Source: a phage. Taken from it: 64,000 nt of DNA. How positions within the stretch are numbered: position 1 is the first letter of the stretch; each line of letters begins with the position of its first letter. Under the pieces are notes generated by a model that saw only the letters and a program-made list of their open reading frames with translations, did no database searches and had not been told where the DNA came from. Below are positions 1 to 64,000 of the stretch, piece by piece. The position numbers and the translations under genes are program-made. The stretch is from sequence record NC_135728.1. One strand, written 5' to 3'.

Positions 1-63
1 TGAATTGCAGACTTGTTGAACTTATTACAGTTCTTTGCTACCGGGTTGTTCATTAAGCGCTCC

Positions 64-642
64 TCAGCGTTCATAGTAAATCTTATTTAACATTACCTCA
101 TCTTTTGCAGAAAGAATACCGAAATATGCATCACCGAATCTACCTGCAACAACCTCTGCATGATACATCACTTCGTTAATATCGTCAAGAGTGATAACTG
201 GATGACCGTATCTCTCTGAGTATTGTCTCAGAGTGCGATGTAGAGAGTCATCATCATAGGCAGACTTTTTAATATCGCAAACACGACGAATAGCCTTGAT
301 GTCGAAAAACCCTGTACGATACCAACCAAGAAAAAGGTTTCGTGCAGTGTCAACATCTACATCAATACCATCAAGAACCTTATCTACAAGATAGCTGTCA
401 TCCTTTGGACCTGCTTCCTTAGTGCGAATGTAGTTGCCATCTTTTCCAGGTGACAGCTCCTTCTCATCACCAACCTGCATGCCATCATTTGGCGGTGTTA
501 ACCACTTATCCGGATGCTTACGATCACGAGCGTTAGAATGATTACGCTGGAAACCTGGCTTCCACTTGAAAGTTTTCTCCATCTGTTCTTCATTCTGATA
601 ACGTTTTGCAATCTTTTCACGGTCATCTTTGCGTGGACTCAT
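64..642 (-). CDS. hypothetical protein (192 aa)
   Basis: Track ORF; GAGGAGG Shine-Dalgarno about 6 nt upstream of ATG at 642; no recognisable motif. Confidence 0.5.
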   Translation of the reverse strand: MSPRKDDREKIAKRYQNEEQMEKTFKWKPGFQRNHSNARDRKHPDKWLTPPNDGMQVGDEKELSPGKDGNYIRTKEAGPKDDSYLVDKVLDGIDVDVDTARNLFLGWYRTGFFDIKAIRRVCDIKKSAYDDDSLHRTLRQYSERYGHPVITLDDINEVMYHAEVVAGRFGDAYFGILSAKDEVMLNKIYYER

Positions 643-774
643 AGCTGCCTCCTCTTCAAGTTATAGAAAAACTCACTGTATCGCTTTGTAACGAGCTTTT
701 CTATCAAACTGGTGCGATTGCCTTACTTGGTATAGTTTATATGGCTGTGGAGCGATTTAGGGGCCTCATTGTCC

Positions 775-1010
775 GTTTCCACACATAAACTTTATCCAAA
801 CTCGCGCGGGAATCTCTCAACCGACTCCTTACGGCGCTGGCAAGCTTTCGTCGGTGGTCCACATTAGTGCTCGGCCTTTGGCCTGCGCTATCGCTTCGCT
901 CCCACACATGTTAACAGACCTGCATGTATGCACTTCTGTTATTGTGTGCACTATGGAGGCCCGGCATCTCGCCCCTCGTAGGCGAGTGCCAATGAAGGGC
1001 CGACACTACC
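775..1010. other. GC-rich structured non-coding island (candidate ncRNA or regulatory RNA)
   Basis: About 235 nt with no ORF in any frame, visibly GC-richer than its surroundings; nested complementary segments, e.g. GGCCC..CTCGCC-N7-GGCGAG..GGGCC. Confidence 0.3.
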
Positions 1011-1029
1011 TATAGAAAGTAATAAATTT

Positions 1030-1100
1030 AAAACATGGTACTTAGGATCTAGTATATTCTACATAAGTTAAGTATATGTACTTAGTACCATAAGTACTAG
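1030..1100. repeat. AT-rich dyad-symmetry element
   Basis: GATCTAGTA ... TACTAGATC inverted repeat and GTACTTAG direct repeats in an AT-rich stretch. Confidence 0.4.
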
Positions 1101-1145
1101 ATCTTTTATTTTTTATTATTTAGTTATTTTAGTTATATTCTTTAT

Positions 1146-1228
1146 GTGTCCGTATCACGGACAGTTAGTGTCCGTATCACGGACAGATGTGTCCGCGTGA
1201 CGGACAGTAGTGTCCGTATCACGGACAG
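1146..1228. promoter_or_regulatory. array of four tandem palindromic sites TGTCCG-N5-CGGACA (operator- or centromere-like)
   Basis: Four copies at 21-22 bp spacing; three identical (central TATCA), one with central CGTGA. Confidence 0.6.
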
Positions 1229-1302
1229 TTAATAGTTTCTGTTCCATGGTGAACATAAAACATACAAATCCTTATAGTACAGATATTTAAGTTTTTACTG
1301 GT

Positions 1303-1653
1303 CTAACCAGTTGTTGACATTCGAATAACTTCTTCTGGTGGCAAAACTTTGGAAAATGTGCATCTTTTACCTCTCCCTTGTGTGGATGTTTCAACAACTC
1401 CTGCACATTCTAAAGTTTTAACGCACGCTGCTGCTTTTGTTTTCTTTATCCCAACATCTGCTGCAATTTTCCTTGTGCTTGGTGTGAAGTGTGAATTTCC
1501 TCCAAGCTTATACCAGTTGTGCAGGTAGCAGTATACAATCTTGTCATACAAGTCAAGAACAACAACCTCCCCAGTTGTGTCATTCAAAACTTTTGACATA
1601 GATAGTATTTCAAGGGGGACTTTAAGATATAGCAGCTTATCCCCATCTTTCAT
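1303..1653 (-). CDS. small putative DNA-binding protein (HTH-like segment)
   Basis: 116 aa ORF; segment STRKIAADVGIKKTKAAACVKTLECAGVV resembles a helix-turn-helix; adjacent to the palindrome array. Confidence 0.45.
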   Translation of the reverse strand: MKDGDKLLYLKVPLEILSMSKVLNDTTGEVVVLDLYDKIVYCYLHNWYKLGGNSHFTPSTRKIAADVGIKKTKAAACVKTLECAGVVETSTQGRGKRCTFSKVLPPEEVIRMSTTG

Positions 1654-1700
1654 ATCTCCTGATTCTCCTTGTGTGGCAATTTTCTTTAAAATAGCAGGGA

Positions 1701-2255
1701 TTACTCCCTGCTGTCAATATCAAAACTCATTGCAATACGGTATGCCTCTTCTAATGGTAAGAGTCTCCCCCACACATCCCAACCGACATCAAACTGTCTA
1801 CCAAACAACTGTTGTGTGGTTCCGTGAGCATGACCGAACAGTTGGACTGATCCGTGATGCTTTCTGTTCCACGTTGCAAACTGGTAATGGCTCATACAGA
1901 TCAAATTCTTGTTGTGGCGAAGCTCGTAATAATCTACAACCTCATGACCGAACTCTTTCATAATTCTGACAGTCGTCCTTGTGTCATGGTTGCCACGAAC
2001 AAGAATAATATGTCCGTTCAACATATTTAGAATATCTGGAAGTAAGTTGTTGATATTCTTATCATTAGTGCACGCAATATCTCCCAGGTGGAACACAGTG
2101 TCTGCAGGTGACACAACTGAGTTCCACTCGGTGATGATTCCCGCATTCATACTGTCAAGATTGTGATCATATTGAGATCTGTGTTTTTGACATGAATCAA
2201 ACTCCATGACCCGCTGGTGGAGAAAGTGCGTATCGCTTGTTACAAAGTATTTCAT
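1701..2255 (-). CDS. calcineurin-like metallophosphoesterase
   Basis: Motifs SDTHF (DxH), HLGDIxxxN, GNHD, GHxH; start set at MKYFVTSDTHF with GAGGAA RBS (track ORF runs further upstream into the next gene). Confidence 0.75.
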   Translation of the reverse strand: MKYFVTSDTHFLHQRVMEFDSCQKHRSQYDHNLDSMNAGIITEWNSVVSPADTVFHLGDIACTNDKNINNLLPDILNMLNGHIILVRGNHDTRTTVRIMKEFGHEVVDYYELRHNKNLICMSHYQFATWNRKHHGSVQLFGHAHGTTQQLFGRQFDVGWDVWGRLLPLEEAYRIAMSFDIDSRE

Positions 2256-2262
2256 ACATTCC

Positions 2263-2673
2263 TCATTTAAGTTTAATGCAGTTTTTAAGCTGGCGTTCCA
2301 TACGATCCACAACCTTGTCTGGAACATCATGAATGCTTTTATTACCGTGGCGGTTTTCAACCACGATTACGGTATAACTATACCCATGACTGATTGCCAT
2401 GTCAACATATTCCTGCACATGTTTTTCTTTTGTAAACGTATTACTTACCACGATACGGTCGTATCCCATACACATCATATCTTCTACGTTATCTTTGCAC
2501 CATTTTGCTGCGAGTGTTACTTTACTTGCATCCCAGTTGTAATTGCCGTCATCGTCATACCAAAACATGTCATTCTCAAAATGTGGATACAGACCTTCTA
2601 AAGATAGCGCATTTGCCAGTGTTGATTTGCCAGACCCTGGCAGACCACGCACGATATATAGCATTTTAGACAT
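2263..2673 (-). CDS. P-loop kinase, polynucleotide 5'-kinase-like
   Basis: Walker A GLPGSGKST right after the start, as in T4 Pnk kinase domain; GGAGGA RBS before ATG at 2673. Confidence 0.6.
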   Translation of the reverse strand: MSKMLYIVRGLPGSGKSTLANALSLEGLYPHFENDMFWYDDDGNYNWDASKVTLAAKWCKDNVEDMMCMGYDRIVVSNTFTKEKHVQEYVDMAISHGYSYTVIVVENRHGNKSIHDVPDKVVDRMERQLKNCIKLK

Positions 2674-2701
2674 AGCAATCCTCCGTTTTAATTTTAATGA
2701 T

Positions 2702-2730
2702 AGTATACCTAACTGTTTTGTTAATTTCAA
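2702..2730 (-). promoter_or_regulatory. sigma70-like promoter (TTGAAA-17-TATACT) for the kinase/phosphatase operon
   Basis: Read on minus strand just upstream of the kinase RBS. Confidence 0.45.
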
Positions 2731-2791
2731 GTGTTGACACCAGGTTGTTTGTGTGGCAGGATAGACTGACAAAATGACAAATGAGGAACGT

Positions 2792-3709
2792 ATGATGAAG
2801 TATTTTAATGCAGATGACCTAGTAGACAAAGGTCTTGTAACCAGTCGGTATTATCCAGATCTTGGATTAAAGATCTATAAATATGCCAGAAAAGTATTCT
2901 ACAACAATCTGTGGCATTTGTCTCCGCGTTTACTGGAGTGCCGAGGTATTGTTGTTGGCAATGAGGGGAATGTTGTGGCATGGCCTTTCACAAAAGTATT
3001 CAACTTAGGAGAAAACTCCACCAACCTACCGGACAGTAAACTTGTTACTGCGGTAGAGAAAAAGAACGGATTCCTCGGTGTGGTATCATCTCATAAAGGT
3101 GAACTATTGTTCTCAACAACCGGGTCTCTTGATTCCCCATATTGTAACCTCGCAAAAGAAACCATCAGGGAGCAATGTGGTAATTTAGATCTTATCAAGA
3201 AGGTTATGGGCAATGAAAACATGACATTCATGTTTGAAATTTGCCACCCTTCAGATCCGCATATTGTTCAGGAAGATCATGGCGCATATTTGATAGGTTG
3301 CAGATATAATGATTCTGGAATAATGCTACCAGAAGCAGCTTTAGATGGGATTGCCAAATACCTTGGTGCAAAACGTCCTCACACTGTGCGTGAAATTCCG
3401 TTCAGCTATGCAAAAGAATTAGCTGCAGAAACAAGAGGTGAAGGGTATATGATTCGTAAGCCTTACTACCCTTATGATCTGCAGCTGAAGATCAAGTCTC
3501 CATACTATCTGGCACGGAAGGCAGTAATGAGGGGTAAAGCTTGGAAGATTTGGGATGATGATATCTTTAAACGTGTTGACGAAGAGTTTTACGGTATGGT
3601 AAAATTTATTCGTAGCAACTATACAGAAGATGTGTGGAATTGCTTATTAGAGCAGGAGCGTCGTGAGATACTGGACTACTATTTCCACAACGAGGACTAT
3701 ATGCAATGA
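2792..3709 (+). CDS. ATP-dependent RNA ligase-like nucleotidyltransferase (Rnl1/Trl1-type KxNG motif)
   Basis: Motif I-like EKKNGFLGVV (cf. Trl1 KANG, T4 Rnl1 KEDG); GAGGAA RBS before ATG 2792; divergent from the kinase/phosphatase genes. Confidence 0.55.
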   Translation: MMKYFNADDLVDKGLVTSRYYPDLGLKIYKYARKVFYNNLWHLSPRLLECRGIVVGNEGNVVAWPFTKVFNLGENSTNLPDSKLVTAVEKKNGFLGVVSSHKGELLFSTTGSLDSPYCNLAKETIREQCGNLDLIKKVMGNENMTFMFEICHPSDPHIVQEDHGAYLIGCRYNDSGIMLPEAALDGIAKYLGAKRPHTVREIPFSYAKELAAETRGEGYMIRKPYYPYDLQLKIKSPYYLARKAVMRGKAWKIWDDDIFKRVDEEFYGMVKFIRSNYTEDVWNCLLEQERREILDYYFHNEDYMQ

Positions 3710-4056
3710 AGAAGTGGATTGTGTGGCTTGATGATTTTAGAGATCCGTCAGATTATGGACTCCCAGACGCTCTGTGGCTAAAGAATTCTTCTGAGTTTAT
3801 GGATTTTCTTAATGATAAGAGAAAGCTCTACAGACGCGTATCTGAGTGGTATTTTGACAATGATCTAGGTGAAGTGCTTGAAGGGTACGACTGCTTCTCT
3901 GCGCTAGAGGAGAAATTTGTATTCGGAAAGCCACCACTTATTGACAACGTGATTATTTTCGTGCATACTTCTAATCCATCGGCAGCTCGTAAATTTATGC
4001 TTGCTGCTGACTCATTCAAGAAGTTTGGAATAGAGATCAAACAAAACATCTACTAA
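3706..4056 (+). CDS. hypothetical protein (116 aa)
   Basis: ATGA start/stop overlap with the ligase gene; no recognised motif. Confidence 0.5.
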   Translation: MKKWIVWLDDFRDPSDYGLPDALWLKNSSEFMDFLNDKRKLYRRVSEWYFDNDLGEVLEGYDCFSALEEKFVFGKPPLIDNVIIFVHTSNPSAARKFMLAADSFKKFGIEIKQNIY

Positions 4057-4064
4057 GGACATTT

Positions 4065-4826
4065 ATGCGACGACTGATTATTATCTCCGGTGCTGGTTTG
4101 AGCGCTGAATCTGGTATTCCAACTTTCCGATCTGGTAGCACTGCAATGTGGGAGAATTTCAGCATCGATGAGGTGTGCAACATCCACACCTTTGCCAAGA
4201 ACTACTATAAGGTGCATGACTTTTACAATGCACGTCGTGTAGCTCTGGGCAGTGTTGATCCTAACCTTGCACATCTTCGGATCGCTGAGTGGTATTCCCG
4301 CTGGCCTGGTCGTGTGATCAACCTTACCACCAATGTAGATGATTTGCTGGAGCGTGCTGGTGTAAAACATGAAGATATTTTACATGTCCACGGGTATTTG
4401 CCTGAAATCACCTACGAAGATGCTGAAGGTAACGATGTAATTAAAAATATCGGATACACGGAGGTAGATACAGGCAAGTATACCTGGGTTAAGCCTAATG
4501 TAGTGTTCTTCGGTGAGGTTGCTCCTAAGTATACAGACATGTATGACCTGTTGACATCTCTCACAAGCAATGATATGGTGATCCTGGTAGGTTGTTCTAA
4601 CACAGTTATTAATTTTAACTGGGAATTGTTTCCTGCTACTTGTAAAGGCACAAAACTGCTGATTGTAAACAAGTATGACTCGCAGAGTGCAGATGGAAGT
4701 GGCATTTCACGTAGCGACCTTTATCAATATGAGGATCGCGGGATCCCTGTATGGTTTAACGGTGCTGTTGACGCTTTCTCTGATAAAGCATTTATTGAAA
4801 CTGTAGAAAACTTTATGGAACTTTAA
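4065..4826 (+). CDS. Sir2-family NAD-dependent deacylase / ADP-ribosyltransferase homolog
   Basis: GAGLSAESGIPTFR (sirtuin GAGxSxxxGIPxFR), TTNVDDL, catalytic-His region LHVHGY, VVFFGE; no Zn-ribbon cysteines. Confidence 0.8.
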   Translation: MRRLIIISGAGLSAESGIPTFRSGSTAMWENFSIDEVCNIHTFAKNYYKVHDFYNARRVALGSVDPNLAHLRIAEWYSRWPGRVINLTTNVDDLLERAGVKHEDILHVHGYLPEITYEDAEGNDVIKNIGYTEVDTGKYTWVKPNVVFFGEVAPKYTDMYDLLTSLTSNDMVILVGCSNTVINFNWELFPATCKGTKLLIVNKYDSQSADGSGISRSDLYQYEDRGIPVWFNGAVDAFSDKAFIETVENFMEL

Positions 4827-4839
4827 AAGGAGACCTTTA

Positions 4840-5553
4840 ATGCTGAATACTAAACTGATCGACAACCTGGAAAAACTGTCTCAGCCTGAAAACTACCTTT
4901 GGTCTGCCAACTGGGTGGAAAACTGGAACCGTGTGGCAGCTAAAGTGAAAAAATCATACACACCATTCGAATTACAGCTTAGCTTCATTGAGGAAGAGTT
5001 CAATGAGGTTTTGGAAGAGCTGGAGAAAGGTGATGGTGGAGATCACCTGCTAAAAGAGGCCTGCGATCTTCACGTTGTCACAAGTTATGCCGCTTATCTT
5101 GTTAATGACAATCACGAAAAGTGGTCAAACCTGTTTGATAATCCACGAGGTCTTAAGTTCAAGATCGGTGAGTTCTATGATACACTGATCGCTGCGAAAA
5201 ACACATCCAAGCAAAGAGCGTCAGCTTACCGCTTAGCGGAGTTGTCAACAGCTTTGCTGTTCCAGCTTCGCGGAGATGTGTGTGGGATGATGCGGAAGGT
5301 TCTCAAATCTAATGACAGTAAGTTTGCACGGATCAACCATCTACGGCATTCACACGGTGCCAGTGCAGATATGCCTGCTGAACAACTCATCGAGTTGGAG
5401 ATTAAAGATCTTGAGCGTCGTTTTGGTGGTCGCTACGAAGGTTTCGTTGCTAAAGAGGAGTTCTACAACGGCAATAAAGTTATTATATTCCTTGACAGTA
5501 AAGGTAAGATTATGAAGCCTTCGAGCTTCAAGGATGTAACAGAGTATATTTAA
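4840..5553 (+). CDS. hypothetical protein; weak MazG-like NTP pyrophosphohydrolase resemblance
   Basis: AAGGAG RBS; segment IEEEFNEVLEELEKGDGGDHLLKEACDL resembles the MazG EExxE..D helix; assignment tentative. Confidence 0.5.
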   Translation: MLNTKLIDNLEKLSQPENYLWSANWVENWNRVAAKVKKSYTPFELQLSFIEEEFNEVLEELEKGDGGDHLLKEACDLHVVTSYAAYLVNDNHEKWSNLFDNPRGLKFKIGEFYDTLIAAKNTSKQRASAYRLAELSTALLFQLRGDVCGMMRKVLKSNDSKFARINHLRHSHGASADMPAEQLIELEIKDLERRFGGRYEGFVAKEEFYNGNKVIIFLDSKGKIMKPSSFKDVTEYI

Positions 5554-5559
5554 CAACAT

Positions 5560-5586
5560 AGCCGGGATTACCCGGCTTTACTTATT
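5560..5586 (+). terminator. rho-independent terminator
   Basis: AGCCGGG-ATTA-CCCGGCT hairpin followed by TTTACTTATT. Confidence 0.6.
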
Positions 5587-5615
5587 ATGGAAAGTATGCA
5601 GTGAGGTAGTCAGTT

Positions 5616-5924
5616 ATGTACAAGCATTCCAGAGATCTTGAAAAAGATGCTGTGTTTGGCGACCAGATGAAGGAGCTGATCAAACTTATTGGTAGAATGG
5701 AAGATAAGTTTGACACTAAAATCTACATCGATAGCAAGATCTTCAACCACAAAATATGGACAAATGTGTGTGTTGGGCTACATGGTGATAAAGATATTGT
5801 AAATTTGGTTGTAATAAAGTTCATAGTGTGGCAGAATAGGACTATACGTTATTCCGATCCACACTTACTTGTTTATCCTATAAAAGACCTACTACAGAAG
5901 GAGGACTGCAATGCCGTTATTTAA
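5616..5924 (+). CDS. hypothetical protein
   Basis: Track ORF with GAGGT RBS. Confidence 0.5.
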   Translation: MYKHSRDLEKDAVFGDQMKELIKLIGRMEDKFDTKIYIDSKIFNHKIWTNVCVGLHGDKDIVNLVVIKFIVWQNRTIRYSDPHLLVYPIKDLLQKEDCNAVI

Positions 5925-6180
5925 TCTTGCTAAACCTGTAGAAGCACACCAGTTTGACGGAAGCTCTTCATCAGTATCTGATCTGCAACGGTGGATTGAT
6001 ACTGGTGTGTTTACATCGTCGCCTGTTCGGACCAGAGATATTCGTCGCATGTGTGAGCTTATCGAGCCGTTTGGTAACCTTGTCTTGTACCAGGGAGATT
6101 GGCTAGTTGACTTTATGGGAGACTGGTTGGTAATGAGTAAAGAAGAGATGTTTAAAATTTTTAAGGAAGAGGCCGAGTAA
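5911..6180 (+). CDS. hypothetical protein
   Basis: AGGAGG RBS; stop overlaps the ligase start (TAATG). Confidence 0.5.
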   Translation: MPLFNLAKPVEAHQFDGSSSSVSDLQRWIDTGVFTSSPVRTRDIRRMCELIEPFGNLVLYQGDWLVDFMGDWLVMSKEEMFKIFKEEAE

Positions 6181-7463
6181 TGCATCAAATCAAAACAACA
6201 CTGTACGCACTGAACAAAGATGGCAGCTACCAACAGTGGAAAGTATTCACTGATGGCGAAAAGGTTATCGTAGAGTTTGGCAAGCTTGACGGTAAATTGC
6301 AGTACAAAGAGACGGTATGCACACCTAAGAACGTAGGTCGTGCCAACGAGACTACAGCTGAGCAACAGGCCGAGCTTGAGGCTATCAGCAAGTGGGAAAA
6401 ACAAGTCCGCCTGGGGTATGTTGAAAACATGGAAGATTGCGAGCAGGGTGTTGATCTTTTACCCATGCTGGTGCATGACTACCTGAAGCGTGGCAAGGCA
6501 CTTAAATTACCTTGCTGGATCTTGCGTAAGTTAGATGGTCTTCGTCTGCTTGTTGTTTTCCAAAATGGTGAGCCTAAATTTATTTCCCGTGGTAATAAGT
6601 CCTACCCTATTCAAGGAAAGCTTTTAGAGCAACTTCGTTCTTTCCATTCTACCACTAGGATTAAACAACTTGATGGGGAACTATACATTCATGGTCTTCC
6701 TTTGCAGAAAATAGTGTCTCTTGCTAAACGGTGGCGCACACAGGAAGAGATTCAGGCCGAGATCGATAAAGACTATGAGGCAGATAAAAAACGCCGTCAT
6801 GCAGCAATTAAGGCAGGCTTATCAACATACAAAAACTTCAACAAGGTAGATATTCCTGTCGATGTTGAGCCTGTTCGTGATGATTTGCGTTACGGCGGGT
6901 ACTGTAGCTACGATCTGGAGTATCACATTTTTGATATTCCTAGCGACAAGGTGTGGTGGGATCCAGAAACAGAGTCTGGGCGCTGCAAGGATCTTATGGA
7001 TGCAGAGGATACCGTTACCACTCTGATGCTTGATCATATCAAGGTTGTTGACGCAGAGCTTGCGTACACAGTTGATCATTGCGAAGAATCTGTTGGTATA
7101 TTCATGTCCGAAGGATATGAAGGTACTATCATGCGTAATTTCTGCGGTAAATATGAGTATGGTCAGCGAACATCTGAAGCATTGAAATGGAAAAAGTTCA
7201 ACGACGCAGAGGTGAAAGTTATTGACGTTGAGAAAGATAAGAATGATGAAGGTGTTCTTATCTGTGTTGACAAGGAAGGTGTTGTTGTTAAAATGAAGAT
7301 GAAAGGCACGCACGAGGAGCGTAGCTATGACAGGATGCAGGAAATGATCGGCAAGTTTGTCACCTTCAAATACCAAGCAAGGACAGAAGACAACAACTAC
7401 CAATTCCCTGTCGGTATCTGCGTCCGAAATGTTAACCCAGACACTTGGGAGGTGCTTGAATGA
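6180..7463 (+). CDS. ATP-dependent DNA ligase
   Basis: Motif I RKLDGLR (KxDGxR), motif III-like QLDGELYIHG, EGYEGTIMR. Confidence 0.8.
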   Translation: MHQIKTTLYALNKDGSYQQWKVFTDGEKVIVEFGKLDGKLQYKETVCTPKNVGRANETTAEQQAELEAISKWEKQVRLGYVENMEDCEQGVDLLPMLVHDYLKRGKALKLPCWILRKLDGLRLLVVFQNGEPKFISRGNKSYPIQGKLLEQLRSFHSTTRIKQLDGELYIHGLPLQKIVSLAKRWRTQEEIQAEIDKDYEADKKRRHAAIKAGLSTYKNFNKVDIPVDVEPVRDDLRYGGYCSYDLEYHIFDIPSDKVWWDPETESGRCKDLMDAEDTVTTLMLDHIKVVDAELAYTVDHCEESVGIFMSEGYEGTIMRNFCGKYEYGQRTSEALKWKKFNDAEVKVIDVEKDKNDEGVLICVDKEGVVVKMKMKGTHEERSYDRMQEMIGKFVTFKYQARTEDNNYQFPVGICVRNVNPDTWEVLE

Positions 7464-7586
7464 TGTAGGAAGGTTCAGCAGGTAACGGTAGCCAATTGAA
7501 TGATGGTTTTCAATCGGCACCTACATAACCACACTGTGTAGTGTTGTTGATTGTGTTAGTTATGAGTAAACTGGAGAGTATGAAAA

Positions 7587-8057
7587 ATGAAACTTGATAA
7601 AAATGTTCAACGAAAAGCTTTCTTGGATATGATCGCATATTCGGAAGGCACAGATAATGGTAGGCAACCCACTAAGGATCGGGGATACGATGTCATAGTT
7701 GGTGGCAAGCTGTTTAGCGATTACAGCAAGCATCCAGGTGTGTACGTTAAGCTAAATGCTAAACTTACCTCCTCCGCTGCTGGTCGTTACCAGGTTTTGG
7801 AGAAGTTTGCTAAACACTACATGGAACAGTTAGGATTGCCAGATTTTGGCCCTGCCAGTCAGGACAAGATTGCGTTGCAACTGATCCGTGAGTGCAAGGC
7901 TCTCGCCGACATTGACGAAGGGCGTATCCACGAGGCTATCCATAAATGCCGTTCCCGCTGGGCTTCGTTACCTGGTGCTGGATATGGTCAGCATGAACAG
8001 AAGATCGAGAAGTTGATCGAGGTGTTTAAAAAGGCAGGCGGTGTTGTCCTTGATTGA
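7587..8057 (+). CDS. endolysin, lambda R-type lytic transglycosylase
   Basis: Near-colinear with lambda R: QRKAFLDMIAYSEGTDNGRQ, GYDVIVGG, RYQVL, WASLPGAGYGQ. Confidence 0.9.
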   Translation: MKLDKNVQRKAFLDMIAYSEGTDNGRQPTKDRGYDVIVGGKLFSDYSKHPGVYVKLNAKLTSSAAGRYQVLEKFAKHYMEQLGLPDFGPASQDKIALQLIRECKALADIDEGRIHEAIHKCRSRWASLPGAGYGQHEQKIEKLIEVFKKAGGVVLD

Positions 8058-8060
8058 TCA

Positions 8061-8089
8061 TTGACATAACCACAAGGACGTGGTATTGT
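8061..8089 (+). promoter_or_regulatory. sigma70-like promoter TTGACA-17-TATTGT with palindromic spacer
   Basis: Spacer contains CCACAAGGACGTGG. Confidence 0.45.
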
Positions 8090-8120
8090 TACCTCATAAA
8101 ATGTTTAGGAGGGCTTAACC

Positions 8121-8327
8121 ATGAAAGATTTTCTGTTGGCAATTTTGTTCATGGCAGCATGTCTGGCCTGTGGTGTCGTGTTTGCAGGTGAAACAGCGTA
8201 TCTTGTCGATGTATATCGGGACAATGGTAAACGTATTTGCCTTTATGAGACAAGTCAAGGTGAGCTCTACGAGCTTGTGAAACAAGGCGAGGCTGGATCT
8301 TGTCCTCGCACCCATTTCTTTGAATGA
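8121..8327 (+). CDS. small lipoprotein (possible spanin-like lysis accessory)
   Basis: AGGAGG RBS; N-terminal signal with lipobox-like LACG; directly downstream of the endolysin. Confidence 0.5.
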   Translation: MKDFLLAILFMAACLACGVVFAGETAYLVDVYRDNGKRICLYETSQGELYELVKQGEAGSCPRTHFFE

Positions 8328-8336
8328 GGAGAATAC

Positions 8337-8801
8337 GTGGAAGACGGACGTTTAATGAAGTCTGAACGCAGGCTTATTGTGCAACTGATCCCAGAAACAG
8401 CTTGGTATAATAACCTCCGAAACGCTGTGAAGAAGAGTGAGTGGGATAAGATCCGTAAGAAGTGCTACAGAGAAGCCAACTACACTTGCGAGGTGTGCGG
8501 AGGTAAAGGCAGCAAACATCCAGTGGAGTGTCATGAACTTTACACTTTCGAAGAAGGAGTGATCCGTCTTGTCGGACTGATAGCGTTGTGCCCAGACTGT
8601 CACACATCGGTGCATCCTGGGTTAGCAAATATCCGTGGAAAGTATGCTCAGGCAGTTAATCAGTTGGCTAAGGTGAATAAGATCACCAAGGGTATGGCAG
8701 AGGCGTATTACCGAGACTGCTTTGCAGAGTGGCGTGAGCTTAGTAAAGTTCCAGAATGGAAGACTGACTTTTCGTGGATAGAGGGTTACCTTGATGGCTA
8801 A
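8337..8801 (+). CDS. HNH endonuclease
   Basis: CEVCGG ... HPVECHE ... CPDCH zinc/HNH-type motif; GTG start after GAGGAG. Confidence 0.65.
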   Translation: MEDGRLMKSERRLIVQLIPETAWYNNLRNAVKKSEWDKIRKKCYREANYTCEVCGGKGSKHPVECHELYTFEEGVIRLVGLIALCPDCHTSVHPGLANIRGKYAQAVNQLAKVNKITKGMAEAYYRDCFAEWRELSKVPEWKTDFSWIEGYLDG

Positions 8802-9084
8802 GAAACCTGTAAAAGAGAAATTTGATAAGACAGCTTTTGTATTCGATACACCTTTGGACGATATCATCAGAGGTATGCAAGCCTTGTATCGGAAGTCTGA
8901 ATCTGAGCAGCTGTCGGAATCAGAGCTTTACTGGTTGGGTTGGTGGGAGCTTAATCTACCTAAAGCTGAAAGCTCTGATCTAAAAACCGTTAAAACGTGT
9001 GCCCAAGAAAATGCTGCACTTGGAATTTACCACAAAAGAAAAAGATCAACAAAAAGCTCTCCAAGAAAGACTAAAAAGTCTTGA
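8794..9084 (+). CDS. hypothetical protein, basic C-terminus
   Basis: Track ORF; ATG at 8794 after GAGGG. Confidence 0.45.
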   Translation: MAKKPVKEKFDKTAFVFDTPLDDIIRGMQALYRKSESEQLSESELYWLGWWELNLPKAESSDLKTVKTCAQENAALGIYHKRKRSTKSSPRKTKKS

Positions 9085-9110
9085 CAAATGAGTCTCTGAT
9101 CTGATATTAT
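9081..9110 (+). promoter_or_regulatory. sigma70-like promoter TTGACA-17/18-TATTAT
   Basis: Consensus -35 and near-consensus -10 before gene 9144. Confidence 0.45.
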
Positions 9111-9143
9111 CAGTTAACTATTTATTAACTAGGAGAACTAGGT

Positions 9144-9452
9144 ATGCTTAAAATTTTTATTGTTGAAGATAAAGATATCGTCCAGTTGTATGCAAACGAG
9201 AATCACAAAGGTATGATTCTGAAGAAGGCAAAAAACCTTCATGAAAACACAATTCAACCGGGTGATGTAATTAAGATCTGTGGTTATATGATACCAGACT
9301 CCTTGATGAAAATAACCCACCACTGGGGGTCTAATCCGTTCCTTTTTGAAAAGTATTGGGATGTTGAGTCACTTATTGCAGAGAGTGATGATGCATTTCA
9401 TTACAGCATCCAACCATCTTGCAGAATAACTAACAGGAGGGGCTTTGAGTAG
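9144..9452 (+). CDS. hypothetical protein
   Basis: AGGAGAA RBS. Confidence 0.5.
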   Translation: MLKIFIVEDKDIVQLYANENHKGMILKKAKNLHENTIQPGDVIKICGYMIPDSLMKITHHWGSNPFLFEKYWDVESLIAESDDAFHYSIQPSCRITNRRGFE

Positions 9453-10584
9453 AGAATATCCACTTATTGAATCTGTAGATTGTCTTGCTGATCTTCTCGA
9501 ACCTGACGCTATAGTTTATTATGACTTCGACCAGGTTGCATATCAAGCTGCGGCAAGTTGTGAAAAAAGGACAATTGAGGTAACACACAAAGCCTCCGGA
9601 CGTAAGAAGATGTTTAAAACACGAACAGAGTTCTGGGGGCGGCAGAAAAACACCGTTGGTGGTTGGTTAAAAGCTGAGAATACCAACCGTGAAGCCGCAT
9701 GTAAAAAGGCTGGAAAGGAGTTTATTCCGTGGACACGCGAAGATTTCGATGTCTTGGATATCCAAACCCCTGATCCTGTAGAGAACTGCTTACACACAAT
9801 TAAGTGTAAAGCTAATGCAGTTCTTAACTATCTTGGTATTCCGGAAGAGCGATGTGTCGGGGTGTTGGGAGGCACAGGTAACTTCAGACTAGATCTTCCA
9901 ATGCCGGAAAGATACAAAGCCAACCGTAACAATACTCTTCGACCACTGCTGCTTGGAGATGCAAGACAGTATCTCCAAAAGCAGTATAATGCTCAAGTGA
10001 TCAACGGTATCGAGGCTGACGACTGGTTAGCTATCCAGCAATTTGAAGGTTGGAACCACTACCAAAAAACAGGTAAGTTCAACAAGTTTATTATCTCTAT
10101 TGATAAGGACCAAAGAACACTACCTGGACTTGTGTTCGATCCCATGCGAAACGATAAGGGAGATTTTGTAAGGGAAACCCCTATGCTGATCGATAACGGC
10201 ATGGGAAACATCTTCATGAAGCCTAATGGAGAGGTTGGTGGTTACGGAATGCTGTTCTTCGGATACCAAATGCTGTGTGGTGACTCTGCTGACAACATCA
10301 AGCCGTATCAAGGACTTATCGGTAAGGGTAAGTTCGGGGATGCCTCAGCATTCTACCTGCTGTCTCAGTGCAGCACTCCAAAGGAGATGTGGGTGGCTAT
10401 TATTGATCAGTACAAGAAGTGGTTCCCGAAAGGTGTTGTTAAGTATACTGACTTCAATGGCATTGATCGTAGAATTTCCGTAGGTCAATGGATGAGTATA
10501 ATTTTTGACTGTTTGTATATGAAGCGAACATTCAATGATCAAACAAAACTTGTTAACGTTCTTAGAAATGTTGGAGCAATTTGA
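9445..10584 (+). CDS. 5'-3' exonuclease / flap endonuclease (T5 D15-like)
   Basis: GIEADDWLAI (cf. D15 GVEADD), SIDKDQRTL, MLCGDSADNIKPYQGLIGKGKFGDA helix-3-turn-helix; TTG start after AGGAGGGG. Confidence 0.75.
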   Translation: MSREYPLIESVDCLADLLEPDAIVYYDFDQVAYQAAASCEKRTIEVTHKASGRKKMFKTRTEFWGRQKNTVGGWLKAENTNREAACKKAGKEFIPWTREDFDVLDIQTPDPVENCLHTIKCKANAVLNYLGIPEERCVGVLGGTGNFRLDLPMPERYKANRNNTLRPLLLGDARQYLQKQYNAQVINGIEADDWLAIQQFEGWNHYQKTGKFNKFIISIDKDQRTLPGLVFDPMRNDKGDFVRETPMLIDNGMGNIFMKPNGEVGGYGMLFFGYQMLCGDSADNIKPYQGLIGKGKFGDASAFYLLSQCSTPKEMWVAIIDQYKKWFPKGVVKYTDFNGIDRRISVGQWMSIIFDCLYMKRTFNDQTKLVNVLRNVGAI

Positions 10585-10916
10585 TGACTAAAAATGCTGT
10601 AGATAATGCAATTATGGAAGCTGTTTTTGAGGATGATCATACAACAGGGACACTTAAAACAAAAAACACATTTATTGTTGCCACAGGTATGTGGCGGTTG
10701 TACGAAGATGACACTATTGCATACATCTTGTATACTGATGATTACGCAGATGACCGTGTATGGTCTGCTGTTTTAAAAGAGGATTGTGAGCTGATTGAGG
10801 GCGAGCGGTTATGCATGTTCACCAGTGTGGAAACAGATGTTAAGCTTTGCTCTCTCGTCTTGTTCAAAGATAAGGCTTATGCTCCTGATGAAGGAGAGGA
10901 GGATGAGAGAGCATGA
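10584..10916 (+). CDS. hypothetical acidic protein
   Basis: Track ORF. Confidence 0.5.
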   Translation: MTKNAVDNAIMEAVFEDDHTTGTLKTKNTFIVATGMWRLYEDDTIAYILYTDDYADDRVWSAVLKEDCELIEGERLCMFTSVETDVKLCSLVLFKDKAYAPDEGEEDERA

Positions 10917-11542
10917 GAGAGCGTCTATTATCCATAGACCAGTCGTTGACACACACAGCTTGCGTTGTATGGGACGATGGAAAGCCTGTTCATAAGGTTG
11001 TGTTACGAACTCAAAGCTCATCTGCAAAAGAGAAGAAACCAGGGACGGTTTCTTTTGCAACAGCTGCTGAGCGCATTGACTGGATCTGCAAACAGGTCAG
11101 ATATTATATCCACACGCACGGAGTTGACACCGTGGTTATGGAAGGGCTTTCCTTTGGATCACGCGGTGATGCCACACGTGAGCTGGCTGGGCTGTTTTAC
11201 GGTCTTGAAATTATGCTTTGGGATGCCTTAGCTGATTGTGAAAATGACGGCCTGTTTAAGGTCCACACAGTGACACCAACAACTGCCAAAAAGTTTGCTC
11301 GTAGTCATCTTCCTGAAGAACTTGCTTTTGAGGAGAAGAAAAAGCTTGACAAAAAGACAGGTAAAGAGCATACTGTGAAGAAACCTGTTACAATGGATAA
11401 AAAGTTGATGGTTAAGGCCTGCGAAGTATCTGAACCTGGGTTCCTAGATGGGATCAATTTGGTACAAGGTAAGGCCGATCTCGCAGATGCTTATTGGATA
11501 GGCAGGGCTCATCTGGAGGGATTATCGCAAAGCGTAAAATAA
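10913..11542 (+). CDS. RuvC-like Holliday junction resolvase
   Basis: SIDQSLTHTACVV, VVMEGLSFGSRGD, C-terminal ADLADA; ATGA overlap with upstream gene. Confidence 0.6.
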   Translation: MRERLLSIDQSLTHTACVVWDDGKPVHKVVLRTQSSSAKEKKPGTVSFATAAERIDWICKQVRYYIHTHGVDTVVMEGLSFGSRGDATRELAGLFYGLEIMLWDALADCENDGLFKVHTVTPTTAKKFARSHLPEELAFEEKKKLDKKTGKEHTVKKPVTMDKKLMVKACEVSEPGFLDGINLVQGKADLADAYWIGRAHLEGLSQSVK

Positions 11543-12099
11543 GAAAGAAAGCTGTCAAAGCCCCAGTTCATAACGGGTGGTTAAAAGATTCTAAGGACAT
11601 AGCCAACTTTCGAAAAGAATTGTCAGAGGAGCAGGATGGTCTTGATCCGATCTTGTGCGAGCCACTTCGTAAGCCTTGTTTAGATCATGATCATCTGACT
11701 GGTCGTTGCAGGGGTGTTTTGTCTCAATGCACTAATACCTTTGAGGGATATGTGCTTAAATACTGGATGAAATACTGTAACGAGTATACAGATTGCAGTT
11801 TATCAGAGGCGTTGCGCCGGATGGCTGACTATTTGGAGAAAGACTACAGCGACTTCCCGCTCCACAAAAACTACAGAGATGATATGACAAAGTTCTTGAG
11901 GAGATGCTCTAAAGCTACGATTATTGCACGAGCAGAATCAGATCTAAATCTTGTCATTAATCCGGAGTGCACCAAGCATGAGGCTATTGAGTTCTACATG
12001 CAGGAGTTTATAAAGAAAACTGAGGAGAGAGATTTCTATGGGGATGAAAAAGGTATTCAATCCTTGCGACTCAGTCCTGATCAGGATGAAATACCGTAA
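11494..12099 (+). CDS. endonuclease VII-like HNH nuclease domain protein
   Basis: CLDHDHLTGRCRGVLSQCTN (DHxHxTGxxRGxLxxxCN); only start available in frame is TTG at 11494 with no RBS, 48 nt inside previous gene. Confidence 0.5.
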   Translation: MDRQGSSGGIIAKRKIRKKAVKAPVHNGWLKDSKDIANFRKELSEEQDGLDPILCEPLRKPCLDHDHLTGRCRGVLSQCTNTFEGYVLKYWMKYCNEYTDCSLSEALRRMADYLEKDYSDFPLHKNYRDDMTKFLRRCSKATIIARAESDLNLVINPECTKHEAIEFYMQEFIKKTEERDFYGDEKGIQSLRLSPDQDEIP

Positions 12100-12259
12100 C
12101 TGGAAAGGTGTTGTTGCAGATCGCTGCGTTACTGAGCCTAATTTATGGTTTGGATCTACAGAGTATCATAAAGAAGAGCAGTGGTTGATGCGTGCCTTCG
12201 ATGTAGACAAGGGCGAATATCGTGACTTCGCTTTAAAAGACATTCTTCAGTTTTACTAA
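12038..12259 (+). CDS. hypothetical protein
   Basis: GGAGAGAG RBS; overlaps previous ORF end. Confidence 0.35.
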   Translation: MGMKKVFNPCDSVLIRMKYRNWKGVVADRCVTEPNLWFGSTEYHKEEQWLMRAFDVDKGEYRDFALKDILQFY

Positions 12260-12271
12260 GGAATCTTAACG

Positions 12272-13255
12272 ATGATGACAAAGTTAACTCTTGAGCAAAT
12301 TTTAACACTAAAGCAACAGGGATACACTAATAGACAAATTGCTCGTGAATTTTTAGGCCGTGAGTCACGTGAGAGCTGGATCCGACTACAGCTTAAACGT
12401 GCACAAGAGAATATGTCAGAGATTGTAGGAGAAGCAACGGAGCGCTTCCTTGAAGAACACAAAGGTGCTAAAGTTTGGGTGTATGATACAGAGACATCCC
12501 CAACAAACGGCTGGTTCTTTGGGCACTATAAGACCAACATTCAAACCTGTGGTATTGAAGTTATGCCCTATATGCTAACTTTCGCAGGTAAGTGGTTAGA
12601 CAGCCCTAGTGTGGTTGACTGCGCTCTTCCAGATTACAAAATGTGGGATGAAGATATTCACAATGATCTCGAATTGATTCAGGATTTGTGGTATTATCTG
12701 GATAAATGCGATGTCGCAGTAGCCCACAATTCAGGTTTTGACTGCGGGTGGGCCAACCAACGATTTGCATTTCACGGGTTGCCTCCAACAAGCCCCTACA
12801 AAGAGGTTGACACCCTTAAAATGATCAAGAAGGCATTCCGTTTGAATGCAAACACTTTGGAGTATGCATGCAAATACTTCCAACTGGCCAGACAGAAACT
12901 GATTGATCACACATTTGAAATGTGGATCAAGTGTGTCCATGGCGATCTTGAGGCATTTAAACAGATGCGGGAGTATAATGTTGGTGATATCCTGTCTCTG
13001 GAAGGACTGTATTTGCTGGCTCGCCCGTTTGCTAAGCAGCACCCAAACATGTCATTGTACTACCAGGACGAGGAGCCAAAGGTTCGTTGCCCACGCTGTG
13101 GTGGAGAACACTTTCACGAGGAAGAAGCTTTGGCATATACTCAGCTGAGTGCATTTAAAACATACCGCTGCGAAGGTTGTGGATCTGTTGTTCGTGACCG
13201 TAACAACATCCGTACCAGAGAAGAAATGAAAAACACCCTGATTCAGATAATCTAA
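12272..13255 (+). CDS. DEDDh 3'-5' exonuclease with N-terminal HTH and C-terminal zinc ribbon
   Basis: Exo motifs YDTETS, HNSGFD, YNVGD; CPRCGG...CEGCGS; HTH-like LKQQGYTNRQIAREF. Confidence 0.6.
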   Translation: MMTKLTLEQILTLKQQGYTNRQIAREFLGRESRESWIRLQLKRAQENMSEIVGEATERFLEEHKGAKVWVYDTETSPTNGWFFGHYKTNIQTCGIEVMPYMLTFAGKWLDSPSVVDCALPDYKMWDEDIHNDLELIQDLWYYLDKCDVAVAHNSGFDCGWANQRFAFHGLPPTSPYKEVDTLKMIKKAFRLNANTLEYACKYFQLARQKLIDHTFEMWIKCVHGDLEAFKQMREYNVGDILSLEGLYLLARPFAKQHPNMSLYYQDEEPKVRCPRCGGEHFHEEEALAYTQLSAFKTYRCEGCGSVVRDRNNIRTREEMKNTLIQII

Positions 13256-13263
13256 CAATTATA

Positions 13264-13291
13264 GGGAGGCTTGCGCCTCCCTTTTCCTTTT
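13264..13291 (+). terminator. rho-independent terminator
   Basis: GGGAGGC-TTGC-GCCTCCC followed by TTTTCCTTTT. Confidence 0.6.
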
Positions 13292-13300
13292 GGAGGCACT

Positions 13301-14119
13301 TTGAGCAAGAAAGAGTCCAACGACAAATATTACACAAACCCTGAGTATGCAGAATATCTTGTTGGTAAAGTAAAAGACAAGTATGGGAATTGTGCATACG
13401 TTGAGCCTTCTGCTGGAAGGGGTTCTTTTTCAAAACTATTTTCAAAGATACTGTCGTACGATCTAGTACCAGATCCTGAATTTGAAGGACCAACACAGTG
13501 CATTCAGGCAAACTTCTTGGAGGTGCATCCTAAGGCAGATGTCTTCATAGGTAACCCACCATTTGGCAAGAATTCATCTTTAGCTTGCAAATTCTTTAAC
13601 CATTGTGCATCATTGCTAGAGCTTGGCGGGGCTATAGCCTTCATCTTGCCACGGACATTTGAAAAAATATTTTTTGCAAACAAACTGGACATGTCTATGC
13701 ACCTTGTCTACAGCGAAAGGTGCCCTAAGAACTCGTTTTTACTTAATGGCAAACCTTACGACGTGCCATGTGTTTTCCAAATTTGGGAGAAAAAGGCGTG
13801 CAATAGGGATCCTGTAGAGATTGGAGAGAATAAGTTATTTTCTTTTAGCACTCCGGATGACTACGACTTCTGTGTAAGACGTGTTGGGTATAATGCTGGA
13901 AAAGTATTGGGGGATGATGACCCAAAATCTGAAGAATCGACATATTTCATAAAATCTTTAGTTGACGGTGTTGACAGAGTGTTTGCCGAATGCTATTCTT
14001 CTTTTCAAGAAGAAGCAGGTAAGACTGCTGGAATGAAGAGTATAGGCAAGAAAGAACTACAATACATTTTGGAGACCCGGTATGATCAAAAGCATAGACT
14101 TGACCAAAGAACTTACTGA
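13301..14119 (+). CDS. N6-adenine DNA methyltransferase
   Basis: Motif I-like EPSAGRGSF then motif IV IGNPPFGK; start uncertain (TTG at 13301 after GGAGG; track start lies inside the terminator hairpin). Confidence 0.7.
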   Translation: MSKKESNDKYYTNPEYAEYLVGKVKDKYGNCAYVEPSAGRGSFSKLFSKILSYDLVPDPEFEGPTQCIQANFLEVHPKADVFIGNPPFGKNSSLACKFFNHCASLLELGGAIAFILPRTFEKIFFANKLDMSMHLVYSERCPKNSFLLNGKPYDVPCVFQIWEKKACNRDPVEIGENKLFSFSTPDDYDFCVRRVGYNAGKVLGDDDPKSEESTYFIKSLVDGVDRVFAECYSSFQEEAGKTAGMKSIGKKELQYILETRYDQKHRLDQRTY

Positions 14120-14540
14120 TGCAAAAGCTTTTGGTGAGACAGCGGTACAAAGAGGCCAGGCGATGGGACTGGCACTACCTTTCGTCTTAAAAGAGCACTT
14201 TACAGATTTTCAACTTATCAAAGGTGATAAGGGAATGCTTATCCTGGAGCATAAGTTGAGTAAGAAACGCTACAAAGTTGTTTTTAATTCTAAAGCCCCA
14301 ACAAAACTTGGATTCAGAACTTACAATCTCAACCCATCCTATACTAAGGGTGTTGGAAGGGTAGAACAACAGCATTTCAGTGCTAGAGCTTCTTTAGCCC
14401 CTTTGATGCTAAATTTCTCAGGAGTGGCTTTAGGATACCTTGATAAGAAAAGAGTTCTTCATGTCCGTTTCACAGACTTTGTAACGCTTTTAGCTAACAA
14501 CGAAGTTGATGAAAAGGGACGTGTAAAAACAAACTTCTAA
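14082..14540 (+). CDS. hypothetical protein
   Basis: Track ORF, GGAGAC RBS. Confidence 0.5.
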   Translation: MIKSIDLTKELTDAKAFGETAVQRGQAMGLALPFVLKEHFTDFQLIKGDKGMLILEHKLSKKRYKVVFNSKAPTKLGFRTYNLNPSYTKGVGRVEQQHFSARASLAPLMLNFSGVALGYLDKKRVLHVRFTDFVTLLANNEVDEKGRVKTNF

Positions 14541-14555
14541 TAACGCATAGTATGA

Positions 14556-14759
14556 TTGGAGACCGCAATGACACTAAAGTTAACAATTCCAGACAGCTTT
14601 TCAGAAAACTTTATCCCAGAAATGATGGGTAAGATGCGATCATTGCTTGATCAGATTGAGGAAGCTGTTTGGGAAGACGATGCTGTAGTGGCTAACGAGC
14701 TAGTAGATAAGTGTAAAAGTATTATTGATGCAGTTGAAGAATACTACGGAGGTTTTTGA
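14556..14759 (+). CDS. hypothetical acidic protein
   Basis: Track ORF, GGAGA RBS. Confidence 0.5.
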   Translation: METAMTLKLTIPDSFSENFIPEMMGKMRSLLDQIEEAVWEDDAVVANELVDKCKSIIDAVEEYYGGF

Positions 14760-15373
14760 TGGATATTATTGTTCTTAACGCCCCACCCAGCAGCGGTAAG
14801 GATCACATTGCAGATCTCTTGTTGGAAGCTATTCCTAACTCACACCATCGTGAGGTTAAGGAGATGCTCTTCAGCGTGGCAATTAAGGCAGCTGGTGTAA
14901 CTCCTCAACTCTGGAATGCACTTTATGACCGCCACTACAAAGAAGAGCCTTGCCCTTTCTTAATGATAGACGGCAAGCATGTTTCTCCGCGAGAGTGGAT
15001 GATCCATTGTAGTGAAAATCTGATTAAACCTATCTTTGGTGAAGATGCTTTCGGTAAGGCCGCAGTCACATCCTTGAAGAAAGATTTCCCTAAAGGTAAA
15101 GGGGTTGTTGTTTACTCCGATGGTGGATTTAAAGAGGAGCTGGCGTGCCTTAGTGAGTACGCATACAGCACAGGTGGAGATCTGTTGTTGTTCCGTATTC
15201 ACCGTGTCGGATATGACTGGGGAAATGATTCCAGAACCTATCTAAGTCTGGAAAAGAACGGAATAAAAGGGATTGAGTTCGATGTTGTAAATCCTGAAGG
15301 TGCACCTTGGGAATGTGCATCGGAGATTGTGTGCAAGTATATTGATGCTAAAGAGGCCCAAGAAGAATGTTAA
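14759..15373 (+). CDS. deoxynucleoside monophosphate kinase-like P-loop protein
   Basis: NAPPSSGKDHIADLL (SGKD as in T4 gp1 dNMP kinase). Confidence 0.5.
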   Translation: MDIIVLNAPPSSGKDHIADLLLEAIPNSHHREVKEMLFSVAIKAAGVTPQLWNALYDRHYKEEPCPFLMIDGKHVSPREWMIHCSENLIKPIFGEDAFGKAAVTSLKKDFPKGKGVVVYSDGGFKEELACLSEYAYSTGGDLLLFRIHRVGYDWGNDSRTYLSLEKNGIKGIEFDVVNPEGAPWECASEIVCKYIDAKEAQEEC

Positions 15374-15960
15374 TCGGAATTGATGTAGATTTGACACTGG
15401 TAGATTCAGGAACAGCATGGTGGGAGTGGTTGGAGCGTTTGTATGGTCCAGCCAGTAAGACAGTCGTTAAACCTTCTAATGGGCTGATGTATTACGATCT
15501 GTCAAAGTATTGGCCTGATCGCCCCAAAGAAAACATCATAGGACCTTTTGATTTCTGGAGTGATCCGTTCCTCTACGACTTCCTTAAGCCTGAAGAGGGG
15601 GCTATTGAGGTTATGAAAGATTTGGTGGCTCGCGGTCACAAGCTCGCATTTATCTCGGTATGCAAGAAAGGTCACCTTGCATCTAAATCAAGGTTCTTAA
15701 AGCGTTGGACCAGTGATTTTATGGATCTGGATGATCACACCCAGGGTCACGGCTTCTACGCCACACATTTCAAAGGTAATGTGGCTGTAGATGTTATAAT
15801 TGACGACAGGCATGAATACCTGAACCAATTCGCTTCACGACCTGAAGTTATTAAAATCCTAAAAGACACACCTTATGAGCAATTCGAGGAGTTAAAGGTC
15901 AGTGTTGACTATACCACTAATAGCTGGTATAAAATAGGAAAGTTTTTAGAAGGTATTTGA
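15367..15960 (+). CDS. HAD-superfamily hydrolase, 5'(3')-deoxyribonucleotidase-like
   Basis: N-terminal IGIDVDLTLVD (DxDxT). Confidence 0.55.
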   Translation: MLIGIDVDLTLVDSGTAWWEWLERLYGPASKTVVKPSNGLMYYDLSKYWPDRPKENIIGPFDFWSDPFLYDFLKPEEGAIEVMKDLVARGHKLAFISVCKKGHLASKSRFLKRWTSDFMDLDDHTQGHGFYATHFKGNVAVDVIIDDRHEYLNQFASRPEVIKILKDTPYEQFEELKVSVDYTTNSWYKIGKFLEGI

Positions 15961-15961
15961 A

Positions 15962-16162
15962 ATGGGCAGATGTTCTAAAGGTGGCGATCCTGTAGTCAGA
16001 TACGGTGACTGGCTGGAGGTATATGATCTGGGGGGCAAGCTAGTGTATGCCTCCAGGATCACCCAAGACATGTGCTCTGATATGTTTAACAGATACCTTG
16101 CATTTAAGGCTAACATAAGCCCAGACGAAATTTCCAAAATTAAAACAAGGAGAGCTAAATAA
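15962..16162 (+). CDS. hypothetical protein
   Basis: Track ORF. Confidence 0.45.
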   Translation: MGRCSKGGDPVVRYGDWLEVYDLGGKLVYASRITQDMCSDMFNRYLAFKANISPDEISKIKTRRAK

Positions 16163-17145
16163 TGCTAAAACTGTGCACTGCAAAGATTATTGCTGACAGC
16201 ATTTCCGAGAAAGGTAAGCGTATCACCACTTTTGAGCTAGAGTATCCTCGAATTATTCACTCAGAGCTTATGACGCACCGAGTGTTCAGCCGAAACGCCA
16301 TGTCTTCCCGTGCAGTACCTGTCGGCAAGATGCTGCAACAGATTGTGGAGAACCCTGCAATGCCAGTACGCTTCGGTGTAAATAAGCGGGGGATGGAAGA
16401 TGGTGGAGAACACGATCAAAAGATCCGTGTAGAGTACACTGACATGGAGTTAACTCCTGAAGAGTTTTGGAAAGAAGCTGCAAAAAACGCAGCTTGGCAT
16501 GCAGAGAAGTTCGCCCTTGCTGGTTACCATAAGCAAGTATGTAACCGCTTAGTGGAGCCGTTTCAGCGCATGAAAACAGTTGTAACAAGCACAGAGTGGA
16601 ATAATTTCTTCCATCTCCGTTGCTGGCACGATGCGGACCCTACTATTCAGATGTTGGCTAATTGCATGTGGGAGGCTCTTATGAATAGCACTCCTGAAAT
16701 CCTTAAACCTGGTCAATGGCACACACCATATGTAGAGCACGTTTATTTGGACGGCGAGTTTAACTATGCTGTACGTGACACAGAAGGAAAGCTTTGCATT
16801 CTCGATACTGGAGAAGCTCTGTCTATTAGTGCTAGTTGCTGTGCACAAGTATCTTATCGAAATATTGACAGCACGTTTGAAAAGGCAGACAGTGTGGCTA
16901 AAAAATTGATTGGTGGGGATCGTATTCATGCAAGCCCTTACGAGCACCAAGCAACACCTATGGATCACGATAACGCAATGGAACGTTTAAACTACTATCT
17001 ATCTTCATGTGAAATCACACAAGACAGCTGTGTTTGGCAGGAAGGTGTAACCCATCAAGACCGTGATGGTAAATTCTGGTCTGCCAACTTTTGTGGGTGG
17101 GTTCAGCACAGACAACTGCTTAATAACCACTTCGTGAAAGGTTAA
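16162..17145 (+). CDS. thyX: flavin-dependent thymidylate synthase ThyX
   Basis: ThyX signature region MTHRVFSRNAMSSR (HRxFSxNxxSxR); AAGGAGAG RBS. Confidence 0.8.
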   Translation: MLKLCTAKIIADSISEKGKRITTFELEYPRIIHSELMTHRVFSRNAMSSRAVPVGKMLQQIVENPAMPVRFGVNKRGMEDGGEHDQKIRVEYTDMELTPEEFWKEAAKNAAWHAEKFALAGYHKQVCNRLVEPFQRMKTVVTSTEWNNFFHLRCWHDADPTIQMLANCMWEALMNSTPEILKPGQWHTPYVEHVYLDGEFNYAVRDTEGKLCILDTGEALSISASCCAQVSYRNIDSTFEKADSVAKKLIGGDRIHASPYEHQATPMDHDNAMERLNYYLSSCEITQDSCVWQEGVTHQDRDGKFWSANFCGWVQHRQLLNNHFVKG

Positions 17146-17174
17146 TCCTATCACAGCGATAGGTAACTTTTGTG

Positions 17175-17203
17175 TTGACTAATATTATCAGATAATCTAT
17201 AAT
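17175..17203 (+). promoter_or_regulatory. sigma70-like promoter TTGACT-17-TATAAT
   Basis: Consensus -10 and near-consensus -35. Confidence 0.5.
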
Positions 17204-17243
17204 AATGGCTCACTTTGTTGGTGAGCCAGAAATGGAGACAGAT

Positions 17244-17705
17244 ATGAGTAATGTTATGATTCCTAAAAAGACATTTATTTCAGTTACTTTAGATTTCCTA
17301 TCTACCGTACCTGGGTTTAACGTTCGCACACGAAACGGTCTCCGAGCTGCACTCTTCGCCGTAGGCTTTGATTTAAAAAATATTGATGTTCTCCGTGGAA
17401 AAAACGTTCGATGCAAAAATAAGCCAACCCATTATCGAAAGGCAGATGTGTTTGCTGGTGTCATGCGTGCAGACTTTAGATACCCACAAATGTATAACGG
17501 TGTAGATATTTTAGATGTAGATAAAGCACCTGGTGAGGCAATGCTTGTTCAAGATCTTCCGTATGATATCCCAGTAGAAGATCGTGTTAATGTAAGAAAG
17601 TATACAAAACAATCTGAAAAGGCTGAAGATATTCATATTGTTGATGAACCTTTCAATTTTGAAGATCTGCATCGCCTAGAAAAATTATTCGGTATTGAAA
17701 GCTAA
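17244..17705 (+). CDS. hypothetical protein
   Basis: Start placed at MSNVM after GGAGA (track start 17205 abuts the -10 box). Confidence 0.5.
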   Translation: MSNVMIPKKTFISVTLDFLSTVPGFNVRTRNGLRAALFAVGFDLKNIDVLRGKNVRCKNKPTHYRKADVFAGVMRADFRYPQMYNGVDILDVDKAPGEAMLVQDLPYDIPVEDRVNVRKYTKQSEKAEDIHIVDEPFNFEDLHRLEKLFGIES

Positions 17706-17715
17706 GGTGGTGAAG

Positions 17716-17946
17716 ATGAGTCATAGCTCCAAGTGGAAGGATCTTGGTTTTGCAAGTCGGGCAGAGTATGTTGGTTGGCTTTGGTTCAACGGTCTGACAA
17801 ACGATATTAAAATGTATGATGATGTTTATTATGACGAGTATACAGGTAAAATTATAAATATCTCTGTAGAAGAGGATACCTTTATCCAGCAAGATACTGA
17901 TACCTGCCTTGATAAATACGTTAATGAAGTGGAGGAAGCAAATTGA
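17716..17946 (+). CDS. hypothetical protein
   Basis: ATG after AAGGTGGTGAAG. Confidence 0.45.
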   Translation: MSHSSKWKDLGFASRAEYVGWLWFNGLTNDIKMYDDVYYDEYTGKIINISVEEDTFIQQDTDTCLDKYVNEVEEAN

Positions 17947-20258
17947 TCACCAAGGTAATTAAAAGCAACGGATGTGAAGTGGCATTCGATCCAGAACGTT
18001 TAAATAAGGCAGCTATTTTCGGTGACGACGGTAACGGCAATTGGTCACACATTGCACTGGATGCATACAAACGACTGTATGATGGATGTACGACCAAAGA
18101 AGTTAACCAAGCTATCATAGACTCCTGTGTTAGCCGTAAAGACGAAGCACATTCCCGTATGGCTGGTCGTGTTCTTATTGGTCAGATTTATAAAGAGGCT
18201 TTTGGAGGGTTTACAAAGATCCCTTCATTACCATCATTTTACAATACCATGGTTGAGAAAGGGTATTGGGAGGATATGGGTTATAGCTTTACCGAGCTAA
18301 ATACTTTAGGCGCTGTTATTGACCACAGTAAAGATCTCGGTTACGGCTATGCAGTCCTTAAACAGTTTCGCGACAAATACGGGATCAAGGATACTCTTAA
18401 AGACACCCTGTTTGAATCTCCCCAGATGATGTTTATGGGGATAGCAATGGCTGTCATGAAGAATATGCCGAAAGAACGTCGTATCAACGATGTTGTAAAA
18501 TTATACACTTATCTGTCCGACTTAAAGATCAATGCCCCGACACCGTACTTAAACGGGCTGCGCACAGGTAAGACAGGGTATGCATCTTGTTGTGTAATAA
18601 AAGCTGACGATACAGCAAAATCTATTGGTGTGGCACGTGAAGTTGCGTACACTATGACGGTTAACCAAGCAGGTATCGGCTACTATTTATCATCAAGATC
18701 TGCAGGCGATGGTGTTCGTGGTAACACTATTAAACACATGGGTAAGATTCCATATTATCGAGGTATTGATGCTGGGGTTAAGGAGAACAGACAACAATCA
18801 CGTGGCGGTTCTGCAACAGTATCATTCCTTGCACTGGATCCGCAGATTGATGAGCTAATCCGTTTGAGAAACCCTATGACTGTTGCTTCAAAAAGAATCA
18901 ACACCATGGACTACTCTATAGGTATTAACAGGTCGTTTATCAACCGTGTGGCTAAGAATTTAGATTGGATGCTTGTTTCTTATAAGCACGCGCCTCAACT
19001 GCATGAGGGTATCTTCACCATGTCTATGGAGGAGTTTGATGCAGAGGTTGATCGTATCGCTAAAGATGACAGTATTCCTAAAACATGGATCCGAGCTAGA
19101 GATCTTGCTGTTGAGCTGATCACGCAGCGTACTGAGGTGGGAAGACTGTACGTATACTGGACAGATGAGATGAATAGACATACACCTTTTAAAGATGTGA
19201 TCTATTCAAGTAACCTGTGTGCAGAAATAGCCCTCCCGACAAAAGGCTATTCAGATATGCGTAATATCTTCAAGTACGATGCTGATGATGGCGAGGTTGC
19301 ATTGTGCTTCCTGTCATCTCTTGTAGCTGGAAGGGTTACCCCAGAGGAGTATGAGGATGTTGCATATTACACGGTGCTTATGATTGACAATGTTATGGAA
19401 ATCATGACATATCCGTATGAAAATATGGAGAGCACTGTTAAAAAACGCAGATCCATCGGGGTTGGCCTTACCAACGTTGCACATTTTATTGCCAGCCATA
19501 AGGTTACTTACGGATCTCCTGAAAGTAAACAGCTTGTTCACGATCTTGCAGAACTTCACAGCTACAGCTTGCATAAGGCAAGTTTACGGTTGGCAAAAGA
19601 GCGTGGTGTCTGCGAGTGGATGCATAAAACAAAATATCCAGAAGGTTGGTTACCAATCGACACCTATAACAAAGAGGTCGATAGCGTGGTGAAAGATCCT
19701 TCTCTTAAACAGGATTGGGAAGGGTTACGTAAAGAAATCATTGAAAATGGTGGGCTACGTAATAGCGTTCTTGAAGCATATATGCCTAATGAAAGCTCTT
19801 CGCTGGCAACAAACACCACTAACGGGGTTTATCCTGTCCGTGAGCACATTATCTTTAAAAAATCGCCACAAGGGCAGGTGCTGTTTATCGTTCCTGAATA
19901 CGATGAGCTGAAAGAGTATTACACTTCGGCTTGGGACGTTGATACTAACGACATGATCGATATGTATGCTGTGATTCAAAAATTCACAGGCCAGGCAATC
20001 AGCGCGGATTTATACATAGACTACACCAAGTTGAAAGATGGTAAAATTTCAATGAAGGAGCAGCTAGGGTACCTTATCCGTGCCACTAAATTCGGGATGA
20101 AGACATGGTATTATTTAAACTCCAGGGTTGGTGCTGGTGACTCCTTGGCAGAGGAACTTCATGCCAAGAAACAAGCTGAAGATGAAACCAGAAAGAACTA
20201 TCCTTTGATTGCAGATAGTTCAGTTGAAGATCCGTATTGCGAAAGCTGTGCATTGTAA
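17943..20258 (+). CDS. nrdA: ribonucleotide reductase class I large subunit
   Basis: N-terminus ITKVIKSNGCEVAFDPERL (cf. T4 NrdA), active-site NLCAEIALP, C-terminal CESC; TTG start after GGAGGAAG. Confidence 0.9.
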   Translation: MITKVIKSNGCEVAFDPERLNKAAIFGDDGNGNWSHIALDAYKRLYDGCTTKEVNQAIIDSCVSRKDEAHSRMAGRVLIGQIYKEAFGGFTKIPSLPSFYNTMVEKGYWEDMGYSFTELNTLGAVIDHSKDLGYGYAVLKQFRDKYGIKDTLKDTLFESPQMMFMGIAMAVMKNMPKERRINDVVKLYTYLSDLKINAPTPYLNGLRTGKTGYASCCVIKADDTAKSIGVAREVAYTMTVNQAGIGYYLSSRSAGDGVRGNTIKHMGKIPYYRGIDAGVKENRQQSRGGSATVSFLALDPQIDELIRLRNPMTVASKRINTMDYSIGINRSFINRVAKNLDWMLVSYKHAPQLHEGIFTMSMEEFDAEVDRIAKDDSIPKTWIRARDLAVELITQRTEVGRLYVYWTDEMNRHTPFKDVIYSSNLCAEIALPTKGYSDMRNIFKYDADDGEVALCFLSSLVAGRVTPEEYEDVAYYTVLMIDNVMEIMTYPYENMESTVKKRRSIGVGLTNVAHFIASHKVTYGSPESKQLVHDLAELHSYSLHKASLRLAKERGVCEWMHKTKYPEGWLPIDTYNKEVDSVVKDPSLKQDWEGLRKEIIENGGLRNSVLEAYMPNESSSLATNTTNGVYPVREHIIFKKSPQGQVLFIVPEYDELKEYYTSAWDVDTNDMIDMYAVIQKFTGQAISADLYIDYTKLKDGKISMKEQLGYLIRATKFGMKTWYYLNSRVGAGDSLAEELHAKKQAEDETRKNYPLIADSSVEDPYCESCAL

Positions 20259-20264
20259 TTTTAA

Positions 20265-20281
20265 AGGGGCTTCGGCCCCTG
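20265..20281 (+). terminator. hairpin after nrdA (weak terminator or attenuator)
   Basis: AGGGGC-TTCG-GCCCCT with only a short U tract. Confidence 0.3.
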
Positions 20282-20297
20282 TCTTAGAGGTAGAATA

Positions 20298-21386
20298 ATG
20301 GCTGTATTTAATGCTGAGAACACTGCTCATAAAACTGGTGACTATCCGCTGTTTTTAGGACAGCAAATGGGTATGTACGACTCTATTAACAAAAAATATC
20401 CACAACTGTTCGAACTGTACAAAAAACAAAAAGAACAAGACTGGGCAGAGGATGAAGTGGATTTGTCGCAATCTATTTCAGATTTTGTAACATGCTCCAA
20501 GTCAACTTATGACGTGATGGTGCAGACCTTGATGTGGCAATGGGAGGCTGATAGCGTTGCGGCAAGATCGATCATCTGCCTCTTTTCACCATTCATCACT
20601 AATAGTGAGCTTTTCACTCTATTGATGAAACAGTCAGAGATTGAAGTTCTTCACGCACTAACCTACTCAGAGATTGTTAGACAATGCCTTCCTAATGCTC
20701 GGGAGATTATAGAAGAGATTCAGGAAAACCAGAACGTACTGAGCAGATCTGGAGTTATTGTCAAATACATGCAAGAGCTTGAGGTTATTGGTGCAAAATA
20801 TCGACTGGATCCTTTTAGTGTTGAAGAAGATACTGTGCGGAAATGCATTCTTAGAGCGCTTTTTGCACTTTTAGCTCTAGAAAGTATTGAGTTTATTGCA
20901 AGTTTTGCATGCACTTTCGCAGTAGCTGAACAGGGTATTTTTGTTCAGGTGGCACAGCTTGTTCAAAAAATCATGCTTGACGAAATGCTACATTCGAAAG
21001 GTGATTTTGCCATCATTGATATCCTGCTTAATGATCCAGCATGGGAGAAAAGCTTCCTTGAGATAAAGGGAGAGTTAAAAGAGATTCTTGATGAAGTACG
21101 GACCAAGGAGTACGGTTGGAGTGACTATATTTTCAGCGAAGGAAGAGCGATTATAGGTCTTAACTCACCGTTGCTTAAAGAATGGGTTGACTATAACTGC
21201 TCACCGATTTATGATTACTACGACATCGACAAAGACTTTGTGCCGCCAACAAAGGACCCGCTACCGTTTATGCAGGTGTGGATGAAACCTTCATTGCAAC
21301 AGACGGCTAACCAGGAAATGTCGAACACCGACTACCGAGTCAACACAACTGTTAACGACGCTGAAGAAGAAATTTGGGAGTTTTAA
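20298..21386 (+). CDS. nrdB: ribonucleotide reductase class I small subunit
   Basis: Ferritin-like segment LLALESIEFIASFACTFA; position after nrdA. Confidence 0.85.
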   Translation: MAVFNAENTAHKTGDYPLFLGQQMGMYDSINKKYPQLFELYKKQKEQDWAEDEVDLSQSISDFVTCSKSTYDVMVQTLMWQWEADSVAARSIICLFSPFITNSELFTLLMKQSEIEVLHALTYSEIVRQCLPNAREIIEEIQENQNVLSRSGVIVKYMQELEVIGAKYRLDPFSVEEDTVRKCILRALFALLALESIEFIASFACTFAVAEQGIFVQVAQLVQKIMLDEMLHSKGDFAIIDILLNDPAWEKSFLEIKGELKEILDEVRTKEYGWSDYIFSEGRAIIGLNSPLLKEWVDYNCSPIYDYYDIDKDFVPPTKDPLPFMQVWMKPSLQQTANQEMSNTDYRVNTTVNDAEEEIWEF

Positions 21387-21389
21387 TAT

Positions 21390-21668
21390 ATGAGCTGTGA
21401 AAAATCTTTTTTCTTTATTATTTACGGTAAAGATAACTGCCCACATTGTGTAAGAGCAAAAGAATTTGCAGTCAGTAAAGGTCTGCCTTTTGTATATAAG
21501 ACACTTGGAGAGGGATACACAAAAGAAGAGCTTATTGAGAAGTGTAGTCCAATCGTCCCAAGAACGTTACCGCAGATCTTCTTAGAAAGCGATCTTGATA
21601 GTGTCCATGTAGGTGGTGCCGACGATTTCATCTCTTTTGTTAAGAATGATTTTGGAGAGAAAAAGTGA
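21390..21668 (+). CDS. glutaredoxin-like redoxin (NrdH/NrdC-type)
   Basis: CPHC active site near N-terminus. Confidence 0.7.
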   Translation: MSCEKSFFFIIYGKDNCPHCVRAKEFAVSKGLPFVYKTLGEGYTKEELIEKCSPIVPRTLPQIFLESDLDSVHVGGADDFISFVKNDFGEKK

Positions 21669-23788
21669 AAGTTGTAAAACGGGACGGTAGAGAAGAGGTC
21701 TATAACGGAATTAAGGTGATCAAGGCGGCAGAGTCCGCCTTACTTGAGTCTGGACATACTGAAGAAGAAGCTTACCGGATCGCCTGCGCGGTTAATGAAG
21801 TTGTTGCTAACAATCTACCAACCGACCAGTGCACGATCTCTGTAAAAAATATCCATATCCTTGTTGAAGACGCTCTTATGGATATGGGTTTAAAATGTGC
21901 AGCCAGAGAATACATCCAGTATAGGCAGACAAGAGATAATAACAGAGAGGCAGGTGGAAAACTGCTTGCAGATATTAGTGGCTTCTTGGATCGCACTTGT
22001 GATGAATTTACAAAAGAAAACGCAAATAAGCCTACCAACCATGTACACACTCATCGTGACCTGCTTGCAGGCATCCTTAGCAAACACCTTGCATCAACAC
22101 AGATCCTGCCAGACCGTGTCTCCGAAGAGCACAATAAAGGCTTCATCCATGTGCATGATCTTGATTATTTGATCAGTCCGTTAACAAACTGTTGTTTGGT
22201 AAATTATCCAGATATGCTGGAAAACGGATTCAACATTGGTAACGCCCATGTCAGTAAGCCGAAGTCAATAGGGGTTGCAACAACAATCCTTAGCCAAATC
22301 TCTAGTGCGGTAGCTAGTGCTCAATATGGCGGTCAGACTATGAGCCATATTGATCATTATCTGGCACAGTATGCTGAAGCAACCTATGAGAAGAACCTTA
22401 AATTTTGCCAGGAACATTGGTTGCCAGATGCTGAGACTGTTGCAATGCAAATGACAGATAAAGACGTATTTGACAGCATGCAGACTTTGCTCTATCAAAT
22501 CAATACGTTAACTTCTGTCAACGGGCAAACTCCATTCATTACATTAAGTTTGGGTCTGGACACCTCAGTATTTGGTAGAATGATTACCAAAAACTACTTG
22601 AAAGTCCACAAAATGGGTCTTGGTGAAGAACGTATCACACCTGTGTTCCCTAAAGTGCTGTTCTTCCTAGAAGAGGGTGTCAACATGAACCCTGGAGATC
22701 CTAACTATGATTTGAAACGATTAGCTCTGGAATGCTCTGCAGAGCGGATTTATCCTGACTTTGTTTCTGTTCCACTAAATCGTAAAGTGACAGGCTCGAC
22801 AGATGGCAAAGTAACGAGCATGGGTTGCCGGAGTTTTCTTAGCAAATACAATGACTTGGAAACAGGTGAGGAGAAATACCTCGGCAGATTCAATTTGGGT
22901 GTTGTTAGTCTTAACCTACCAATGATTGCGGCAAAAGCTAAGACGGAAGGTGTTGATTTCTTTGCCGTTCTTGACGAATACCTGGATCTTGCATACGAGG
23001 CTCACCTTGTAAGGGTTAACCGTCTAAAAGGAACAAAGGCAGGGCAGAACCCTATCATGTGGTGTGAAGGTGCTCTTGCTCGCCTGGATCCTGAAGAGAG
23101 TATTGATAAACTCTTCTATGACGGGTACGCTTCCATCAGTATTGGGTATATTGGTGTGTATGAAACCTGTCAGATTTTGGGCAGGGAGGGTGACAAGGCT
23201 TTAGCTCTTGGAATACTTCAGCACATGAGAGATGCTTGCGAGCGATACAAGAAGGAAAGTAGACTAGCGTTTAGCTTGTACGGCACCCCTTCTGAGAGTC
23301 TATGCTATAAAGCTGCAACCTGTCTGGATCGTGAATATCCTGAAGTGTTGAAGCACGAGCATGAATATCTCACCAACAGTTTCCATCAGCCAGTGTGGAT
23401 CAATAGCTCTCCTTTTGATAAGTGGGAATATGAGGAAGGTTTTGCTATGATCTCCTCTGGTGGCAACATCGGGTACGTAGAGACACCAAATCTGAAAAAC
23501 AACTTAGATGCTTTAGAGGCTCTTGTTGACTTCGGGTATAAACACATTATGTATTTTGGTATTAACCAACCTGTGGATAAATGTCTCAAGTGTGGTTTCT
23601 CTGGTGAGTTCAGTGCAACAGCTAAAGGCTTTGTATGCCCAGAGTGTGGAAACCATGAAGAGGGAACGATCAGTGTGATCAGACGTGTATCCGGGTACCT
23701 GTCTAGTCCAAACTCCCGTCCTTACAATAAAGGTAAGCAAGCGGAAGTTATCGAGCGGGTTAAGCACTATGGAAGTTGTAGTTGCTGA
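21665..23788 (+). CDS. nrdD: anaerobic ribonucleoside-triphosphate reductase
   Basis: ATP-cone-like N-terminus, C-terminal zinc ribbon CLKCGF...CPECG and glycyl-radical motif RRVSGYL; GTG start overlapping upstream stop. Confidence 0.9.
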   Translation: MKVVKRDGREEVYNGIKVIKAAESALLESGHTEEEAYRIACAVNEVVANNLPTDQCTISVKNIHILVEDALMDMGLKCAAREYIQYRQTRDNNREAGGKLLADISGFLDRTCDEFTKENANKPTNHVHTHRDLLAGILSKHLASTQILPDRVSEEHNKGFIHVHDLDYLISPLTNCCLVNYPDMLENGFNIGNAHVSKPKSIGVATTILSQISSAVASAQYGGQTMSHIDHYLAQYAEATYEKNLKFCQEHWLPDAETVAMQMTDKDVFDSMQTLLYQINTLTSVNGQTPFITLSLGLDTSVFGRMITKNYLKVHKMGLGEERITPVFPKVLFFLEEGVNMNPGDPNYDLKRLALECSAERIYPDFVSVPLNRKVTGSTDGKVTSMGCRSFLSKYNDLETGEEKYLGRFNLGVVSLNLPMIAAKAKTEGVDFFAVLDEYLDLAYEAHLVRVNRLKGTKAGQNPIMWCEGALARLDPEESIDKLFYDGYASISIGYIGVYETCQILGREGDKALALGILQHMRDACERYKKESRLAFSLYGTPSESLCYKAATCLDREYPEVLKHEHEYLTNSFHQPVWINSSPFDKWEYEEGFAMISSGGNIGYVETPNLKNNLDALEALVDFGYKHIMYFGINQPVDKCLKCGFSGEFSATAKGFVCPECGNHEEGTISVIRRVSGYLSSPNSRPYNKGKQAEVIERVKHYGSCSC

Positions 23789-23791
23789 TAC

Positions 23792-23821
23792 TTGACAAAA
23801 GCCACAAGGATGTGGCATATT
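23792..23821 (+). promoter_or_regulatory. sigma70-like promoter with palindromic spacer
   Basis: TTGACA then CCACAAGGATGTGG in the spacer; weak -10 (CATATT). Confidence 0.35.
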
Positions 23822-23851
23822 ATTGACACACAGTGAGCTAGGAGGTACAGT

Positions 23852-23968
23852 ATGTCTAAAGGTATTTATAAAATTTGCAAGTGTGGTTGTCGTTGCAATC
23901 TTCGTTGGTGCAAGGCACTTGATGATTTTATTTGGCATTGCCCTGAATGCGATGCGGAGTACTTATAA
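23852..23968 (+). CDS. small cysteine-rich (zinc-ribbon-like) protein, 38 aa
   Basis: AGGAGGT RBS; MSKGIYKICKCGCRCNLRWCKALDDFIWHCPECDAEYL; shorter than track threshold. Confidence 0.4.
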   Translation: MSKGIYKICKCGCRCNLRWCKALDDFIWHCPECDAEYL

Positions 23969-24119
23969 GCATAAGGGGTCGAAATGCGGAAATCTATCAA
24001 GAAAATCAAGATAAGATTGTTGGTACTGAAGCGTAAGTATAAAAAGTTATACGGCTTCATTAAATGGACTTTTATAGGTTTATCTTGAATAGAAGCACAC
24101 CACAGAAGAGAGGTTCCTT

Positions 24120-24356
24120 ATGATAGGTGTCTGTGTAAAAGCTAACAGATGGTTTACATTCGGTAAGGATTACGAAATTATCTTTCATTCGGACAGAGCC
24201 ACAACAGTAGAAAGCGATGATGGGTGCTACTGGTTCGTTAGTTACCATGGTGATGGGTATTATAGATCTACTGATTCCAGAGGGGAAGAAGCTGTTTTCT
24301 TAGATAGAGCTTATTGTGGGCCTGAATATCCCTACCTCAAAGAGGATAAGGAATGA
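24120..24356 (+). CDS. hypothetical protein
   Basis: GAGAGG RBS. Confidence 0.5.
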   Translation: MIGVCVKANRWFTFGKDYEIIFHSDRATTVESDDGCYWFVSYHGDGYYRSTDSRGEEAVFLDRAYCGPEYPYLKEDKE

Positions 24357-24826
24357 ATGTTGTTAATATTATAGAGTGTAGCATGGTTGACGGCCCAGGC
24401 ATTAGGACAACGGTGTTCTGTTCTGGTTGCCCACATCACTGTGTCGGTTGCCAAAACAAAAGTGTTTGGTCACCAGCTAAAGGTGAACCGTTAACAAATG
24501 ACACTATTGAGAGTATACTTCACTCTATAGAGCCGAAACATATTACTGGCGTTACATTATGCGGTGGCGAACCTTTAGCGCCTTACAATATCGATGGTAT
24601 GTACTCGATCATTCGCGCTATCCGTGAACGCTTCGGCAACACAAAAACTATCTGGGTGTACACAGGGTATTTGTTTGAAGAGGTTCCCGATCACATTAAA
24701 GATAGTGTCGATTACATTATGGATGGTAAGTACGAAAAAGATAACCCTACCAAAAAAACCTTCAGAGGTAGTGATAACCAAAGAATGTTTAAAAAGGTAG
24801 CAGGCGGTTGGGTTCAGGTTGACTAA
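24353..24826 (+). CDS. nrdG: anaerobic ribonucleotide reductase activating protein (radical SAM)
   Basis: CPHHCVGC (CxxxCxxC) near N-terminus; ATGA overlap with upstream gene. Confidence 0.85.
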   Translation: MNVVNIIECSMVDGPGIRTTVFCSGCPHHCVGCQNKSVWSPAKGEPLTNDTIESILHSIEPKHITGVTLCGGEPLAPYNIDGMYSIIRAIRERFGNTKTIWVYTGYLFEEVPDHIKDSVDYIMDGKYEKDNPTKKTFRGSDNQRMFKKVAGGWVQVD

Positions 24827-24829
24827 TTG

Positions 24830-24859
24830 TTGACAAAGCTTTGTTAAGTTGGTTATAAT
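24830..24859 (+). promoter_or_regulatory. sigma70-like promoter TTGACA-18-TATAAT
   Basis: Consensus hexamers, followed by a GGAGGTG RBS. Confidence 0.6.
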
Positions 24860-24882
24860 TAGGAAAGCAGAGGAGGTGCCAA

Positions 24883-24996
24883 ATGGCTAAAAAAGCCTTG
24901 AAGAAGGCGTACAAAAAAGAAATTGCGCTTGAGCTTAAGAAAAAACACAAGCGTGAAAAGAAACATCATGAGGATGAAGAGGGGGTGCAACAGTGA
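24883..24996 (+). CDS. small lysine-rich protein, 37 aa
   Basis: GGAGGTG RBS; stop overlaps GTG start of next gene (GTGA). Confidence 0.35.
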   Translation: MAKKALKKAYKKEIALELKKKHKREKKHHEDEEGVQQ

Positions 24997-25343
24997 CACA
25001 AGAACGTATCGATTTGGCTAATAAGTTTGTAGATCTCATTTTGCCACGGTTAGTTACTCAACATGCAGACGCTATTTCTACTAATCTTGATGGCTTACGC
25101 CTAATGCTGAATCGCACAGATGACCCTCGTATTCGGGCTGATTTAGAAGCCTCTGCCAACAAACTGGAAAAGTTCTTGCAAGTAGACACGCAAGAAGCCT
25201 TACACAAGATTATGGTGGAAGGTTTCTCTAAAGAATTTACCATTAAAGAGCTTAAGGAGCTGATCCACCAAGAAGAGATGAATATCCGAGTTCAGGCTGT
25301 TGCAAGCAGCATGGAAGCGGCTATTGAAAAACTGTTGCAGTAA
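24993..25343 (+). CDS. hypothetical protein
   Basis: Track ORF, GTG start after GAGGGGG. Confidence 0.5.
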   Translation: MTQERIDLANKFVDLILPRLVTQHADAISTNLDGLRLMLNRTDDPRIRADLEASANKLEKFLQVDTQEALHKIMVEGFSKEFTIKELKELIHQEEMNIRVQAVASSMEAAIEKLLQ

Positions 25344-25381
25344 AAGTACTTGACACATCTCAATCTGAAAGGAGTCCCAAC

Positions 25382-26170
25382 ATGGGTCGAGCTAAAGAAA
25401 CAAAACGCATGCGTGATGAAGCTAGAGAGGCTCGCAAATCTGATCGCCTGCGTAAGGCTGCTGAGAAATTTGCTGACGAACGAGAGCACACAGCTCCAGC
25501 TCTCCGACCAATGAATAAAAAGCAGCAAAAGTATCTTGATTATCTAGGGTCACGTAAGATTATTATTGTAAACGGTGTGTTTGGATCCGGTAAGACATTC
25601 ATGGCATCTGCATATGCAGGTGATCTTCTGCGTAAGAACGAGATTGATAAGATCATTGTTGCACGTCCTTACGTTCAGACAGGAAAGACTTCAGGATTTA
25701 AACCTGGAAATGCAATGCAGAAACTGTGGCCCTATCTTAGAAGCATGATGGACACGATTTGTCGTCGTGTTGGCAAAGGTGCTTTTGCCGCAATGCTGGG
25801 AGACGGTCAGAACAGCCGTATCGAGATTTGTGAGGTTGAAAGCATTCGTGGTCGTAGTTTCGATGAGCGATGCTTTGTCCTGATTGACGAGGCACAGCAA
25901 ACTAACCCTGAAGAAATGTTGTCAATTATCACAAGGATCTCTGATCAGGCCACTCTTGTAATTATGGGAGATAATAGTCAACGTGACATCCCTGGTAAAT
26001 CTGGCCTTGCATGGGTGACAGATTTCTTTACTCGTCATCCAGATCCTGAGGTTGGAATGATCAGCTTTGATAGTCCAGACGATGTCGTTCGTTCCGGGTT
26101 GGGTCGTCAGATTGCACTCAATCTTATTGAGGATCGTGCAAATCATATTTGGACCCCTGTTTCCGAGTAA
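25382..26170 (+). CDS. phoH: PhoH-like ATPase
   Basis: Walker A GVFGSGKTFMA, Walker B LIDEAQQ; AAGGAG RBS. Confidence 0.85.
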   Translation: MGRAKETKRMRDEAREARKSDRLRKAAEKFADEREHTAPALRPMNKKQQKYLDYLGSRKIIIVNGVFGSGKTFMASAYAGDLLRKNEIDKIIVARPYVQTGKTSGFKPGNAMQKLWPYLRSMMDTICRRVGKGAFAAMLGDGQNSRIEICEVESIRGRSFDERCFVLIDEAQQTNPEEMLSIITRISDQATLVIMGDNSQRDIPGKSGLAWVTDFFTRHPDPEVGMISFDSPDDVVRSGLGRQIALNLIEDRANHIWTPVSE

Positions 26171-26214
26171 CACAGAAGGGTGGTTATTCCACCCTTAGAT
26201 ATCTAAAACAGTTG

Positions 26215-26243
26215 TTGACAAATAGGTAAGCTTTAGATATTAT
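26215..26243 (+). promoter_or_regulatory. sigma70-like promoter TTGACA-17-TATTAT
   Basis: Preceded by GGGTGG-TTATT-CCACCC hairpin after phoH. Confidence 0.45.
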
Positions 26244-26268
26244 TATCGGACAAGGAGAAGGAGATAGT

Positions 26269-26580
26269 ATGGCTACAGTACAAGAGAAACTGAATAAAAT
26301 ATACTGCCTGTTTGTCTATAACGGCGAGACAATTCTGGCATATAAAGGATCCAAGAATGTATGGATCAAGGACAGTGGTGGTAATATAATCAACTTAGCG
26401 TTGCTACGTGAGCGCCGACACAGATTCTTTATCGAGTCTCGGATTATTGAAAGCAGCACCTGCTACAGAACAGGCGATAAAGTAATTGTTGACAATGATA
26501 CGTGGTATGTGGTAGACTGGCAATCATTGAGCTGTGATGCTTCTGACAATCGTAAGTATTCTATAGTGATTGCTAAATAA
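26269..26580 (+). CDS. hypothetical protein
   Basis: AAGGAGA RBS. Confidence 0.5.
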   Translation: MATVQEKLNKIYCLFVYNGETILAYKGSKNVWIKDSGGNIINLALLRERRHRFFIESRIIESSTCYRTGDKVIVDNDTWYVVDWQSLSCDASDNRKYSIVIAK

Positions 26581-26639
26581 AGGTAAATGTGAATCAGGTT
26601 TAATAAATAGCTTTCAACTTCCAATATTAAGGATTTCTC

Positions 26640-27689
26640 ATGAATTTAACACCTCGCAGCACCATGGTACACGGCATGAAAGAAAAACAGAACGGTTTCG
26701 AACCTATGAGTAATAAAATGTTTGGTATGCCAGGTGGTATTATGGAAACATACAGCTACCCAACACCAGTTGTTGACCACGTTCTTTATATCGACGATTT
26801 GGAAGACTTACAAGATCATATGTCTCGTCTACAGACGATCCGTATGGCTCAGCCGGAAGAAAGCATTCGGGTGATCATCAATAGCCCTGGGGGTTGCGTG
26901 CACATTGCAATGGCTTATCTGCAGGCATTCCGTGAGTCTCAGGCAAGCGTTGTTGCACATGCTGAAGGGATGTGCTGCTCTGCGGGAACAATCTTATGGC
27001 TGGGTTGCAAAGAGCGCACTGTTGCTCCGGACACAGAGTTTATGTTCCACTACTACCAAGGTGGCACCTATGGTAACGGTGTGAACATGAATACCCAGAT
27101 CAACTACTGGAAGAAACGTTTTGAACGCCTGATCGAAAAATACTACGGTGGGGTGTTAACAGAAGATGAGATCGCATCCATCACAGCTGGCGGTGAAGTG
27201 TGGTTAGATGGAGAAGAGCTGGCATCTAGAACTGGTGCTATCATTCTGGACGATGAAAACATTCAGCGCATTCAGAATGGACAGAAACCGAAAAAGCTTT
27301 TGGCAAAAAGTGATGAAGAAGGTGTGCTAGGCGAAGCAGGCCTGCCAGAGATTCACCAATGCACATCTCTGGACGAGCTGGTTCATGCTGTTGAGTCTGC
27401 AAAAGCAAATGGTATGAAAGATGATGTTCACACTGTGTTCCTGAATCTGCAGATGGAAAGTGGCGAGACAGTCAGGATCGCCCTGGGTGAAATTACTTCA
27501 GAAGATCTGCAGCGATTCTCTGTCGTCGAACTTCAGGATATTCTGTCTCAATTGAAGACTACTCTGAACGGCGGTGAAGAGGTTAAGGTGAAAGACAAGA
27601 CCCGCAAGCGTCTGATGGACAATATCATTAAAACAGCAAAAGAGCTCAATGAAAAAATCCTGGGTTCAGGAATTGTCGAAGAAGCTTAA
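26640..27689 (+). CDS. ClpP-like (S14-type) serine peptidase domain protein with C-terminal extension
   Basis: INSPGGCVHIAMAYLQAF and GMCCSAGTIL resemble the ClpP core and nucleophile region. Confidence 0.5.
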   Translation: MNLTPRSTMVHGMKEKQNGFEPMSNKMFGMPGGIMETYSYPTPVVDHVLYIDDLEDLQDHMSRLQTIRMAQPEESIRVIINSPGGCVHIAMAYLQAFRESQASVVAHAEGMCCSAGTILWLGCKERTVAPDTEFMFHYYQGGTYGNGVNMNTQINYWKKRFERLIEKYYGGVLTEDEIASITAGGEVWLDGEELASRTGAIILDDENIQRIQNGQKPKKLLAKSDEEGVLGEAGLPEIHQCTSLDELVHAVESAKANGMKDDVHTVFLNLQMESGETVRIALGEITSEDLQRFSVVELQDILSQLKTTLNGGEEVKVKDKTRKRLMDNIIKTAKELNEKILGSGIVEEA

Positions 27690-27702
27690 ACATTAATTCT
27701 AA

Positions 27703-27725
27703 AGCCCTCTTCGGAGGGCTTTTAT
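27703..27725 (+). terminator. rho-independent terminator
   Basis: AGCCCTC-TTCG-GAGGGCT followed by TTTT. Confidence 0.7.
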
Positions 27726-27740
27726 GATCTGGAGATTTGC

Positions 27741-28274
27741 ATGACTTGTGCTAGAAAACCTGATGAACAACGTAACGCATACGATGAGTATGTGACACCG
27801 GAGTGGTGTGCAGAAGGGCTGTATGACCTTATTCCGTTCCCAGAGGACTGGACCTACTTAGAGCCTTGCAGGAATAGTGCCTCAGGTGTGTTCTACTCCC
27901 GTATGCCGTTAGGATCTGCATGGGGAGAAATCCAAGAAGGTGTTGACTATCTGAATACAGAATACAACCATGTTGACTGTATTATCACCAACCCACCATA
28001 CAGTCTGGCCCGTGAGTTTGTAGACAAGGCGTTGAAAGATGCTGACGTAGTTATTATGCTTTTGCGTCTTAATTTTCTGGAAAGCAAAGCCAGATTTGAA
28101 TGGTGGCTTGATAATGCACCTACCACTGTGATCACAATATCTAAGCGTCCATCATTTCAATCAAATGGTAGAACTGACGGGCAAGCATATGCATATTTTG
28201 TGTGGGATAAGAAAAACCGTTTAGACTTGCCGCCATTTATGTGGTTGGCACCCCCAGAGGTAGACCTGAAATGA
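27741..28274 (+). CDS. small Dam-like N6-adenine DNA methyltransferase
   Basis: CIITNPPYS (NPPY motif IV) in a 177 aa protein. Confidence 0.65.
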   Translation: MTCARKPDEQRNAYDEYVTPEWCAEGLYDLIPFPEDWTYLEPCRNSASGVFYSRMPLGSAWGEIQEGVDYLNTEYNHVDCIITNPPYSLAREFVDKALKDADVVIMLLRLNFLESKARFEWWLDNAPTTVITISKRPSFQSNGRTDGQAYAYFVWDKKNRLDLPPFMWLAPPEVDLK

Positions 28275-28555
28275 AAATGAGTGCTAAGGACAAATTACAC
28301 CAACTGGCGCTAAAACGTCCTGTAACGCTTCCTGACGAGCTTAACTCTATTTATGATGCGATTGTAGGGGAGATACAAAATAAAGCGTTAGCAGGCTTTC
28401 TGGGATGCGGATTTTCGATAAATCTACCCTCGCATCTCTCAGATTACTTCCCGCATATTGTTGGGGATTTGAGGGCAGGAGGTCTGCAGGTAGATGTTGT
28501 TGGCATCTCTCCAGAGAAAAATAACACGGTTGCCTACTTGACAGTAACTTGGTAG
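28271..28555 (+). CDS. hypothetical protein
   Basis: ATGA overlap with MTase stop; GAGGTAG RBS. Confidence 0.45.
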   Translation: MKMSAKDKLHQLALKRPVTLPDELNSIYDAIVGEIQNKALAGFLGCGFSINLPSHLSDYFPHIVGDLRAGGLQVDVVGISPEKNNTVAYLTVTW

Positions 28556-28589
28556 TTGTGTATTGTTGTTATCAACAAGGGGGTCATTT

Positions 28590-28829
28590 ATGTACAAGTC
28601 ATTTTCAATTTACTCAAGACAGGCGAAACATTACACAGAGATTCTAATCACTCAGAAAAAATCTGTAGAAGGTGAGTGGGAATATCATCATAAAATGTTG
28701 CGTCCAGACTGGGTTTTTGATAGGCTTATTGCTATGATCCCTCTTGGAGAAGTATACCCTCTGACAGGTCATAGGGATGCTTGGGATTTAATTGATTACA
28801 TAGATTCATTTAAGGAGCCTAGTGTATGA
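28590..28829 (+). CDS. hypothetical protein
   Basis: ATG after CAAGGGGG. Confidence 0.45.
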   Translation: MYKSFSIYSRQAKHYTEILITQKKSVEGEWEYHHKMLRPDWVFDRLIAMIPLGEVYPLTGHRDAWDLIDYIDSFKEPSV

Positions 28830-29224
28830 AGATTGAGATCACTAAAGAAGGTAAGAAAGTGTCTGGCGATTATGCAACAGTAATTCGGGATGTAATGTTC
28901 GAAGTAACCCAGACTGGTACGTCTAAGGTTGGTCAAACGGTAAGTGTGCAAGGTAATATTGCCGCAGGTGAAAAGATAATCATCGTGATCAAAGGACAAG
29001 ACCCTGTGGAAGGAACAGTGGGCCGAGGAGGCTACCTGTGTATTTCTGAAGAACCTCGTATGCTGGTTGCTGATAACTCCACAGGTAAAAAGCGGGTATG
29101 TAACACGGACGAGGTGATGATTATCTATCCAGTCAACCCAGATGATCCGGCAACATGGATTGTGGGAAATGAAATCTTCTCTTTAGAAGAGTTATCCTTC
29201 CCAGCTCCGCGCTCTGTTCAGTAA
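28826..29224 (+). CDS. hypothetical protein
   Basis: ATGA overlap; AAGGAG RBS. Confidence 0.5.
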   Translation: MKIEITKEGKKVSGDYATVIRDVMFEVTQTGTSKVGQTVSVQGNIAAGEKIIIVIKGQDPVEGTVGRGGYLCISEEPRMLVADNSTGKKRVCNTDEVMIIYPVNPDDPATWIVGNEIFSLEELSFPAPRSVQ

Positions 29225-29263
29225 TAATTTATCTTACCAGGGACGGTAGAAGTAGGAGGTAGC

Positions 29264-29497
29264 ATGAAAGTTAAATTTCTTACAGATTTAGGGTACCCTT
29301 CCTTGGTTGACTGTGTTGGTAAAATTGTGGAAGCAAAACGGCTATCTGCAAACGAGAATGTTGTCATGGTTAAGGGAAAAGATTTATTAGCTGCAGGTGC
29401 AGAGTCTGGCAGGGTCTCTCCTGACTATACGTATTACCTGTCTTTAAGTAATCTACCAGAACGAGGCGGCAAAGGCCTTGAAGTTGTGGAGGAGTGA
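29264..29497 (+). CDS. small acidic protein, paralog family A
   Basis: MKVKFL... start, acidic VVEE C-terminus; GTAGGAGG RBS. Confidence 0.5.
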   Translation: MKVKFLTDLGYPSLVDCVGKIVEAKRLSANENVVMVKGKDLLAAGAESGRVSPDYTYYLSLSNLPERGGKGLEVVEE

Positions 29498-29502
29498 CAG
29501 GT

Positions 29503-30027
29503 ATGCTTCTGATTAACTGGGAAGACCTCTATGGGGACAAAGACCCTGTTGCGTTTGTTGATCGTAGATGGAGATATACTGAAGAACAACTGGCTGCAAA
29601 AAATTTAACTGCAAAACGCAGAAAGATCATCCAGTGCAAGTATAAATACGCACAGTTTGCTGCAAAAGTGTCTCCCCAAATCGAGAGCTTTGTGCTTAAA
29701 TTGTATGACGAGTACCTCAAATTCAAACTGGATTTTGTACAGGTATACCGTGCACAGATACGCCCAGATACCAGCATTTGTAGATGGAAGGTTGTTTGTG
29801 ACGGTAAAGATTTGCCACTCAGCTTGACAATTGAGCAGCGTTGGGGGTATCATGAGTGCGGTCTGTATGAGACTTGGGATGTCATTGTAGATCCTGCTAA
29901 GTACCTGAACACAGAGGAGCTGGAATATATCAATAAGGTTATTCTCGATATGTTTTTCAGATACACCTGTGAAAACTCTGAGAAAGAACGGGATAATTTT
30001 CTTGACACCATCAGCAACCATCTGTAG
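29503..30027 (+). CDS. hypothetical protein
   Basis: ATG after GGAG (track start is GTG at 29494). Confidence 0.5.
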   Translation: MLLINWEDLYGDKDPVAFVDRRWRYTEEQLAAKNLTAKRRKIIQCKYKYAQFAAKVSPQIESFVLKLYDEYLKFKLDFVQVYRAQIRPDTSICRWKVVCDGKDLPLSLTIEQRWGYHECGLYETWDVIVDPAKYLNTEELEYINKVILDMFFRYTCENSEKERDNFLDTISNHL

Positions 30028-30057
30028 TATACAATTTAACCTACAAAGGGAGGGCTA

Positions 30058-30294
30058 ATGAGTATAAATGTTGTGCTAATAGGTTACCTGGTAATAGCAG
30101 TTATAACAGCGGTATTCTTGACAGGTATATGCATCGTGTCTAGACGAAGGGTGAAGTTTGATGATTTTATCACCATCATCACTGCTGCACCTTTTTGGCC
30201 TATTGTTATCTTCATCGTAATAATGTGCCTAGTTGATTACTACAAGAATATCCGTAAGGAGAAAAAGGAGAGTAGGGATGGAGACCGCGCCTAA
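30058..30294 (+). CDS. small membrane protein (two predicted TM helices)
   Basis: Hydrophobic stretches VVLIGYLVIAVITAVFL and FWPIVIFIVIMCLV; GGGAGGG RBS. Confidence 0.5.
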   Translation: MSINVVLIGYLVIAVITAVFLTGICIVSRRRVKFDDFITIITAAPFWPIVIFIVIMCLVDYYKNIRKEKKESRDGDRA

Positions 30295-30495
30295 AACTGT
30301 TTATACTGTTCTTAAAGAGATTGCGTTCTACGCAGATCTTAGCCAGGCACCTTTATGGGAAAAGAGCATGTATTTAAAATGGTGCGTTAATTTATGGAGA
30401 CCTTCCAGTGTTTCAAGCCATGTTTATTGAGATGCTATCTGGGGTATTGTTACTGGTAGCCATCTTAGGTGGTGCAGTTCTGATGTATAACTATC

Positions 30496-30699
30496 TTGAA
30501 AAAGGAGACAGCAATGGCAAAAAATAAATCTTTAGAGCAGGCTGAAAACCTTCTCCACGAGCTAGTAAAGGAGTGGAAAGTTGAATACTCAGATTTTAAT
30601 GCACGAGAGGGTGAAGATTATTGGCCTACGGAGCGCTCAGAGGGCGAATGGTATCAAGATTTTATAGAGTGGTTATATCAGACGTGTGATGAGGGGTGA
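30496..30699 (+). CDS. hypothetical protein
   Basis: AAGGAGA RBS. Confidence 0.5.
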   Translation: MKKETAMAKNKSLEQAENLLHELVKEWKVEYSDFNAREGEDYWPTERSEGEWYQDFIEWLYQTCDEG

Positions 30700-30701
30700 C
30701 G

Positions 30702-31157
30702 ATGTTTGTTAAATATGTAAAAACGTGCCTCAACAGTCTTGGCAGAGAGCATTGGTACACCTTACTTGAAAAAGGAGAAATTTTAACAAAATCTGGAAAG
30801 ATAACTTTGATACCCTTGGACGATAAAGACCCGTCACTCCTTGTCATAGATGATTACGTTACAGGTGTGTCGTACGAGGTCTCTGTGGAGAGGTTAATAC
30901 GCAGATCTGGAGGTCCTTATGACCGAAGAGAGTATGTTTTCGATTCTGTTACAGAGAAGGAAGATCCGTCTCTAATGTTCAGGATGGTAATCAGAGATAT
31001 GAGGTCATCTATAGACAGGATCGTAAAGGACATTAAGGAGCCTTTTAGGGTAAAAGTTAAGAAGTTTTTTGATTCTAAGATTAACATACTTGCCGTTGTG
31101 CTAGGCGTAATTCAACTTCTGTTAATTTTGCACTATCTTGAACTGTTGTTTAAGTAG
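30702..31157 (+). CDS. hypothetical protein with C-terminal TM helix
   Basis: C-terminal ILAVVLGVIQLLLILHYL. Confidence 0.5.
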   Translation: MFVKYVKTCLNSLGREHWYTLLEKGEILTKSGKITLIPLDDKDPSLLVIDDYVTGVSYEVSVERLIRRSGGPYDRREYVFDSVTEKEDPSLMFRMVIRDMRSSIDRIVKDIKEPFRVKVKKFFDSKINILAVVLGVIQLLLILHYLELLFK

Positions 31158-31217
31158 TGTGCAATAAGGCACAAAGGATGTGCCATAACTAAATAAACTA
31201 AGAAAGAGGTAGAGAGA

Positions 31218-31565
31218 ATGCCAAAGATTAAATCGATATTAATGTGGGTAGCTGTTGTGGCTTTTGTAGGATACTGGACTTGGGAAACTGAATTAAAAGA
31301 TATCGGATATACCAGTCTTGAGAACAAGGCGTGCATTGGCATAACCGATGCATTCAGGCAAAATGCTATGGATCACGAATGTGTCGATGCAGACATAGAT
31401 GAGAAACTGTCTAAGGACAAAGACTTCTACCACGGGTATGCTTTGCTTGATAGTGGAGACACTGTAGAGTTCTGGTCGTGGTTCCGTAAAGATGGAACAA
31501 TAAAAACAGCAGTAAAGATCTCTAACAAAGAGTTAATGCTGTTGCAGCAGAAGGAGGCTCAATGA
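31218..31565 (+). CDS. hypothetical protein with N-terminal TM/signal segment
   Basis: AGAGGTAGAGAGA RBS; N-terminal ILMWVAVVAFVGYW. Confidence 0.5.
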   Translation: MPKIKSILMWVAVVAFVGYWTWETELKDIGYTSLENKACIGITDAFRQNAMDHECVDADIDEKLSKDKDFYHGYALLDSGDTVEFWSWFRKDGTIKTAVKISNKELMLLQQKEAQ

Positions 31566-31849
31566 TCTGGATATCCTATGCTGATGGCACCATGCTGTAT
31601 ACTGCAGGTACCAGATATGAGGTTCAGGAGAACGATAAAAAATTTATCGTAAGAACATTTGACAAGGACGACAACCTTTTGCTAGAATTAACTTACAAGG
31701 TTGGGGATGTATCTAGCATCCAGTTGGATTGCGGTCATAAAGATAACCCACTCAAGAAACCTGGGGTAGGTAAAGCTTCAGAAAAACGCCTGTCTCGTAT
31801 TGCAGAAAGCGTTTCTGCACAAAAATCTAAGAAGGGGACTAGAAAATGA
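31562..31849 (+). CDS. hypothetical protein
   Basis: ATGA overlap; AGGAGG RBS. Confidence 0.5.
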   Translation: MIWISYADGTMLYTAGTRYEVQENDKKFIVRTFDKDDNLLLELTYKVGDVSSIQLDCGHKDNPLKKPGVGKASEKRLSRIAESVSAQKSKKGTRK

Positions 31850-32040
31850 AAAACTTACGTTTTAACACTTATTACTACAACACATTGAATGATTTGTATT
31901 ATATTGTTCGAAGTAAAAGTCCTGAAACAGTCCTATTCTGCCGCGAACCTTTCAAAGGGGAGGAAGTAGAGTCTGAGATGAATGTTAGCCATATTACCTC
32001 TTTGTTGCTCTCAGGTGCAATGGAAGAAGCAATATTCTAA
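31846..32040 (+). CDS. hypothetical protein
   Basis: ATGA overlap. Confidence 0.45.
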   Translation: MKNLRFNTYYYNTLNDLYYIVRSKSPETVLFCREPFKGEEVESEMNVSHITSLLLSGAMEEAIF

Positions 32041-32059
32041 ACCAGGCGGGAGGGTTTTT

Positions 32060-32245
32060 ATGAAGCACTATTGTCTGTCTGGTAGAATGGGTGCAGATTG
32101 TGATTGGGTTTTCTTAAAACTTGTCAGTATTCGAGAGTTCATCCCAGAGGAAGAGCAAGAAAGTGAGCTGATGTCATGGATCAACCATTACGGTAACACT
32201 TTTCGGCATGTTAAGGTGGAAGAGTTGCCAAGCGAGGCTGATTGA
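32060..32245 (+). CDS. hypothetical protein
   Basis: ATG after GGGAGGG. Confidence 0.4.
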   Translation: MKHYCLSGRMGADCDWVFLKLVSIREFIPEEEQESELMSWINHYGNTFRHVKVEELPSEAD

Positions 32246-32247
32246 CT

Positions 32248-32337
32248 ATGATTGCATCAATATTAACGTTTATGGGCGGCGTGGCATTCGGATTCATTGT
32301 TTGCCTGTTTATAGTGATTATGTCTATGCGAGGCTGA
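32248..32337 (+). CDS. hydrophobic micro-protein, 29 aa
   Basis: MIASILTFMGGVAFGFIVCLFIVIMSMRG; packed between two genes. Confidence 0.35.
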   Translation: MIASILTFMGGVAFGFIVCLFIVIMSMRG

Positions 32338-32340
32338 ATT

Positions 32341-32637
32341 ATGAAACTTTTTGAGTGGTTTAAAAAGTTTAAATATAAAGCTGTAGCCATCGTGCCATGG
32401 TCCATTCAATGGGTGGACGATGAGGGATTACCAATTCCAGGTGATAAAGACACGGGATACTGGATCATGCTTGAAAACGGGTTTGGAAAGCGAAAATATA
32501 CGTGCACAAACTCTACTCGATCTGCACTTAATAGAGTGCCTGGTTACAAACTTATGGTTGTGTGGAAAATGTCAGGGGTGCCTCCAGCTAATGCTCAATT
32601 TCTTACTGACAATCCAACCACGGTGGAGGGAGATTGA
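32341..32637 (+). CDS. hypothetical protein
   Basis: Track ORF. Confidence 0.5.
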   Translation: MKLFEWFKKFKYKAVAIVPWSIQWVDDEGLPIPGDKDTGYWIMLENGFGKRKYTCTNSTRSALNRVPGYKLMVVWKMSGVPPANAQFLTDNPTTVEGD

Positions 32638-32639
32638 TA

Positions 32640-32921
32640 ATGAAAAAGATTAACAGTGGTGAAGTTGAGTTTAAACTTGTCGGGAAAGGCACTTACTGGG
32701 AAGTTCGTCAAAAGGTATATTTGTTCGGTCTTATTCCCTATTGGTCTAAATTCTACTGGGGAGCTAACGAGTTGGGAAGATACGCCACCAAATCAATGGC
32801 ACTTATTGGTATAGCAGAGTACATTGCAGCCAGAGATAGGGTTGGAGACACTTATTACTATACTGCGGACGATATTCGTAACAGTGTTTACGTCCCACAA
32901 CCACCTGATGGGGACCGTTGA
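32640..32921 (+). CDS. hypothetical protein
   Basis: ATG after GGAGGGAG. Confidence 0.5.
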   Translation: MKKINSGEVEFKLVGKGTYWEVRQKVYLFGLIPYWSKFYWGANELGRYATKSMALIGIAEYIAARDRVGDTYYYTADDIRNSVYVPQPPDGDR

Positions 32922-33145
32922 TGAAAGTTAAAGTTTTAGATTCAAGCTTCTATATTGGTCAGGAGCCTTTAGTAGGGAAAGTGTTTACTGCTGTCCCTAA
33001 CGAAGATTATCCTGACCTTTTAAAAATAAAAGGTGCAGATCTTATTGCCGCTGGTGCATCTCAGGACTGCTTTGACAGTCAGTGGACCTACAACTTTGCC
33101 CTAGGTGAGGATGTAGAGGTAGTGGAGGACGATCATGAAGGTTAA
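32921..33145 (+). CDS. small acidic protein, paralog family A (cassette 1)
   Basis: MKVKVLDSSFYIGQ...LIAAGA...VEVVED. Confidence 0.55.
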   Translation: MKVKVLDSSFYIGQEPLVGKVFTAVPNEDYPDLLKIKGADLIAAGASQDCFDSQWTYNFALGEDVEVVEDDHEG

Positions 33146-33389
33146 AATTCTTGATTCTAACGTCTACTTGGGACAATCCTTCCTGAAGGGAAAGGTCGTT
33201 CCTGCGGTATACTTTGAAGGGTTGCCGTGGGATGATCCTGTGCGGCAACATCACAGTTATGTAGGCCACAACGTGGTGTTTATCTTGGGATCAGACCTGA
33301 TCACCGCTGGTGCACCTGAATATTATTTCGGGGAAGAGTCCTATTATGCCTTTGGGGTAGGGTCAGATGCGGATATTGTAGAGCTGTGA
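33135..33389 (+). CDS. small acidic protein, paralog family A (cassette 1)
   Basis: MKVKILDSNVYLGQ...LITAGA... Confidence 0.55.
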   Translation: MKVKILDSNVYLGQSFLKGKVVPAVYFEGLPWDDPVRQHHSYVGHNVVFILGSDLITAGAPEYYFGEESYYAFGVGSDADIVEL

Positions 33390-33401
33390 TGGGTAACCGT
33401 T

Positions 33402-33800
33402 GTGAAAAATAAACTGTTTAAAGTTACAATGAAAATTCGCGGAGCTTGGAGCGTAAAGCAAGGGCGTATTCCGGAATTTGAGAAAGACTTCTACGTAGTC
33501 TCCACCTCGGAGGAGGCTGCATGCTGGCAGGCTGGCTATGCCTATGCAAGAACCTGGTACGAAGGATACCAGACCGGGGGATATGACGGAGAAATTATCA
33601 GCAGAGGTGTGGAAGAAATTAATGTGTTGACAAGTGAAAAAGTTTTTGTTATAGTGCATCCAGATTCCAGAGTGAAGCATTACTGGAACGCCAGAACAAA
33701 AACTTGGACACCGTTTGCAGATTCTGCTACGCCACTTTTAAACCAGAAAGCTCTTGACTCTGCCCCAAGTTATGGGATTGTTGAAGAAAAGCTAAACTGA
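33402..33800 (+). CDS. hypothetical protein, paralog family B (cassette 1)
   Basis: Shares LFKV..., HPDS..YW..TWTP.. with 35607-36002; GTG start. Confidence 0.55.
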   Translation: MKNKLFKVTMKIRGAWSVKQGRIPEFEKDFYVVSTSEEAACWQAGYAYARTWYEGYQTGGYDGEIISRGVEEINVLTSEKVFVIVHPDSRVKHYWNARTKTWTPFADSATPLLNQKALDSAPSYGIVEEKLN

Positions 33801-33817
33801 AACAGTGAGGTACTAAC

Positions 33818-34108
33818 ATGATGGATTTAGTTCTGGACACGGATAACACCGGAGAGTTTAAAAAGGATGGTGTAACAAGCGTTGACCAATCCTTCCCTGC
33901 CAAGATTGACTCAAAATGGACCTACAAGTTCGATGGAGAGATCTTCGCAAATGATGAGAAGGTTGTAGATGCTGCAGCCATTTTGAACGCTCTAGGGTAC
34001 GACCCTGTGAATTCTTTGATCAAGGATCCTGTTGAGTTTGCAGAGTATGTTCGAAAAATGGCAGATCTTGCTGTGGATATTTTAAAAACTATCGACGACA
34101 AGCTGTAA
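33818..34108 (+). CDS. hypothetical protein
   Basis: GTGAGGT RBS. Confidence 0.5.
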   Translation: MMDLVLDTDNTGEFKKDGVTSVDQSFPAKIDSKWTYKFDGEIFANDEKVVDAAAILNALGYDPVNSLIKDPVEFAEYVRKMADLAVDILKTIDDKL

Positions 34109-34114
34109 AAACTG

Positions 34115-34143
34115 TTGACACAACGCTTCAGATTTAGTATCAT
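34115..34143 (+). promoter_or_regulatory. sigma70-like promoter TTGACA-17-TATCAT
   Basis: Directly upstream of the HPF homolog. Confidence 0.5.
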
Positions 34144-34190
34144 TGTTTTCAAAGAGGGTTTGGTTCCCTCTTCTTTAAAAGGAACACGTT

Positions 34191-34508
34191 ATGCAAATTG
34201 AAATCACTGGCAACGTAGAAATCACTGAAGGTATGGTGTCTTTCATTTCCCACAAAATGTCTAAGCTGGAGCGTTTGCACCCATCTGCCAACTATGCACG
34301 TGTGAGTGTAAAAGTTGAAAATGATCACCAGGAAGTTATGGCGTTCATTTTTGACAATTCTGGAAAAGAAGTTATTGCCAAGGCTAAAGGCAGTGATGCT
34401 TACGAGGCAACTGACCGTATGGTAGATGTTGCAGCACGTCAGCTGGCTAAATGCGGTGGAAAGAAAGGTAAGGGGAAAGGCAAAGTAAAGATTGACTTTG
34501 GAGAATGA
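34191..34508 (+). CDS. hpf: ribosome hibernation promoting factor / RaiA-family homolog
   Basis: Colinear with E. coli HPF: MQIEITGNVEITEGM...KLE...VKVE...GSDAYEATD...ARQLAK, plus a basic KGKGKGK tail. Confidence 0.85.
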   Translation: MQIEITGNVEITEGMVSFISHKMSKLERLHPSANYARVSVKVENDHQEVMAFIFDNSGKEVIAKAKGSDAYEATDRMVDVAARQLAKCGGKKGKGKGKVKIDFGE

Positions 34509-34517
34509 GGTGCTACA

Positions 34518-34619
34518 ATGGGTGTGATTAAGAAATTAGTCCCAAATGTAGAGATTGCATGCTTTGAAATTATGTTTGCAATCGCAGTTGTAGTTAATGT
34601 GTTAGGTTACGGCTATTAA
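34518..34619 (+). CDS. hydrophobic micro-protein, 33 aa
   Basis: GAGGTG RBS; MGVIKKLVPNVEIACFEIMFAIAVVVNVLGYGY. Confidence 0.35.
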   Translation: MGVIKKLVPNVEIACFEIMFAIAVVVNVLGYGY

Positions 34620-34645
34620 TATCAAATAATTGAGGAGACCTCTAA

Positions 34646-34915
34646 ATGAAAATTAAATTATTCAAAACCGAGCTGGCAGACAAAAACTGTGGACTGGTTG
34701 AAGGCATGATTGTCGAAGCACAACCAGTTGACTATATGAAGGTGGTTCGTGATGCCCTGGGTGAAGGTTTTGATCTGATGGAGCCAGCTCTGCGAGAAGA
34801 TGTTATCGAGATGGCTAAAAAGCACACACCTGAAGGCATGGTGGTGTTTGTTGCACCGGGTAACGGAGAAGAGTTGATTGTAACTCCTGATGTGTATGAG
34901 ATTGTAGAGGAATAA
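34646..34915 (+). CDS. small acidic protein, paralog family A
   Basis: MKIKLFK... start, EIVEE end; GAGGAGA RBS. Confidence 0.5.
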   Translation: MKIKLFKTELADKNCGLVEGMIVEAQPVDYMKVVRDALGEGFDLMEPALREDVIEMAKKHTPEGMVVFVAPGNGEELIVTPDVYEIVEE

Positions 34916-35006
34916 TCCTGCTTGGATTAGCAGGCTTCCTCGATAAGGAAGGTTTGTAATTATTTGTGGGAAAGGAATCCCAATCTCTTACCAGAGGTGA
35001 TACTAT

Positions 35007-35270
35007 ATGATTGTTTATTTTAAAACTTCAGGTGGATACCCTGATTCTCAAAGCTTGATCGGAAAAACGTGCACAGCATACTCACCTCTTGATGAGGAGG
35101 TAGGCGATATTCTACGAAATATGTATCGGATTGATCCTCAAGAAGCTTTTGATCAAAATCTTGTATTTGTCAAGGGCTCAGACATGAAGTCTTTGGGAGC
35201 ATTCCCTGAAGCAGATGATGATGCCGTTTATTCGTTCATGACTCCTTTTGAAGCTATGGTTATTGGGTGA
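35007..35270 (+). CDS. small acidic protein, paralog family A (cassette 2)
   Basis: GAGGTGA RBS. Confidence 0.5.
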   Translation: MIVYFKTSGGYPDSQSLIGKTCTAYSPLDEEVGDILRNMYRIDPQEAFDQNLVFVKGSDMKSLGAFPEADDDAVYSFMTPFEAMVIG

Positions 35271-35275
35271 TAATA

Positions 35276-35607
35276 TGAAAGTACGCTTTATTGGTGAAAC
35301 AATTCCTGTGCATCTCCGGTCGCCTGAGGATTCTGCAGATCTTGCATCTCAAAAGGCGAGAGGCTATGATAAGAAAGTAATCTCAACCGATGTAGTGCTT
35401 GAGGCTACTAGTCTACCTGACCCCGCTGCATTCTTTAATCATTATGGATACTATTTCAGCAATCTGATGAATATCGGTGAGCTTGTGTTTATTAGTGGTG
35501 GAGAAATTGTTAGCAAGCTTGGCGGCGATCCGGATGTCTTTCATGAAACCTGTCCTTTTGCATTTGTGGTGGGTTCAGATGTGGAAGTTATTGAGGAGGT
35601 GCGGTAA
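35276..35607 (+). CDS. small acidic protein, paralog family A (cassette 2)
   Basis: MKVRFIG... start, VEVIEE end. Confidence 0.5.
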
Positions 35608-36002
35608 TGGTAAGCCTATACCGTGTTGAGTATAGCTCAGATACTGTATACAACGTAAGAAGCAAAGATCGCAGCGACAGAGTGCAAGAAATGTATGTTC
35701 TTGCCGACAGTCCGTTATCTGCAGCGTTCAAGGCAGGGGCTCTTGCATCTCGTTGGAAATTTGAAGGCGGATCTTTCTATGAAGAAACCCTTGAAGATTC
35801 TGTTGTTATTTCTTCTGTAGAGGTTTCAGATGACTACGAAGGGAAAAAGTTCGTAATGCGGCACCCACACAGTAACATTGCGTACTACTGGGATGTTCTG
35901 AACAACGAGTGGACCCCAGATCTTCAGAAGGCTACTGTGCTAACACCGTTTTTGGCAGATAAGTTCCCACCAGAAGGTAATTTATCCGCACTGTTTCAGT
36001 AA
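35607..36002 (+). CDS. hypothetical protein, paralog family B (cassette 2)
   Basis: LYRV..., HPHS..YW..EWTP.. shared with 33402-33800. Confidence 0.55.
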   Translation: MVSLYRVEYSSDTVYNVRSKDRSDRVQEMYVLADSPLSAAFKAGALASRWKFEGGSFYEETLEDSVVISSVEVSDDYEGKKFVMRHPHSNIAYYWDVLNNEWTPDLQKATVLTPFLADKFPPEGNLSALFQ

Positions 36003-36020
36003 TTTTCTTGCACACAGGTG

Positions 36021-36050
36021 TTGACAACACCAACCCTGTGTGAAATAATA
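36021..36050 (+). promoter_or_regulatory. sigma70-like promoter TTGACA-17-AATAAT
   Basis: Consensus -35, moderate -10. Confidence 0.35.
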
Positions 36051-36081
36051 CCTTCATCTTAACAAGACAGGAGACTGATTG

Positions 36082-36339
36082 ATGAAGATTAAATTGAAAA
36101 ACCTTGAAACGGCAGAGATTCAGGACGGTGTAGATTTCCGTTCTAAAGATGGTGACATCTTAGAGGTAAATCTTCCAACCTACGAGCTGATTAAAGGTTT
36201 TGGCAACGTTCAGGAAGAGGATATTCCAGAAATTCTTATGATGTTGATTCTTGACGGAACTGTGTTTGTAGGTGAAGGTGAGAACGCTATTGCAATCCCA
36301 GGCCATTTTTATGAAGTAGTTGACGAAGAGGTGCTGTAA
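36082..36339 (+). CDS. small acidic protein, paralog family A
   Basis: MKIKLKN... start, VVDEEVL end. Confidence 0.5.
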   Translation: MKIKLKNLETAEIQDGVDFRSKDGDILEVNLPTYELIKGFGNVQEEDIPEILMMLILDGTVFVGEGENAIAIPGHFYEVVDEEVL

Positions 36340-36690
36340 ATGAAAGTAGAAATTACTGGTTTTGATGTTAGTGTGGTTCCGGAAGATATTTTAGCTAACT
36401 TACCGGAAGGTTTTGGTAACGGTGTTGTGGTGGATGCTGTTCCTCCTACCAAAGACATTCTGCTGCAGTATGGTGTAGCAGAGGAAGATGTCGATAAAGT
36501 TCTTACAATGATGGCAATCGATCGTGTTGTCGTTGTTAAAGGTCTCGATAATTTTGAGAGTGATCCTCTGATTATTCGCGGAGATGACTACAAAATCATC
36601 GATAATGAAGGCCAAGAGTTCTATGAGCCTTGTGCAGAAGATATTCTTAACTTATTACTGGAAGCAGGCACCGAAGAGGAGGACGAATAA
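36340..36690 (+). CDS. small acidic protein
   Basis: MKVEITG... start, EEEDE end. Confidence 0.5.
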   Translation: MKVEITGFDVSVVPEDILANLPEGFGNGVVVDAVPPTKDILLQYGVAEEDVDKVLTMMAIDRVVVVKGLDNFESDPLIIRGDDYKIIDNEGQEFYEPCAEDILNLLLEAGTEEEDE

Positions 36691-37019
36691 TGAAGATTGA
36701 CCCGTTACTGAAGGCTCGTGCAGAAAAAGCGTACACCATTAAGTTGACCAACTTGGTTCCTACTTGTCATCCGGATGTAGGTTGGCCAGAAGGTTTGGTG
36801 GAGGGAACTGTAACAGCTGCATACCTTCCTAACATCAAATACCTCATGGAAATCTTGGAGCTGGATGAGGAAACGGCAGAAGAGTTCCAGTTGGACATGA
36901 AACAAAGTGGGACTCTGGTTATTCACGGGTGGTACAATACTAAAGATGCAGAAGATCCTCTGGTAACTTCTAATCTGGCATATGAAATCTTAGGACCTTT
37001 GAACCTGGAGGAAGACTAA
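36690..37019 (+). CDS. small acidic protein
   Basis: TAATG overlap with the upstream gene. Confidence 0.5.
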   Translation: MKIDPLLKARAEKAYTIKLTNLVPTCHPDVGWPEGLVEGTVTAAYLPNIKYLMEILELDEETAEEFQLDMKQSGTLVIHGWYNTKDAEDPLVTSNLAYEILGPLNLEED

Positions 37020-37306
37020 TGAAAGATCTGGTTAAGATTAAGATTAAAGATACCAATGGAGAACTCAGCCATTTTGGAATTAATGATGGTGACGAGCTGA
37101 TCGCACACCTGCCTACCAAGGAGGTTGTAAGCAAAGCAGTTGCCGGAGAAGAAGCTGCAATGCAGGCTGCAGGTGTGGATGAAAACTATGTAGCTATGTG
37201 CATGTGCCGAGATCAGGTTGTTCTGTATAAAGCGTATCGACCAAACGGAGCCACGGAGTGGCTTGTATTCCGACCCGAAGGATATGAAATCTTAGAGGCA
37301 CTGTGA
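37019..37306 (+). CDS. small acidic protein
   Basis: TAATG overlap; MKDLVKIKIKD... Confidence 0.5.
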   Translation: MKDLVKIKIKDTNGELSHFGINDGDELIAHLPTKEVVSKAVAGEEAAMQAAGVDENYVAMCMCRDQVVLYKAYRPNGATEWLVFRPEGYEILEAL

Positions 37307-37395
37307 TAAATCTTGCCAAGGTTGCAACGGCACTGTTAATTATTTGCTGGTCAGTAACCTTAACACTGTGTCTTGTATTTCAGTGAGGTGCTTGT

Positions 37396-37659
37396 ATGAA
37401 CATCCTGATGTGGGTTATAGCAGTGGCGTTTGTTGCATGTTTTTGCTGCTGGGTTGCGGTGAGGATTTCTGTAGCTACCCTTCGGAAGTTGGGGTTCTCA
37501 GAATGGGATATTAATATCCTTTCTTTTCGCAATGAAACAATCTCAGCCGCCCTGCTTTGTAAGAAATTCAAGTGGGAACCTTGTGAGGTCATGAACTATC
37601 TAAGAACAGGTGATATTCCTGAAAGATTTAAAAAAGTTCTTGACGGCAAGGATAAATGA
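37396..37659 (+). CDS. small membrane protein (N-terminal TM helix)
   Basis: MNILMWVIAVAFVACFCCWVAV; GAGGTG RBS. Confidence 0.5.
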   Translation: MNILMWVIAVAFVACFCCWVAVRISVATLRKLGFSEWDINILSFRNETISAALLCKKFKWEPCEVMNYLRTGDIPERFKKVLDGKDK

Positions 37660-37687
37660 CAGTATAGTGACTAACAAGAGGTGAGGA

Positions 37688-37828
37688 GTGACTGATTTTA
37701 CTGAAGCTTTAATGATGGCCTTGTCTGTTTTAGCGCTATCGGTGTGTTTTGGGGCGTTATTCACATCTCTGGTTAAAGTTTTACATACAGTATTATTACC
37801 CAAGGAGCGCAGTAATGACGAAGATTGA
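37688..37828 (+). CDS. small membrane protein, 46 aa
   Basis: GTG after AAGAGGTGAGGA; TM-like ALSVLALSVCFGALFTSLV; overlaps next gene start. Confidence 0.4.
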   Translation: MTDFTEALMMALSVLALSVCFGALFTSLVKVLHTVLLPKERSNDED

Positions 37829-38066
37829 CTTGAATGCTGGCGACCATGTTGTTGTCAAATGCATCGGAGATTATCTTGGATTCACAATCGGCAATACTTA
37901 TGAGGCGGTAGTGGCGAAGGTTTATCATGATAAAGTCCTCAGTCTTGTATTTGACTGCGATGATGATGGGGATGACCGATACGTCTGTGAGGTGCTGGCA
38001 CGAGACGATAGTGAAGACCAGAAATTCCTGGTTATTGAACTGAACGGTATTTTTGTAGAACGTTAA
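37815..38066 (+). CDS. hypothetical acidic protein
   Basis: ATG after AAGGAG (track start is further upstream). Confidence 0.5.
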   Translation: MTKIDLNAGDHVVVKCIGDYLGFTIGNTYEAVVAKVYHDKVLSLVFDCDDDGDDRYVCEVLARDDSEDQKFLVIELNGIFVER

Positions 38067-38094
38067 TTTAAAACAACATAAGGAGACTCTTACT

Positions 38095-38400
38095 ATGGCT
38101 AAATCTAAAGTTGAACTGTTCACCTCTCTTCCTTCTGACACTGCAGAACGTGATCGCCTTCGCAAAACAATCGAAGAACTGGTGGAACTCCAGCTTCAGA
38201 TTAAAGATCTGAAAGATGCCATCAAGGATATCATTCTTGTTGAGAAGCAGGATCATCTGTATTCTCCTAAATTCATCAAATCTTTGGTGGCTACAGAGTT
38301 TGATATCCGCTACGAAGCTGAAAAACGTCGCGCTAAGATTGAAGAAGAGGTTGAGCACATGTCTGAGGCAGACATTCTGTTCAAACGCTCTGTAGAATAA
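38095..38400 (+). CDS. hypothetical protein (coiled-coil-like)
   Basis: AAGGAGA RBS. Confidence 0.5.
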   Translation: MAKSKVELFTSLPSDTAERDRLRKTIEELVELQLQIKDLKDAIKDIILVEKQDHLYSPKFIKSLVATEFDIRYEAEKRRAKIEEEVEHMSEADILFKRSVE

Positions 38401-38406
38401 TATGGC

Positions 38407-38436
38407 AGAGGGGCTACGGCCCCTCTTTCACTATTT
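38407..38436 (+). terminator. rho-independent terminator
   Basis: AGAGGGGC-TACG-GCCCCTCT followed by TTCACTATTT. Confidence 0.65.
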
Positions 38437-38452
38437 GCAAAAGGAACCAGCT

Positions 38453-38779
38453 ATGAGAATGCCAATCACTGTGAAAGAGCTAAATGAACGTGATGCAGGT
38501 GGTCTATGGCCTGCACGAAAAATCCGCTGCGTCTATATGAAAGAGAATCTTGAACATCTTGATCAACAGATCAAGGTCGGTGATATTTTCGAGGTCTTCT
38601 ACTCCAATCGTCGCAACTGGGAAACCATTCAGCCTTCTGGTTTTGTTCTTGCCAAACTTGACACTGGAGAAGTGATTATCCCTGGGTTGGATATTGTCTT
38701 CGAAATTATCCAGGAGTGGGATCCAGATAAGATTAGATACGAAGAATTATTCGGTAAAGGTATTATCAAACCTGTGTGA
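38453..38779 (+). CDS. hypothetical protein
   Basis: Start placed after the terminator hairpin (MRMPITV...). Confidence 0.45.
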   Translation: MRMPITVKELNERDAGGLWPARKIRCVYMKENLEHLDQQIKVGDIFEVFYSNRRNWETIQPSGFVLAKLDTGEVIIPGLDIVFEIIQEWDPDKIRYEELFGKGIIKPV

Positions 38780-38787
38780 GGTGGATT

Positions 38788-39087
38788 ATGTCTACAAAGG
38801 CGGCTAAATACTCCTATATGCCATCAACCTCTGCAGAGGTAGACTTTAGTTTCGATGTATTTCCACTGTTTGAGGTGGTTCTGGCATACCCTACAATACT
38901 ATCTACTCCTGAATCACTTGTGCCTGTTAAGTTGCAGAACGCTATGCATTCCATGCACTACAACAATAAATGTAGGCACAGATGGTGTCAGGACGAGGAA
39001 AAAGATTTGGATAGTTTGAGGGATTTTGACAGTCACCTTTTGACACCTTTCAGCTACTCCAACCTTGATAAGCCCTCATGGGTATAG
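38788..39087 (+). CDS. hypothetical protein
   Basis: ATG after GAGGTGGA. Confidence 0.45.
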   Translation: MSTKAAKYSYMPSTSAEVDFSFDVFPLFEVVLAYPTILSTPESLVPVKLQNAMHSMHYNNKCRHRWCQDEEKDLDSLRDFDSHLLTPFSYSNLDKPSWV

Positions 39088-39111
39088 CAAAATATCAAAT
39101 TTAAGACACCT

Positions 39112-39141
39112 AGGACGCTCTGTGGCGTCCTTTTCTTTATC
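39112..39141 (+). terminator. rho-independent terminator
   Basis: AGGACGC-TCTGTG-GCGTCCT followed by TTTTCTTTATC. Confidence 0.6.
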
Positions 39142-39300
39142 TGGTGCACGATTGCATACCTTGGGTAGTTAATCTCATTACAGAGCGTTTAAGAGCTTCC
39201 TACAAACAACTCCATATTTCGAGCGTAGCGAGAACGCACGTCCGTTTTGACCCAAATCACCATACGCTCGGATTTTAACCAAACCCTCGCGGCGTTTCTG

Positions 39301-39329
39301 TTGACACATTGCCGCTCCAGTGATAGTAT
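39301..39329 (+). promoter_or_regulatory. sigma70-like promoter TTGACA-17-TAGTAT
   Basis: Consensus -35, good -10. Confidence 0.5.
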
Positions 39330-39354
39330 CCACACATAGTCTGGAGAATATGGA

Positions 39355-39660
39355 GTGCACAATGAAAACATTGTCCGAAGTTTTGGTGGTGATCCTGATG
39401 ATCATTACGTCCATAGCGGCTGTTGCCGGAATACTCACGGGTGGAACATGATAAACACACATGCATCTGAAGAGACATCCAAAGGAGTGACTATATGTCC
39501 CTTGACTGAGCCAGTGCAAGAGGAAAACTTCGATTCTGAAGATTCTCCATCTTTGCTCCAGGTAGATCCTGAGGCTGATGACCTAACGTGGGAAGACATC
39601 GTAGATATCTGGTTCTCTATTATGCCTGAGCACGAAGAGTTCAGGGGTGGTAGACTATGA
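39355..39660 (+). CDS. hypothetical acidic protein (start uncertain: GTG 39355 or ATG 39448)
   Basis: GGAGAA RBS before GTG; alternative ATG 39448 overlaps the stop of the micro-ORF below. Confidence 0.4.
   Translation: MHNENIVRSFGGDPDDHYVHSGCCRNTHGWNMINTHASEETSKGVTICPLTEPVQEENFDSEDSPSLLQVDPEADDLTWEDIVDIWFSIMPEHEEFRGGRL
39362..39451 (+). CDS. alternative hydrophobic micro-ORF, 29 aa
   Basis: GGAGTG RBS; MKTLSEVLVVILMIITSIAAVAGILTGGT; mutually exclusive with the GTG-39355 reading. Confidence 0.3.
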   Translation: MKTLSEVLVVILMIITSIAAVAGILTGGT

Positions 39661-39781
39661 AGCACCGAGCCCACACAGGTTCCTCATGCTAAAGCATGGC
39701 CTGAAGAGGCAAACGTGTATAATTCCAGCGTATTGGGACGTATAAAACCCAGTTCACACTCTCATTTCCAGAGGAGATTTC

Positions 39782-39997
39782 ATGAAGATAGAAATATTTG
39801 GTGGGGCTGACAACACTCGTGGCCTGATTTACCTTGAATTCGATGAATCATACCTGCCAGAGGTGTTAAATATGGACTCTGTTGCTGAGGCTTTGGGAGT
39901 AAGTCCTAAAGATCTCCACTCTGGTGCTGAGATTGATGGTTGGGAGGAGACCATGAACATCGATTTCAGTGAAGTAGGGGATGAACCACTGGACTGA
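39782..39997 (+). CDS. small acidic protein
   Basis: GAGGAG RBS; last rightward gene before the non-coding hub. Confidence 0.5.
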   Translation: MKIEIFGGADNTRGLIYLEFDESYLPEVLNMDSVAEALGVSPKDLHSGAEIDGWEETMNIDFSEVGDEPLD

Positions 39998-40346
39998 CAC
40001 ACAATTAGTTGCCCGGCTAAAGTGCTGGGAGCACCCATAACACATCTTTCAACTAAATTTCCTACCACCACAATCACTTACCTCCCACACATGACTGTTT
40101 GCTTGTTTAGTGAGCAGTCATGCCTTGACATTCTTGCCTATCCTGATAAAATTAAGTTCTTCTCTTTTCTTTTACCGAGTAATTCGGGTTTTCTGTTCTC
40201 TTCGGTTTGAAGGGGTATGGAGATACACCTGAGTGAACAGGGTGAACAACCGAACCATTGGCTATGGCATTAGCATGGCGAAGCGGACGGGTGACGAAAG
40301 AGGGGCCGGAGGACACCAGTCACTGCCATATGATATATGGGTGATA

Positions 40347-40865
40347 ACCTGAAGAGTCTGAATAAGTGTTTAAGTACCAGTCAGAGGAAAAGGTGAATGG
40401 TAGCCGAAGGGGGAGGGGGGTTACCTGCTTCTGTAAACATGCATCTGAAATACTACTTTAGATAACCTGAACCTGCCTTTCTGACAAATATTCCCTATTA
40501 AACTTGAATTATTTATAGAAAATACCACAACACCACTTAAGTCTTTGATTTTACACACAAATCTTACAGATATTAAACCTCTCTATTTAACATACCTGTA
40601 ACATATACTATACTCCACCTGTCTGATCAATTTCCCCAACTACATCCCCATATTTTCCCTGTCTGTACTACCCCTGCCCCGCCGGGAGTCCCGTCATATC
40701 TGGCTTTCCAGCAAATATCACACCCACAAATATCATCACCTGAAGAGGGTTTCATCCCATAATACATGCCTTACCTGAAGAGCGCTTCATATACCCCGTA
40801 AATTTTTTAATTGACCCCCTCCCCGCCGCCGGAGGGGTTGGCTTTTCCCACACAAACCTGAAGAG
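40347..40865. repeat. dispersed direct repeats of ACCTGAAGAG (4 copies)
   Basis: Copies at about 40347, 40738, 40773, 40856; ACCTGAAC variant at about 40463. Confidence 0.5.
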
Positions 40866-41425
40866 TCAGCCAGAAATATCTGAACAGCCAGTTATACCAC
40901 GATTTTGTGCTTGTCCTACAGGAGTGCTTCCCTGTCAGGAGCCGGTAGCGACTGGAGTGCTGCCAGGCGGACGAAATGGGAATACTTCTCATTCTTATAA
41001 CAATTCTCAAATATCGAGGCAGTGAGGCAAATTAATAGGTGAGGCCGTTCACACAGTGGCACAACATTTGCAACCTATCTTGTGGGATTGAATGAGAATA
41101 CCTATCATTGTGAGAACTGTTATCATTACGGGCAATTTAACATAATACCCATTATGCGCACCACTGGCGATACATACAGGGATTTATAACATGAGTTACT
41201 GTTTACGTATATAACAATTATATTTCTTACTATTTGTGTGGGATATAGTTAGCAGCCGATAGATTAGATATTGACCTGCAGACTTCCAACCGTCTAGACG
41301 TCTAAACGCCCACACAACAAGGTTTATACATACATTACTGAATGTAAACAGGGCCGCAAAAATGCTACCATACAAGATTGTAAATTTTTCATGCAGCACT
41401 TGACAAAGAGGAGAAAAACTTGTCT

Positions 41426-41505
41426 GACACTTTAGACACAATAGTGACATAATATGACACCTTTGACACACTGGACACATTAAACATAATTGACATGCCT
41501 GACTG
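41426..41505. repeat. iteron-like array of GACA(C/T) repeats phased every 9-11 bp
   Basis: Eight copies: GACAC, GACACA, GACAT, GACAC, GACACA, GACACA, GACAT, GACT. Confidence 0.6.
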
Positions 41506-41540
41506 TTTACATAGCTAACTATTTACTAAAAAATGATAAG

Positions 41541-41852
41541 CCATGCCATTCGTTTGCATGATAAAGATTAGCAAGTTAATAATCTTTCGCTGGCTATGCC
41601 AGGTGACCTTTGGTCACCCCTTCGGGTGTTTCTATGACATAATATAAAAGCAGGGCAACTATTAGCAGATCATAGTTGCCTTGCTTGTTAACACCCTTGA
41701 GACGAAGGCTTTGCCTGAGTTTATGTCATGATTAACTAAATACAAGGCAACTATGATCTGATTAATAGTTTGCAGACAAACTATCACGGGGGTGATGGTT
41801 ACTGCTTTTATATTATGTCGCGACTCCGTCGCGCCATGCCATTCGTTTGCAT
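41541..41852. repeat. nested repeat complex: 19-bp direct repeat, 18-bp inverted repeat and internal palindromes
   Basis: CCATGCCATTCGTTTGCAT at 41541 and 41834; GACATAATATAAAAGCAG (41636) inverted at 41802; GGTGACC-TTT-GGTCACC; GGCAACTAT-N9-ATAGTTGCC. Confidence 0.6.
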
Positions 41853-42477
41853 AGTTGCCTTATTGTTACGAATAAAACAATTGCATTGTTAATGATTTCT
41901 TATCTTTCTCTTAGTCATCTAATGATTCCAGTCAGTCTAGTAATGTACAGTAAACATTAGACGACTAAAGATTTCCCTGTTTATGATAACTCACCGTGAT
42001 AATTTCAGGCTGTTTACTAAAAATGTTGACACCTAAGCTGATTTATGTTATGCAGTTTACACGAATAATTATTTTATGCAGGTATTGACTATTCCGTTAT
42101 TCTATGGTTGGAATAAATACTTAGCAGACTATAGAATGGTGAGCGTACGTAAATTCTGAGATCTGGCGGCTATAGTTATACTCGATTTTTCACGTAGAAC
42201 ACGCTTTTGTGAGTGTGTAAGTGTATGACTTATAAAGATTTTTAGTTGTTGACAAGATATTGAAGATGTGCATCAGGTTAAATTTTGTGCAATAGCGGCA
42301 TTACGTGCAATTCTGAGAGAGAAAACGGGTAAAAATGGCCCTGCTACCACAAGATGAAAGATTATGCAATAGTTATTTTTATATGTATATTTGTACAGTA
42401 GGGTTAATTGCTGGCTTGTTGATTATTCCACTTGCCAGGTGGGGCCGTTTGTGGTAGGAGAAATACAGACAAAAAGA

Positions 42478-42508
42478 AAGGGGCCTTTTAAAGCCCCTGA
42501 TAGTTTAG
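42478..42508 (-). terminator. rho-independent terminator of the leftward block
   Basis: On minus strand GGGGC-loop-GCCCC followed by TTTCTTTTT, just past gene 42517-42936. Confidence 0.6.
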
Positions 42509-42516
42509 TTAAGAAA

Positions 42517-42936
42517 TTATAATGATTCGTATATTTCAAAAATCCGATTTGCCAGGTCGTTACGGTAGCGGAATTTTTCCTCACGTTTGATCATCAGATC
42601 TTTAAAGCCATATTCTTTAAGCACTTCATTAACTTTATGGCGGCATACCTTCATATTATCTTGTGCGTCACCAATAAACTTGTTGCTATGGTGCATGGCT
42701 TTAATTTCTTCTTCCAGGACCAGGGCAACTATGCGGACCGGATCAAGCTGATAGGCGGTAACATCAATGCGGCATTGTAAACGGCTTTTTACGTCTGCCA
42801 CCGGATATACTGCAACCTCTTCCCCGTCAACATTGACAATAATTAGTTTACCATCGATTTCGAATCCTTTCGCCGCCGGACCGTGACAAAAAGCGTTATC
42901 AAAGCTATATGCCGGATTATTAGATTTAATGTTCAT
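42517..42936 (-). CDS. hypothetical protein
   Basis: Track ORF; AGAGGT RBS. Confidence 0.5.
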   Translation of the reverse strand: MNIKSNNPAYSFDNAFCHGPAAKGFEIDGKLIIVNVDGEEVAVYPVADVKSRLQCRIDVTAYQLDPVRIVALVLEEEIKAMHHSNKFIGDAQDNMKVCRHKVNEVLKEYGFKDLMIKREEKFRYRNDLANRIFEIYESL

Positions 42937-43081
42937 GGTGTTTTTACCTCTTAGTTAATTTTCTTACAACTTCCCTTCAAAAAAGAATATAGCAAAACTG
43001 CCGATCCTTGTCAACCAAGGATAGCATAATTTTTATGTGATCAAGGGGCTTTATTGCCCCCTGATCGTGCAACTTGTTGTA

Positions 43082-43345
43082 TTATTTGTTACTCATCCAG
43101 TTTTCCCAGGCTGCCTGATAATCTGCCTCACTGCGGCGGATCTCTTCTTGCTCTTCAAGTCGGATCTCTTCTTCCAGGTACCCCAAGATATCGGCTTTCT
43201 TGGTCTGGCGTAACATCCAATCATCTTTTTTACGGGTAAAGATCTTATATGCTTTCTCGCAAACCTCTTTTTTGCTACCTTTTTGGACTTCAAGAACTTT
43301 GTAGGCCATGTACTGAACTAGTTTAAGCTGATCAAGACGTTTCAT
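43082..43345 (-). CDS. hypothetical protein
   Basis: Leader CCACACAAAGAGGTAAAC before ATG. Confidence 0.5.
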   Translation of the reverse strand: MKRLDQLKLVQYMAYKVLEVQKGSKKEVCEKAYKIFTRKKDDWMLRQTKKADILGYLEEEIRLEEQEEIRRSEADYQAAWENWMSNK

Positions 43346-43405
43346 GATGTTTACCTCTTTGTGTGGTTCTGATTAGTGGGCCTCCCGGCCCGTGTCATTA
43401 TCTTA

Positions 43406-43678
43406 TTACTTACGGCGGCAGAATTCAAGCGTTTTTAATTGATAATCTTCCTCAGCCTGGAGTACAACCGCCTCGATCATTTCGTTGGCATTGTTGAAGC
43501 CATACCCTTTAGCGAACTCGTCCGCACCACCTTCGTGATCATGTTCTGCGTTCATCGCTTCCACAAAATGGAATTCCAAATTGTTGAGGTAGGGGCTTGA
43601 TGTGCCGTCTTCTTTTTCGATGAGATCCCAAATAGCATTAAAACGTGATTCGACTTCTTGATTAATCCAGCTTGACAT
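43406..43678 (-). CDS. hypothetical acidic protein
   Basis: AGAGGAAAACAC before ATG. Confidence 0.5.
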   Translation of the reverse strand: MSSWINQEVESRFNAIWDLIEKEDGTSSPYLNNLEFHFVEAMNAEHDHEGGADEFAKGYGFNNANEMIEAVVLQAEEDYQLKTLEFCRRK

Positions 43679-43896
43679 AGTGTTTTCCTCTCTTCTGGTT
43701 GTTGTGTGGGCACCTTTGCCCCTTCAAGATAAATGTTACCCCACCCCCTGGCAGATGTCAACGGTTTTTATAGTTCTTATATGACAGGCAGGCCTGGTGA
43801 TTGTCTCCCCCTGTTCCCAAGTGCCGCCCGTTTAATAAGAATAGCAAAAGGGGCCGAACAAGTCAACCCCAAAATCAGTACCAAAACACTTTTTAT

Positions 43897-44208
43897 TTAT
43901 ACGGTCCGGTCATTGGCCTTTGTCCAGGACCTGGCGATCCGTTTCCCAGTCACCTGGAACGGAGACTGCATTGTGTGTAGTGAATCCAGCGTAAGGGAGG
44001 ACCGTTTACGGCGTATCTTCAGGATCGCCAATGTATTGTCCATCTCACGGCCAGGTCCTGGGCGGTATGGTGTGCCTCCAGCGTTAAGGTTGATGATCTC
44101 ATGTATTGAGATCCGGCGTTGTTTTGCTTCCGCATCTTTGAAGATAGCCAGTGGAGGCGCTATGCGTTGCCGATACCAATCTAAAACGGTTGGCGTAATA
44201 GCGATCAT
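43897..44208 (-). CDS. hypothetical protein
   Basis: AGGGGGTAAAAT before ATG. Confidence 0.5.
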   Translation of the reverse strand: MIAITPTVLDWYRQRIAPPLAIFKDAEAKQRRISIHEIINLNAGGTPYRPGPGREMDNTLAILKIRRKRSSLTLDSLHTMQSPFQVTGKRIARSWTKANDRTV

Positions 44209-44396
44209 ATTTTACCCCCTATGTAGTCCGGTCGGTTTTTCTCTGTCATGCGTTTAAGCAATTCTTGCATATGGCCTATAGCTTGTAGCGTGTCTTCTTC
44301 CAGGCTTGAATCTACATAATCAGGATCGTCTATCACCTTTTTATGATTATGATAACGCAGTACCGCCAATACCTTTCTAACTTGTTCAGTATTCAT
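44205..44396 (-). CDS. hypothetical protein
   Basis: ATGA-coupled to downstream gene. Confidence 0.45.
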   Translation of the reverse strand: MNTEQVRKVLAVLRYHNHKKVIDDPDYVDSSLEEDTLQAIGHMQELLKRMTEKNRPDYIGGKI

Positions 44397-44412
44397 TTTA
44401 CATCGCCCTTAC

Positions 44413-44703
44413 TTATTGTTGGCGGTTTACGTAAGCTTTACCGTTTACCGTCATCGGCAAATCTTCCAGGCCTGGATCTTCCTTAAGGTCGCGAGCAAGT
44501 TCACCGCACCGGATACCCTCGAATCCGTAGTACTCTGTTGTACCGTCATTAAAAGTTTTAGTGGCAAGGCATAAGCGATAAGTAACCCCGATTCGATTGA
44601 CGGCATGAATATCCGTTAGATTAACCTCTTTTGCCAGCTCATTAGCCATTGCAGGCGCACTAAGTCCAACAACCAGGGCAACCACTGCGATCATCTTTTT
44701 CAT
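44413..44703 (-). CDS. secreted / periplasmic small protein
   Basis: Signal-peptide-like MKKMIAVVALVVGLSAPAMA; AGAGGA RBS. Confidence 0.55.
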   Translation of the reverse strand: MKKMIAVVALVVGLSAPAMANELAKEVNLTDIHAVNRIGVTYRLCLATKTFNDGTTEYYGFEGIRCGELARDLKEDPGLEDLPMTVNGKAYVNRQQ

Positions 44704-44794
44704 TGTGTCTATCCTCTTTCTGCTACGTTTAAGGCGGCGGTAACCGCCTGTTTATGATTTGTTGGTTAATTTTCGGGTATCGGTATAAATTAAA

Positions 44795-45010
44795 CTATGC
44801 TGTACGCTCAACTATAACAACGGTTTGGGGGATCTCCCCTTCCACCACTAGTAAGGCCTTTTTCTGCGTGATAGATATCTTTACCCGTTGCAGCGTGGCG
44901 GTGAAGTCTTTCATTTCGTCACGCGGTGTTTTAGTGCAGTACCAGATCTCAGGCTTGCCGATCTGTAAGTTGCGTAAAAATTCTGTTTTGCCCGTTTTGT
45001 TAGTGATCAT
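44795..45010 (-). CDS. hypothetical protein
   Basis: GGTGAGG RBS. Confidence 0.45.
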   Translation of the reverse strand: MITNKTGKTEFLRNLQIGKPEIWYCTKTPRDEMKDFTATLQRVKISITQKKALLVVEGEIPQTVVIVERTA

Positions 45011-45019
45011 TTGCCAACC

Positions 45020-45124
45020 TCACCCGATACCGTTGGAAGACAAGATCATATTAGACATGGTTGCAATCAGGCCAATACCCAGGGCAATAATCAAGATCAC
45101 TGCATCGATTAATTTCTGTTTCAT
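45020..45124 (-). CDS. hydrophobic micro-protein, 34 aa
   Basis: MKQKLIDAVILIIALGIGLIATMSNMILSSNGIG; fits between flanking genes. Confidence 0.35.
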   Translation of the reverse strand: MKQKLIDAVILIIALGIGLIATMSNMILSSNGIG

Positions 45125-45201
45125 GGTGTTTATTCTCTTCTGTTAGTAACCTTATTCATGGGGCCGCTACCACAGCCCCAGGGTAAGGCGGCTATGTGCT
45201 T

Positions 45202-45447
45202 TTAGTGTTTCATTCCAACCATCGCGGCACGGATCGCCGTAGTGCTGTACTTGAAGCCGTCCGGGGTCTTATCTTGTCCGGTTAGCTCCAGAAAAAGCAT
45301 CATATCCCGCGCCGCATCATTACGATTAGCATTAGCGTTAATAAAGCCTTGGGCCAACCGGTACAATGACTCATCGTTATTAATCCAAAGGCTTACATTC
45401 CAATGAGTTTTGTTTTTGTAACCGTTATAACCTTTATTGCTTTTCAT
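45202..45447 (-). CDS. hypothetical protein
   Basis: AAGAAGAGGTAAAC leader. Confidence 0.5.
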   Translation of the reverse strand: MKSNKGYNGYKNKTHWNVSLWINNDESLYRLAQGFINANANRNDAARDMMLFLELTGQDKTPDGFKYSTTAIRAAMVGMKH

Positions 45448-45539
45448 GGTGTTTACCTCTTCTTTGTTCCGGGGTGGCGGATCATTCTACCACCTTATGT
45501 ATTATGCTTTGTTAGATGGTTGTTTGTTGTCAAACTATT

Positions 45540-45719
45540 TTAACGATAATCATCGTACGCTTTATTAACCTGGCGAATATAACATTCAAAAGCTAGATCA
45601 ATAGATTCATATTCACGGATATACTCACCATAGGAAACCACATACATTTCTATAGCTTCCTCATATGCGAGGAGAATAGAATCTAAGCCTACGATCTCGG
45701 TCTTTGCAATAATAGCCAT
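45540..45719 (-). CDS. hypothetical protein, 59 aa
   Basis: AAAGAGGATAAAAATC before ATG; just under track threshold. Confidence 0.4.
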   Translation of the reverse strand: MAIIAKTEIVGLDSILLAYEEAIEMYVVSYGEYIREYESIDLAFECYIRQVNKAYDDYR

Positions 45720-45794
45720 GATTTTTATCCTCTTTGTGGTTGGTGGGGCTTGTTGCTCCCTTTGATTTATATATTACAGTTTTATATGGTCATG

Positions 45795-46028
45795 TCAACT
45801 ATTTTCAAAAAATTTTTCTGCTGTGATATTCTTCCCGGTAGGGTTCGCTACTTTCAAAATTCTATCATGCACCGGACGCCCGAAAGAATAAGATCCGTAT
45901 ACAGTAAACCAATAATCACCGTCAGGCTGTACTATTACCGCCGCATATGGTACGCCTTTTTCGTTTTTGCTGACAAAATAGATCACATTGCCATTAATAG
46001 CCTCAGCGCGTTTAATTTGTTCCATCAT
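45795..46028 (-). CDS. hypothetical protein
   Basis: AGAGAGGTAAAT leader. Confidence 0.5.
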   Translation of the reverse strand: MMEQIKRAEAINGNVIYFVSKNEKGVPYAAVIVQPDGDYWFTVYGSYSFGRPVHDRILKVANPTGKNITAEKFFENS

Positions 46029-46082
46029 GATGATTTACCTCTCTTTATTTTCATAATTGGGGCCTTTTCGGCCCCGCCAGGT

Positions 46083-46367
46083 TTATTTATTGATAGCGTG
46101 CAGCGGGAAAGCTACGCCAGGTTGATAAATAACCTTTACAACCTCATCAGGACAAAAGAAGTTGCAGAACTCACCGCAGTAGGCCTCATCCTCTTTCAAC
46201 TCTTCATTAACATACTCAAAAAAGTAGTCGATGCTTGGATAATCCTGGCCGGGATTATAGTCAACCATCGTTAATAATAACTCTTGATCATTCCGTAGGA
46301 TATGCATACCCGCTTTTAAGTATTTTGCTTCCATTTCTACTACATCGCCAGCGGTAACAATAGCCAT
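46083..46367 (-). CDS. hypothetical acidic protein
   Basis: TAGGAG RBS. Confidence 0.5.
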   Translation of the reverse strand: MAIVTAGDVVEMEAKYLKAGMHILRNDQELLLTMVDYNPGQDYPSIDYFFEYVNEELKEDEAYCGEFCNFFCPDEVVKVIYQPGVAFPLHAINK

Positions 46368-46500
46368 GATTTTAACTCCTATCTATCTGGTCAATGATTG
46401 GGGGCCTCCCCCCTCGACAACTCTTATTATCCATATTGTCGGGAATGATGCAAGTACTTCTTTAAAAATTTTTTAAGCGCCTTAGGGCCGTTGTAACGTC

Positions 46501-46531
46501 AAAACAATAAAGGCTATGCGATTGCATAGCC
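46501..46531 (-). terminator. rho-independent terminator
   Basis: On minus strand GGCTATGC-AATC-GCATAGCC followed by TTTATTGTTTT. Confidence 0.5.
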
Positions 46532-46569
46532 TGCTAGTGTTTAGGTCGCTGTAGGCCCTGCCTGGGGCC

Positions 46570-46920
46570 TTATTTTGCATTCTTGCCTGTATTGCCGCCA
46601 CGGTACCAGCGTTTGCGGTGAAAATGGTAATAATCCCCCTCGGCATTAAACATCAGATGATTTTCAATAACCAGCTTACGAAGGTGGGCCGGATCTTGTT
46701 CCATTCTTGCCAGATTCCGGCGGCTGTTACGTAAACGGATAAATTCCATATTCAGGCCGTTGATTGCAGCATGGATGTTAAAGTAACCACCTTTGAGACG
46801 TTCACGCATGGCGTTAAGCTCAACACAATATACAGATTTCTCACAAATCAAGGTATTAGCTAGGGCGCGGACCTGGGCAAGGGGGTTAAGCTCATTAAGG
46901 TAATATAATTTAACTTTCAT
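46570..46920 (-). CDS. hypothetical protein
   Basis: AGGTGA RBS. Confidence 0.5.
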   Translation of the reverse strand: MKVKLYYLNELNPLAQVRALANTLICEKSVYCVELNAMRERLKGGYFNIHAAINGLNMEFIRLRNSRRNLARMEQDPAHLRKLVIENHLMFNAEGDYYHFHRKRWYRGGNTGKNAK

Positions 46921-46937
46921 AAAATCACCTGTTGAAA

Positions 46938-47246
46938 TTAGTTTGAGAAAACATCGTTCACAATAGCGATCACAATGCCGCTCACCTTGTCACGGTCAAC
47001 AATGCACAAATCACCATAGATCATGTGGTAGTCTGGATGATCTTTCACAGAATAGTCAATAAGTGTTTTCTTGTCATCCAGCTTCGTAACTTCCATTCTC
47101 ATAACGATATGAGAATCATCAAAGGCATTATTCCGAAAAGTCATAGCCTGACCGCCAGGGCACCCAGTGATCTCCACTTCCACACCATCTACGATCTGAC
47201 CATCAAAGAAATAAAGATTATTAGCCTGGATAAACATGTCTATCAC
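46938..47246 (-). CDS. hypothetical protein
   Basis: AAGGAG RBS. Confidence 0.5.
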   Translation of the reverse strand: MIDMFIQANNLYFFDGQIVDGVEVEITGCPGGQAMTFRNNAFDDSHIVMRMEVTKLDDKKTLIDYSVKDHPDYHMIYGDLCIVDRDKVSGIVIAIVNDVFSN

Positions 47247-47281
47247 TCCTTGTTAACTGCGTGGTATTTTAACAGGGTTTA

Positions 47282-47311
47282 AATTTACTTTATTGATGGC
47301 CCTGGAGTCAA
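47282..47311 (-). promoter_or_regulatory. conserved promoter-hairpin element, copy 1 (TTGACT-18-TAAATT)
   Basis: One of three near-identical 48-bp elements; hairpin GATGGCC/GGCCATC spans the -35 and spacer. Confidence 0.5.
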
Positions 47312-47330
47312 GGCCATCTAAAAATAAATT

Positions 47331-47531
47331 TTACAGGCCTACAATCTCTTTGATTCGTTTAACCGCTGCCTCAGCGCCTTGGGGGTAAAAATTATGGTAA
47401 CCAATCACGCGAGTGATACTAATCGCCGTTTGATGATCTTCATAGTCGCCCTTGAAGATTTCTTGACCGTCAATCAGCACGGCAATTTTTTCTTCTTTTT
47501 TGAAGTTAATAACGCGGATATTGTTGCTCAT
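47331..47531 (-). CDS. hypothetical protein
   Basis: AAGGAGA RBS. Confidence 0.5.
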   Translation of the reverse strand: MSNNIRVINFKKEEKIAVLIDGQEIFKGDYEDHQTAISITRVIGYHNFYPQGAEAAVKRIKEIVGL

Positions 47532-47632
47532 TTTGTTTCTCCTTTCTGGTTTTTGTGGTGGTGGGGATTAGCTCCCCCCGTTGATTGTTATTATCCACAT
47601 TCCGGACCGGATTGCAACACCCCGGAAGAAAA

Positions 47633-47647
47633 TTTTTTTTTTTTTTT
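47633..47647. repeat. T15 homopolymer tract (A15 on the coding strand)
   Basis: Fifteen consecutive T; flanked by DnaA-box-like TTATCCACA at about 47589 and hairpin GGCCCCC-ATGATC-GGGGGCC. Confidence 0.8.
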
Positions 47648-47678
47648 AAAGATAGGCCCCCATGATCGGGGGCCGTTA

Positions 47679-47798
47679 TCAGTTACTTACAGCGATAAAA
47701 TACATCCCTACGCCTAACAATATTTCAAGGGCGATGATCTCAAGCCATACCATAGCACGGCGCGCCTTATCGGTGCGGGGCTTATCCTTGGTTGTCAT
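47679..47798 (-). CDS. small membrane protein, 39 aa
   Basis: GGAGGGAAGGGGGAG RBS; MTTKDKPRTDKARRAMVWLEIIALEILLGVGMYFIAVSN. Confidence 0.35.
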   Translation of the reverse strand: MTTKDKPRTDKARRAMVWLEIIALEILLGVGMYFIAVSN

Positions 47799-47818
47799 CG
47801 TCTCCCCCTTCCCTCCTG

Positions 47819-48040
47819 TTAGCAGTTACGTGGTTTGCAATGGCCCCCAGGAGTATTATCACCACGCACATTGCAAGAAAAATTATCTCTGTCGTTGTTC
47901 GATCCATTGTTATAAAATTCCTCAAGATCAGGCCTGAAAATAAAGCGTTCGTTATTGAATCCGTCACGCCAGGCGGCTGGCTTCAAATCTTCACTAAAGG
48001 GATTAATTAACGTGGCATTATTTAAACGGTTGGCCCACAT
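47819..48040 (-). CDS. hypothetical protein (alternative to track ORF 47782-47967)
   Basis: ATG after AGAGGAA (MWANRL...); overlaps a competing frame. Confidence 0.35.
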   Translation of the reverse strand: MWANRLNNATLINPFSEDLKPAAWRDGFNNERFIFRPDLEEFYNNGSNNDRDNFSCNVRGDNTPGGHCKPRNC

Positions 48041-48389
48041 ATTTTCTATTCCTCTCAAATAGGCGATCCGCCTCAGTTAAACATATCTCATGGGCTTGAT
48101 CTCTGGTTTTAGCCTCATCAAAAACCTGTTGTGCCAGGCTGCAGCGTAGGGAGACTGGAAGATCGCTATAATAGGCGTTGACAAACGTTTGAGCGTCGTA
48201 CAGGTCTGAAAATACTTTACCCTTTCTATTATTCCCCTTGTCAACAATTGCAAGGATAACCAATACAATAGTTGCGACTACCCCCAGGAAAATAGATATA
48301 ATAAACCATAAAAAGGCGGATCTTCCCATCTTGCCAGCGATCCAGGCGTTAAACAAGGCAACCAATACAGCCAAAATAATAAATTCCAT
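48018..48389 (-). CDS. membrane protein (two TM helices)
   Basis: Start MEFIILAVLVALF after AGAGGT; second TM FLWFIISIFLGVVATIVLVILAIV. Confidence 0.5.
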   Translation of the reverse strand: MEFIILAVLVALFNAWIAGKMGRSAFLWFIISIFLGVVATIVLVILAIVDKGNNRKGKVFSDLYDAQTFVNAYYSDLPVSLRCSLAQQVFDEAKTRDQAHEICLTEADRLFERNRKYVGQPFK

Positions 48390-48453
48390 TCTATGTACCT
48401 CTTTTACAGTTCTGATTAACAATAAGGCGGCAAATATGCCGCCTGTTACCTGA

Positions 48454-48834
48454 TTAAAAATTATCGCCGTAAATCTTTCCGCTTTCTACCCATACCACCA
48501 CGCGAGGCATACTATCCCACACGTCTTGTTTTAGATTGAGCGCGTGCAATTCTTCGGTGGTGCTCATACCGGGCACGGGCTGATTGTATACTGCAAAACG
48601 ACCGCCTGCATAATCATAGGCCAGGGTTAAATCACACTGGATCATCTTTTTGATCATGGCATTAAGCATGGCGTTAGCCGCATATTGATCACGTTTTAAA
48701 GGCAACTCTTTGATTAGTTTGCGATAGTTTTCGATATGGTCGCACACTGTTTCACGTGGAAGATCTTTCATATCCTCGCGAAAGGTAACCAGGTTAAACA
48801 TAACGGTGTCAATGGCTTTAGTGGTGCTTTTCAT
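48454..48834 (-). CDS. hypothetical protein
   Basis: Leader CCACACAAAACAAAGAGGAAAAC. Confidence 0.5.
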   Translation of the reverse strand: MKSTTKAIDTVMFNLVTFREDMKDLPRETVCDHIENYRKLIKELPLKRDQYAANAMLNAMIKKMIQCDLTLAYDYAGGRFAVYNQPVPGMSTTEELHALNLKQDVWDSMPRVVVWVESGKIYGDNF

Positions 48835-48922
48835 GATGTTTTCCTCTTTGTTTTGTGTGGGGCAAACGTCTTGCCCCTTGAGTTTTAATATAGCAGGTTT
48901 TTAGGTTATTGCAACACTTTAT

Positions 48923-49546
48923 TTATGAAAAAGTCATCTCGCCATATTCATCCACATCAAACCGCCAATCATTGGCCTCGATAAGGCCGATCAGGTTTTC
49001 GGTAGTAAATTGTTCAAGATAAGCTTGCTCCAGGTCTACGTAAACCTTGCGGGATAGCTCCCGTACCGTCTCGGTGATCAGCTCTTCCAGCTCTTCAACT
49101 TTGTCCTCTTGCTTGGTGGTCAGGTCTAGCCAATTAGTATCGATGCACCCTCCTATTGTGTTTTCGTGGTGATAATGGCTAAACGGGATACGTTCAACAC
49201 TGGCTGATAGTTCGCCATCGTGCATTGTGCCGAACAAGTGACGAATTGATCGGAACTTGGTCAGGGCCTTTACTTTACGCAAGAATTTTTCTAAATCCAC
49301 GTTTTCCGCACTGATTGACGCGCCGTCACCCTGGCACCAAAAGCCTGACCAATGTACTTCGGTATCTTCAAGGCCATACTCTGGAAAAACATATTCTTTA
49401 TAGTATTCAATTACACTTTCTGCAAAAAAGTTATCCCCGCTGTGTTCTTCTCTTTCGCGTACCATTTCAATGGCTTTTTCTTTTTGTTCGTCGGTCAGCA
49501 CGTCGAAAGATAAATTGTAACCTGTGGTAATGTTAACGGTGGTCAT
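48923..49546 (-). CDS. hypothetical acidic protein (207 aa)
   Basis: CAGGAGAAAATAT leader; no confident motif. Confidence 0.5.
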   Translation of the reverse strand: MTTVNITTGYNLSFDVLTDEQKEKAIEMVREREEHSGDNFFAESVIEYYKEYVFPEYGLEDTEVHWSGFWCQGDGASISAENVDLEKFLRKVKALTKFRSIRHLFGTMHDGELSASVERIPFSHYHHENTIGGCIDTNWLDLTTKQEDKVEELEELITETVRELSRKVYVDLEQAYLEQFTTENLIGLIEANDWRFDVDEYGEMTFS

Positions 49547-49621
49547 GATATTTTCTCCTGTTTTCTTTGTTAGTGGCGGGAAGTTTTCCCGCCTATGTTT
49601 TTTAATTATACTTATTGAGAT

Positions 49622-49882
49622 TTACTTGTCAACACTATTTTTTAAATTATTGTGGCGCAAAATGTTTAAAATCTTCTCAACGTCATCAACACGGCGGCAA
49701 TTTTTAAACGCTACCAATTGCCCCATGATTTTAATCACTGGGCGGCCTTGCCAGTGCCCCTGAAGAAAGCGCGCCTTGACTTTATCGGTGGAACTATCAC
49801 GCCACCAAATAGCCTTGTTGTTGCAGTAGTAAAAATTATTCAGGATAACATCAACTTTATCAAAATTTTTTAATTTACGCAT
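49622..49882 (-). CDS. hypothetical protein
   Basis: AAAGGAGTAAACGCC leader. Confidence 0.5.
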   Translation of the reverse strand: MRKLKNFDKVDVILNNFYYCNNKAIWWRDSSTDKVKARFLQGHWQGRPVIKIMGQLVAFKNCRRVDDVEKILNILRHNNLKNSVDK

Positions 49883-49914
49883 GGCGTTTACTCCTTTCTC
49901 TCTTTGATGTGGTT

Positions 49915-49942
49915 AGTATAGCTAACCTGTTGACGATGTCAA
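49915..49942 (-). promoter_or_regulatory. sigma70-like promoter TTGACA-16-TATACT
   Basis: Read on minus strand upstream of gene 49622-49882. Confidence 0.5.
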
Positions 49943-50063
49943 TGATATTTTTAACGCCACAAAACGGCCCTGGGCGATGTTTTCAGGTTAAAGGGGGCGA
50001 TTGCATAGGTGGGGGGCCTTTTTGGCACTTATAGGGCCAACCAGGGGCGCTATTCGTAGGGTA

Positions 50064-50093
50064 GAAATAAAAAGCCCCGCACGATGGCGGGGC
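50064..50093 (-). terminator. rho-independent terminator
   Basis: On minus strand GCCCCGC-CATCGT-GCGGGGC followed by TTTTTATTTC. Confidence 0.65.
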
Positions 50094-50101
50094 GTTGGTT
50101 G

Positions 50102-50299
50102 TTAGTTGCCTTTGTGGCGGTATCGTTCCGCCTGCCGTTCACGTTCCAAAAGGAGGCCCGGCAATTTACGATCATAATGATTTCGCCAGATCTTCCCAAA
50201 TCTTTTTGGCTTATTCAGTTTATTGTTACGCTGGCGGCGTTCCGGCAGCTCTTCGGAATCATGAGATCGCTTTACAATTTTCTCAAAATTAATCTTCAT
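50102..50299 (-). CDS. small basic (Arg/Lys-rich) protein
   Basis: Start MKINFEK after GGGGGGAATAT; overlaps upstream gene end. Confidence 0.4.
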   Translation of the reverse strand: MKINFEKIVKRSHDSEELPERRQRNNKLNKPKRFGKIWRNHYDRKLPGLLLERERQAERYRHKGN

Positions 50300-50642
50300 A
50301 TATTCCCCCCTTGCTAACTTCAATATTGGCCTGAATAGCCCGGATACGGCGCTTTATAACTTCCTGATCTGTGTGATCGTATCCCCAAAAGTCCACAATT
50401 TTTGCGCCCCCTGCCTCCAAGCGGTATAGTGTTTCCTGCATCTTGTAAGCCGGGATCGGTCGCGGTGTTACTTGGTCACCTTCTTTATTTTTATACTTTA
50501 TAATATAATCTTCGTTATCGTTGAATGTCCAAAATGGATATTCTGCAAGGGCGGTACTTCCTCTTTCCTTTTTATCCTGGATCTTGTTTACAATTAAAGC
50601 CGTAGCAATAGCGCCAATAATAAAACTAGCCCCGCTGATCAT
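50289..50642 (-). CDS. membrane-anchored protein (N-terminal TM helix)
   Basis: MISGASFIIGAIATALIV; AAAGGAGAAAGTA leader. Confidence 0.5.
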   Translation of the reverse strand: MISGASFIIGAIATALIVNKIQDKKERGSTALAEYPFWTFNDNEDYIIKYKNKEGDQVTPRPIPAYKMQETLYRLEAGGAKIVDFWGYDHTDQEVIKRRIRAIQANIEVSKGGIYED

Positions 50643-50716
50643 GTACTTTCTCCTTTCAAGGTGTTAATAAATTATCTTTATAGATGGCCCTGCAGCCAGG
50701 ACCACCGAAAAAATAA

Positions 50717-50962
50717 CTATTTCACAATGCCTACAAAACAGATCCCGCCTTCACCTATATAAGCAATATCGGTCACTTTGTAGTTGGTCAAGATCTGTTT
50801 ATTTAGATCATTAATAAAATCGGTCATTGCGTTGGTGTAGTTGTCTTCCGTATCTAAGGCATAATCCCAGGTGTAAACCTTTTTACGTCCGAAGCCTTTT
50901 ACCATGATACGGGCGCTTTTGGTGTTGGTAGGGGCATAATATTTGGTGATTAGTGCTGCCAT
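50717..50962 (-). CDS. hypothetical protein
   Basis: ATAGGAG RBS. Confidence 0.5.
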   Translation of the reverse strand: MAALITKYYAPTNTKSARIMVKGFGRKKVYTWDYALDTEDNYTNAMTDFINDLNKQILTNYKVTDIAYIGEGGICFVGIVK

Positions 50963-51004
50963 GGTTTTAACTCCTATGCATTAGTTCAGTGTTAACAGTA
51001 TAAA

Positions 51005-51034
51005 GTTTACTTTATTGATGGCCCTGGTGTCAAG
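51005..51034 (-). promoter_or_regulatory. conserved promoter-hairpin element, copy 2 (TTGACA-18-TAAACT)
   Basis: Near-identical to copies 1 and 3. Confidence 0.5.
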
Positions 51035-51051
51035 GCCATCTAAAAATAAAC

Positions 51052-51393
51052 TTACTCGTTTTCTTCCAGCTCCGCAAGCTCTTCTTTTGCTTCTTCCAAC
51101 TCTGTCTGCAATTCCTGATATTCTTCATCGTCCTCAATATCCAGGCTGTCGATGTAGTCGCTAAATCCGCAGCGGTAAGCGATAGGATCTAGCTCCTTGA
51201 GGATACGCGACGGAAGAAAAGAAATGTTTCCGATCATAATTTCGCCGTAGATCTCGTCCAACCATTCATCATAGTTTTCGTCGTACTTGTCCTCGTCGAT
51301 TTCAAAGTTATCGATCTTATTCTCAAGGTCTGCGATCTGTTTTTTCAGGGCAGCGATCTGAATAGCTTTTTCTGCGGCGGTCATAGTAGTCAT
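51052..51393 (-). CDS. acidic coiled-coil protein
   Basis: AAAGGAGAAAAACACC leader. Confidence 0.5.
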   Translation of the reverse strand: MTTMTAAEKAIQIAALKKQIADLENKIDNFEIDEDKYDENYDEWLDEIYGEIMIGNISFLPSRILKELDPIAYRCGFSDYIDSLDIEDDEEYQELQTELEEAKEELAELEENE

Positions 51394-51472
51394 GGTGTTT
51401 TTCTCCTTTTGTGTGTTCTGGGAAGTTTTCCCGTTTATGTGTTTAGTATACTGATCTAAGTTAGCTTGTCAA

Positions 51473-51592
51473 TTAAAAGTTTAAGAAAAATTTTGCGACA
51501 CTGTTGGCGCTACCCATCAACATTTGCGCCAGGATGTAACCAATGATGCAAACGATAATAGTTACCTTTGTGTGCTGGCGTGTAGTACTCAT
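51473..51592 (-). CDS. small membrane protein, 39 aa
   Basis: AGGGGG RBS; MSTTRQHTKVTIIVCIIGYILAQMLMGSANSVAKFFLNF. Confidence 0.35.
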   Translation of the reverse strand: MSTTRQHTKVTIIVCIIGYILAQMLMGSANSVAKFFLNF

Positions 51593-51624
51593 CTTCAAGC
51601 CCCCTTTTTAGCTTAACTGGGATT

Positions 51625-51654
51625 AGTTTACTTTATTGATGGCCCTGGTGTCAA
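51625..51654 (-). promoter_or_regulatory. conserved promoter-hairpin element, copy 3 (TTGACA-18-TAAACT)
   Basis: Near-identical to copies 1 and 2. Confidence 0.5.
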
Positions 51655-51672
51655 GGCCATCTAAAAATAAAC

Positions 51673-52068
51673 TTAGTAAGTTTTCAGTACTTTCCCGTCC
51701 AGTCTGTCAAGCTGGATCTCGATAGCTGCAGAAAACCTATTATAAACCACATCGCCCATGGAGTCCAGCCAATCTATGACGTTATACACCTGCTCTTTAT
51801 TCTTGCAAGTCCGGATCCGTTTCATTACGTAAGACGGATCAATATTAGTGCTCTCGTTGTTGTGGTCATGCGCCTGGCCTGCTGCATTAGTTATAGATTT
51901 TACAACCACCTGAAAGGGCTTTAAGGTGCCTTTTGCGTTCATCTCACGCGCTTTTGCGGCGCGGTTGTTATATGTTACACAACGGCGGCAAATGTTGACC
52001 AAATGCATATCAATAATTTTTTCATCGTTTGCCAGTTCGTTCATGATGCGGCGTACGTTCTTATTCAT
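51673..52068 (-). CDS. hypothetical protein
   Basis: AACACAAAGGAAAAAGATC leader preceded by GGCGGGAA-ACAT-TCCCGCC hairpin. Confidence 0.5.
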   Translation of the reverse strand: MNKNVRRIMNELANDEKIIDMHLVNICRRCVTYNNRAAKAREMNAKGTLKPFQVVVKSITNAAGQAHDHNNESTNIDPSYVMKRIRTCKNKEQVYNVIDWLDSMGDVVYNRFSAAIEIQLDRLDGKVLKTY

Positions 52069-52150
52069 GATCTTTTTCCTTTGTGTTGGCGGGAAACATT
52101 CCCGCCTTTTGTGCCTAGTTTACTTGAATTTTGCAGCGTGTCAATGATTT

Positions 52151-52549
52151 TTATTCGTGGGCGCATGTTACAATGTGCTTTTTATAGCCTAGATGATCAG
52201 CAAGTGCCGACAAAAACTCTTCTTCATAGATCCAGCCGTTGGCAGTGATCCCCATAGCATTTAATGCGCTCTCAAGTGCTGCGTTAGCTTTATCATAACC
52301 GTATCCGCTGGCCTTGCCGCCAGTATAACCGTACTTATTGTTCTTGCTGTCGTGCATCCAAAAGACGCAATAATGAGTATTACCGCTGGAGGCGGCATAA
52401 TACCGGATCTCAGCTACTTCGTGCAAATTATTGTCATCGTCCAGGCCCACCAGATTATAAGCCTTATAAAATCCACGATCACGGCGGCAGTTCTTGACAT
52501 CAGAAAAAGAAAAGTCCGCATTATCAAAATTAAAGGTGGTGGTTTTCAT
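52151..52549 (-). CDS. hypothetical protein
   Basis: AAGAGGATAAAATC leader. Confidence 0.5.
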   Translation of the reverse strand: MKTTTFNFDNADFSFSDVKNCRRDRGFYKAYNLVGLDDDNNLHEVAEIRYYAASSGNTHYCVFWMHDSKNNKYGYTGGKASGYGYDKANAALESALNAMGITANGWIYEEEFLSALADHLGYKKHIVTCAHE

Positions 52550-52613
52550 GATTTTATCCTCTTAGTGTCTTTTGTGCTTTTAGTGTATTTGGTGTCGTAC
52601 TATATGTCAATAC

Positions 52614-52811
52614 TTATTTTTTATTAAACCAGTGGTTGATCTGGCCTTTTGTCAGGGCGCAACGATTAAGCTGTTGCCGGGTATAGCTCTGACCACGACG
52701 GAATTTATAAAGGCCTTGCCCGTTGTTGATGGTTACATCCACCCGGCAAATCACTTGATCCGTGACCACCTGGCGAGTGTTGCGACGTACTTTGATTCCG
52801 TAGGCGTTCAT
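52614..52811 (-). CDS. hypothetical protein
   Basis: AAAGAGGATAAAAAATC leader. Confidence 0.5.
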   Translation of the reverse strand: MNAYGIKVRRNTRQVVTDQVICRVDVTINNGQGLYKFRRGQSYTRQQLNRCALTKGQINHWFNKK

Positions 52812-52899
52812 GATTTTTTATCCTCTTTGTTAATTAGTGCGGTGTTGTTCACCTTGCGATAATAAGAATAACAAGAACTGCCCGAGCTGTCAACCATTA

Positions 52900-53860
52900 T
52901 GTAAAATTATTTTTTGGGTAGAATTCTCCAGCCGCCACCCCTGCCAGGTTTGCAAGCTTTCACTCTCCCACCTGGTCAGTTAGGTCCTGCTAGGGCTGGC
53001 CCCGCCAGGTTGCAGCAGTTGACGCACTATGTTAGAAAAATTTTTTGAAAAGTGTTGACAACGGCCCCACCAGGTGGCACAATATACATATCGAAAGGAC
53101 GGCAGGCACCGGTGACGGGGGAGACAACCACCGGGGATGGGCGCTGCATAAAATGAGAACGGTTATCATTATCATTTAAAAATTTATGCAAAAAGTCCTT
53201 GCTTTCTTTGTCCTGTGTGATACTATAATAACAAGCCGGGGCAGCAGGGGCCGGGAGACAATCACCGGGCCTGCCCGTTATTCTGCAAACGAGAATGATT
53301 ATCATTCAAAATTCTAAATGAGAACTCCTCGCATTTAATAAATTTAATTAGCATGCTAATTACCATCCGTAACAATTTCCTATAAAACAGTATCCACTAA
53401 AATATTCCCATATAGAAATTTTAAAAATCCATTTCTGAAAACGAAAAATCGATTTCGTCCCCAAAAATTTCAGGTCGAGAGCCGGAACGATTTCCAGAAA
53501 ATCCGATTCAGAAAACGAAAAACAGATCGAGTACTGAGAAATTTATCGAGAAAAATTTTCAGAAAATTCAATCTTTGAAATGAAAAACAGATCGAGTACC
53601 TGGAAAGCTGCACCGCAACTTCAAGATAGTGGTTAGATTGTTACCATAGAAGGTCAAGGGTAAGTGGAGGGAGTTATAGTAGAAGGATGTGAGTATGTGC
53701 AGGAAATCTGTAATGGTGGTCTGGAATATGGTGCAAACGATAGGATGGGTGATTCAGCTTGTCGCGCCCACTCTGAAAAAATCCATTTTAGTTTTCGATC
53801 CATTTTCTGATTTTCTAAGGATTTTAAAATATCCAGCCCGGTGAAATATCAAAAGGAGGA
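52900..53860. repeat. about 1 kb ORF-poor region with several direct-repeat families
   Basis: CC..CCAGGT-type motifs; two related 80-nt units containing GGGAGACAA(C/T)CACCGGG and GAGAA(C/T)G(G/A)TTATCATT; three GAAAACGAAAAACAGATCGAGTAC-type repeats about 70 bp apart; AAATCCATTTTAG repeats. Confidence 0.55.
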
Positions 53861-53882
53861 AATCCATTTTAGAAATCCTCCT
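53846..53882 (-). terminator. probable rho-independent terminator
   Basis: On minus strand GGAGGA-loop-TCCTCC followed by TTTTGATATTTC, just past gene 53913-54242. Confidence 0.45.
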
Positions 53883-53912
53883 TACACTTGATATGCCAGG
53901 AATTTTCAAGTA

Positions 53913-54242
53913 TCAGCTGTCTTTGTTTTTAGGTTTGTACATGCGCAGAGGTATGGTCTTTGTAACATTCCATTTCCTCAACCCTTCCCAGCTCCAGTTG
54001 TGGGCGTGATACCCGGTTATGCATGCACTGCTGGCGTGATCATAGGCATAAGAGAACGCTATGCGTAACAGGTGGGGCCAGTCTCTCCACGGCTGTGGTC
54101 CGTAAGCCTTTCTCCAACACCGACATAAACTAAATGTCTCAAGAATAGGCAGGATAACAAATCCATACACCACCACCAAGATGATCAGCGCAATGATTGT
54201 CAGGAATACATACCCTGCAGTTGAAATGATGATCTCTGTCAT
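53913..54242 (-). CDS. membrane protein
   Basis: N-terminal TM IISTAGYVFLTIIALIILVVVYGFVILPIL; ATGA-coupled. Confidence 0.5.
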   Translation of the reverse strand: MTEIIISTAGYVFLTIIALIILVVVYGFVILPILETFSLCRCWRKAYGPQPWRDWPHLLRIAFSYAYDHASSACITGYHAHNWSWEGLRKWNVTKTIPLRMYKPKNKDS

Positions 54243-54433
54243 TTGTCATCCCCTTTACGAATATAGATGTGTGAGCCTGCCTGTATATAAATTTCTCGAC
54301 CATCTTCTGCAAAGATGTGGAATACACGGTCACCTTCGTATTCAACACGAGATATCTTCATAACGGTCTTCCCACCAGGAATGCGGATCTCATCCCCCAC
54401 AGCAATGTTCCATGCAGATTTAAGCTTAAACAT
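54239..54433 (-). CDS. hypothetical protein
   Basis: ATG after AGGAGGG (track start is a GTG 6 nt upstream). Confidence 0.45.
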   Translation of the reverse strand: MFKLKSAWNIAVGDEIRIPGGKTVMKISRVEYEGDRVFHIFAEDGREIYIQAGSHIYIRKGDDK

Positions 54434-54671
54434 CGACACCCTCCTTTGGGAACTTGAACTCTGGCATAGCCATATACGCTACAACAGGGTTGTGATCAAA
54501 GTAGAACTGACCATTAATTATCCCAGTTTTTTGCACATAGTCACCAGATCCTGCAAGAACAACCTCGCAAGCTCCGAAATCTACATTGCCATCCTCATCA
54601 GCCATGGCTACGATATACTTTCCAAGAGGCATGTTTTTAACGCCGTCTACAAATGTCCACTCTGTGTTCAT
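54426..54671 (-). CDS. hypothetical protein
   Basis: Track ORF. Confidence 0.5.
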   Translation of the reverse strand: MNTEWTFVDGVKNMPLGKYIVAMADEDGNVDFGACEVVLAGSGDYVQKTGIINGQFYFDHNPVVAYMAMPEFKFPKEGVDV

Positions 54672-54680
54672 ACTTTACCC

Positions 54681-55013
54681 TTAAGGTAGCCAGTAAACAA
54701 TCTCGCCTTTCAGCTTCATGTCGTTTCCAACATAAATTTGCCAGCCATCCATTTTAGCAACTGTAGGCCCAAAGTCATCCGCACCCCTTACCTCTTTCCA
54801 GGCTCCGTAGTCAGGTTGCCAGATATAGAATCCACCTTCTTTGTCCCATGCTCCGTACACTACGTTCAACAGGTTTCCCATTGCAACAATGGTGGGCCGT
54901 GGGAATAATACATCTACAGATGCGCCACAATTTCGAGTATCTTTTAAGTTGCAATCCCAAAAGATGTCTGCCAGTGTGGCGGCGATAGCTTTACGTCTTT
55001 CTAGTGTTACCAT
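54681..55013 (-). CDS. hypothetical protein
   Basis: Track ORF. Confidence 0.5.
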   Translation of the reverse strand: MVTLERRKAIAATLADIFWDCNLKDTRNCGASVDVLFPRPTIVAMGNLLNVVYGAWDKEGGFYIWQPDYGAWKEVRGADDFGPTVAKMDGWQIYVGNDMKLKGEIVYWLP

Positions 55014-55022
55014 ATATCATAC

Positions 55023-55214
55023 TCACTTGTTGTTAATAAGTTCTAAAACTTTCTGTCTTACTTTGTCAAGGTCTGTTGATTCAAAAACTGTGCGATATCC
55101 CCAACTTTGCCCATAGGAGTGACTGCAATCACCGTAGCACCATTGCTCAATTTGATAGTATTCAAGGAACGGGTGCTGTCTAACTATGATACCATCCCGG
55201 TTAAAAATTACCAT
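55023..55214 (-). CDS. hypothetical protein
   Basis: AAAGAGAGCG leader. Confidence 0.5.
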   Translation of the reverse strand: MVIFNRDGIIVRQHPFLEYYQIEQWCYGDCSHSYGQSWGYRTVFESTDLDKVRQKVLELINNK

Positions 55215-55277
55215 AATACATCGCTCTCTTTTAGTTTATGCGTATACTATACACTGCAGTTTTCAGATGTCAACCTC

Positions 55278-55472
55278 TTATAGATTGCTCCAGTACAATC
55301 GGCATTTACATTTTGGGCAATGAGGTTCTTTTATGTAATAACCATCAGTCTTTGGAACACTTTTTGGTGCAGTTTTAAGATTGTACCGAGTAAAACACCG
55401 GAAGCAGGTTACCTCTCCGACTTGTTGATCGTTGATCCACTCACCAGAGTAAAGCTCTTTCTTGTTTCTCAT
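55278..55472 (-). CDS. small zinc-ribbon-like protein
   Basis: CFRCF...CPKCKC; ATG after GGGAGAGAA; ATGA-coupled to upstream ORF. Confidence 0.45.
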   Translation of the reverse strand: MRNKKELYSGEWINDQQVGEVTCFRCFTRYNLKTAPKSVPKTDGYYIKEPHCPKCKCRLYWSNL

Positions 55473-55669
55473 AATTCTCTCCCTAATCCTCTGCAATCTT
55501 CTACCAGAATCTCCAGCCAGAAAGCACAAGGGAACACTTTAAGGATTGAATCTTTACTCGGTTCGGAAGTTCTTTTTCCGTAGGGCAGGTAGAAATACCC
55601 TCCTGCAGATTCGAACACGGCCCCTTCGGTCGTATCTATCACAGCCAGAATTAAGATTTTAGTCTCCAT
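55469..55669 (-). CDS. hypothetical protein
   Basis: GAGAGGGAG RBS. Confidence 0.45.
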   Translation of the reverse strand: METKILILAVIDTTEGAVFESAGGYFYLPYGKRTSEPSKDSILKVFPCAFWLEILVEDCRGLGREL

Positions 55670-55722
55670 AGTGCTCCCTCTCTCAATCGTTGTGGTGACT
55701 ATACCATCTCAAAAGTCAGCTG

Positions 55723-56181
55723 TCAACACTCTTTGTATTCCACCACGATAATATCTATATCAAAAGTGGCAAGGTTAATAACGTCCTCTACATGCTCCCA
55801 CTTCAAACCGCCTATGCCGCACCCGATTTTGGGGATGTAGAATGGTAAAGTCGATCCACTGAATACCTCATTGACCAGCTCAAAGCCTTTCAGGATTGAG
55901 AAATATTCAGCATTAGGCCCTGGGTAGAACTGAGTATACAGATTGATTCCGTAGACAATACCTCTCGGAGATGAGTGCTCCCATCGGGAGAACGCACCCA
56001 GTTTACTTAGGCAACCGTGTCTGGTCTCTTTGTCGGCTGACAATGCTTGAGGAAACTCACGGGCAATCTGTTTTGCTATGCCCTTACCCATCGTGTGGAA
56101 GCAGTTACAACCGTGGATCAGGTGACCAGCACCGCTCTTAAAAAGGGAGATTAAATCTCCCTCTACAGTATCAATAATCAC
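55723..56181 (-). CDS. macro-domain (ADP-ribose binding / processing) protein
   Basis: GDLISLFKSGAGHLIHGCNCFHTMGKGIAKQIAREFP and later IGCGIGGL match macro-domain landmarks; start uncertain (GTG 56181 or ATG 56220). Confidence 0.7.
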   Translation of the reverse strand: MIIDTVEGDLISLFKSGAGHLIHGCNCFHTMGKGIAKQIAREFPQALSADKETRHGCLSKLGAFSRWEHSSPRGIVYGINLYTQFYPGPNAEYFSILKGFELVNEVFSGSTLPFYIPKIGCGIGGLKWEHVEDVINLATFDIDIIVVEYKEC

Positions 56182-56596
56182 GGTATGCCAGCTCCTCTTC
56201 CGCAATTTCAAAAAACTCATCCCAACCTTGTGGCATATTTGAGTTGCCGAAGTGGCTTTCATAGTAAAGGTTCTCACCACTTGGAAGATAGAAATCTGTT
56301 ACCTCGTAGAATCCACAATCGTCGCACTCGCCTTCTTCAAACTTGGCCTCAACCTTAATACCGAGGAAGGTGAAAAGTTTATGTATATCTTCAGTTTCGA
56401 ACTCCCAGTGAATGTTGTTTTCCGCATCGGTGTAGAACTGGATCAGCAGACCATTGTCCAGTTTACCAAAATACTCTGTGAAGTAACTCCCTTCCCAGAA
56501 ATCTTTATGACAAATAATATCCATGCGCTTACCCATAATAATGGTGTGAGCGTTTTGGGCATCGTCATGAATCAGTTTTGGCATTTCATAGATCAT
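56171..56596 (-). CDS. hypothetical protein
   Basis: GGAGAA RBS. Confidence 0.5.
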   Translation of the reverse strand: MIYEMPKLIHDDAQNAHTIIMGKRMDIICHKDFWEGSYFTEYFGKLDNGLLIQFYTDAENNIHWEFETEDIHKLFTFLGIKVEAKFEEGECDDCGFYEVTDFYLPSGENLYYESHFGNSNMPQGWDEFFEIAEEELAYRDY

Positions 56597-56664
56597 CTTA
56601 GTTCTCCGGGTTCAACAGGTGGTGGTGCTACAGGAAGATCATAAAACATAGCTATCACAGTCTC

Positions 56665-56862
56665 TTACACAGGAATTGCTTCAAACAGGCCGTTATCTAT
56701 ACCGTCCTTCAGATAGAGATTATATTCTATGTCGGTATCTGTATAAAAGGCAGCATCCAGCATTCTATCTGTGAGTCCATCCATTGGGTGGAGAAACCAC
56801 CACCCACGCCAGTCAAAGTAACAGCCTGGTGCATCTTCTCTTACACGGATTCGATAAATCAT
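56665..56862 (-). CDS. hypothetical protein
   Basis: AGGAGG RBS. Confidence 0.45.
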   Translation of the reverse strand: MIYRIRVREDAPGCYFDWRGWWFLHPMDGLTDRMLDAAFYTDTDIEYNLYLKDGIDNGLFEAIPV

Positions 56863-56957
56863 GGGCAGTGGCCTCCTGTTAGTTATACATCCCAGTTTTC
56901 TTCGTTCATCACGTCCTCCAGTCTATGAAGTTATAATTGCACACCTTTCAACCTGTG

Positions 56958-57374
56958 TCAACAGAAAACTTCAACAAACTCTTCCACAGTTTTAATGTCG
57001 TGGGAAAAAGGTTTACGGCTATAACGGGCAATAGCACTATCAACCACCGCCCGGTACTCCAAATCTTCAGAATATTTCATGAAGCATTGCAGTGTTTCTG
57101 GACAGATAGCTAGATAGCTCCACCACCCTTCATCAGATTGATAGTCAAAGCCCATGCTCTCCAACCATGAAGCATATACTCCAGCACCCTCAAGCCAGTG
57201 GGTATTTTCATCCAGAAACTTGTTAACAGACATGTGAGCTTCTAAGCACTTGTCCAGCTCTTTTCCGTTAACCAGCCACGCACTGACTGTGGCACATCCA
57301 AGGTCTACAGATTGAGTTGACAGGTTGTATTGGTCATAGTTCTCAGGTTTAACAATGATATCTTCTAATGTCAT
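56958..57374 (-). CDS. hypothetical acidic protein
   Basis: AAGGAGA RBS. Confidence 0.5.
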   Translation of the reverse strand: MTLEDIIVKPENYDQYNLSTQSVDLGCATVSAWLVNGKELDKCLEAHMSVNKFLDENTHWLEGAGVYASWLESMGFDYQSDEGWWSYLAICPETLQCFMKYSEDLEYRAVVDSAIARYSRKPFSHDIKTVEEFVEVFC

Positions 57375-57436
57375 TTTTCAGATCTCCTTATACAAAAATG
57401 CCCCACCCTTTCGGGCAGGGCTATGTTAACTAGATG

Positions 57437-58663
57437 TTAGAAGGGGATGTCATCATCAAAGGCGTACTGTGCTGGATTCTGATCCATCGGGTCGTCTTCC
57501 CCATCATTTACAGGAGGAGCGTCTACAGTGTTTTGCTGTGGAGCTGCTTCCTGTTTGGCAGCCTGAGGTTCTTGATGGTCAGTTGACCCAGCACCGTTCT
57601 TGATCCAATCGTACAACGGCTCAGCCAGATTAGTCAACACATCTTTTGCTTCTGCAGTAATTGCCGCTGCAAAATCATCAACTTTCGTTTTCTTGTCAAT
57701 ACGGCGACAAGCGTTCAACACCGCATTACCGACACTGGCACCTACTTCATCTTCAGTTCGGTTGGTGGCTTGAGCATACTCTTTCTTAAGCTCAATGGTG
57801 ACTACGTGCAGTGCTTTAGCCACACCTAGTGGGTCGTCTACCTTAAACCCGCGATCCAGGATGATTTGCAACGCATTGATGCTATGCCCAGTCTCCACAC
57901 CAATAGGGTCGTAAGAGGATTTACGCTTGCCACCAGAGCCTTGAGTGCCGTTCTCTGCCTTAGGTGGGTAGGCTTTGAAACCACTGATAATGTTTCCGGT
58001 GTCTTTGTCAACAATGGCTGCAACACGACCACCTACCACCAGGTCTTTAAGCTGCTCATCAGTGACAACCATAGCACCTTCGCCAATCTTGTGGTCATTA
58101 ACAGTAACCACGTTGCCAACAATCTGAGCCACATCGCCATAGATGCGTAAAACGTCCTGATTGGCATTCTGCTGAGGTTTCTGCTTCTGACCTTGTGATT
58201 GTGCACCTTGTTGCTGTTTTTGCTGCTGAGTCGCTGCTGGAGCCTCTCCTGCACCCAGCTTAACCATCTTAGCCAGTGAGCCTTTGTAGTAGGTCTTACC
58301 GTTATGCTCGTTTGCCTTCAAAGGAATATTTACGATCCATCCTGTCGTTACGGTTTCCCACTTGTCATCAATCTTAACAGAGACAGAGTCTTGATGACCC
58401 GGTTTAAGCAGCTTATCACCCATGCTGATCCAGACTTCTTCACCACCTTGAAGCAGGTTATCAGAGGAATCCAGTTCAGAAATCAGTAAAGAGATGGTGT
58501 GGCTGGACTCAATTTTCTTACCTTGCCACACGGTGGTTTTAATACCTGTTGCAGGATCAGCCCCTTTAATAGGTTTGATGCTAACACGTTTGATCATACC
58601 GTGAGCCAGTAAAACAGTTTCACGCGGATTCATCGGGTTAGCAAATTGTTGAATAACGCTCAT
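57437..58663 (-). CDS. multi-domain protein with SSB-type acidic C-terminal tip (putative ssDNA-binding protein)
   Basis: C-terminus ...AFDDDIPF is the same hexapeptide as the E. coli SSB tip; Gln-rich low-complexity linker QQQKQQQGAQSQGQKQKPQQ; AAGGAGA RBS. Confidence 0.55.
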   Translation of the reverse strand: MSVIQQFANPMNPRETVLLAHGMIKRVSIKPIKGADPATGIKTTVWQGKKIESSHTISLLISELDSSDNLLQGGEEVWISMGDKLLKPGHQDSVSVKIDDKWETVTTGWIVNIPLKANEHNGKTYYKGSLAKMVKLGAGEAPAATQQQKQQQGAQSQGQKQKPQQNANQDVLRIYGDVAQIVGNVVTVNDHKIGEGAMVVTDEQLKDLVVGGRVAAIVDKDTGNIISGFKAYPPKAENGTQGSGGKRKSSYDPIGVETGHSINALQIILDRGFKVDDPLGVAKALHVVTIELKKEYAQATNRTEDEVGASVGNAVLNACRRIDKKTKVDDFAAAITAEAKDVLTNLAEPLYDWIKNGAGSTDHQEPQAAKQEAAPQQNTVDAPPVNDGEDDPMDQNPAQYAFDDDIPF

Positions 58664-59028
58664 TATTTATCTCCTTGTTCTTCGTTAGTGTTTGCCGTGT
58701 GTGCAAACCCTGCTTGAATTAATTTGTCCTGAACTTGAGCCAATAGGCCCATTGCAAAACTTGTGGTCCCAGAGAGGGCCATTAGCATATCTCGTTGTTG
58801 AGCTACCCAACCTAAGGCATAGTCCAAACGACGATATTTTTCTTCTTCGCGCAGAGCCTGAAATAATTGTTCAGCCTCCGGTTGTTGTGTGAGCTCCTGA
58901 AGTCTTCCCATGAAAGAAGAAAGCACTAGCAAAAGAGACACTTGATCTTTACTTAACCCTAAGAAAAATTCTTGAGGTTGTTCTTGCTCGTTCATCGCAA
59001 CCGACTCTTGATCGTTCATTTGTTCCAT
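58663..59028 (-). CDS. hypothetical protein
   Basis: GGAGA RBS; overlaps downstream start by 1 nt. Confidence 0.5.
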   Translation of the reverse strand: MEQMNDQESVAMNEQEQPQEFFLGLSKDQVSLLLVLSSFMGRLQELTQQPEAEQLFQALREEEKYRRLDYALGWVAQQRDMLMALSGTTSFAMGLLAQVQDKLIQAGFAHTANTNEEQGDK

Positions 59029-59111
59029 TATGGAATCTCCGATTTTATTTGAACAACATAGAAGGAGACACTATTTTAGCATCCCCTTCTGTAAATTACA
59101 ATATGTATTTG

Positions 59112-59357
59112 TTAGCCAATCACTTCAAAAGTTCCCCAATTCCCGTCCAGCAGGCAGGTGATCGGATCCCCATCGTCGTCAAAGATTTCAAAGTTCTCAG
59201 CATCCAGGATGTGGCCCTCGAACACAATACTTTCGTCGCCACCACCAGAAATAACAGCGTATTCCTTACCTTGAGTCAAGTTTTGACATCCTTTGCCACC
59301 AAAACCTACTTCAACACAACGTACTTTCTGTCCTGCGCGAGCAACTGCTTCAGTCAT
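59112..59357 (-). CDS. hypothetical protein
   Basis: AGGAGA RBS. Confidence 0.5.
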   Translation of the reverse strand: MTEAVARAGQKVRCVEVGFGGKGCQNLTQGKEYAVISGGGDESIVFEGHILDAENFEIFDDDGDPITCLLDGNWGTFEVIG

Positions 59358-59374
59358 CTTAAGGTCTCCTGATA

Positions 59375-59677
59375 TTAATCGTCAAGTTCAAAATAGATTT
59401 TAACAGCTTCATCAAAGATTGGAATCTCGATGTTGTTGATAAGCTGCCAAACTACCATATCTTTACCTGGGTCTGGGAGAATGTCAACCTTTCTCCATGC
59501 GCTGTATACCCAGTTCGGACCGCCTTCTGCACTAACTGGCAGATTTTCACCAGCTTCTTGTAGATACTTATACAGCAAAAGATATTCTGGATACTCTAGA
59601 ACACTGTCCTCTGTGGTATATAGCAGTTCACGGTATACTTTTAAGAACCCTGCTGGGGTGATGTTTTCAGTCTTCAT
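59375..59677 (-). CDS. hypothetical protein
   Basis: Start MKTENIT after AGGAGAAG (track start 59695 has a weak RBS). Confidence 0.45.
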   Translation of the reverse strand: MKTENITPAGFLKVYRELLYTTEDSVLEYPEYLLLYKYLQEAGENLPVSAEGGPNWVYSAWRKVDILPDPGKDMVVWQLINNIEIPIFDEAVKIYFELDD

Positions 59678-60056
59678 TTGCTGCTTCTCCTGCATTCATC
59701 AGATCTGCCATAGCGTCGCCCACGAAGAGAACAACCCCATCGTTCACCGCGTCAGCATCATCTTTGTTGACGTTGCTGAATTTAGGACACACAGCAATAA
59801 TCATATAGACACCGTTACCCATCTGAACTGTCCGTGTGGTGCACATCATGGCTGTATTTGTACCTTCTTTGAAGGCGAAGCCTTGAAGACGCTCCTCTAG
59901 AGTGTTACCGGTAGATTTCAGAAGCGCCAGCTCGTCCAAGGCATAGATGATATCTCCGGAAGTTAGTGTTGCCTTGCCATCAGATACCATAATCACTCCA
60001 TCAGCACCATCAAGCTTAGAGGCTTCAAAGATATTGATATCCCAAATATTTTTCAT
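59667..60056 (-). CDS. hypothetical protein
   Basis: ATG after GAGGAAG. Confidence 0.5.
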   Translation of the reverse strand: MKNIWDINIFEASKLDGADGVIMVSDGKATLTSGDIIYALDELALLKSTGNTLEERLQGFAFKEGTNTAMMCTTRTVQMGNGVYMIIAVCPKFSNVNKDDADAVNDGVVLFVGDAMADLMNAGEAANED

Positions 60057-60328
60057 CACGCTTCCTCATCATCTAAGTAATCATCAAGAGAGGTGAAGAT
60101 TTCACCGAAGTATTCTAAGATTTCTAGCTCACGTGTGGTGCAGCAAACATAATCGCCTTGGTCGTCCTTAATAGTGGCCTCTTTACCCAGAATATCTACT
60201 TCAAGTTCATCGTTCAACAGGACGGCCCCTGTGTAAACTTTGTCGGCTGTGCAGTCCCGAAAAGCAGAGTCTTTCTCCAGATAGTCTGGCTTAACCTTGG
60301 CTTTAATTCGTTGATATTGTTTGGTCAT
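60056..60328 (-). CDS. small acidic protein, paralog of 60392-60646
   Basis: Start MTKQYQ after AAAGGGGA; shares KP.Y...D.AF.DCT with the neighbour. Confidence 0.5.
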   Translation of the reverse strand: MTKQYQRIKAKVKPDYLEKDSAFRDCTADKVYTGAVLLNDELEVDILGKEATIKDDQGDYVCCTTRELEILEYFGEIFTSLDDYLDDEEA

Positions 60329-60359
60329 TGCTGTGGTCCCCTTTCGTTTTGATAGGGCC

Positions 60360-60388
60360 ATTATATTAGGCCCTATCACTGTTGTCAA
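60360..60388 (-). promoter_or_regulatory. sigma70-like promoter TTGACA-17-TATAAT with hairpin in spacer
   Basis: Read on minus strand; ATAGGGCC/GGCCCTAT palindrome overlaps the spacer. Confidence 0.4.
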
Positions 60389-60391
60389 GTA

Positions 60392-60646
60392 TTAATGTTC
60401 AGGTTTTACAAAAACTACCTCATTAACAGTGCACCAGACAGAGTCTCCTTCATCATCTTTAAAGGTAAGGCACTGTGCTGAGTTTTCCAGCTCATCAATC
60501 TCTTCTTGTGATAAAGGGGCCCCTTCTTCCAGAAGGGCTTTTACCAGAGGGTTCTCACAAAACTCTGCTTCATAGATTGCACCGATTGTGCAATCTTTAA
60601 AAGCTCGGTCATTTGCAACGCATTCTGGCTTCAAAGTAATTTTCAT
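60392..60646 (-). CDS. small acidic protein, paralog of 60056-60328
   Basis: AAGGAGA RBS. Confidence 0.5.
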   Translation of the reverse strand: MKITLKPECVANDRAFKDCTIGAIYEAEFCENPLVKALLEEGAPLSQEEIDELENSAQCLTFKDDEGDSVWCTVNEVVFVKPEH

Positions 60647-60722
60647 CTTGGCAGTCTCCTTAGTTATTTAAAAATCAACGCTTTGTTTGTGTGAAGCATC
60701 TTATATCTAATCTTACTTCTTG

Positions 60723-61094
60723 TCAATGGCTATTTTCAATCAGCCACACAGGGTCTAGGTAAATTTGTTGGCGTGTTGCCCAATGACAAACTTCATTGTA
60801 CATCTGAATCTCTTTGTCCGTCAGTTCACGAATAGGCTCATCTATGCCCTCATTTTTGTGGTAATCCCAGTCGGCATCGATTTCCCACAACCATGACTTG
60901 TTGTCACCACGCTTACGCACACAAAAGTCACCTGGACGGCCTGCCAATGCATTTAAGAACTCGTTCTCCGCTCGCTCCTGAAGAATACTAAGGAGCAAAA
61001 CGTTGGAGCATGACCGTAAAATATGCTTCAGCTCACAATCATCAATCTCAACTTCAATACGTTGTTTGACTGTGTGGGTACCTTTTACTAACAT
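60723..61094 (-). CDS. hypothetical protein
   Basis: Start MLVKGTH after AGAGGAGGTAGG. Confidence 0.5.
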   Translation of the reverse strand: MLVKGTHTVKQRIEVEIDDCELKHILRSCSNVLLLSILQERAENEFLNALAGRPGDFCVRKRGDNKSWLWEIDADWDYHKNEGIDEPIRELTDKEIQMYNEVCHWATRQQIYLDPVWLIENSH

Positions 61095-61104
61095 CCTACC
61101 TCCT

Positions 61105-61299
61105 CTAAACGAACTCTGCAAGAGTTGTGTTGTTCACTGCACCGCAGTAAATGGAGTATCCCAGCCCATTAGAGTGCAGAAACCACGGCGTGCCGAAATT
61201 ATCTTTCACGTAGACATCGCCGTTGTTTGTAAAGGGCCAATATTCTTCACCAAGGGTAAAATACCTATTCATACCTTCAGCAAGATACTTTACTTTCAT
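61105..61299 (-). CDS. hypothetical protein
   Basis: ATGA-coupled; GAAGAGGACC leader. Confidence 0.45.
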   Translation of the reverse strand: MKVKYLAEGMNRYFTLGEEYWPFTNNGDVYVKDNFGTPWFLHSNGLGYSIYCGAVNNTTLAEFV

Positions 61300-61523
61300 A
61301 GGTCCTCTTCAACAACTACAAACTTGGCAAGCAAAGTGGTTCCGTAGATATGATACTCACCGTTTGCGAGGTGAGAGATATACCAGGCAACCCCTTCCTC
61401 GTCTTTAATCATTTTGTTTGCACGAGCTTTATCGTAATAAACCTCGTAGGTCTTTCCTTCTTTAAAGAATGACAGGTCTGTCATCTTTTCTTCTACAAAG
61501 GTAGCTTTAACCAAAGTCGTCAT
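61296..61523 (-). CDS. hypothetical protein
   Basis: AAGGAGA RBS. Confidence 0.45.
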   Translation of the reverse strand: MTTLVKATFVEEKMTDLSFFKEGKTYEVYYDKARANKMIKDEEGVAWYISHLANGEYHIYGTTLLAKFVVVEEDL

Positions 61524-61804
61524 TGATCGGTCTCCTTCTTGTTAAGTCTGAATACTGCAATAATAGTATTCCCAAGGTGCAGTGTCAAGTCATTTCCAAG
61601 GTACCACAGCATCCCACGGTCATCTTTAATGAAAGGGTAACAATCTGGTGCCTTCCAGACATTGTACACTTTCCCAACCTGAAAGAAATCAGGCCCTGTT
61701 GGTATTTTGGTGCCAGGCCACACTTGAGATACCTGAACACACTCCACCTGCATAATAACAGGAATGGTCATGGATGTAAATGTTTTTGTTGGCTCTACTA
61801 CCAT
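61520..61804 (-). CDS. hypothetical protein
   Basis: Start MVVEPTK after AAGAGGAGA (track start 61894 would overlap the polymerase exon). Confidence 0.45.
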   Translation of the reverse strand: MVVEPTKTFTSMTIPVIMQVECVQVSQVWPGTKIPTGPDFFQVGKVYNVWKAPDCYPFIKDDRGMLWYLGNDLTLHLGNTIIAVFRLNKKETDQ

Positions 61805-61853
61805 AAAAGTCTCCTCTTTGCTCAACAGCACCTCCCTGTGCTGATAGTTTACA

Positions 61854-62207
61854 TTAGTGACAATCCCCCCAGTTACGACCACACAAGTATTCACCTGTGA
61901 TCTGGAACGGGACTCCCATCATTTTAGAAGCTTGCCAGAAGCAATGCACCACCATTTCACCCACAGGGCTCCAGATAAGTTCAAGCTTTCCGTCATCGTT
62001 CAGGATAGGATCGTACACCGTGTTTCCGTCTCTGTCAACCACTTCGTTTCCGTCCTCATCCTTGCGTGCCTTTTTGTACTTATGACCGTCGAACACATGA
62101 AGTTTGGCTTCCTGCTCTGCCTTAAATGCCTCCAGTTGCTCAATTGTGTCGAAGGTGTACACAGTCTTATACTTAGGCGTGTCAGGCACTTGAAGTTGGT
62201 ACTCATC
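61854..62207 (-). CDS. DNA polymerase family A, C-terminal exon (exon 2)
   Basis: Begins DEYQLQV, completing motif C (H|DE) with exon 1; ends GRNWGDCH like the Pol I C-terminus (GENWDQAH); same frame as exon 1. Confidence 0.7.
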   Translation of the reverse strand, partial: DEYQLQVPDTPKYKTVYTFDTIEQLEAFKAEQEAKLHVFDGHKYKKARKDEDGNEVVDRDGNTVYDPILNDDGKLELIWSPVGEMVVHCFWQASKMMGVPFQITGEYLCGRNWGDCH

Positions 62208-62483
62208 CAATAGTTCAGGTAGGTCGTTAAGCTACCCCGCACCATTACGTGCATAGCCATACGTTTTCACGTAGGATCGGACCATCTCATATTCCTATGA
62301 TAAGCAACCACAGGAATCCTCCCATTTCGACCGCACTTGCTGGTCTACTTCCTTTCGGAATGGCCTCTGAGCGTTCGCTCTTTTGAGCGCTTCGTTGCGG
62401 ATTACCTTGCCATAAGGTTTAGGCTTCCCGCAGTTAAAGAGGTTATTCGACATAGATTACTCTATGAAGCCACAATGTTATTT
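62208..62483 (-). ncRNA. putative group I self-splicing intron (276 nt) in the DNA polymerase gene
   Basis: Interrupts the ORF between the H and D codons of motif C; exon ends in U, intron ends in G; GUGG guide 11 nt into intron can pair with exon CCAU; P-like CUGCGGGAAG, Q-like AAUCCGCAAC, P7 strands GACCA / UGGUC. Confidence 0.65.
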
Positions 62484-64000
62484 ATGGTAATAAATAATAC
62501 GACGAACACCTTCATCGTACCACCCACGCTTCACCATTTGGTGGTGCATGAGTATCCCAACTAAGTCACACAGCGATGCACCACCATTTTGTTGGTATGC
62601 ATTAAGTAAAGAGTGTTTAGATCTGGTCCAGATAGCATGACCATCGAAAGAGTAGATAAACTTCTTACCTGTTGCTTCCCAGAATTTCTCCAGATCCTCT
62701 TTGCGCCCCTTAAGACCGGGGTTGGCATCCCAAAGTGCATCTATTACCCTTTGCCCCAACTCTGGAGAGATGTCCAACATATCTGCAACTTTATCTTTTT
62801 GTGCCCCGTACATAACACCATACGTGATAGGTTTACCGTCGTTACGGGACACCTCTCTGCCTGCTACTTTTGTATATGCCTCGGCATTGTTTTGGTGTGC
62901 GTCTCCGTTACTTACAACATCATAATACAGGCCGTTGTCGAACTCAAAGGCACCCCAAGCCCCGATAAGCTGCTCTAAGTTGGACCCGTCAATACCGATC
63001 TGAAAGTATCCGGGAGGAACACCCCATAGACTACGCATCTCTTTACCCATAACCACTTTAGGAGATGGTTTAGGCATGTTTGCACAAATACTGTGTTTCT
63101 GTCTGGAAGTGTTTGTTAGCCCAGAACTTTTAGCAGGAAGCTTATGGTCAATCTTCAAACGTGGGTGATTAAGAAGACCAGTATCAACCTTATCCTCCTT
63201 GATTGGGTCAAGGACCGATCTGCGGTTTCGCAATGATAACCACAAGACGATATCTTTAGCCATCTCTCCGTTCAATTTTTCAAGATTCGGACACAGGTGT
63301 CCAAACGTATCTTTCAGTTGCGGAGAAGTAATAAGTGCCCTGGCTTTTCTACGTATTTTCCCGAACACTTCCTTTTTAATCCTTTCGGAGTTAGGAAAGC
63401 TTCGGAACTTGTGCACGGTTGTCTGGAACTTAGCATCAGTTTTGTTCCAGAAGTTGATAATTAGGTCACAATACTCTGACTCTAAAAGCTCGTCCATATA
63501 AGCATATACTCGTGCATCAACATCTGCATCAGGTAGAGCTTTCTTCTTGCTGTCTTTAGTTACATCCTTAGTTCTCCACATTGTCGGGAGCCAGCCAGCG
63601 CTGATCAGATACCGCTTAATGTCGTCCTGATTGCTGATTTTCATAGGTATCTTGCAGTCCGGCATTCGCTTCTGCTGTAGATCACTTATTGCCTGATCCA
63701 TCAGCTCTTTAGGCAAAGGGTGTGGTGTGGAAGTTCCCTTAATATAGCCTCTCAAGAAATCAGCCATCTTATCGGGGTCTTTGCAGCCCATCTCTTCACA
63801 CCATTTTATCCCCATCTTGCTGACATCCCCTGTAGAGGTAAATGCTCTCTTAGGCGGGGCTTTGAACTCTAAAGCGCTCATGTCTACAGGATAGCCAAGC
63901 TTATCTTTTAACCATTTCCAACCATTATTAGAGATTGTCCCGTCTTGGTTAAACGGCTTTTCAGGGAACTTGGGCCGCTGAGACATTGACAGCTCTTTTA
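62484..64000 (-). CDS. DNA polymerase family A, exon 1 (partial; N-terminus may lie beyond the window)
   Basis: Motif B-like KPITYGVMYGAQ; ends ...VRRIIYYH (cf. Pol I RMIMQVH-DE); reading frame stays open upstream of the track start at 63986. Confidence 0.8.

Follow-up and report, generated by a model that had tools for sequence, protein, structure and literature searches.

What do two seemingly solitary adenine methyltransferase genes methylate in a phage, and are they as solitary as they look? The question arises from two open reading frames, here called ORF A and ORF B, in a stretch of phage DNA of 64,000 nucleotides (sequence record NC_135728.1; the window, meaning that whole stretch). 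In these the original prediction had recognized two orphan N6-adenine methyltransferases, one with motif I followed by NPPF and a shorter, Dam-like one with NPPY, both without an adjacent restriction endonuclease, as expected for self-protection against host restriction. The window belongs to a Vequintavirus, an rV5-like myophage of E. coli. The region around ORF A and ORF B is 99.5% identical to that of Escherichia phage MiataMamis (Vequintavirus) and 95-99% identical to that of approximately 120 Vequintavirus (rV5-like) genomes. Identity to Bas51 (the BASEL phage Escherichia phage WalterGehring, MZ501111) is approximately 95%, the whole window aligning in reverse to Bas51 positions 138189-71571. 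Both genes belong to a module for replication and nucleotide metabolism. ORF A has a DnaQ-like exonuclease gene on one side and a dNMP kinase gene on the other, and ORF B is immediately preceded by a ClpP-like protease gene. Among the window's ORFs of 90 aa or more, no others carry a (D/N/S)PP(Y/F/W/H) motif. The count of two distinct enzymes therefore holds within the window but not for the phage, since Bas51 encodes two further methylases a short way past the window end, one of them Mod-like and acting on adenine, the other a C5-cytosine methylase; amino-methylase motifs occur in only three ORFs of the whole Bas51 genome, namely the orthologs of ORF A and ORF B and bas51_0070. The features discussed below are collected in the table.

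Table. Coordinates of the methyltransferase genes and associated features in the window.
Feature	Coordinates	Strand	Length	Description
Terminator-like hairpin	13263..13282	+		AGGGAGGC-ttgc-GCCTCCCT then T-run; separates the DnaQ-like exonuclease gene from ORF A; consensus scan and sequence reading
Ribosome-binding site of ORF A	13292..13296	+		GGAGG, 4 nt 5' of the TTG start; sequence reading
ORF A	13301..14119	+	272 aa	TTG start; gamma-class type II DNA N6-adenine methyltransferase; GTAC the probable target
152-aa partner ORF	14082..14540	+	152 aa	Shares 38 nt with the 3' end of ORF A; GGAGA at 14071-14075 as its own ribosome-binding site; PHROG 9938
ORF B	27741..28274	+	177 aa	Minimal gamma-class DNA N6-adenine methyltransferase, GATC-specific; the phage's own Dam

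Both ORFs are present and intact, and the motifs on which they were originally recognized are invariant among their relatives. In ORF A, motif X reads DKYYTNP (D8-T12), motif I VEPSAGRGSF (E35-F43) and motif IV GNPPFG (G84-N85-P86-P87-F88-G89), all three invariant in an alignment of 62 diverse homologs. The TTG start of ORF A, rather than an ATG, is the start annotated in related phages, and the record of phage Murica annotates a terminator and a ribosome-binding site at positions equivalent to those in the table. ORF B displays DEYVTP (D15-P20), LEPCRNSASGVF and TNPPYS, with E41-P42 and N84-Y87 among the motif residues and D69, D79 and T83-N84-P85-P86-Y87 in place; here the motifs are invariant in an alignment of 54 diverse homologs. 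Comparison of six to eight related genomes indicates purifying selection on both genes (pN/pS 0.075 for ORF A and 0.018 for ORF B). Each protein has the motif order of the gamma class, X to I to IV with any target-recognition domain C-terminal, and a TaqI-like class I Rossmann fold; the AlphaFold2 models of ORF A and ORF B are confident (pLDDT 92.7 and 88.6, respectively).

Curated Pfam and NCBIfam models capture neither enzyme. When the curated Pfam gathering thresholds are taken as the lower limit of membership (N6_Mtase, Eco57I, EcoRI_methylase and Dam PF05869), ORF A gave sub-threshold matches only, to Eco57I (16.3 bits, cut-off 25.3) and MTS (15, cut-off 23), and ORF B likewise, to EcoRI_methylase (20.1, cut-off 26.4) and PF05869 (19.2, cut-off 28.1). 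Neither exceeded a threshold in the NCBIfam scan, where ORF B scored 16 against the TIGR01712 cut-off of 97. A single-sequence search of solved-structure sequences yielded nothing useful for either protein, and a fold search of BFVD returned phage proteins without names along with large fusions resembling DarB, none of which held a clue to specificity. PHROG and profile comparisons were more productive. ORF B strongly matches PHROG 799 (DNA methyltransferase), and the profile of its homologs retrieves first M.TaqI (3.8e-6) and then adenine methylases of types I and II; against PADLOC it reaches only 1e-3, to an MTase_II model other than the one that ORF A matches. No match to alpha-class Dam (MethyltransfD12) appeared at E up to 1, and the motif order is that of the gamma class. 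ORF B is essentially a bare gamma-class catalytic domain. The description of ORF B as Dam-like is thus right for its function, the methylation of GATC, but not for its family, which is gamma-class with M.TaqI as the nearest solved relative and PF05869 below threshold.

For ORF A, the strong PHROG match is to 5172, a family of unknown function. PADLOC is far more informative, since ORF A matches the type II methylase model MTase_II PDLC03255 over its full length (1.7e-34, with residues 8-253 aligned to positions 2-249 of the 269 in the model). Many of its homologs are listed with PF26055, which we take to be the EDM2 methylase domain. Judged by its sequence, ORF A is a gamma-class N6-adenine methyltransferase, and it is a member of a widespread but unnamed family of type II methylases. 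In a profile search against solved sequences, its best matches were Ta1320 (2.7e-4) and METTL5 (0.04), with M.TaqI behind at 0.1. Ta1320 and METTL5 represent an RNA m6A family, and several ORF A homologs bear the JGI label "predicted RNA methylase".

The clearest clues to the activity of these enzymes come from Bas51. Its protein bas51_0176 is identical to ORF B at 176 of 177 residues, the sole difference being V174A, and the flanking genes are the same, including the ClpP-like protease gene upstream. Bas51 was found to escape the retrons Asa1 and Squ1 through mutations in an "N6 adenine methyltransferase", for which D69G, D79G and T83P were engineered and virion DNA was sequenced with nanopore 6mA calling (PMC12548924, 2025). 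Two Bas51 genes carry this annotation in the part of its genome that corresponds to the window. D69, D79 and T83 are common to ORF B and bas51_0176, whereas Q, A and I take their place in the ORF A ortholog, bas51_0200; the published retron trigger is therefore the ORF B ortholog. In a profile alignment the three residues fall on the M.TaqI segment ...ADFL...FDLILGNPPY, so that the three published escape mutations would affect the loops that bind the cofactor and carry out catalysis. According to the same study, a GATC motif is found on Bas51 virion DNA and nearly vanishes in the T83P mutant, and the activity of the ORF B ortholog triggers Asa1 and Squ1, its over-expression being toxic (PMC12548924). 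In the supplement to that study, methylated adenines number 1405 in GATC, 509 in GTAC and 576 in other contexts for the wild type, and 35, 511 and 349, respectively, for T83P (PMC12548924). Our count of sites in the Bas51 genome gives 703 GATC and 258 GTAC, that is, 1406 and 516 adenines. Since 1405 of 1406 GATC and about 510 of 516 GTAC adenines were called, both motifs are essentially fully methylated in Bas51, approximately 99-100% on both strands, while host Dam alone, without the phage enzyme, accounts for some 2% of GATC (35/1406). The methylase mutants reach a titer on K-12 that is lower by just 2-3-fold, and the authors report two motifs for a phage with three putative adenine methylases (PMC12548924). 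The rV5 genome paper does not mention methylation; Korf 2019 and the paper on BME3 are uninformative in this respect, and those on Zorya/Druantia and Eco2 have no bearing on it.

Every methylation figure given here is from Bas51 and is carried over to the present phage through the orthologs, which differ at 1 of 177 residues for ORF B and 3 of 272 for bas51_0200. With this reservation, Bas51 virion DNA is heavily 6mA-methylated, as the original prediction demanded of the phage DNA, and the 1405 GATC and 509 GTAC calls bear out its expectation of two N6-adenine DNA methylases with more than one methylated motif, the part played by ORF A being deduced rather than observed. ORF B itself has already been characterized in a near-identical phage, and nothing new is at stake there.

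GTAC methylation is another matter. It is independent of ORF B (509 calls in the wild type, 511 in T83P) and, as E. coli K-12 to our knowledge possesses no GTAC methylase, it requires a phage enzyme. By elimination ORF A is the best candidate for this activity, with GTAC read as GT(m6A)C, an assignment that we make with moderate confidence; it is favored because GTAC, which is short, palindromic and modified on both strands, looks more like the target of a small type II enzyme than like that of a Mod-type one. The bacterial loci with ORF A homologs offer a weak hint of the same kind, as GTAC is the most depleted palindrome beside two of the three kinds of partner gene described below, types 2 and 3 (observed/expected 0.62 and 0.44, respectively), in counts made on the gene-carrying loci alone and for a palindrome that is generally under-represented. 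Two papers on metagenomic methylomes produced no link between ORF A and known GTAC methylases.

To place ORF A in a wider context, we turn to its bacterial relatives. A scan of bacterial genomes identified 80 loci with ORF A homologs in a patchy set of taxa. Clustering of their neighbors shows that the methylase is followed, 0-7 nt downstream and on the same strand, by small ORFs of three unrelated families. Two of these match PADLOC REase_II models (3.9e-10 for one, 9.6e-15 to 2.7e-18 for the other), while the remaining one displays a PD...ExK-like signature and a weak PDDEXK_3 match. Pfam, NCBIfam and the PDB give none of them a name, the identification being that of PADLOC alone. A resemblance of the type-3 partner to R.PvuII was considered and set aside, the hhalign probability being 9% over 29 columns around the D...ExK segment, which is not evidence of homology. 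Among phages outside the genus, a Phapecoctavirus homolog of ORF A is flanked by primase/helicase and DNA polymerase I genes.

The phage gene also has a partner. Relatives of the 152-aa ORF that overlaps the end of ORF A are scarce, just a handful in two very large protein libraries, and all those found adjoin an ORF A homolog. The gene lies downstream of the methylase in all Vequintavirus genomes; in Phapecoctavirus its relative is immediately upstream of the methylase, and in metagenomic DNA, namely a TARA marine sequence represented by two contigs, one contig from JGI and one from ENA, it overlaps the methylase start from the upstream side. Directly, the 152-aa ORF matches no restriction enzyme model and no entry in Pfam, NCBIfam or among solved structures. 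A profile of its family, however, finds the type-3 bacterial partners of ORF A homologs, and hhalign of the two families returns a probability of 95% (E 3.9e-8, 98 columns); the type-3 family in turn matches PADLOC REase_II PDLC03550. Judged on these profile matches, the 152-aa ORF is a diverged homolog of a type II restriction enzyme family. The residues that are invariant in the bacterial proteins and form a PD-(D/E)XK-like pattern, E44, D65 and E75-x-K/R77, align with P33, I54, K65 and V67 of the phage protein, and the phage family contains not one invariant acidic residue. As both the putative catalytic residues and any conserved acidic residues are missing, the 152-aa protein is probably non-catalytic. 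A D49...E56-x-K58 string within it was considered as a nuclease motif and discarded, since it is not conserved among relatives. Of the three genes, the 152-aa ORF is the one under the strongest purifying selection (pN/pS 0.009).

These results qualify the view that the methylases have no adjacent restriction endonuclease. For ORF B it stands, scans of its neighbors with Pfam, PHROG and PADLOC having detected no nuclease signal. For ORF A it is correct in that no active nuclease can be recognized, but not with respect to a restriction-enzyme homolog, which is conserved beside it. Scans of the ORFs flanking both methylases with Pfam, PHROG, NCBIfam and PADLOC recognized no active restriction nuclease, the sole hit being an endonuclease VII resolvase at 11494-12099. 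A complete type II system, with an adjacent nuclease whose catalytic residues are intact, is not what is found at ORF A; as in orphan phage methyltransferases, no cognate active restriction enzyme is recognized nearby, yet ORF A has a partner that appears to derive from one. The simplest reading is that phages captured a restriction-modification pair and that the nuclease was inactivated but retained.

Comparison with known systems helps to delimit both enzymes. ORF A and ORF B share their class with M.TaqI and other gamma-class enzymes (M.BseCI, MmeI, CamA and the type I HsdM), although sequence identity to these is only 15-20% and the Pfam thresholds are missed. With its 421 aa, M.TaqI is much longer than either: a separate target-recognition domain is lacking in ORF B, with its 177 aa, and the 272 aa of ORF A include no more than a C-terminal extension of some 90 aa. 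The product of ORF B, G(m6A)TC, is that of the Dam enzymes of E. coli and T4, but these are alpha-class proteins (MethyltransfD12) of a different family. The small phage Dam proteins of PF05869 and TIGR01712 are of a similar size and match below threshold, and ORF B is best described as their functional analog, not as a demonstrated member. The product proposed for ORF A, GT(m6A)C, would be that of M.HpyAXII, M.CviQI and M.PabI, here compared by description. M.HpyAXII is a gamma-class enzyme of 331 aa with N87 as the catalytic residue (PMC2588503); the motif IV asparagine of ORF A, N85, occupies almost the same position, and both are short for the class. These three GTAC-specific enzymes, however, have active restriction partners (half-pipe glycosylases in the case of R.HpyAXII and R.PabI) that bear no relation to the neighbor of ORF A. 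A further parallel is found in the PADLOC systems that combine MTase_II PDLC03255 with REase_II PDLC03550 or PDLC03460, whose methylase ORF A matches over its full length. In the bacterial systems of this kind the restriction gene is directly downstream, whereas in phages the position of the partner varies, after the methylase gene in Vequintavirus and before it in Phapecoctavirus and the marine contigs; the 152-aa ORF is homologous to the PDLC03550-type partner but is devoid of the putative catalytic residues.

In combination, these observations lead us to propose that ORF A and ORF B are S-adenosylmethionine-dependent gamma-class N6-adenine DNA methyltransferases that would modify the phage's own replicating DNA. 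From what is known of the family, the target adenine would be flipped into the NPP(Y/F) pocket to receive a methyl group from S-adenosylmethionine. ORF B would methylate practically all GATC sites of the packaged DNA, and on both strands, as has been shown in Bas51, and ORF A would produce GT(m6A)C as a second fully methylated motif. ORF A probably originated in a type II restriction-modification pair, of which the 152-aa ORF would be the descendant of the restriction gene minus its putative nuclease residues. Since this ORF is kept under strong selection beside the methylase despite the loss of those residues, it may well have acquired some non-nucleolytic role. It could, as we tentatively suggest, be a catalytically dead restriction-enzyme descendant that phages have kept for some new task in connection with the methylase, either as a sequence-specific DNA-binding or specificity factor or as a dominant-negative decoy that poisons related restriction enzymes of the host. 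The explanation as a whole, with both enzymes, their targets, their origin and their role, we consider probable.

Several alternatives concern ORF A and its partner. The affinity to Ta1320 and METTL5 could be taken to mean that ORF A belongs with the METTL5/COG2263-type RNA N6-adenosine methyltransferases and that its substrate is rRNA or tRNA of the host or the phage and not DNA. A significant METTL5/COG2263 match, a compact core of approximately 200 aa and a housekeeping distribution are, however, not what we find for ORF A: its homologs have a patchy, mobile-element-like distribution, translation of the bacterial ones is coupled to that of type II restriction enzymes, its C-terminal 90-100 residues align solely with DNA methylases, and its full-length match is to a type II DNA methylase model. 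In addition, GTAC methylation requires some phage enzyme. An RNA substrate is thus unlikely, to the point that we give it very little credence. A more serious contender is that GTAC methylation is the work of the Mod-like beta-class enzyme encoded a few kb past the window end, in which case ORF A would either methylate a rarer or degenerate motif hidden among the "other" adenines or be poorly active on virion DNA. In effect, bas51_0070 is an intact protein of 441 aa with DPPF and FGGSGTT motifs and strong matches to DNA methylases (Pfam N6_N4_Mtase 4e-42; EcoP15I Mod 2e-24), the T83P mutant retains 349 methylated adenines without an assigned motif, and only two motifs have been published for three candidate enzymes. 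Nevertheless, the nearest solved relatives of bas51_0070 are type III Mod subunits. Enzymes of the type III Mod family usually recognize asymmetric sites of 5-6 bp and methylate one strand (hemimethylation), whereas GTAC is a palindrome of 4 bp methylated at ~99% on both strands. The ~349 "other" sites are of the same order as the expectation for an asymmetric 5-mer in 140 kb (~275), and the type II family of ORF A pairs with small type II restriction enzymes, as suits a short palindrome. We therefore regard the Mod-like enzyme as an unlikely, though not negligible, source of the GTAC signal. Finally, ORF A and the 152-aa ORF might form an active phage-borne restriction-modification pair, in which the small protein would cleave host DNA that lacks the methylation and spare the protected phage DNA, in the manner of chloroviruses. 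The adjacency of the two genes, conserved in five lineages, the homology of the 152-aa protein to a type II restriction enzyme family and its very low pN/pS would all fit such a pair. Against this, the phage proteins have replaced each of the invariant bacterial residues and keep no invariant acidic residue of their own, and no direct match to a restriction enzyme model, Pfam, NCBIfam or solved structure links the 152-aa ORF to a nuclease; an active pair is thus highly improbable. The inactivated partner proposed above is the reading that we retain.

The biological role is the least certain part of the proposal. We put forward a narrow, site-specific masking and not a general anti-restriction function: GATC methylation would shield the DNA from MboI/DpnII-type enzymes and from MutH, and GTAC methylation from GTAC-cutting and KpnI-type enzymes. 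In plating assays, Vequintavirinae were "exceptionally susceptible" to restriction-modification and seemed "to lack any effective protection" (Maffei et al., PMC8594841). Given such sensitivity, any protection conferred by the methylases would be only site-specific and not broad, and in this narrow form an anti-restriction role is plausible. None of the restriction systems used in those assays is known to cut GATC or GTAC. In an alternative scenario the enzymology is the same but selection favors something other than anti-restriction: the benefit of GATC methylation would lie in phage DNA transactions, such as MutH avoidance or the timing of replication, packaging or transcription, and GTAC methylation would be a relic of the captured system. 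The high restriction sensitivity of Vequintavirinae can be read in this way, as can the location of both genes in the replication and nucleotide-metabolism module. Without the phage enzyme, moreover, host Dam covers so few of the GATC adenines that unmethylated GATC would by default be exposed to MutH, and the methylase is retained although retrons sense it; in fact, the sole demonstrated biological consequence of ORF B activity is a cost, the triggering of Asa1 and Squ1. On the other hand, the methylase mutants plate only slightly less well on K-12, with no essential role seen there, no phage process has been shown to depend on GATC, and the strong purifying selection on ORF A and the 152-aa ORF is at odds with a mere relic. 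On balance this scenario seems to us rather doubtful, and site-specific masking remains the role that we favor.

The full GTAC methylation of Bas51 DNA, which is unassigned in the published data, is reduced by this analysis to a one-gene hypothesis, ORF A, and ORF A is itself placed in a known type II family as an additional member with a predicted specificity. The sole unexpected element is the conserved, strongly selected and apparently inactive restriction-enzyme homolog beside it. If the 152-aa ORF is functional, it would be an example of phages repurposing both halves of a restriction-modification system, and if the domesticated-nuclease reading is true, the locus would represent a phage-domesticated restriction-modification pair and not a simple orphan methylase. 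In practical terms, methylation of Vequintavirus DNA at GATC and GTAC matters for cloning, restriction mapping and nanopore analysis of phages that are widely used as therapeutic candidates, and it bears on which host defenses these phages evade or trigger.

ORF A, a predicted N6-adenine methyltransferase gene, is overlapped by an ORF of 152 aa. The latter shares homology with a family of bacterial type II restriction enzymes, but the putative catalytic residues of that family are absent from it. In divergent phages it is always found beside a homologue of ORF A, and its pN/pS is 0.009. In some GenBank records (navn, APECc02) the ORF bears the name "putative DNA N6-adenine methyltransferase", apparently through misannotation.

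We also found small proteins of three unrelated, unnamed families encoded directly downstream of bacterial ORF A homologues (loci L017, L020, L035, L040, L042, L058, L072; L074, L080, L081, L086, L087, L091; L021, L054, L066, L067). Two of the three match PADLOC models of type II restriction enzymes, and for these two no relatives were found in Pfam, NCBIfam or PDB. These two are poorly described families of restriction enzymes.

Features in the window and in the genome of the near-identical phage Bas51 (L011 is part of the latter)
Feature	Coordinates	Strand	Basis
GC-rich hairpin then T residues, immediately 5' of ORF A	13263-13282	+	passes terminator scan
152-aa ORF overlapping ORF A	14082-14540	+	type II restriction enzyme family homologue
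GC-rich hairpin then T residues, immediately 5' of ORF B	~27704-27721	+	sequence
Orthologue of Bas51 "putative glycosidase" bas51_0171	29494-30027	+	orthology
Group I catalytic intron	62258-62493	-	Rfam, 64.7 bits, E 4e-14
Type III Mod-like adenine methylase, DPPF, 441 aa	Bas51 64456-65781 (L011:14456-15781)		
Dcm-like C5-cytosine methylase	Bas51 67042-67806 (L011:17042-17806)		annotation

Both ORF A and the second methyltransferase gene, ORF B, are preceded by hairpins that might hold down expression of these toxic enzymes; the one upstream of ORF B does not pass the terminator scan, its T-run being too short. Downstream of ORF B, at a distance of just 1.2 kb, lies the putative glycosidase gene, and escape from retron Asa1 needs a second mutation, the premature stop R87*, in its Bas51 orthologue (PMC12548924).

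Under a Markov model, GTAC is scarce in both the window and the Bas51 genome (observed/expected 0.66 and 0.59, respectively), with an under-representation comparable to that of CTAG, while GATC is undepleted (1.08 and 0.99).

The group I intron is located within the part of the window that corresponds to the DNA polymerase gene, which the Bas51 annotation gives as a joined gene in two pieces, with homing endonucleases. Separately, approximately 20 GenBank records labelled as Campylobacter jejuni phages (MG0656xx, "Campylobacter phage" C2, C5, D1, A141 and others) share 98% identity with the present E. coli Vequintavirus, and the Campylobacter host attribution of the MG0656xx records looks doubtful.

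Two more methylase genes are found in Bas51 a few kb past the 3' end of the window, the annotated Dcm-like enzyme having no match in Pfam. Because Bas51 carries these two genes beyond that end, the methylase genes of the full phage probably number four rather than two.

Follow-up and report, generated by a model that had tools for sequence, protein, structure and literature searches.

It is well supported that the ClpP-like protein encoded in an rV5-like phage genome is not the capsid-maturation protease; the capsid-maturation role belongs to an XkdF/S78-type protease which is encoded after the portal gene. The fuller reading, which we hold with about even confidence, is that the protein is a non-virion ClpP-fold serine peptidase of the infected cytoplasm, i.e., one that is independent of Clp ATPases and in which recognition would be carried by a C-terminal domain. 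The window, i.e., the whole stretch of DNA analyzed here (64,000 nucleotides, sequence record NC_135728.1), belongs to a Vequintavirus (rV5-like) genome, and its DNA at the locus is 96-98% identical to that of rV5-like coliphages. The features of the locus are as follows.

25382..26170, + strand: PhoH-like P-loop ATPase gene, ortholog of rV5 gp115 (PHROG 170, E=3.8e-75)
26215..26243, + strand: sigma70-type promoter TTGACA-17-TATTAT (rV5 P121), 11 of 12 consensus matches
26269..26580, + strand: small ORF of 103 aa, ortholog of rV5 gp116, first gene of the unit (PHROG 5456, E=6.6e-39)
26640..27689, + strand: ClpP-like ORF of 349 aa with an ATG start
26640..26768, + strand: N-terminal tail, aa 1-43, predicted disordered (pLDDT <50)
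26769..27284, + strand: ClpP-fold peptidase core, aa 44-215 (Pfam, PDB, Foldseek; pLDDT ~90)
26979-26981, + strand: Ser114, catalytic position of the core
27048-27050, + strand: His137, catalytic position of the core
27195-27197, + strand: Glu186, catalytic position of the core
27285..27368, + strand: linker, aa 216-243, variable and gapped in the alignment
27369..27689, + strand: C-terminal alpha/beta domain, aa 244-349, with the stop codon; lineage-specific, ~106 aa
27701..27725, + strand: rho-independent terminator (rV5 t122), AAAGCCCTC-TTCG-GAGGGCTTT-TAT, from sequence and fold
27741..28274, + strand: DNA methyltransferase gene, downstream neighbor (PHROG 799, E=8e-67)
30696-31157: virion protein gene, ortholog of rV5 ORF133, confirmed by MS (PHROG 7821), 3 kb downstream

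The ORF was found exactly where the original prediction had placed it, and both motifs quoted there are in the translation, INSPGGCVHIAMAYLQAF as residues 80-97 and GMCCSAGTIL as residues 110-119. It is the ortholog of rV5 gp117/ORF122 (YP_002003619), from which its product differs at 12 of the 349 amino acids; the protein is 99.7% identical to its counterpart in phage Mangalyan, and 118 phage records hold proteins with at least 95% identity to it. Compared with the rV5 ortholog, dN/dS is 0.066 for the whole gene, with values of 0 (dN=0) in the N-terminal tail, 0.055 in the core, and 0.09 in the C-terminal extension. Since the overall ratio is this low and every region is constrained, the ORF is not a chance one: it is a real gene, with purifying selection on the N-terminal tail, the core, and the C-terminal extension each. 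Neither is it new. The ortholog already bore the annotation 'ClpP ATP-dependent protease subunit' in the original rV5 genome, so the gene was known to exist; more than 100 near-identical copies, annotated as ClpP-like, are on record, and the gene is a core gene of the Vequintavirus phages. In rV5 and the Vequintavirus orthologs (PHROG 5410) the neighbors are the same (nrdG, PhoH, and the small ORF, then the methyltransferase), the promoter P121 and the terminator t122 of the rV5 gene are also the same, and nothing of substance differs. The published annotation of rV5 gp117 was assigned by homology alone. No functional study of any standalone phage ClpP-like homolog was found in the searchable literature, outside of which most subscription journals lie, nor did a Vequintavirus transcriptome or procapsid proteome turn up.

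The peptidase core was recognized by several independent resources. Pfam CLP_protease (PF00574) matches with E=1.4e-12 and 48.3 bits against a cut-off of 20.2, PHROG 1827 matches the core with E=2.3e-40, and PHROG 5410 ('ATP-dependent protease') covers the full length (residues 24-344) with E of about 1e-154. The PDB sequence matches are all genuine ClpP subunits. An AlphaFold2 model was built from an alignment of 19 family sequences; the best 50 Foldseek hits are without exception solved structures of ClpP (target TM-score ~0.7). The C-terminal extension described in the original prediction is there, its length of about 150 aa is not: the core ends at about residue 215, leaving ~134 aa made up of the linker and a terminal domain. 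Within the linker, residues 222-241 have a pLDDT below 50 and are predicted to be disordered; the predicted C-terminal fold spans residues 244-342 with pLDDT of 70-88, and no relatives of this domain were detectable. Among the standalone ClpP-like genes found by tblastn, the long C-terminal domain is confined to the Vequintavirinae group.

The N-terminal side of the protein carries a 43-residue disordered tail, which the earlier description did not mention. Two motifs in it are conserved, N-x-F-G-x-P-G and Y-S-Y-P, with F28, G29, Y40, and P41 kept. We considered the F-G-hydrophobic motif of the tail as a mimic of the ClpX IGF loop that would dock onto host ClpP, and found this reading unsupported; it was dropped because ordinary ClpP-type prohead proteases have a like aromatic motif ahead of strand 1.

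The catalytic center is that of an S14 peptidase in its two main residues. Ser114 aligns with the ClpP nucleophile Ser97 and His137 with His122, and neither varies in any of the 19 sequences aligned. Invariant as well, across relatives down to 40% identity, are NSPGG of the oxyanion hole and YQGGxxGxGxN of the substrate strand. A profile check against the S14 and S49 families had been suggested in the original prediction, and its outcome is mixed: the broad Pfam S14 model is positive, and every curated ClpP model, the head-maturation model, and S49 are negative. The Pfam matches with E up to 1 did not include Peptidase_S49, and the Ser-Lys dyad of S49/SppA-type peptidases (including lambda gpC) is not found: as in S14, an invariant His serves as the general base. 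In place of Asp171 of ClpP, the third member of the triad, the protein has Glu186 and most relatives have Gln, which makes full catalytic competence across the family uncertain. This substitution, together with the missing Arg sensor, could be read as a catalytically compromised ClpP-like protein which serves as a structural factor or an inhibitor and not as a protease. We find this very unlikely, given the invariance of Ser114, His137, NSPGG, and YQGGxxGxGxN down to 40% identity and the strong purifying selection; phage ClpP-type prohead proteases likewise have Glu at the third triad position.

We then turn to the docking surface for ClpX/ClpA, on which the 'ATP-dependent' label bears. The residues lining the IGF/IGL pocket are L23, L48, F49, A52, Y60, Y62, F82, I90, M92, F112, L114, and L189 (ClpAP cryo-EM, 10.1101/820209). 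The E. coli ClpP reference, identical in sequence to PDB 3MT6, was compared with the phage protein via HMM-based and L-INS-i alignments, in which seven of the twelve pocket residues are reliably alignable (L48, F49, and A52 are among those which are not) and none of the seven is conserved. Five of the substitutions are invariant in 19 of 19 sequences, Y60R, F82E, I90H, M92E, and F112T, corresponding here to R77, E99, H107, E109, and T127; in the same 19-sequence alignment Y62 is replaced by I or V and L114 by A or S. The position of the oligomerization sensor Arg170 is occupied by an invariant glycine, Gly185. The NCBIfam models of cellular ClpP (TIGR00493, PRK00277, and others) score only 22-40 bits against cut-offs of 228-361. 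With the pocket replaced, Arg170 missing, and the curated ClpP cut-offs missed, the name 'ATP-dependent' is unsupported by the sequence, and the ClpP-like protein probably does not work with Clp ATPases.

These data bear directly on the possibility that the protein is a true ClpP subunit, pairing with host ClpX/ClpA or mixing into host ClpP rings and so redirecting ATP-dependent proteolysis. The database annotations say so, and compared with cellular ClpP (MEROPS S14; E. coli, PDB 1TYF) the likeness is substantial: an alpha/beta core, a full-length handle region, Ser and His, the NSPGG oxyanion motif, and a Gly-rich substrate strand. Against it stand the pocket, in which 0 of 7 alignable residues are conserved and five positions are invariantly polar or charged, the Arg170-to-Gly and Asp171-to-Glu/Gln changes, and the failure of all curated ClpP models, which lie far under their cut-offs. 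The phage protein, unlike cellular ClpP, lacks helix A and the axial-loop sequence and adds the 43-aa disordered N-terminal tail and the 134-aa C-terminal extension. Mixed rings with host ClpP are unlikely because identity to E. coli ClpP is ~20%. Taken as a whole, we consider a true ClpP subunit highly improbable.

The closest curated family is that of the ClpP-related head maturation proteases. NF045542 ('head maturation protease, ClpP-related') is the top NCBIfam model (E=1e-16), at 61.2 bits against a cut-off of 120, and the best curated matches otherwise are also head-maturation families, i.e., PHROGs 1684, 94, and 2976 with E from 5e-23 to 2e-15. Members of NF045542, for example Gordonia phage Gambino gp4, Bacillus phage MY192, and Vibrio phage K312, have in common with our protein the fold, Ser/His with Asp or Glu, the N-terminal aromatic motif, and the absence of an ATPase pocket, and often they carry C-terminal extensions as well. 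Their genes lie between the portal and major capsid protein (MCP) genes and encode the only head protease of their genomes. The gene here, in contrast, is not in the head module, where the genome already encodes an XkdF-type protease, and its product has no YGLxD motif. In a 12-sequence comparison, all phage ClpP-fold proteins keep Ser and His and are without the docking pocket and Arg170; YGLxD is common to the prohead and cellular forms and is absent from the standalone clade.

A capsid-maturation (prohead) protease, main or auxiliary, that has been displaced from the head module and whose C-terminal extension is scaffold-like or capsid-targeting must be weighed on genomic context as well. 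Please note that ClpP-type prohead proteases are equally without a docking pocket, so that the sequence alone is compatible with a capsid-related role; in-module ClpP-type prohead proteases resemble the protein in layout, with an extension C-terminal to the core, and in the N-terminal aromatic motif, and the virion-protein gene is located 3 kb downstream. The head operon of rV5 nevertheless has its own protease. It runs on the opposite strand, starts ~3 kb past the left edge of the window, and has the gene order TerL gp065, portal gp064, gp063, gp062, decoration protein gp061, and MCP gp060. rV5 gp063, named 'DNA methyltransferase' in RefSeq, matches Peptidase_S78_2/XkdF over nearly the whole domain, with 64.6 bits for a cut-off of 24. 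Its orthologs are labeled 'prohead protease' in the BASEL phages, where the gene is by the portal gene, 'XkdF-like serine protease' in Mangalyan, and 'capsid protease' in ICP1, where the literature likewise gives this role to Gp125 (PMC9040626, PMC7567579). In rV5, Mangalyan, and the BASEL relatives the XkdF/S78_2 protease gene directly follows the portal gene, and with the protease in this canonical place the head module is complete without the ClpP-like gene. rV5 gp062, of which only 2 peptides were found in virions, is a scaffold candidate.

The ClpP-like gene is about 30-37 kb away from the rV5 head module, on the other strand and in a promoter-terminator unit of its own. The original prediction, which doubted a conventional prohead protease, holds in this respect, as the head operon contains the XkdF-type protease after the portal and the ClpP-like gene is in a separate unit. 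It had also named structural genes immediately outside the window, in the order expected for a prohead protease, as evidence to the contrary; such genes are indeed just outside, and the ClpP-like gene does not take part in their order. Its statement that no capsid or scaffold genes are nearby is right for head genes within the window, although a virion-protein gene (rV5 ORF133) lies 3 kb downstream. Its further suggestion, host or regulatory proteins as targets, is conjectural.

Mass spectrometry of rV5 virions points in the same direction. Locus 122 is absent from the 19 proteins detected, as judged by a whole-word search for the locus number in the virion MS table. Prohead proteases usually exit the capsid and the XkdF protease is undetected too, so that this absence is weak evidence. 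The arrangement with two proteases is repeated in ICP1 and in Otagovirus-like phages, and the ICP1 homolog belongs to a block of nucleotide-metabolism genes that reach their peak ahead of the capsid operon. In KVP40-like (T4-type) and T5-like phages the ClpP-like homologs are surrounded by genes for replication and nucleotide metabolism, and both families are known to encode a prohead protease of their own (T4 gp21 and T5 pb11). Given all of this, with the score against NF045542 at about half of its cut-off, a displaced prohead protease appears improbable to us.

The preferred reading, a cytoplasmic peptidase, is in agreement with the transcriptional context. P121, listed in Table S4 of PMC3606486 and also annotated in NC_011041, and t122 bracket ORF121-122, and thus the promoter, the small ORF, the peptidase gene, and the terminator are a discrete two-gene unit. 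At 27704-27725 the terminator core reads GCCCTC-TTCG-GAGGGC and then TTTTAT; three more A-U pairs start at 27701. The terminator is identical to t122 (dG -14.9 kcal/mol; Table S4 of PMC3606486). The strong terminator that had been noted after the gene is thus real, by sequence, by folding, and by this identity; a simple consensus terminator scan reported no + strand terminator after the gene and so missed t122. The first gene of the unit, the 103 aa ORF, is 33% identical to PVP-SE1 gp149, which is likewise located upstream of the ClpP-like gene in that phage, and has no Pfam or NCBIfam match. PADLOC matched neither the peptidase nor the upstream 103 aa ORF to a defence system. The upstream ATPase also matches the NCBIfam PhoH model with E=3.6e-40, under its cut-off. 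With nrd, PhoH, and methyltransferase genes as neighbors, the ClpP-fold peptidase is indeed set among nucleotide-metabolism and replication genes, as originally described. The late-promoter motif set of rV5 is found in the morphogenesis module, versus a sigma70-type promoter for ORF121-122 (PMC3606486). A copy of the late-type motif with one mismatch, TGGTAATATA, lies at 26379-26388, 250 nt upstream of the start codon, and judging from this element the ClpP-like gene may also be transcribed late.

Standalone ClpP-like genes, coding for 180-300 aa, were found by tblastn in many large lytic phages. The sampled homologs sit outside the head module, in early or nucleotide-metabolism regions, and the VBP32 copy adjoins structural genes. 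The standalone proteins of PHROG 1827 (ICP1 gp211, Pakpunavirus phiMK gp127, and those of Otagovirus-like ventosus, KVP40-like D491s, Sugarlandvirus, and Barbavirus) resemble ours in the core fold, Ser and His, the loss of the docking pocket, and EE-x-x-x-R without YGLxD, and their genes, often immediately preceded by phoH, occupy early or nucleotide-metabolism regions. They differ in having no Vequintavirus C-terminal domain, and most of them keep Asp at the third triad position.

The linkage to phoH was surveyed in a small hand sample of 14 lineages, uncorrected for phylogeny. In 9 of the 14, a PhoH gene is on the same strand and at most 1.5 kb upstream of the ClpP-like gene: Vequintavirus, Seunavirus, ICP1, ventosus, Barbavirus, Vibrio phages 193E37-1, F98, and HNL01 (whose PhoH gene carries no annotation and was picked up with E=1e-92), and an Acinetobacter phage. 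No PhoH was found nearby in the other five (Pakpunavirus, two T5-like genera, a KVP40-like phage, and an N4-like phage). rV5, PVP-SE1, and Barbavirus all have the gene order PhoH, ClpP-like, DNA methyltransferase, which may reflect inherited synteny or functional coupling. One form of coupling would be a phage-specific ATPase-peptidase pair, or a co-regulated module, made with the neighboring PhoH-like ATPase. The adjacency persists although the ClpP-like proteins are only 20-35% identical, and there is a 4-bp overlap between the two genes in ventosus. PhoH, on the other hand, is a P-loop ATPase of the PhoH/RecA-like kind, with RNA helicases as relatives, and is not known as an unfoldase, and five lineages have the ClpP-like gene without a PhoH gene close by. 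The nine positive lineages are all myovirus-type, with genomes of 80-150 kb and common nrd and ligase neighbors; because they are alike in genome type and neighbors, inherited synteny could account for the linkage. An ATPase-peptidase pair is thus, in our judgement, quite improbable.

Coming back to the cytoplasmic peptidase, we envisage the following. The two-gene unit would be transcribed from the sigma70-type promoter and ended by the intrinsic terminator, within the nucleotide-metabolism/replication arm of the genome. The peptidase probably forms a ring-shaped, self-compartmentalized oligomer, as other ClpP-fold enzymes do, and probably needs no AAA+ unfoldase; it would act in the cytoplasm on peptides, unfolded chains, or flexible substrates. 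The lineage-specific C-terminal domain, perhaps with the conserved N-terminal tail, would provide the recognition of partners or substrates. A much broader proposal, which we put forward as a speculation and consider unlikely as it stands, is that the standalone phage ClpP-fold peptidases are a distinct class of viral proteases not dependent on Clp ATPases, set in a PhoH-ATPase/peptidase module conserved in large lytic phages and cutting specific host or phage proteins in the infected cytoplasm, with the Vequintavirus C-terminal domain as a new recognition fold.

For the annotation of these phages, 'ATP-dependent Clp protease proteolytic subunit' is a common product name that probably misleads throughout the standalone phage clade. 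The rV5-like phages serve in the biocontrol of E. coli O157 and are represented in the BASEL collection, which makes them amenable to genetics. Together with the ICP1-like and Otagovirus-like phages, they each have two unrelated proteases, only the XkdF-type one being in the head operon, and the ClpP-fold peptidase that is left over is widespread and strongly conserved in phages. Its place just downstream of phoH links two of the commonest orphan genes of large lytic phages, and this recurrent adjacency suggests that both genes be studied jointly. If the broader proposal is true, the standalone peptidases would process or destroy proteins during infection in the service of, for example, host takeover, resource recycling, or counter-defence.

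In rV5 (Escherichia coli phage, NC_011041), the portal gene of the head operon is directly followed by gp063, in which we found a near-complete XkdF/Peptidase_S78_2 domain (64.6 bits against a cut-off of 24); owing to this domain and its place right after portal, gp063 is likely the capsid protease. The RefSeq name of gp063, "DNA methyltransferase", is contradicted by the domain match. The phage protein family PHROG 1530 bears this misleading name as well. The features concerned, in rV5 and in the window, are:

rV5 55883-56455 (7884-8456 of the head-operon locus L003), gp063, identified by its XkdF/Peptidase_S78_2 domain
24120-24356, 78-aa ORF, ortholog of rV5 gp111
25382-27689, PhoH-like and ClpP-like gene pair
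26379-26388, one-mismatch copy of TGGTAAAATA within the small ORF that precedes the ClpP-like gene, 250 nt before the start codon of the latter
30696-31157, virion protein gene, rV5 ORF133, PHROG 7821 "virion structural protein"
40200-42500, ORF-poor stretch of about 2.3 kb

The rV5 ORF133 protein is abundant in virion mass spectrometry; the neighbours of its gene in the window are small non-structural genes, the morphogenesis module being far off. The label "putative minor capsid protein" was given by RefSeq to rV5 gp111 and derives from a hypothetical protein of phage Rtp; it looks unreliable, because the orthologous ORF in the window lies between the nrdD and nrdG genes.

The core of the rV5 "late promoter", TGGTAAAATA, occurs 14 times across the window with at most one mismatch (6.0 ± 2.3 expected), and 12 of these copies run in the same direction as the local genes, although no morphogenesis operon lies in the window.

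The two transcription arms converge at the ORF-poor stretch, where GC skew also turns; its rV5 counterpart is an unannotated gap (104.0-106.6 kb), and a search of the stretch for tRNA genes and Rfam matches returned none. At 41540-41868, copies of the motif AGGCAACTAT cluster on both strands; the cluster includes a perfect 20-nt direct repeat as well as two 18-nt inverted repeats, both perfect, and may be an element resembling iterons or an origin.

About 20 "Campylobacter phage" records, e.g., MG065674 (Campylobacter phage A140), MG065661 (C9), and some 18 more, match rV5-like coliphages with 96-100% identity over the compared loci. Their stated host is C. jejuni; either this assignment looks doubtful or contamination may lie behind the records.

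In 9 of the 14 phage lineages sampled, the standalone ClpP-like gene has a PhoH-like ATPase gene no more than 1.5 kb upstream of it; one of the nine is Vibrio phage HNL01, where the PhoH gene is present though unannotated; besides the window, the pair is found at loci L004, L005, L007, and L016-L020 of other phages. In three lineages, a DNA methyltransferase gene comes after the ClpP-like gene. The linkage of PhoH and ClpP-like genes could stem from a functional module or from inherited synteny.

Follow-up and report, generated by a model that had tools for sequence, protein, structure and literature searches.

T7 Ocr, ArdA and T4 Arn, small acidic inhibitors from the early stage of phage infection, act as DNA mimics, and the shapes of Ocr and ArdA are elongated helical or charge-array. 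We compare with these proteins the products of ten genes in a stretch of 64,000 nucleotides (hereafter the window) from a Vequintavirus, an rV5-like coliphage with 96-97% identity to known isolates. The rV5-like phages are common, broad-host-range therapy candidates with about 90 small genes, most of them without known function. Like Ocr, ArdA and Arn, the ten proteins are small and acidic, and their genes lie among small genes with matches to host-type promoters. Unlike them, they show neither a sequence nor a fold similarity that we could find, and they belong to a restriction-sensitive phage group.

A preliminary description, made from the letters of the window, had listed these ten genes as one family with a common MK N-terminus, acidic C-termini and overlapping starts, and had suggested that such proteins may be DNA mimics or inhibitors of host enzymes. 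All ten genes are present on the + strand, with one start, listed as 35276, a single base away from its ATG at 35275. Against four relatives the genes give dN/dS of 0.07-0.09 and orthologue protein identities of 95-100%, and a Shine-Dalgarno site precedes most of the starts. On this comparative evidence the ten are shown to be real, conserved coding genes under purifying selection. The same values (dN/dS about 0.08) rule out an arms-race hypervariability of the orthologues; the one exception to the conservation is the allele of 36082 in phiWec189 (51%).

Judged by their profiles, the ten genes are two families of five, G1 and G2, and not one proven family. A leave-one-out HMM recovers every G1 member (E 9e-19 to 8e-6) and every G2 member (E 1e-8 to 1.3e-3), where, of the 349 six-frame ORFs with 50 aa or more, the best-scoring unrelated one reaches E 0.1-1. 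The relationship that had been proposed is thus real within each five, while one family of all ten or eleven genes is unproven.

Three of the G1 genes match phrog_5009 over their full length. The first (29264..29497, 77 aa, pI 5.4; phrog_5009 E 1e-35, left-out HMM E 1.3e-7) overlaps the next gene, 29494 with a GTG start, by 4 nt. The second (32921..33145, 74 aa, pI 4.05; phrog_5009 E 2e-38) is overlapped by 11 nt by the third (33135..33389, 84 aa; phrog_5009 E 3e-32), which has its strands 2 and 3 separated by an insertion and is tied to its neighbor by blastp (E 2e-14) and to the family by the left-out HMM (E 2e-16). The gene at 35007..35270 (87 aa) has an MIVYFK start, an insertion of about 20 aa between strands 2 and 3 and a weak phrog_5009 match (E 1e-4), and is recovered by the left-out HMM (E 8e-6) and by a profile of external homologues only (E 2e-7). 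The gene at 35275..35607 (110 aa) carries two insertions and has no direct phrog_5009 hit; G1 profiles recover it at 1e-6 and 4e-6, and the left-out HMM at 1.3e-6. In PHROGs, 35007 and 35275 are each assigned to a singleton family of their own.

The wider G1 family, with 59 representatives, is seen by an exhaustive profile search; word-limited protein searches return almost solely Vequintavirus orthologues. All 40 external homologues match phrog_5009, and G1 occurs in unrelated phages and lambdoid prophages. Elsewhere the G1 homologues have early or replication genes around them or, in prophages, lie in the variable stretch that separates the late-gene regulator Q from the holin. A profile that draws on 39 homologues from outside Vequintavirus alone picks up just the five G1 genes (6e-23 to 4e-6); none of G2 is found. 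The family, PHROG 5009, is about 70 aa long with the consensus MKVKLLNDGGYxG...GKVVxA...VxGxELIxAGA...YxF...ExEVIEE, has phrog_13367, 7345 and 8603 as PHROG relatives, and carries neither function nor fold in PHROGs. The five G1 copies in this genome are unusual, given one copy in each of the four other genomic contexts examined.

The G2 genes lie outside these profiles: G1 and external profiles score them at E 0.03 or worse, and each matches just its own singleton PHROG, so that the present analysis unites five singletons as one family. One G2 gene (34646..34915, 89 aa, pI 4.4) stands isolated between gaps of 137 nt and 91 nt and has a left-out HMM E of 1.3e-3 against a noise of 0.6. The other four form a coupled operon. 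It is headed by 36082..36339 (85 aa, pI 4.08), which is abutted (TAAATG) by 36340..36690 (116 aa, left-out HMM E 1.4e-8), a protein with an acidic C-terminal tail. A TAATG overlap leads to 36690..37019 (109 aa), which has an N-terminal extension and is the weakest member (left-out HMM E 7e-4 against a noise of 0.36), and a further TAATG overlap leads to 37019..37306 (95 aa, left-out HMM E 3.8e-5), which ends the operon and has a full-length hhalign match with 34646 across 85 columns. For all G1 and G2 members, Pfam, PDB (by sequence) and PADLOC give no match, the sole PADLOC defence HMM hit being at chance level (E 0.04).

What the ten proteins have in common at first sight is not diagnostic for membership. 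Translating the 64 kb in six frames yields 10 occurrences of the start motif MK[IV][KERD][ILFV], nine of which are gene starts within the 28.8-40 kb + strand block; these include non-members, and a further occurrence belongs to an unrelated basic protein at 46920 on the - strand. The ribosome hibernation factor gene 34191 begins with the similar MQIEITG. Two genes with the motif had come within the range of the proposed family, and we reject both as members, the common feature being a start of 5-7 residues alone: 28826..29224 (+, 132 aa, MKIEIT start, phrog_5748), inside that range but absent from the original list, has no significant profile or hhalign match past its first 5-7 residues, and 39782..39997 (+, 71 aa, very acidic, phrog_12108), once named as a possible member, gives an HMM E above 6 and an hhalign probability of at most 2.5% with the family profiles.

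Acidity is real (pI 4.05-4.8 for most members, with 29264 higher) and is likewise typical of small genes across the block, members or not. The net charge computed from sequence ranges from -1 in 29264 to -22 over the 116 aa of 36340, with -13 over 85 aa in 36082 and -10 over 74 aa in 32921. The acidic C-terminus is the last beta strand (E-V/I-V-E). In the coupled genes, the terminal Glu/Gly codons (GAGGAGG, GGAGGA) also supply the following gene with its Shine-Dalgarno site, which offers an alternative explanation for part of this acidity. Translational coupling itself is as described for many of these paralogous genes, through junctions of the ATGA, TAATG and TAAATG types that are not family-specific: between 26.6 and 40 kb the gap is at most 4 nt at 15 of 34 consecutive-gene junctions.

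We turn to the predicted structures. The AlphaFold models of one G1 protein (32921, pLDDT 91.7) and one G2 protein (36082, pLDDT 88.2) are both compact SH3-like barrels of the same fold and topology, and the two-helix insert of G2 sits in the loop between strands 2 and 3, where the long G1 members have their insertions. Identity to known SH3-like small beta-barrels (SH3, KOW, PsaE and the PhnA C-terminal domain) is only 4-25%, and because the scores are low this is an assignment to a fold class and not to a family. The proteins lack both a proline-peptide binding signature and a KOW motif, and the two-helix insert of G2 is absent from all four of these domains.

Whether G1 and G2 are related to each other is a separate question, on which the profile comparison is no more than suggestive. 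The global hhalign probability is 12.5% (P 5e-4) and the local one 4.9-14.5%; the local score of 22 compares with 8.5 +/- 1.7 in column shuffles (about 8 sd, reached by 0 of 150 shuffles), with the signal confined to about 25 N-terminal columns. It is a substantial possibility, somewhat short of an even chance, that the two groups are unrelated and have converged on a small barrel, the MK(V/I)K start and the E(V/I)VE end being generic strand and coupling features. Neither group's HMM detects the other, the hhalign probability does not exceed 12.5%, clear non-members share the N-terminal motif, and the Glu-rich ends serve additionally as ribosome-binding sites. Against convergence, the fold class and strand order are common to both groups, the insertions fall in the same loop, the collinear profile alignment stands well above its shuffled controls, and the groups are interleaved within one 8-kb stretch, with the G2 gene 34646 between G1 genes. 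G1 and G2 are possibly a single superfamily.

The arrangement of the G1 genes brings in a third family. The order G1-G1-G3 is found twice, as module A (32921-33135-33402) and module B (35007-35275-35607), both tightly coupled internally, with gaps of 79-137 nt flanking module B. The G3 genes (phrog_7379), which were outside the original list, are 33402..33800 (+, 132 aa if read from the GTG, 123 aa if read from the ATG at 33429) and 35607..36002 (+, 131 aa, overlapping 35275 at a TAATG), and they are paralogues (blastp E 3e-8, hhalign 94%). No other G1 pair across the modules is as close as the genes in second position, 33135 and 35275 (hhalign 92%). A linkage of G1 with G3 beyond Vequintavirus is not found among the contexts of the G1 homologues.

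Functional information comes from a close relative, phage Bas54, for which transposon insertion data on K-12 and on one clinical strain, the uropathogenic CFE311, are given in a supplementary table of the HIDEN-SEQ preprint (10.1101/2025.11.20.689424); two sheets of this table are duplicates, the mislabelled CFE303 sheet repeating the CFE311 comparison. We verified the orthologue mapping at 96-99% identity. On K-12 insertions are tolerated in all ten orthologues, with bas54_0146-0149, 0158, 0159 and 0166 non-essential and 0151-0153 "intermediate" (10.1101/2025.11.20.689424). On CFE311, all three genes of module B have zero reads: bas54_0152 (the 35007 orthologue, 98%) at all 14 TA sites (log2FC -7.16, q 0), bas54_0151 (35275, 98%; log2FC -6.17, q 0) and bas54_0150 (35607, 99%; log2FC -6.77, q 0). 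In module A the G3 gene bas54_0157 (33402) is depleted (log2FC -2.14, q 0) and insertions in the orthologues of 32921 and 33135 are not. Elsewhere, bas54_0153 (34646) changes by a log2FC of -2.78 that is not significant, bas54_0148 (36340) is unchanged, and bas54_0166 (29264) is without depletion (same source). Eight of the ten genes are without a phenotype in either of the tested hosts.

The Bas54 data show that at least one gene of the cassette 35007-35275-35607 is required on CFE311. According to these data, 35007 and 35275 are dispensable on the laboratory host and required on a natural host, subject to possible polarity on 35607: the loss of insertions from 0151 and 0152 may reflect a polar effect on the G3 gene 0150, in which case the phage might do without the G1 genes as such. 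Widespread polar effects are, according to the authors, not a feature of their data set (10.1101/2025.11.20.689424). A neighbor in the same gene block behaves similarly. The gene at 38788-39087 is the orthologue of bas54_0140, the reported anti-DS-28 gene, which falls in the same phenotype class, being needed on CFE311 but not on K-12 (10.1101/2025.11.20.689424). It differs from module B in its unrelated sequence (phrog_12072) and in that its defence-system partner has been identified experimentally.

Because they are dispensable on K-12, yet the module B cassette is needed on CFE311, G1 and G2 look like host-specific accessory factors, in line with the host-interaction role suggested for them earlier. 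Our best explanation, to which we give slightly less than an even chance as a whole, is that they are two old, conserved families of acidic SH3-like barrels that act as host-specific early protein binders. Synthesis of the proteins would begin early in infection, from promoters of the host type, to judge from promoter consensus: the intergenic gaps hold strong TTGACA-type matches, all on the + strand, and the promoters found genome-wide in rV5 are solely of the sigma-70 type (Kropinski et al. 2013). A candidate sigma-70-like promoter from the consensus scan alone (36021..36049, +; TTGACA, a 17 nt spacer, AATAAT, TG; 11 of 12 consensus matches) lies in the 79-nt gap before the four-gene G2 operon. 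Each barrel may be a small protein-binding module that neutralizes or redirects one host protein, for instance a defence or stress factor specific to certain strains, and the paralogues would jointly broaden the range of strains that the phage can exploit. In both modules the G1 proteins probably act together with G3. We observe that the orthologues are not hypervariable, unlike many arms-race genes, and this counts against our best explanation, as do the lack of a phenotype for eight of the ten genes, the possible polarity on the G3 gene and the origin of the transposon data in a relative.

An alternative for G1, rather unlikely in our estimate, is that these proteins are adaptors or chaperones for G3 without a target of their own, the module being one complex with G3 as its active part. 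The repeated module order, the tight coupling within modules and the gaps around module B fit such a complex, as do the close pairing of 33135 with 35275, the zero reads throughout module B on CFE311 and the depletion of the module A G3 gene. On the other side, other phages carry their G1 homologues singly and without an adjacent G3 gene, a gene of another kind comes after 29264, and on CFE311 insertions persist in the 32921 and 33135 orthologues while those in the downstream G3 gene are depleted.

That the proteins are DNA mimics, blocking restriction-modification or other DNA-binding host enzymes, is improbable. The high acidity of several members (36340, 36082 and 32921) and the presence of an anti-defence gene in the block speak for it. 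Vequintavirinae are, however, "exceptionally susceptible" to restriction-modification of types I-III and seem to be without effective protection (Maffei et al. 2021, PMC8594841), and because of this high sensitivity an anti-restriction role by DNA mimicry is unlikely. Structure prediction, one of the checks proposed earlier, gives compact barrels unlike the known mimic folds; 29264 has almost no net charge, most small proteins in the block are acidic too, and the embedded Shine-Dalgarno sites take up part of the C-terminal acidity. Barrels of the KOW, Sm or cold-shock-like kind that bind nucleic acid and adjust the transcription or translation of the phage would suit the hibernation factor gene in the same block and are very improbable, with every member acidic (pI 4.05-5.4) and so unfavorable for RNA or DNA, no Pfam RNA-binding family matched, and the members dispensable on K-12.

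Returning to the host-specific binders, a bolder form of this explanation, which we regard as rather unlikely, takes the ten barrels and two G3 proteins as the modules of a counter-defence toolkit whose structural class is new, each binder disarming a different strain-specific immune or stress protein of E. coli. The binders would work singly or as G1-G1-G3 complexes, module B would act against a CFE311 defence, and PHROG 5009 would do likewise in many other phages and prophages. Should the barrels turn out to inhibit host defence, PHROG 5009 would be a new and widespread family of anti-defence proteins; otherwise they are an ordinary case of paralogous accessory genes. With this analysis ten anonymous genes become two defined families with a predicted fold, and one three-gene cassette is singled out by a published, unexplained host-specific phenotype.

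Two further candidates were rejected. The "virion structural protein" of FFH2 is the orthologue of 30696, a non-member. For the G3 protein 35607, three ubiquitin-conjugating (E2) enzymes are the top PDB hits at E 0.4-0.8; a profile search loses this signal and gives instead a repeat-summation artefact on designed Kelch proteins, and a Pfam search of the G3 protein returns nothing. Among other Vequintavirus contigs, P0011, P0016 and P0017 carry chimeric 32921/33135 genes.

We start with the ten small genes that the preliminary description had taken as one expanded family of small acidic proteins with a common MK start. All ten are present, on the + strand, and the true start of one of them lies one base earlier than listed, at 35275 and not 35276. 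Translated in six frames, the 64 kb contain MK[IV][KERD][ILFV] ten times, nine of them at the starts of genes within the 28.8-40 kb block. Because three clear non-members also carry the MK start motif, the start alone is no proof of kinship (the ribosome hibernation factor gene, for its part, begins MQIEITG). When 35 local proteins are compared all against all by blastp, 29264, 32921, 33135, 35275 and 35007 come out linked (group G1, E 2e-14 to 0.015), and so do 36082, 36340 and 37019 (E 3e-4 to 0.09), which belong with 34646 and 36690 to a second group, G2. Pairwise hhalign on orthologue alignments gives a grouping that agrees with blastp. When leave-one-out HMMs are run against the complete set of six-frame ORFs of >=50 aa (349 in number), the omitted gene is the top new match every time, with E-values of 9e-19 to 8e-6 for G1, 1e-8 to 1.3e-3 for G2 and 0.1-1 for unrelated ORFs, and a profile from 39 non-Vequintavirus homologues alone picks up all five members of G1 (6e-23 to 4e-6) without any further hit. 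The listed genes are therefore, as judged from sequence, two families of five: the preliminary observation is largely borne out, with kinship within each group, but a single family is not supported. The genes at 28826 and 39782 are left out, as no profile ever recovers either.

The question is then "do G1 and G2 share a common ancestor?" Aligned by hhalign in global mode, the two profiles reach a probability of 12.5% (P 5e-4), with a collinear alignment that runs from the MK-V/I-K strand through G-x-V-x-A, a variable insert and V-V-F-V to E-V/I-V-E. Locally the alignment scores 22, where 150 column shuffles give 8.5 +/- 1.7, and it spans the first 25 columns only. As sequence evidence for one family this is suggestive only. 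The predicted structures add support: the model of the G1 protein 32921 (pLDDT 91.7) has strands at residues 2-5, 21-26, 33-37, 56-61 and 65-69, and that of the G2 protein 36082 (pLDDT 88.2) at 2-5, 26-30, 61-63, 70-72 and 77-80, with two helices (34-57) placed between strands 2 and 3. It is exactly this strand 2-3 loop that holds the insertions of the long G1 members 33135, 35007 and 35275. Sequence and models together make a common ancestry of the two groups moderately probable.

G1 corresponds to PHROG 5009, a family without assigned function. Searched exhaustively with a profile, a set of 1.84 billion representatives yields 59 members at E <=1e-3, mostly of ~70 aa; a few are tandem-repeated (three copies in the homologue P0095, two in P0121) or fused, as P0129 is with DUF3310. 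Outside Vequintavirus, G1 lies, for example, between the late-gene regulator Q and holin in mEp021-type lambdoid prophages of E. coli, and among early/replication genes in both a phage contig of 42.5 kb and Pantoea phage AH01. G2, which makes up five singleton families in PHROGs, is found by sequence search in no genome outside Vequintavirus and has one structural match, in Vibrio phage Vc1 (TM 0.78, 33% identity). Neither a Pfam entry nor a solved relative was found for G1 or G2.

A pattern absent from the preliminary description is seen twice: two G1 genes are followed by one member of a paralogue pair, G3, giving the modules 32921-33135-33402 (A) and 35007-35275-35607 (B). The G3 genes (33402-33800 and 35607-36002) encode proteins of ~131 aa that both match phrog_7379, are 28% identical (mutual E 3e-8) and have in common the invariant residues H-P...Y-W...W-T-P. 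A weak likeness of G3 to ubiquitin-conjugating enzymes (E 0.4) is lost once a profile is used. In the four contexts outside Vequintavirus that were looked at, G1 is present in one copy each, and a G3 neighbour is absent from all four.

Compared with four relatives, the ten family genes show dN/dS of 0.07-0.09 and protein identities of 95-100%, while the paralogues are only 24-47% identical to one another; the genes are therefore maintained as coding, and the paralogues are old. Exchange has taken place occasionally, as two exceptions show. In phiWec189 (9001-9249) the counterpart of the G2 gene 36082-36339 is a 51%-identical allele between neighbours of 98-100% identity, which looks like a local allele swap. 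In some Vequintavirus contigs a single gene of 70-73 aa (P0011, P0016, P0017) joins the N-terminal half of 32921 to the C-terminal half of 33135 at an AAGA motif common to both, and this sequence arrangement indicates recombination between the tandem paralogues.

Translational coupling by overlaps had been noted as a family trait. Tight junctions are indeed present, as in the four-gene G2 operon 36082-36340-36690-37019 (TAAATG, TAATG, TAATG), which has a TTGACA-17-AATAAT promoter match upstream, but they are general in the block: between 26.6 and 40 kb, 15 of 34 consecutive-gene junctions have a gap of <=4 nt. Promoters are predicted at 34492 and 36021, and expression from them may be early. 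The coupling also bears on the acidic C-termini. In six coupled family genes the C-terminal Glu/Gly codons (GAGGAGG, GGAGGA, GAGGTG) double as the Shine-Dalgarno site of the next gene, which explains part of this acidity. The E-V/I-V-E end, the predicted last barrel strand, is kept also in the uncoupled 34646 and 37019 and in distant homologues.

At 96-97% identity, the 11.2-kb region matches many genomes of Vequintavirus (rV5-like E. coli myoviruses, genome ~136 kb), e.g. vB_EcoM_10C2, MaxTheCat/Bas57 and FFH2, in whose records almost every gene of it is labelled "hypothetical protein". The rV5 counterpart is described as a series of ORFs, most of them small, with no mention of paralogues (Kropinski et al. 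2013, PMC3606486). Functional information comes from the HIDEN-SEQ preprint (10.1101/2025.11.20.689424), where phage transposon sequencing includes Bas54 (phage MaxBurger, MZ501093). By blastp, the Bas54 genes of the whole block map to the window at 93-100% identity, and those of the two families at 96-99%. In K-12, the four operon G2 genes (bas54_0146-0149) as well as bas54_0158, 0159 and 0166 (33135, 32921 and 29264) are classed as "non-essential", and bas54_0151-0153 (35275, 35007 and 34646) as "intermediate". In CFE311, a uropathogenic isolate, module B is lost: reads for insertions in bas54_0150, 0151 and 0152 (35607, 35275 and 35007) drop to zero at each of the 59 TA sites that entered the resampling (log2FC -6.2 to -7.2, q 0), and the G3 gene of module A, bas54_0157 (33402), has log2FC -2.14 (q 0); the flanking bas54_0149 and the remaining family genes are unchanged. 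The depletion of bas54_0152 and 0151 may be polarity of their insertions on 0150; the authors make the case that such polarity is not widespread. In supplementary file 9 (Data S6/S7), the K-12 versus CFE303 sheet carries the CFE311 command line and repeats the values of the CFE311 sheet unchanged, so that for Bas54 the two sheets cover CFE311 alone. Two genes alone, bas54_0063 and bas54_0140, are tied by the authors to DS-28, a predicted defence system of CFE311 that bas54_0140 is reported to be needed to overcome. Its orthologue here (38788-39087, 99% identical) lies in the same block and has no relation by sequence to G1 or G2.

The family genes are conserved and dispensable in a laboratory strain, and a natural strain requires at least one cassette of them; this is consistent with host-specific accessory proteins. 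Their setting is one of other small genes, host-type promoter matches and an adjoining reported anti-defence gene. The acidic SH3-like barrel of the models makes protein binding more likely than nucleic acid binding, which is why we prefer small protein binders. They would form a panel, each neutralising or redirecting particular host proteins, and some may act jointly with G3. The host interaction suggested in the preliminary description thus survives in spirit, by the Bas54 data; the DNA-mimic or anti-restriction role proposed with it for small acidic proteins is probably wrong, being weakened by the predicted fold and by the exceptional restriction sensitivity of Vequintavirinae (PMC8594841). 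The finding is a moderately interesting further example of paralogous accessory genes in a large lytic phage, with module B as a concrete, testable lead.

Several other features of the sequence were observed. An ORF-free stretch of ~2.5 kb (40000-42500) separates convergent + and - gene blocks; in rV5, the small-ORF run stops at 2.6 kb of non-coding DNA, on which two transcription units converge (PMC3606486). The ORF-free stretch of the window is rich in repeats: a GGCAACTAT-type motif recurs at 41645-41868 as direct and as inverted copies, 41636/41802 and 41666/41743 are perfect inverted repeats of 18 nt, and 41540/41833 is a perfect direct repeat of 20 nt. Since the orthologous Bas54 region is reported to tolerate zero transposon insertions (HIDEN-SEQ preprint), this stretch is possibly a cis element that is essential to the phage, for instance an origin. 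The gene for a RaiA/HPF-like ribosome hibernation factor (34191-34508) lies mid-block, downstream of a TTGACA-17-TATCAT promoter match, and its Bas54 orthologue is non-essential (same preprint). Of the gene set compared here, six genes within 30696-32637 (30696, 31218, 31562, 31846, 32060 and 32341, the last with 19% of the gene matched) have no full-length match in MaxBurger, and the content of the small-gene block therefore differs between close relatives. A complete group I catalytic intron (model positions 1 to 253) is located at 62258-62493 on the - strand (Rfam RF00028, 64.7 bits, E 4e-14).
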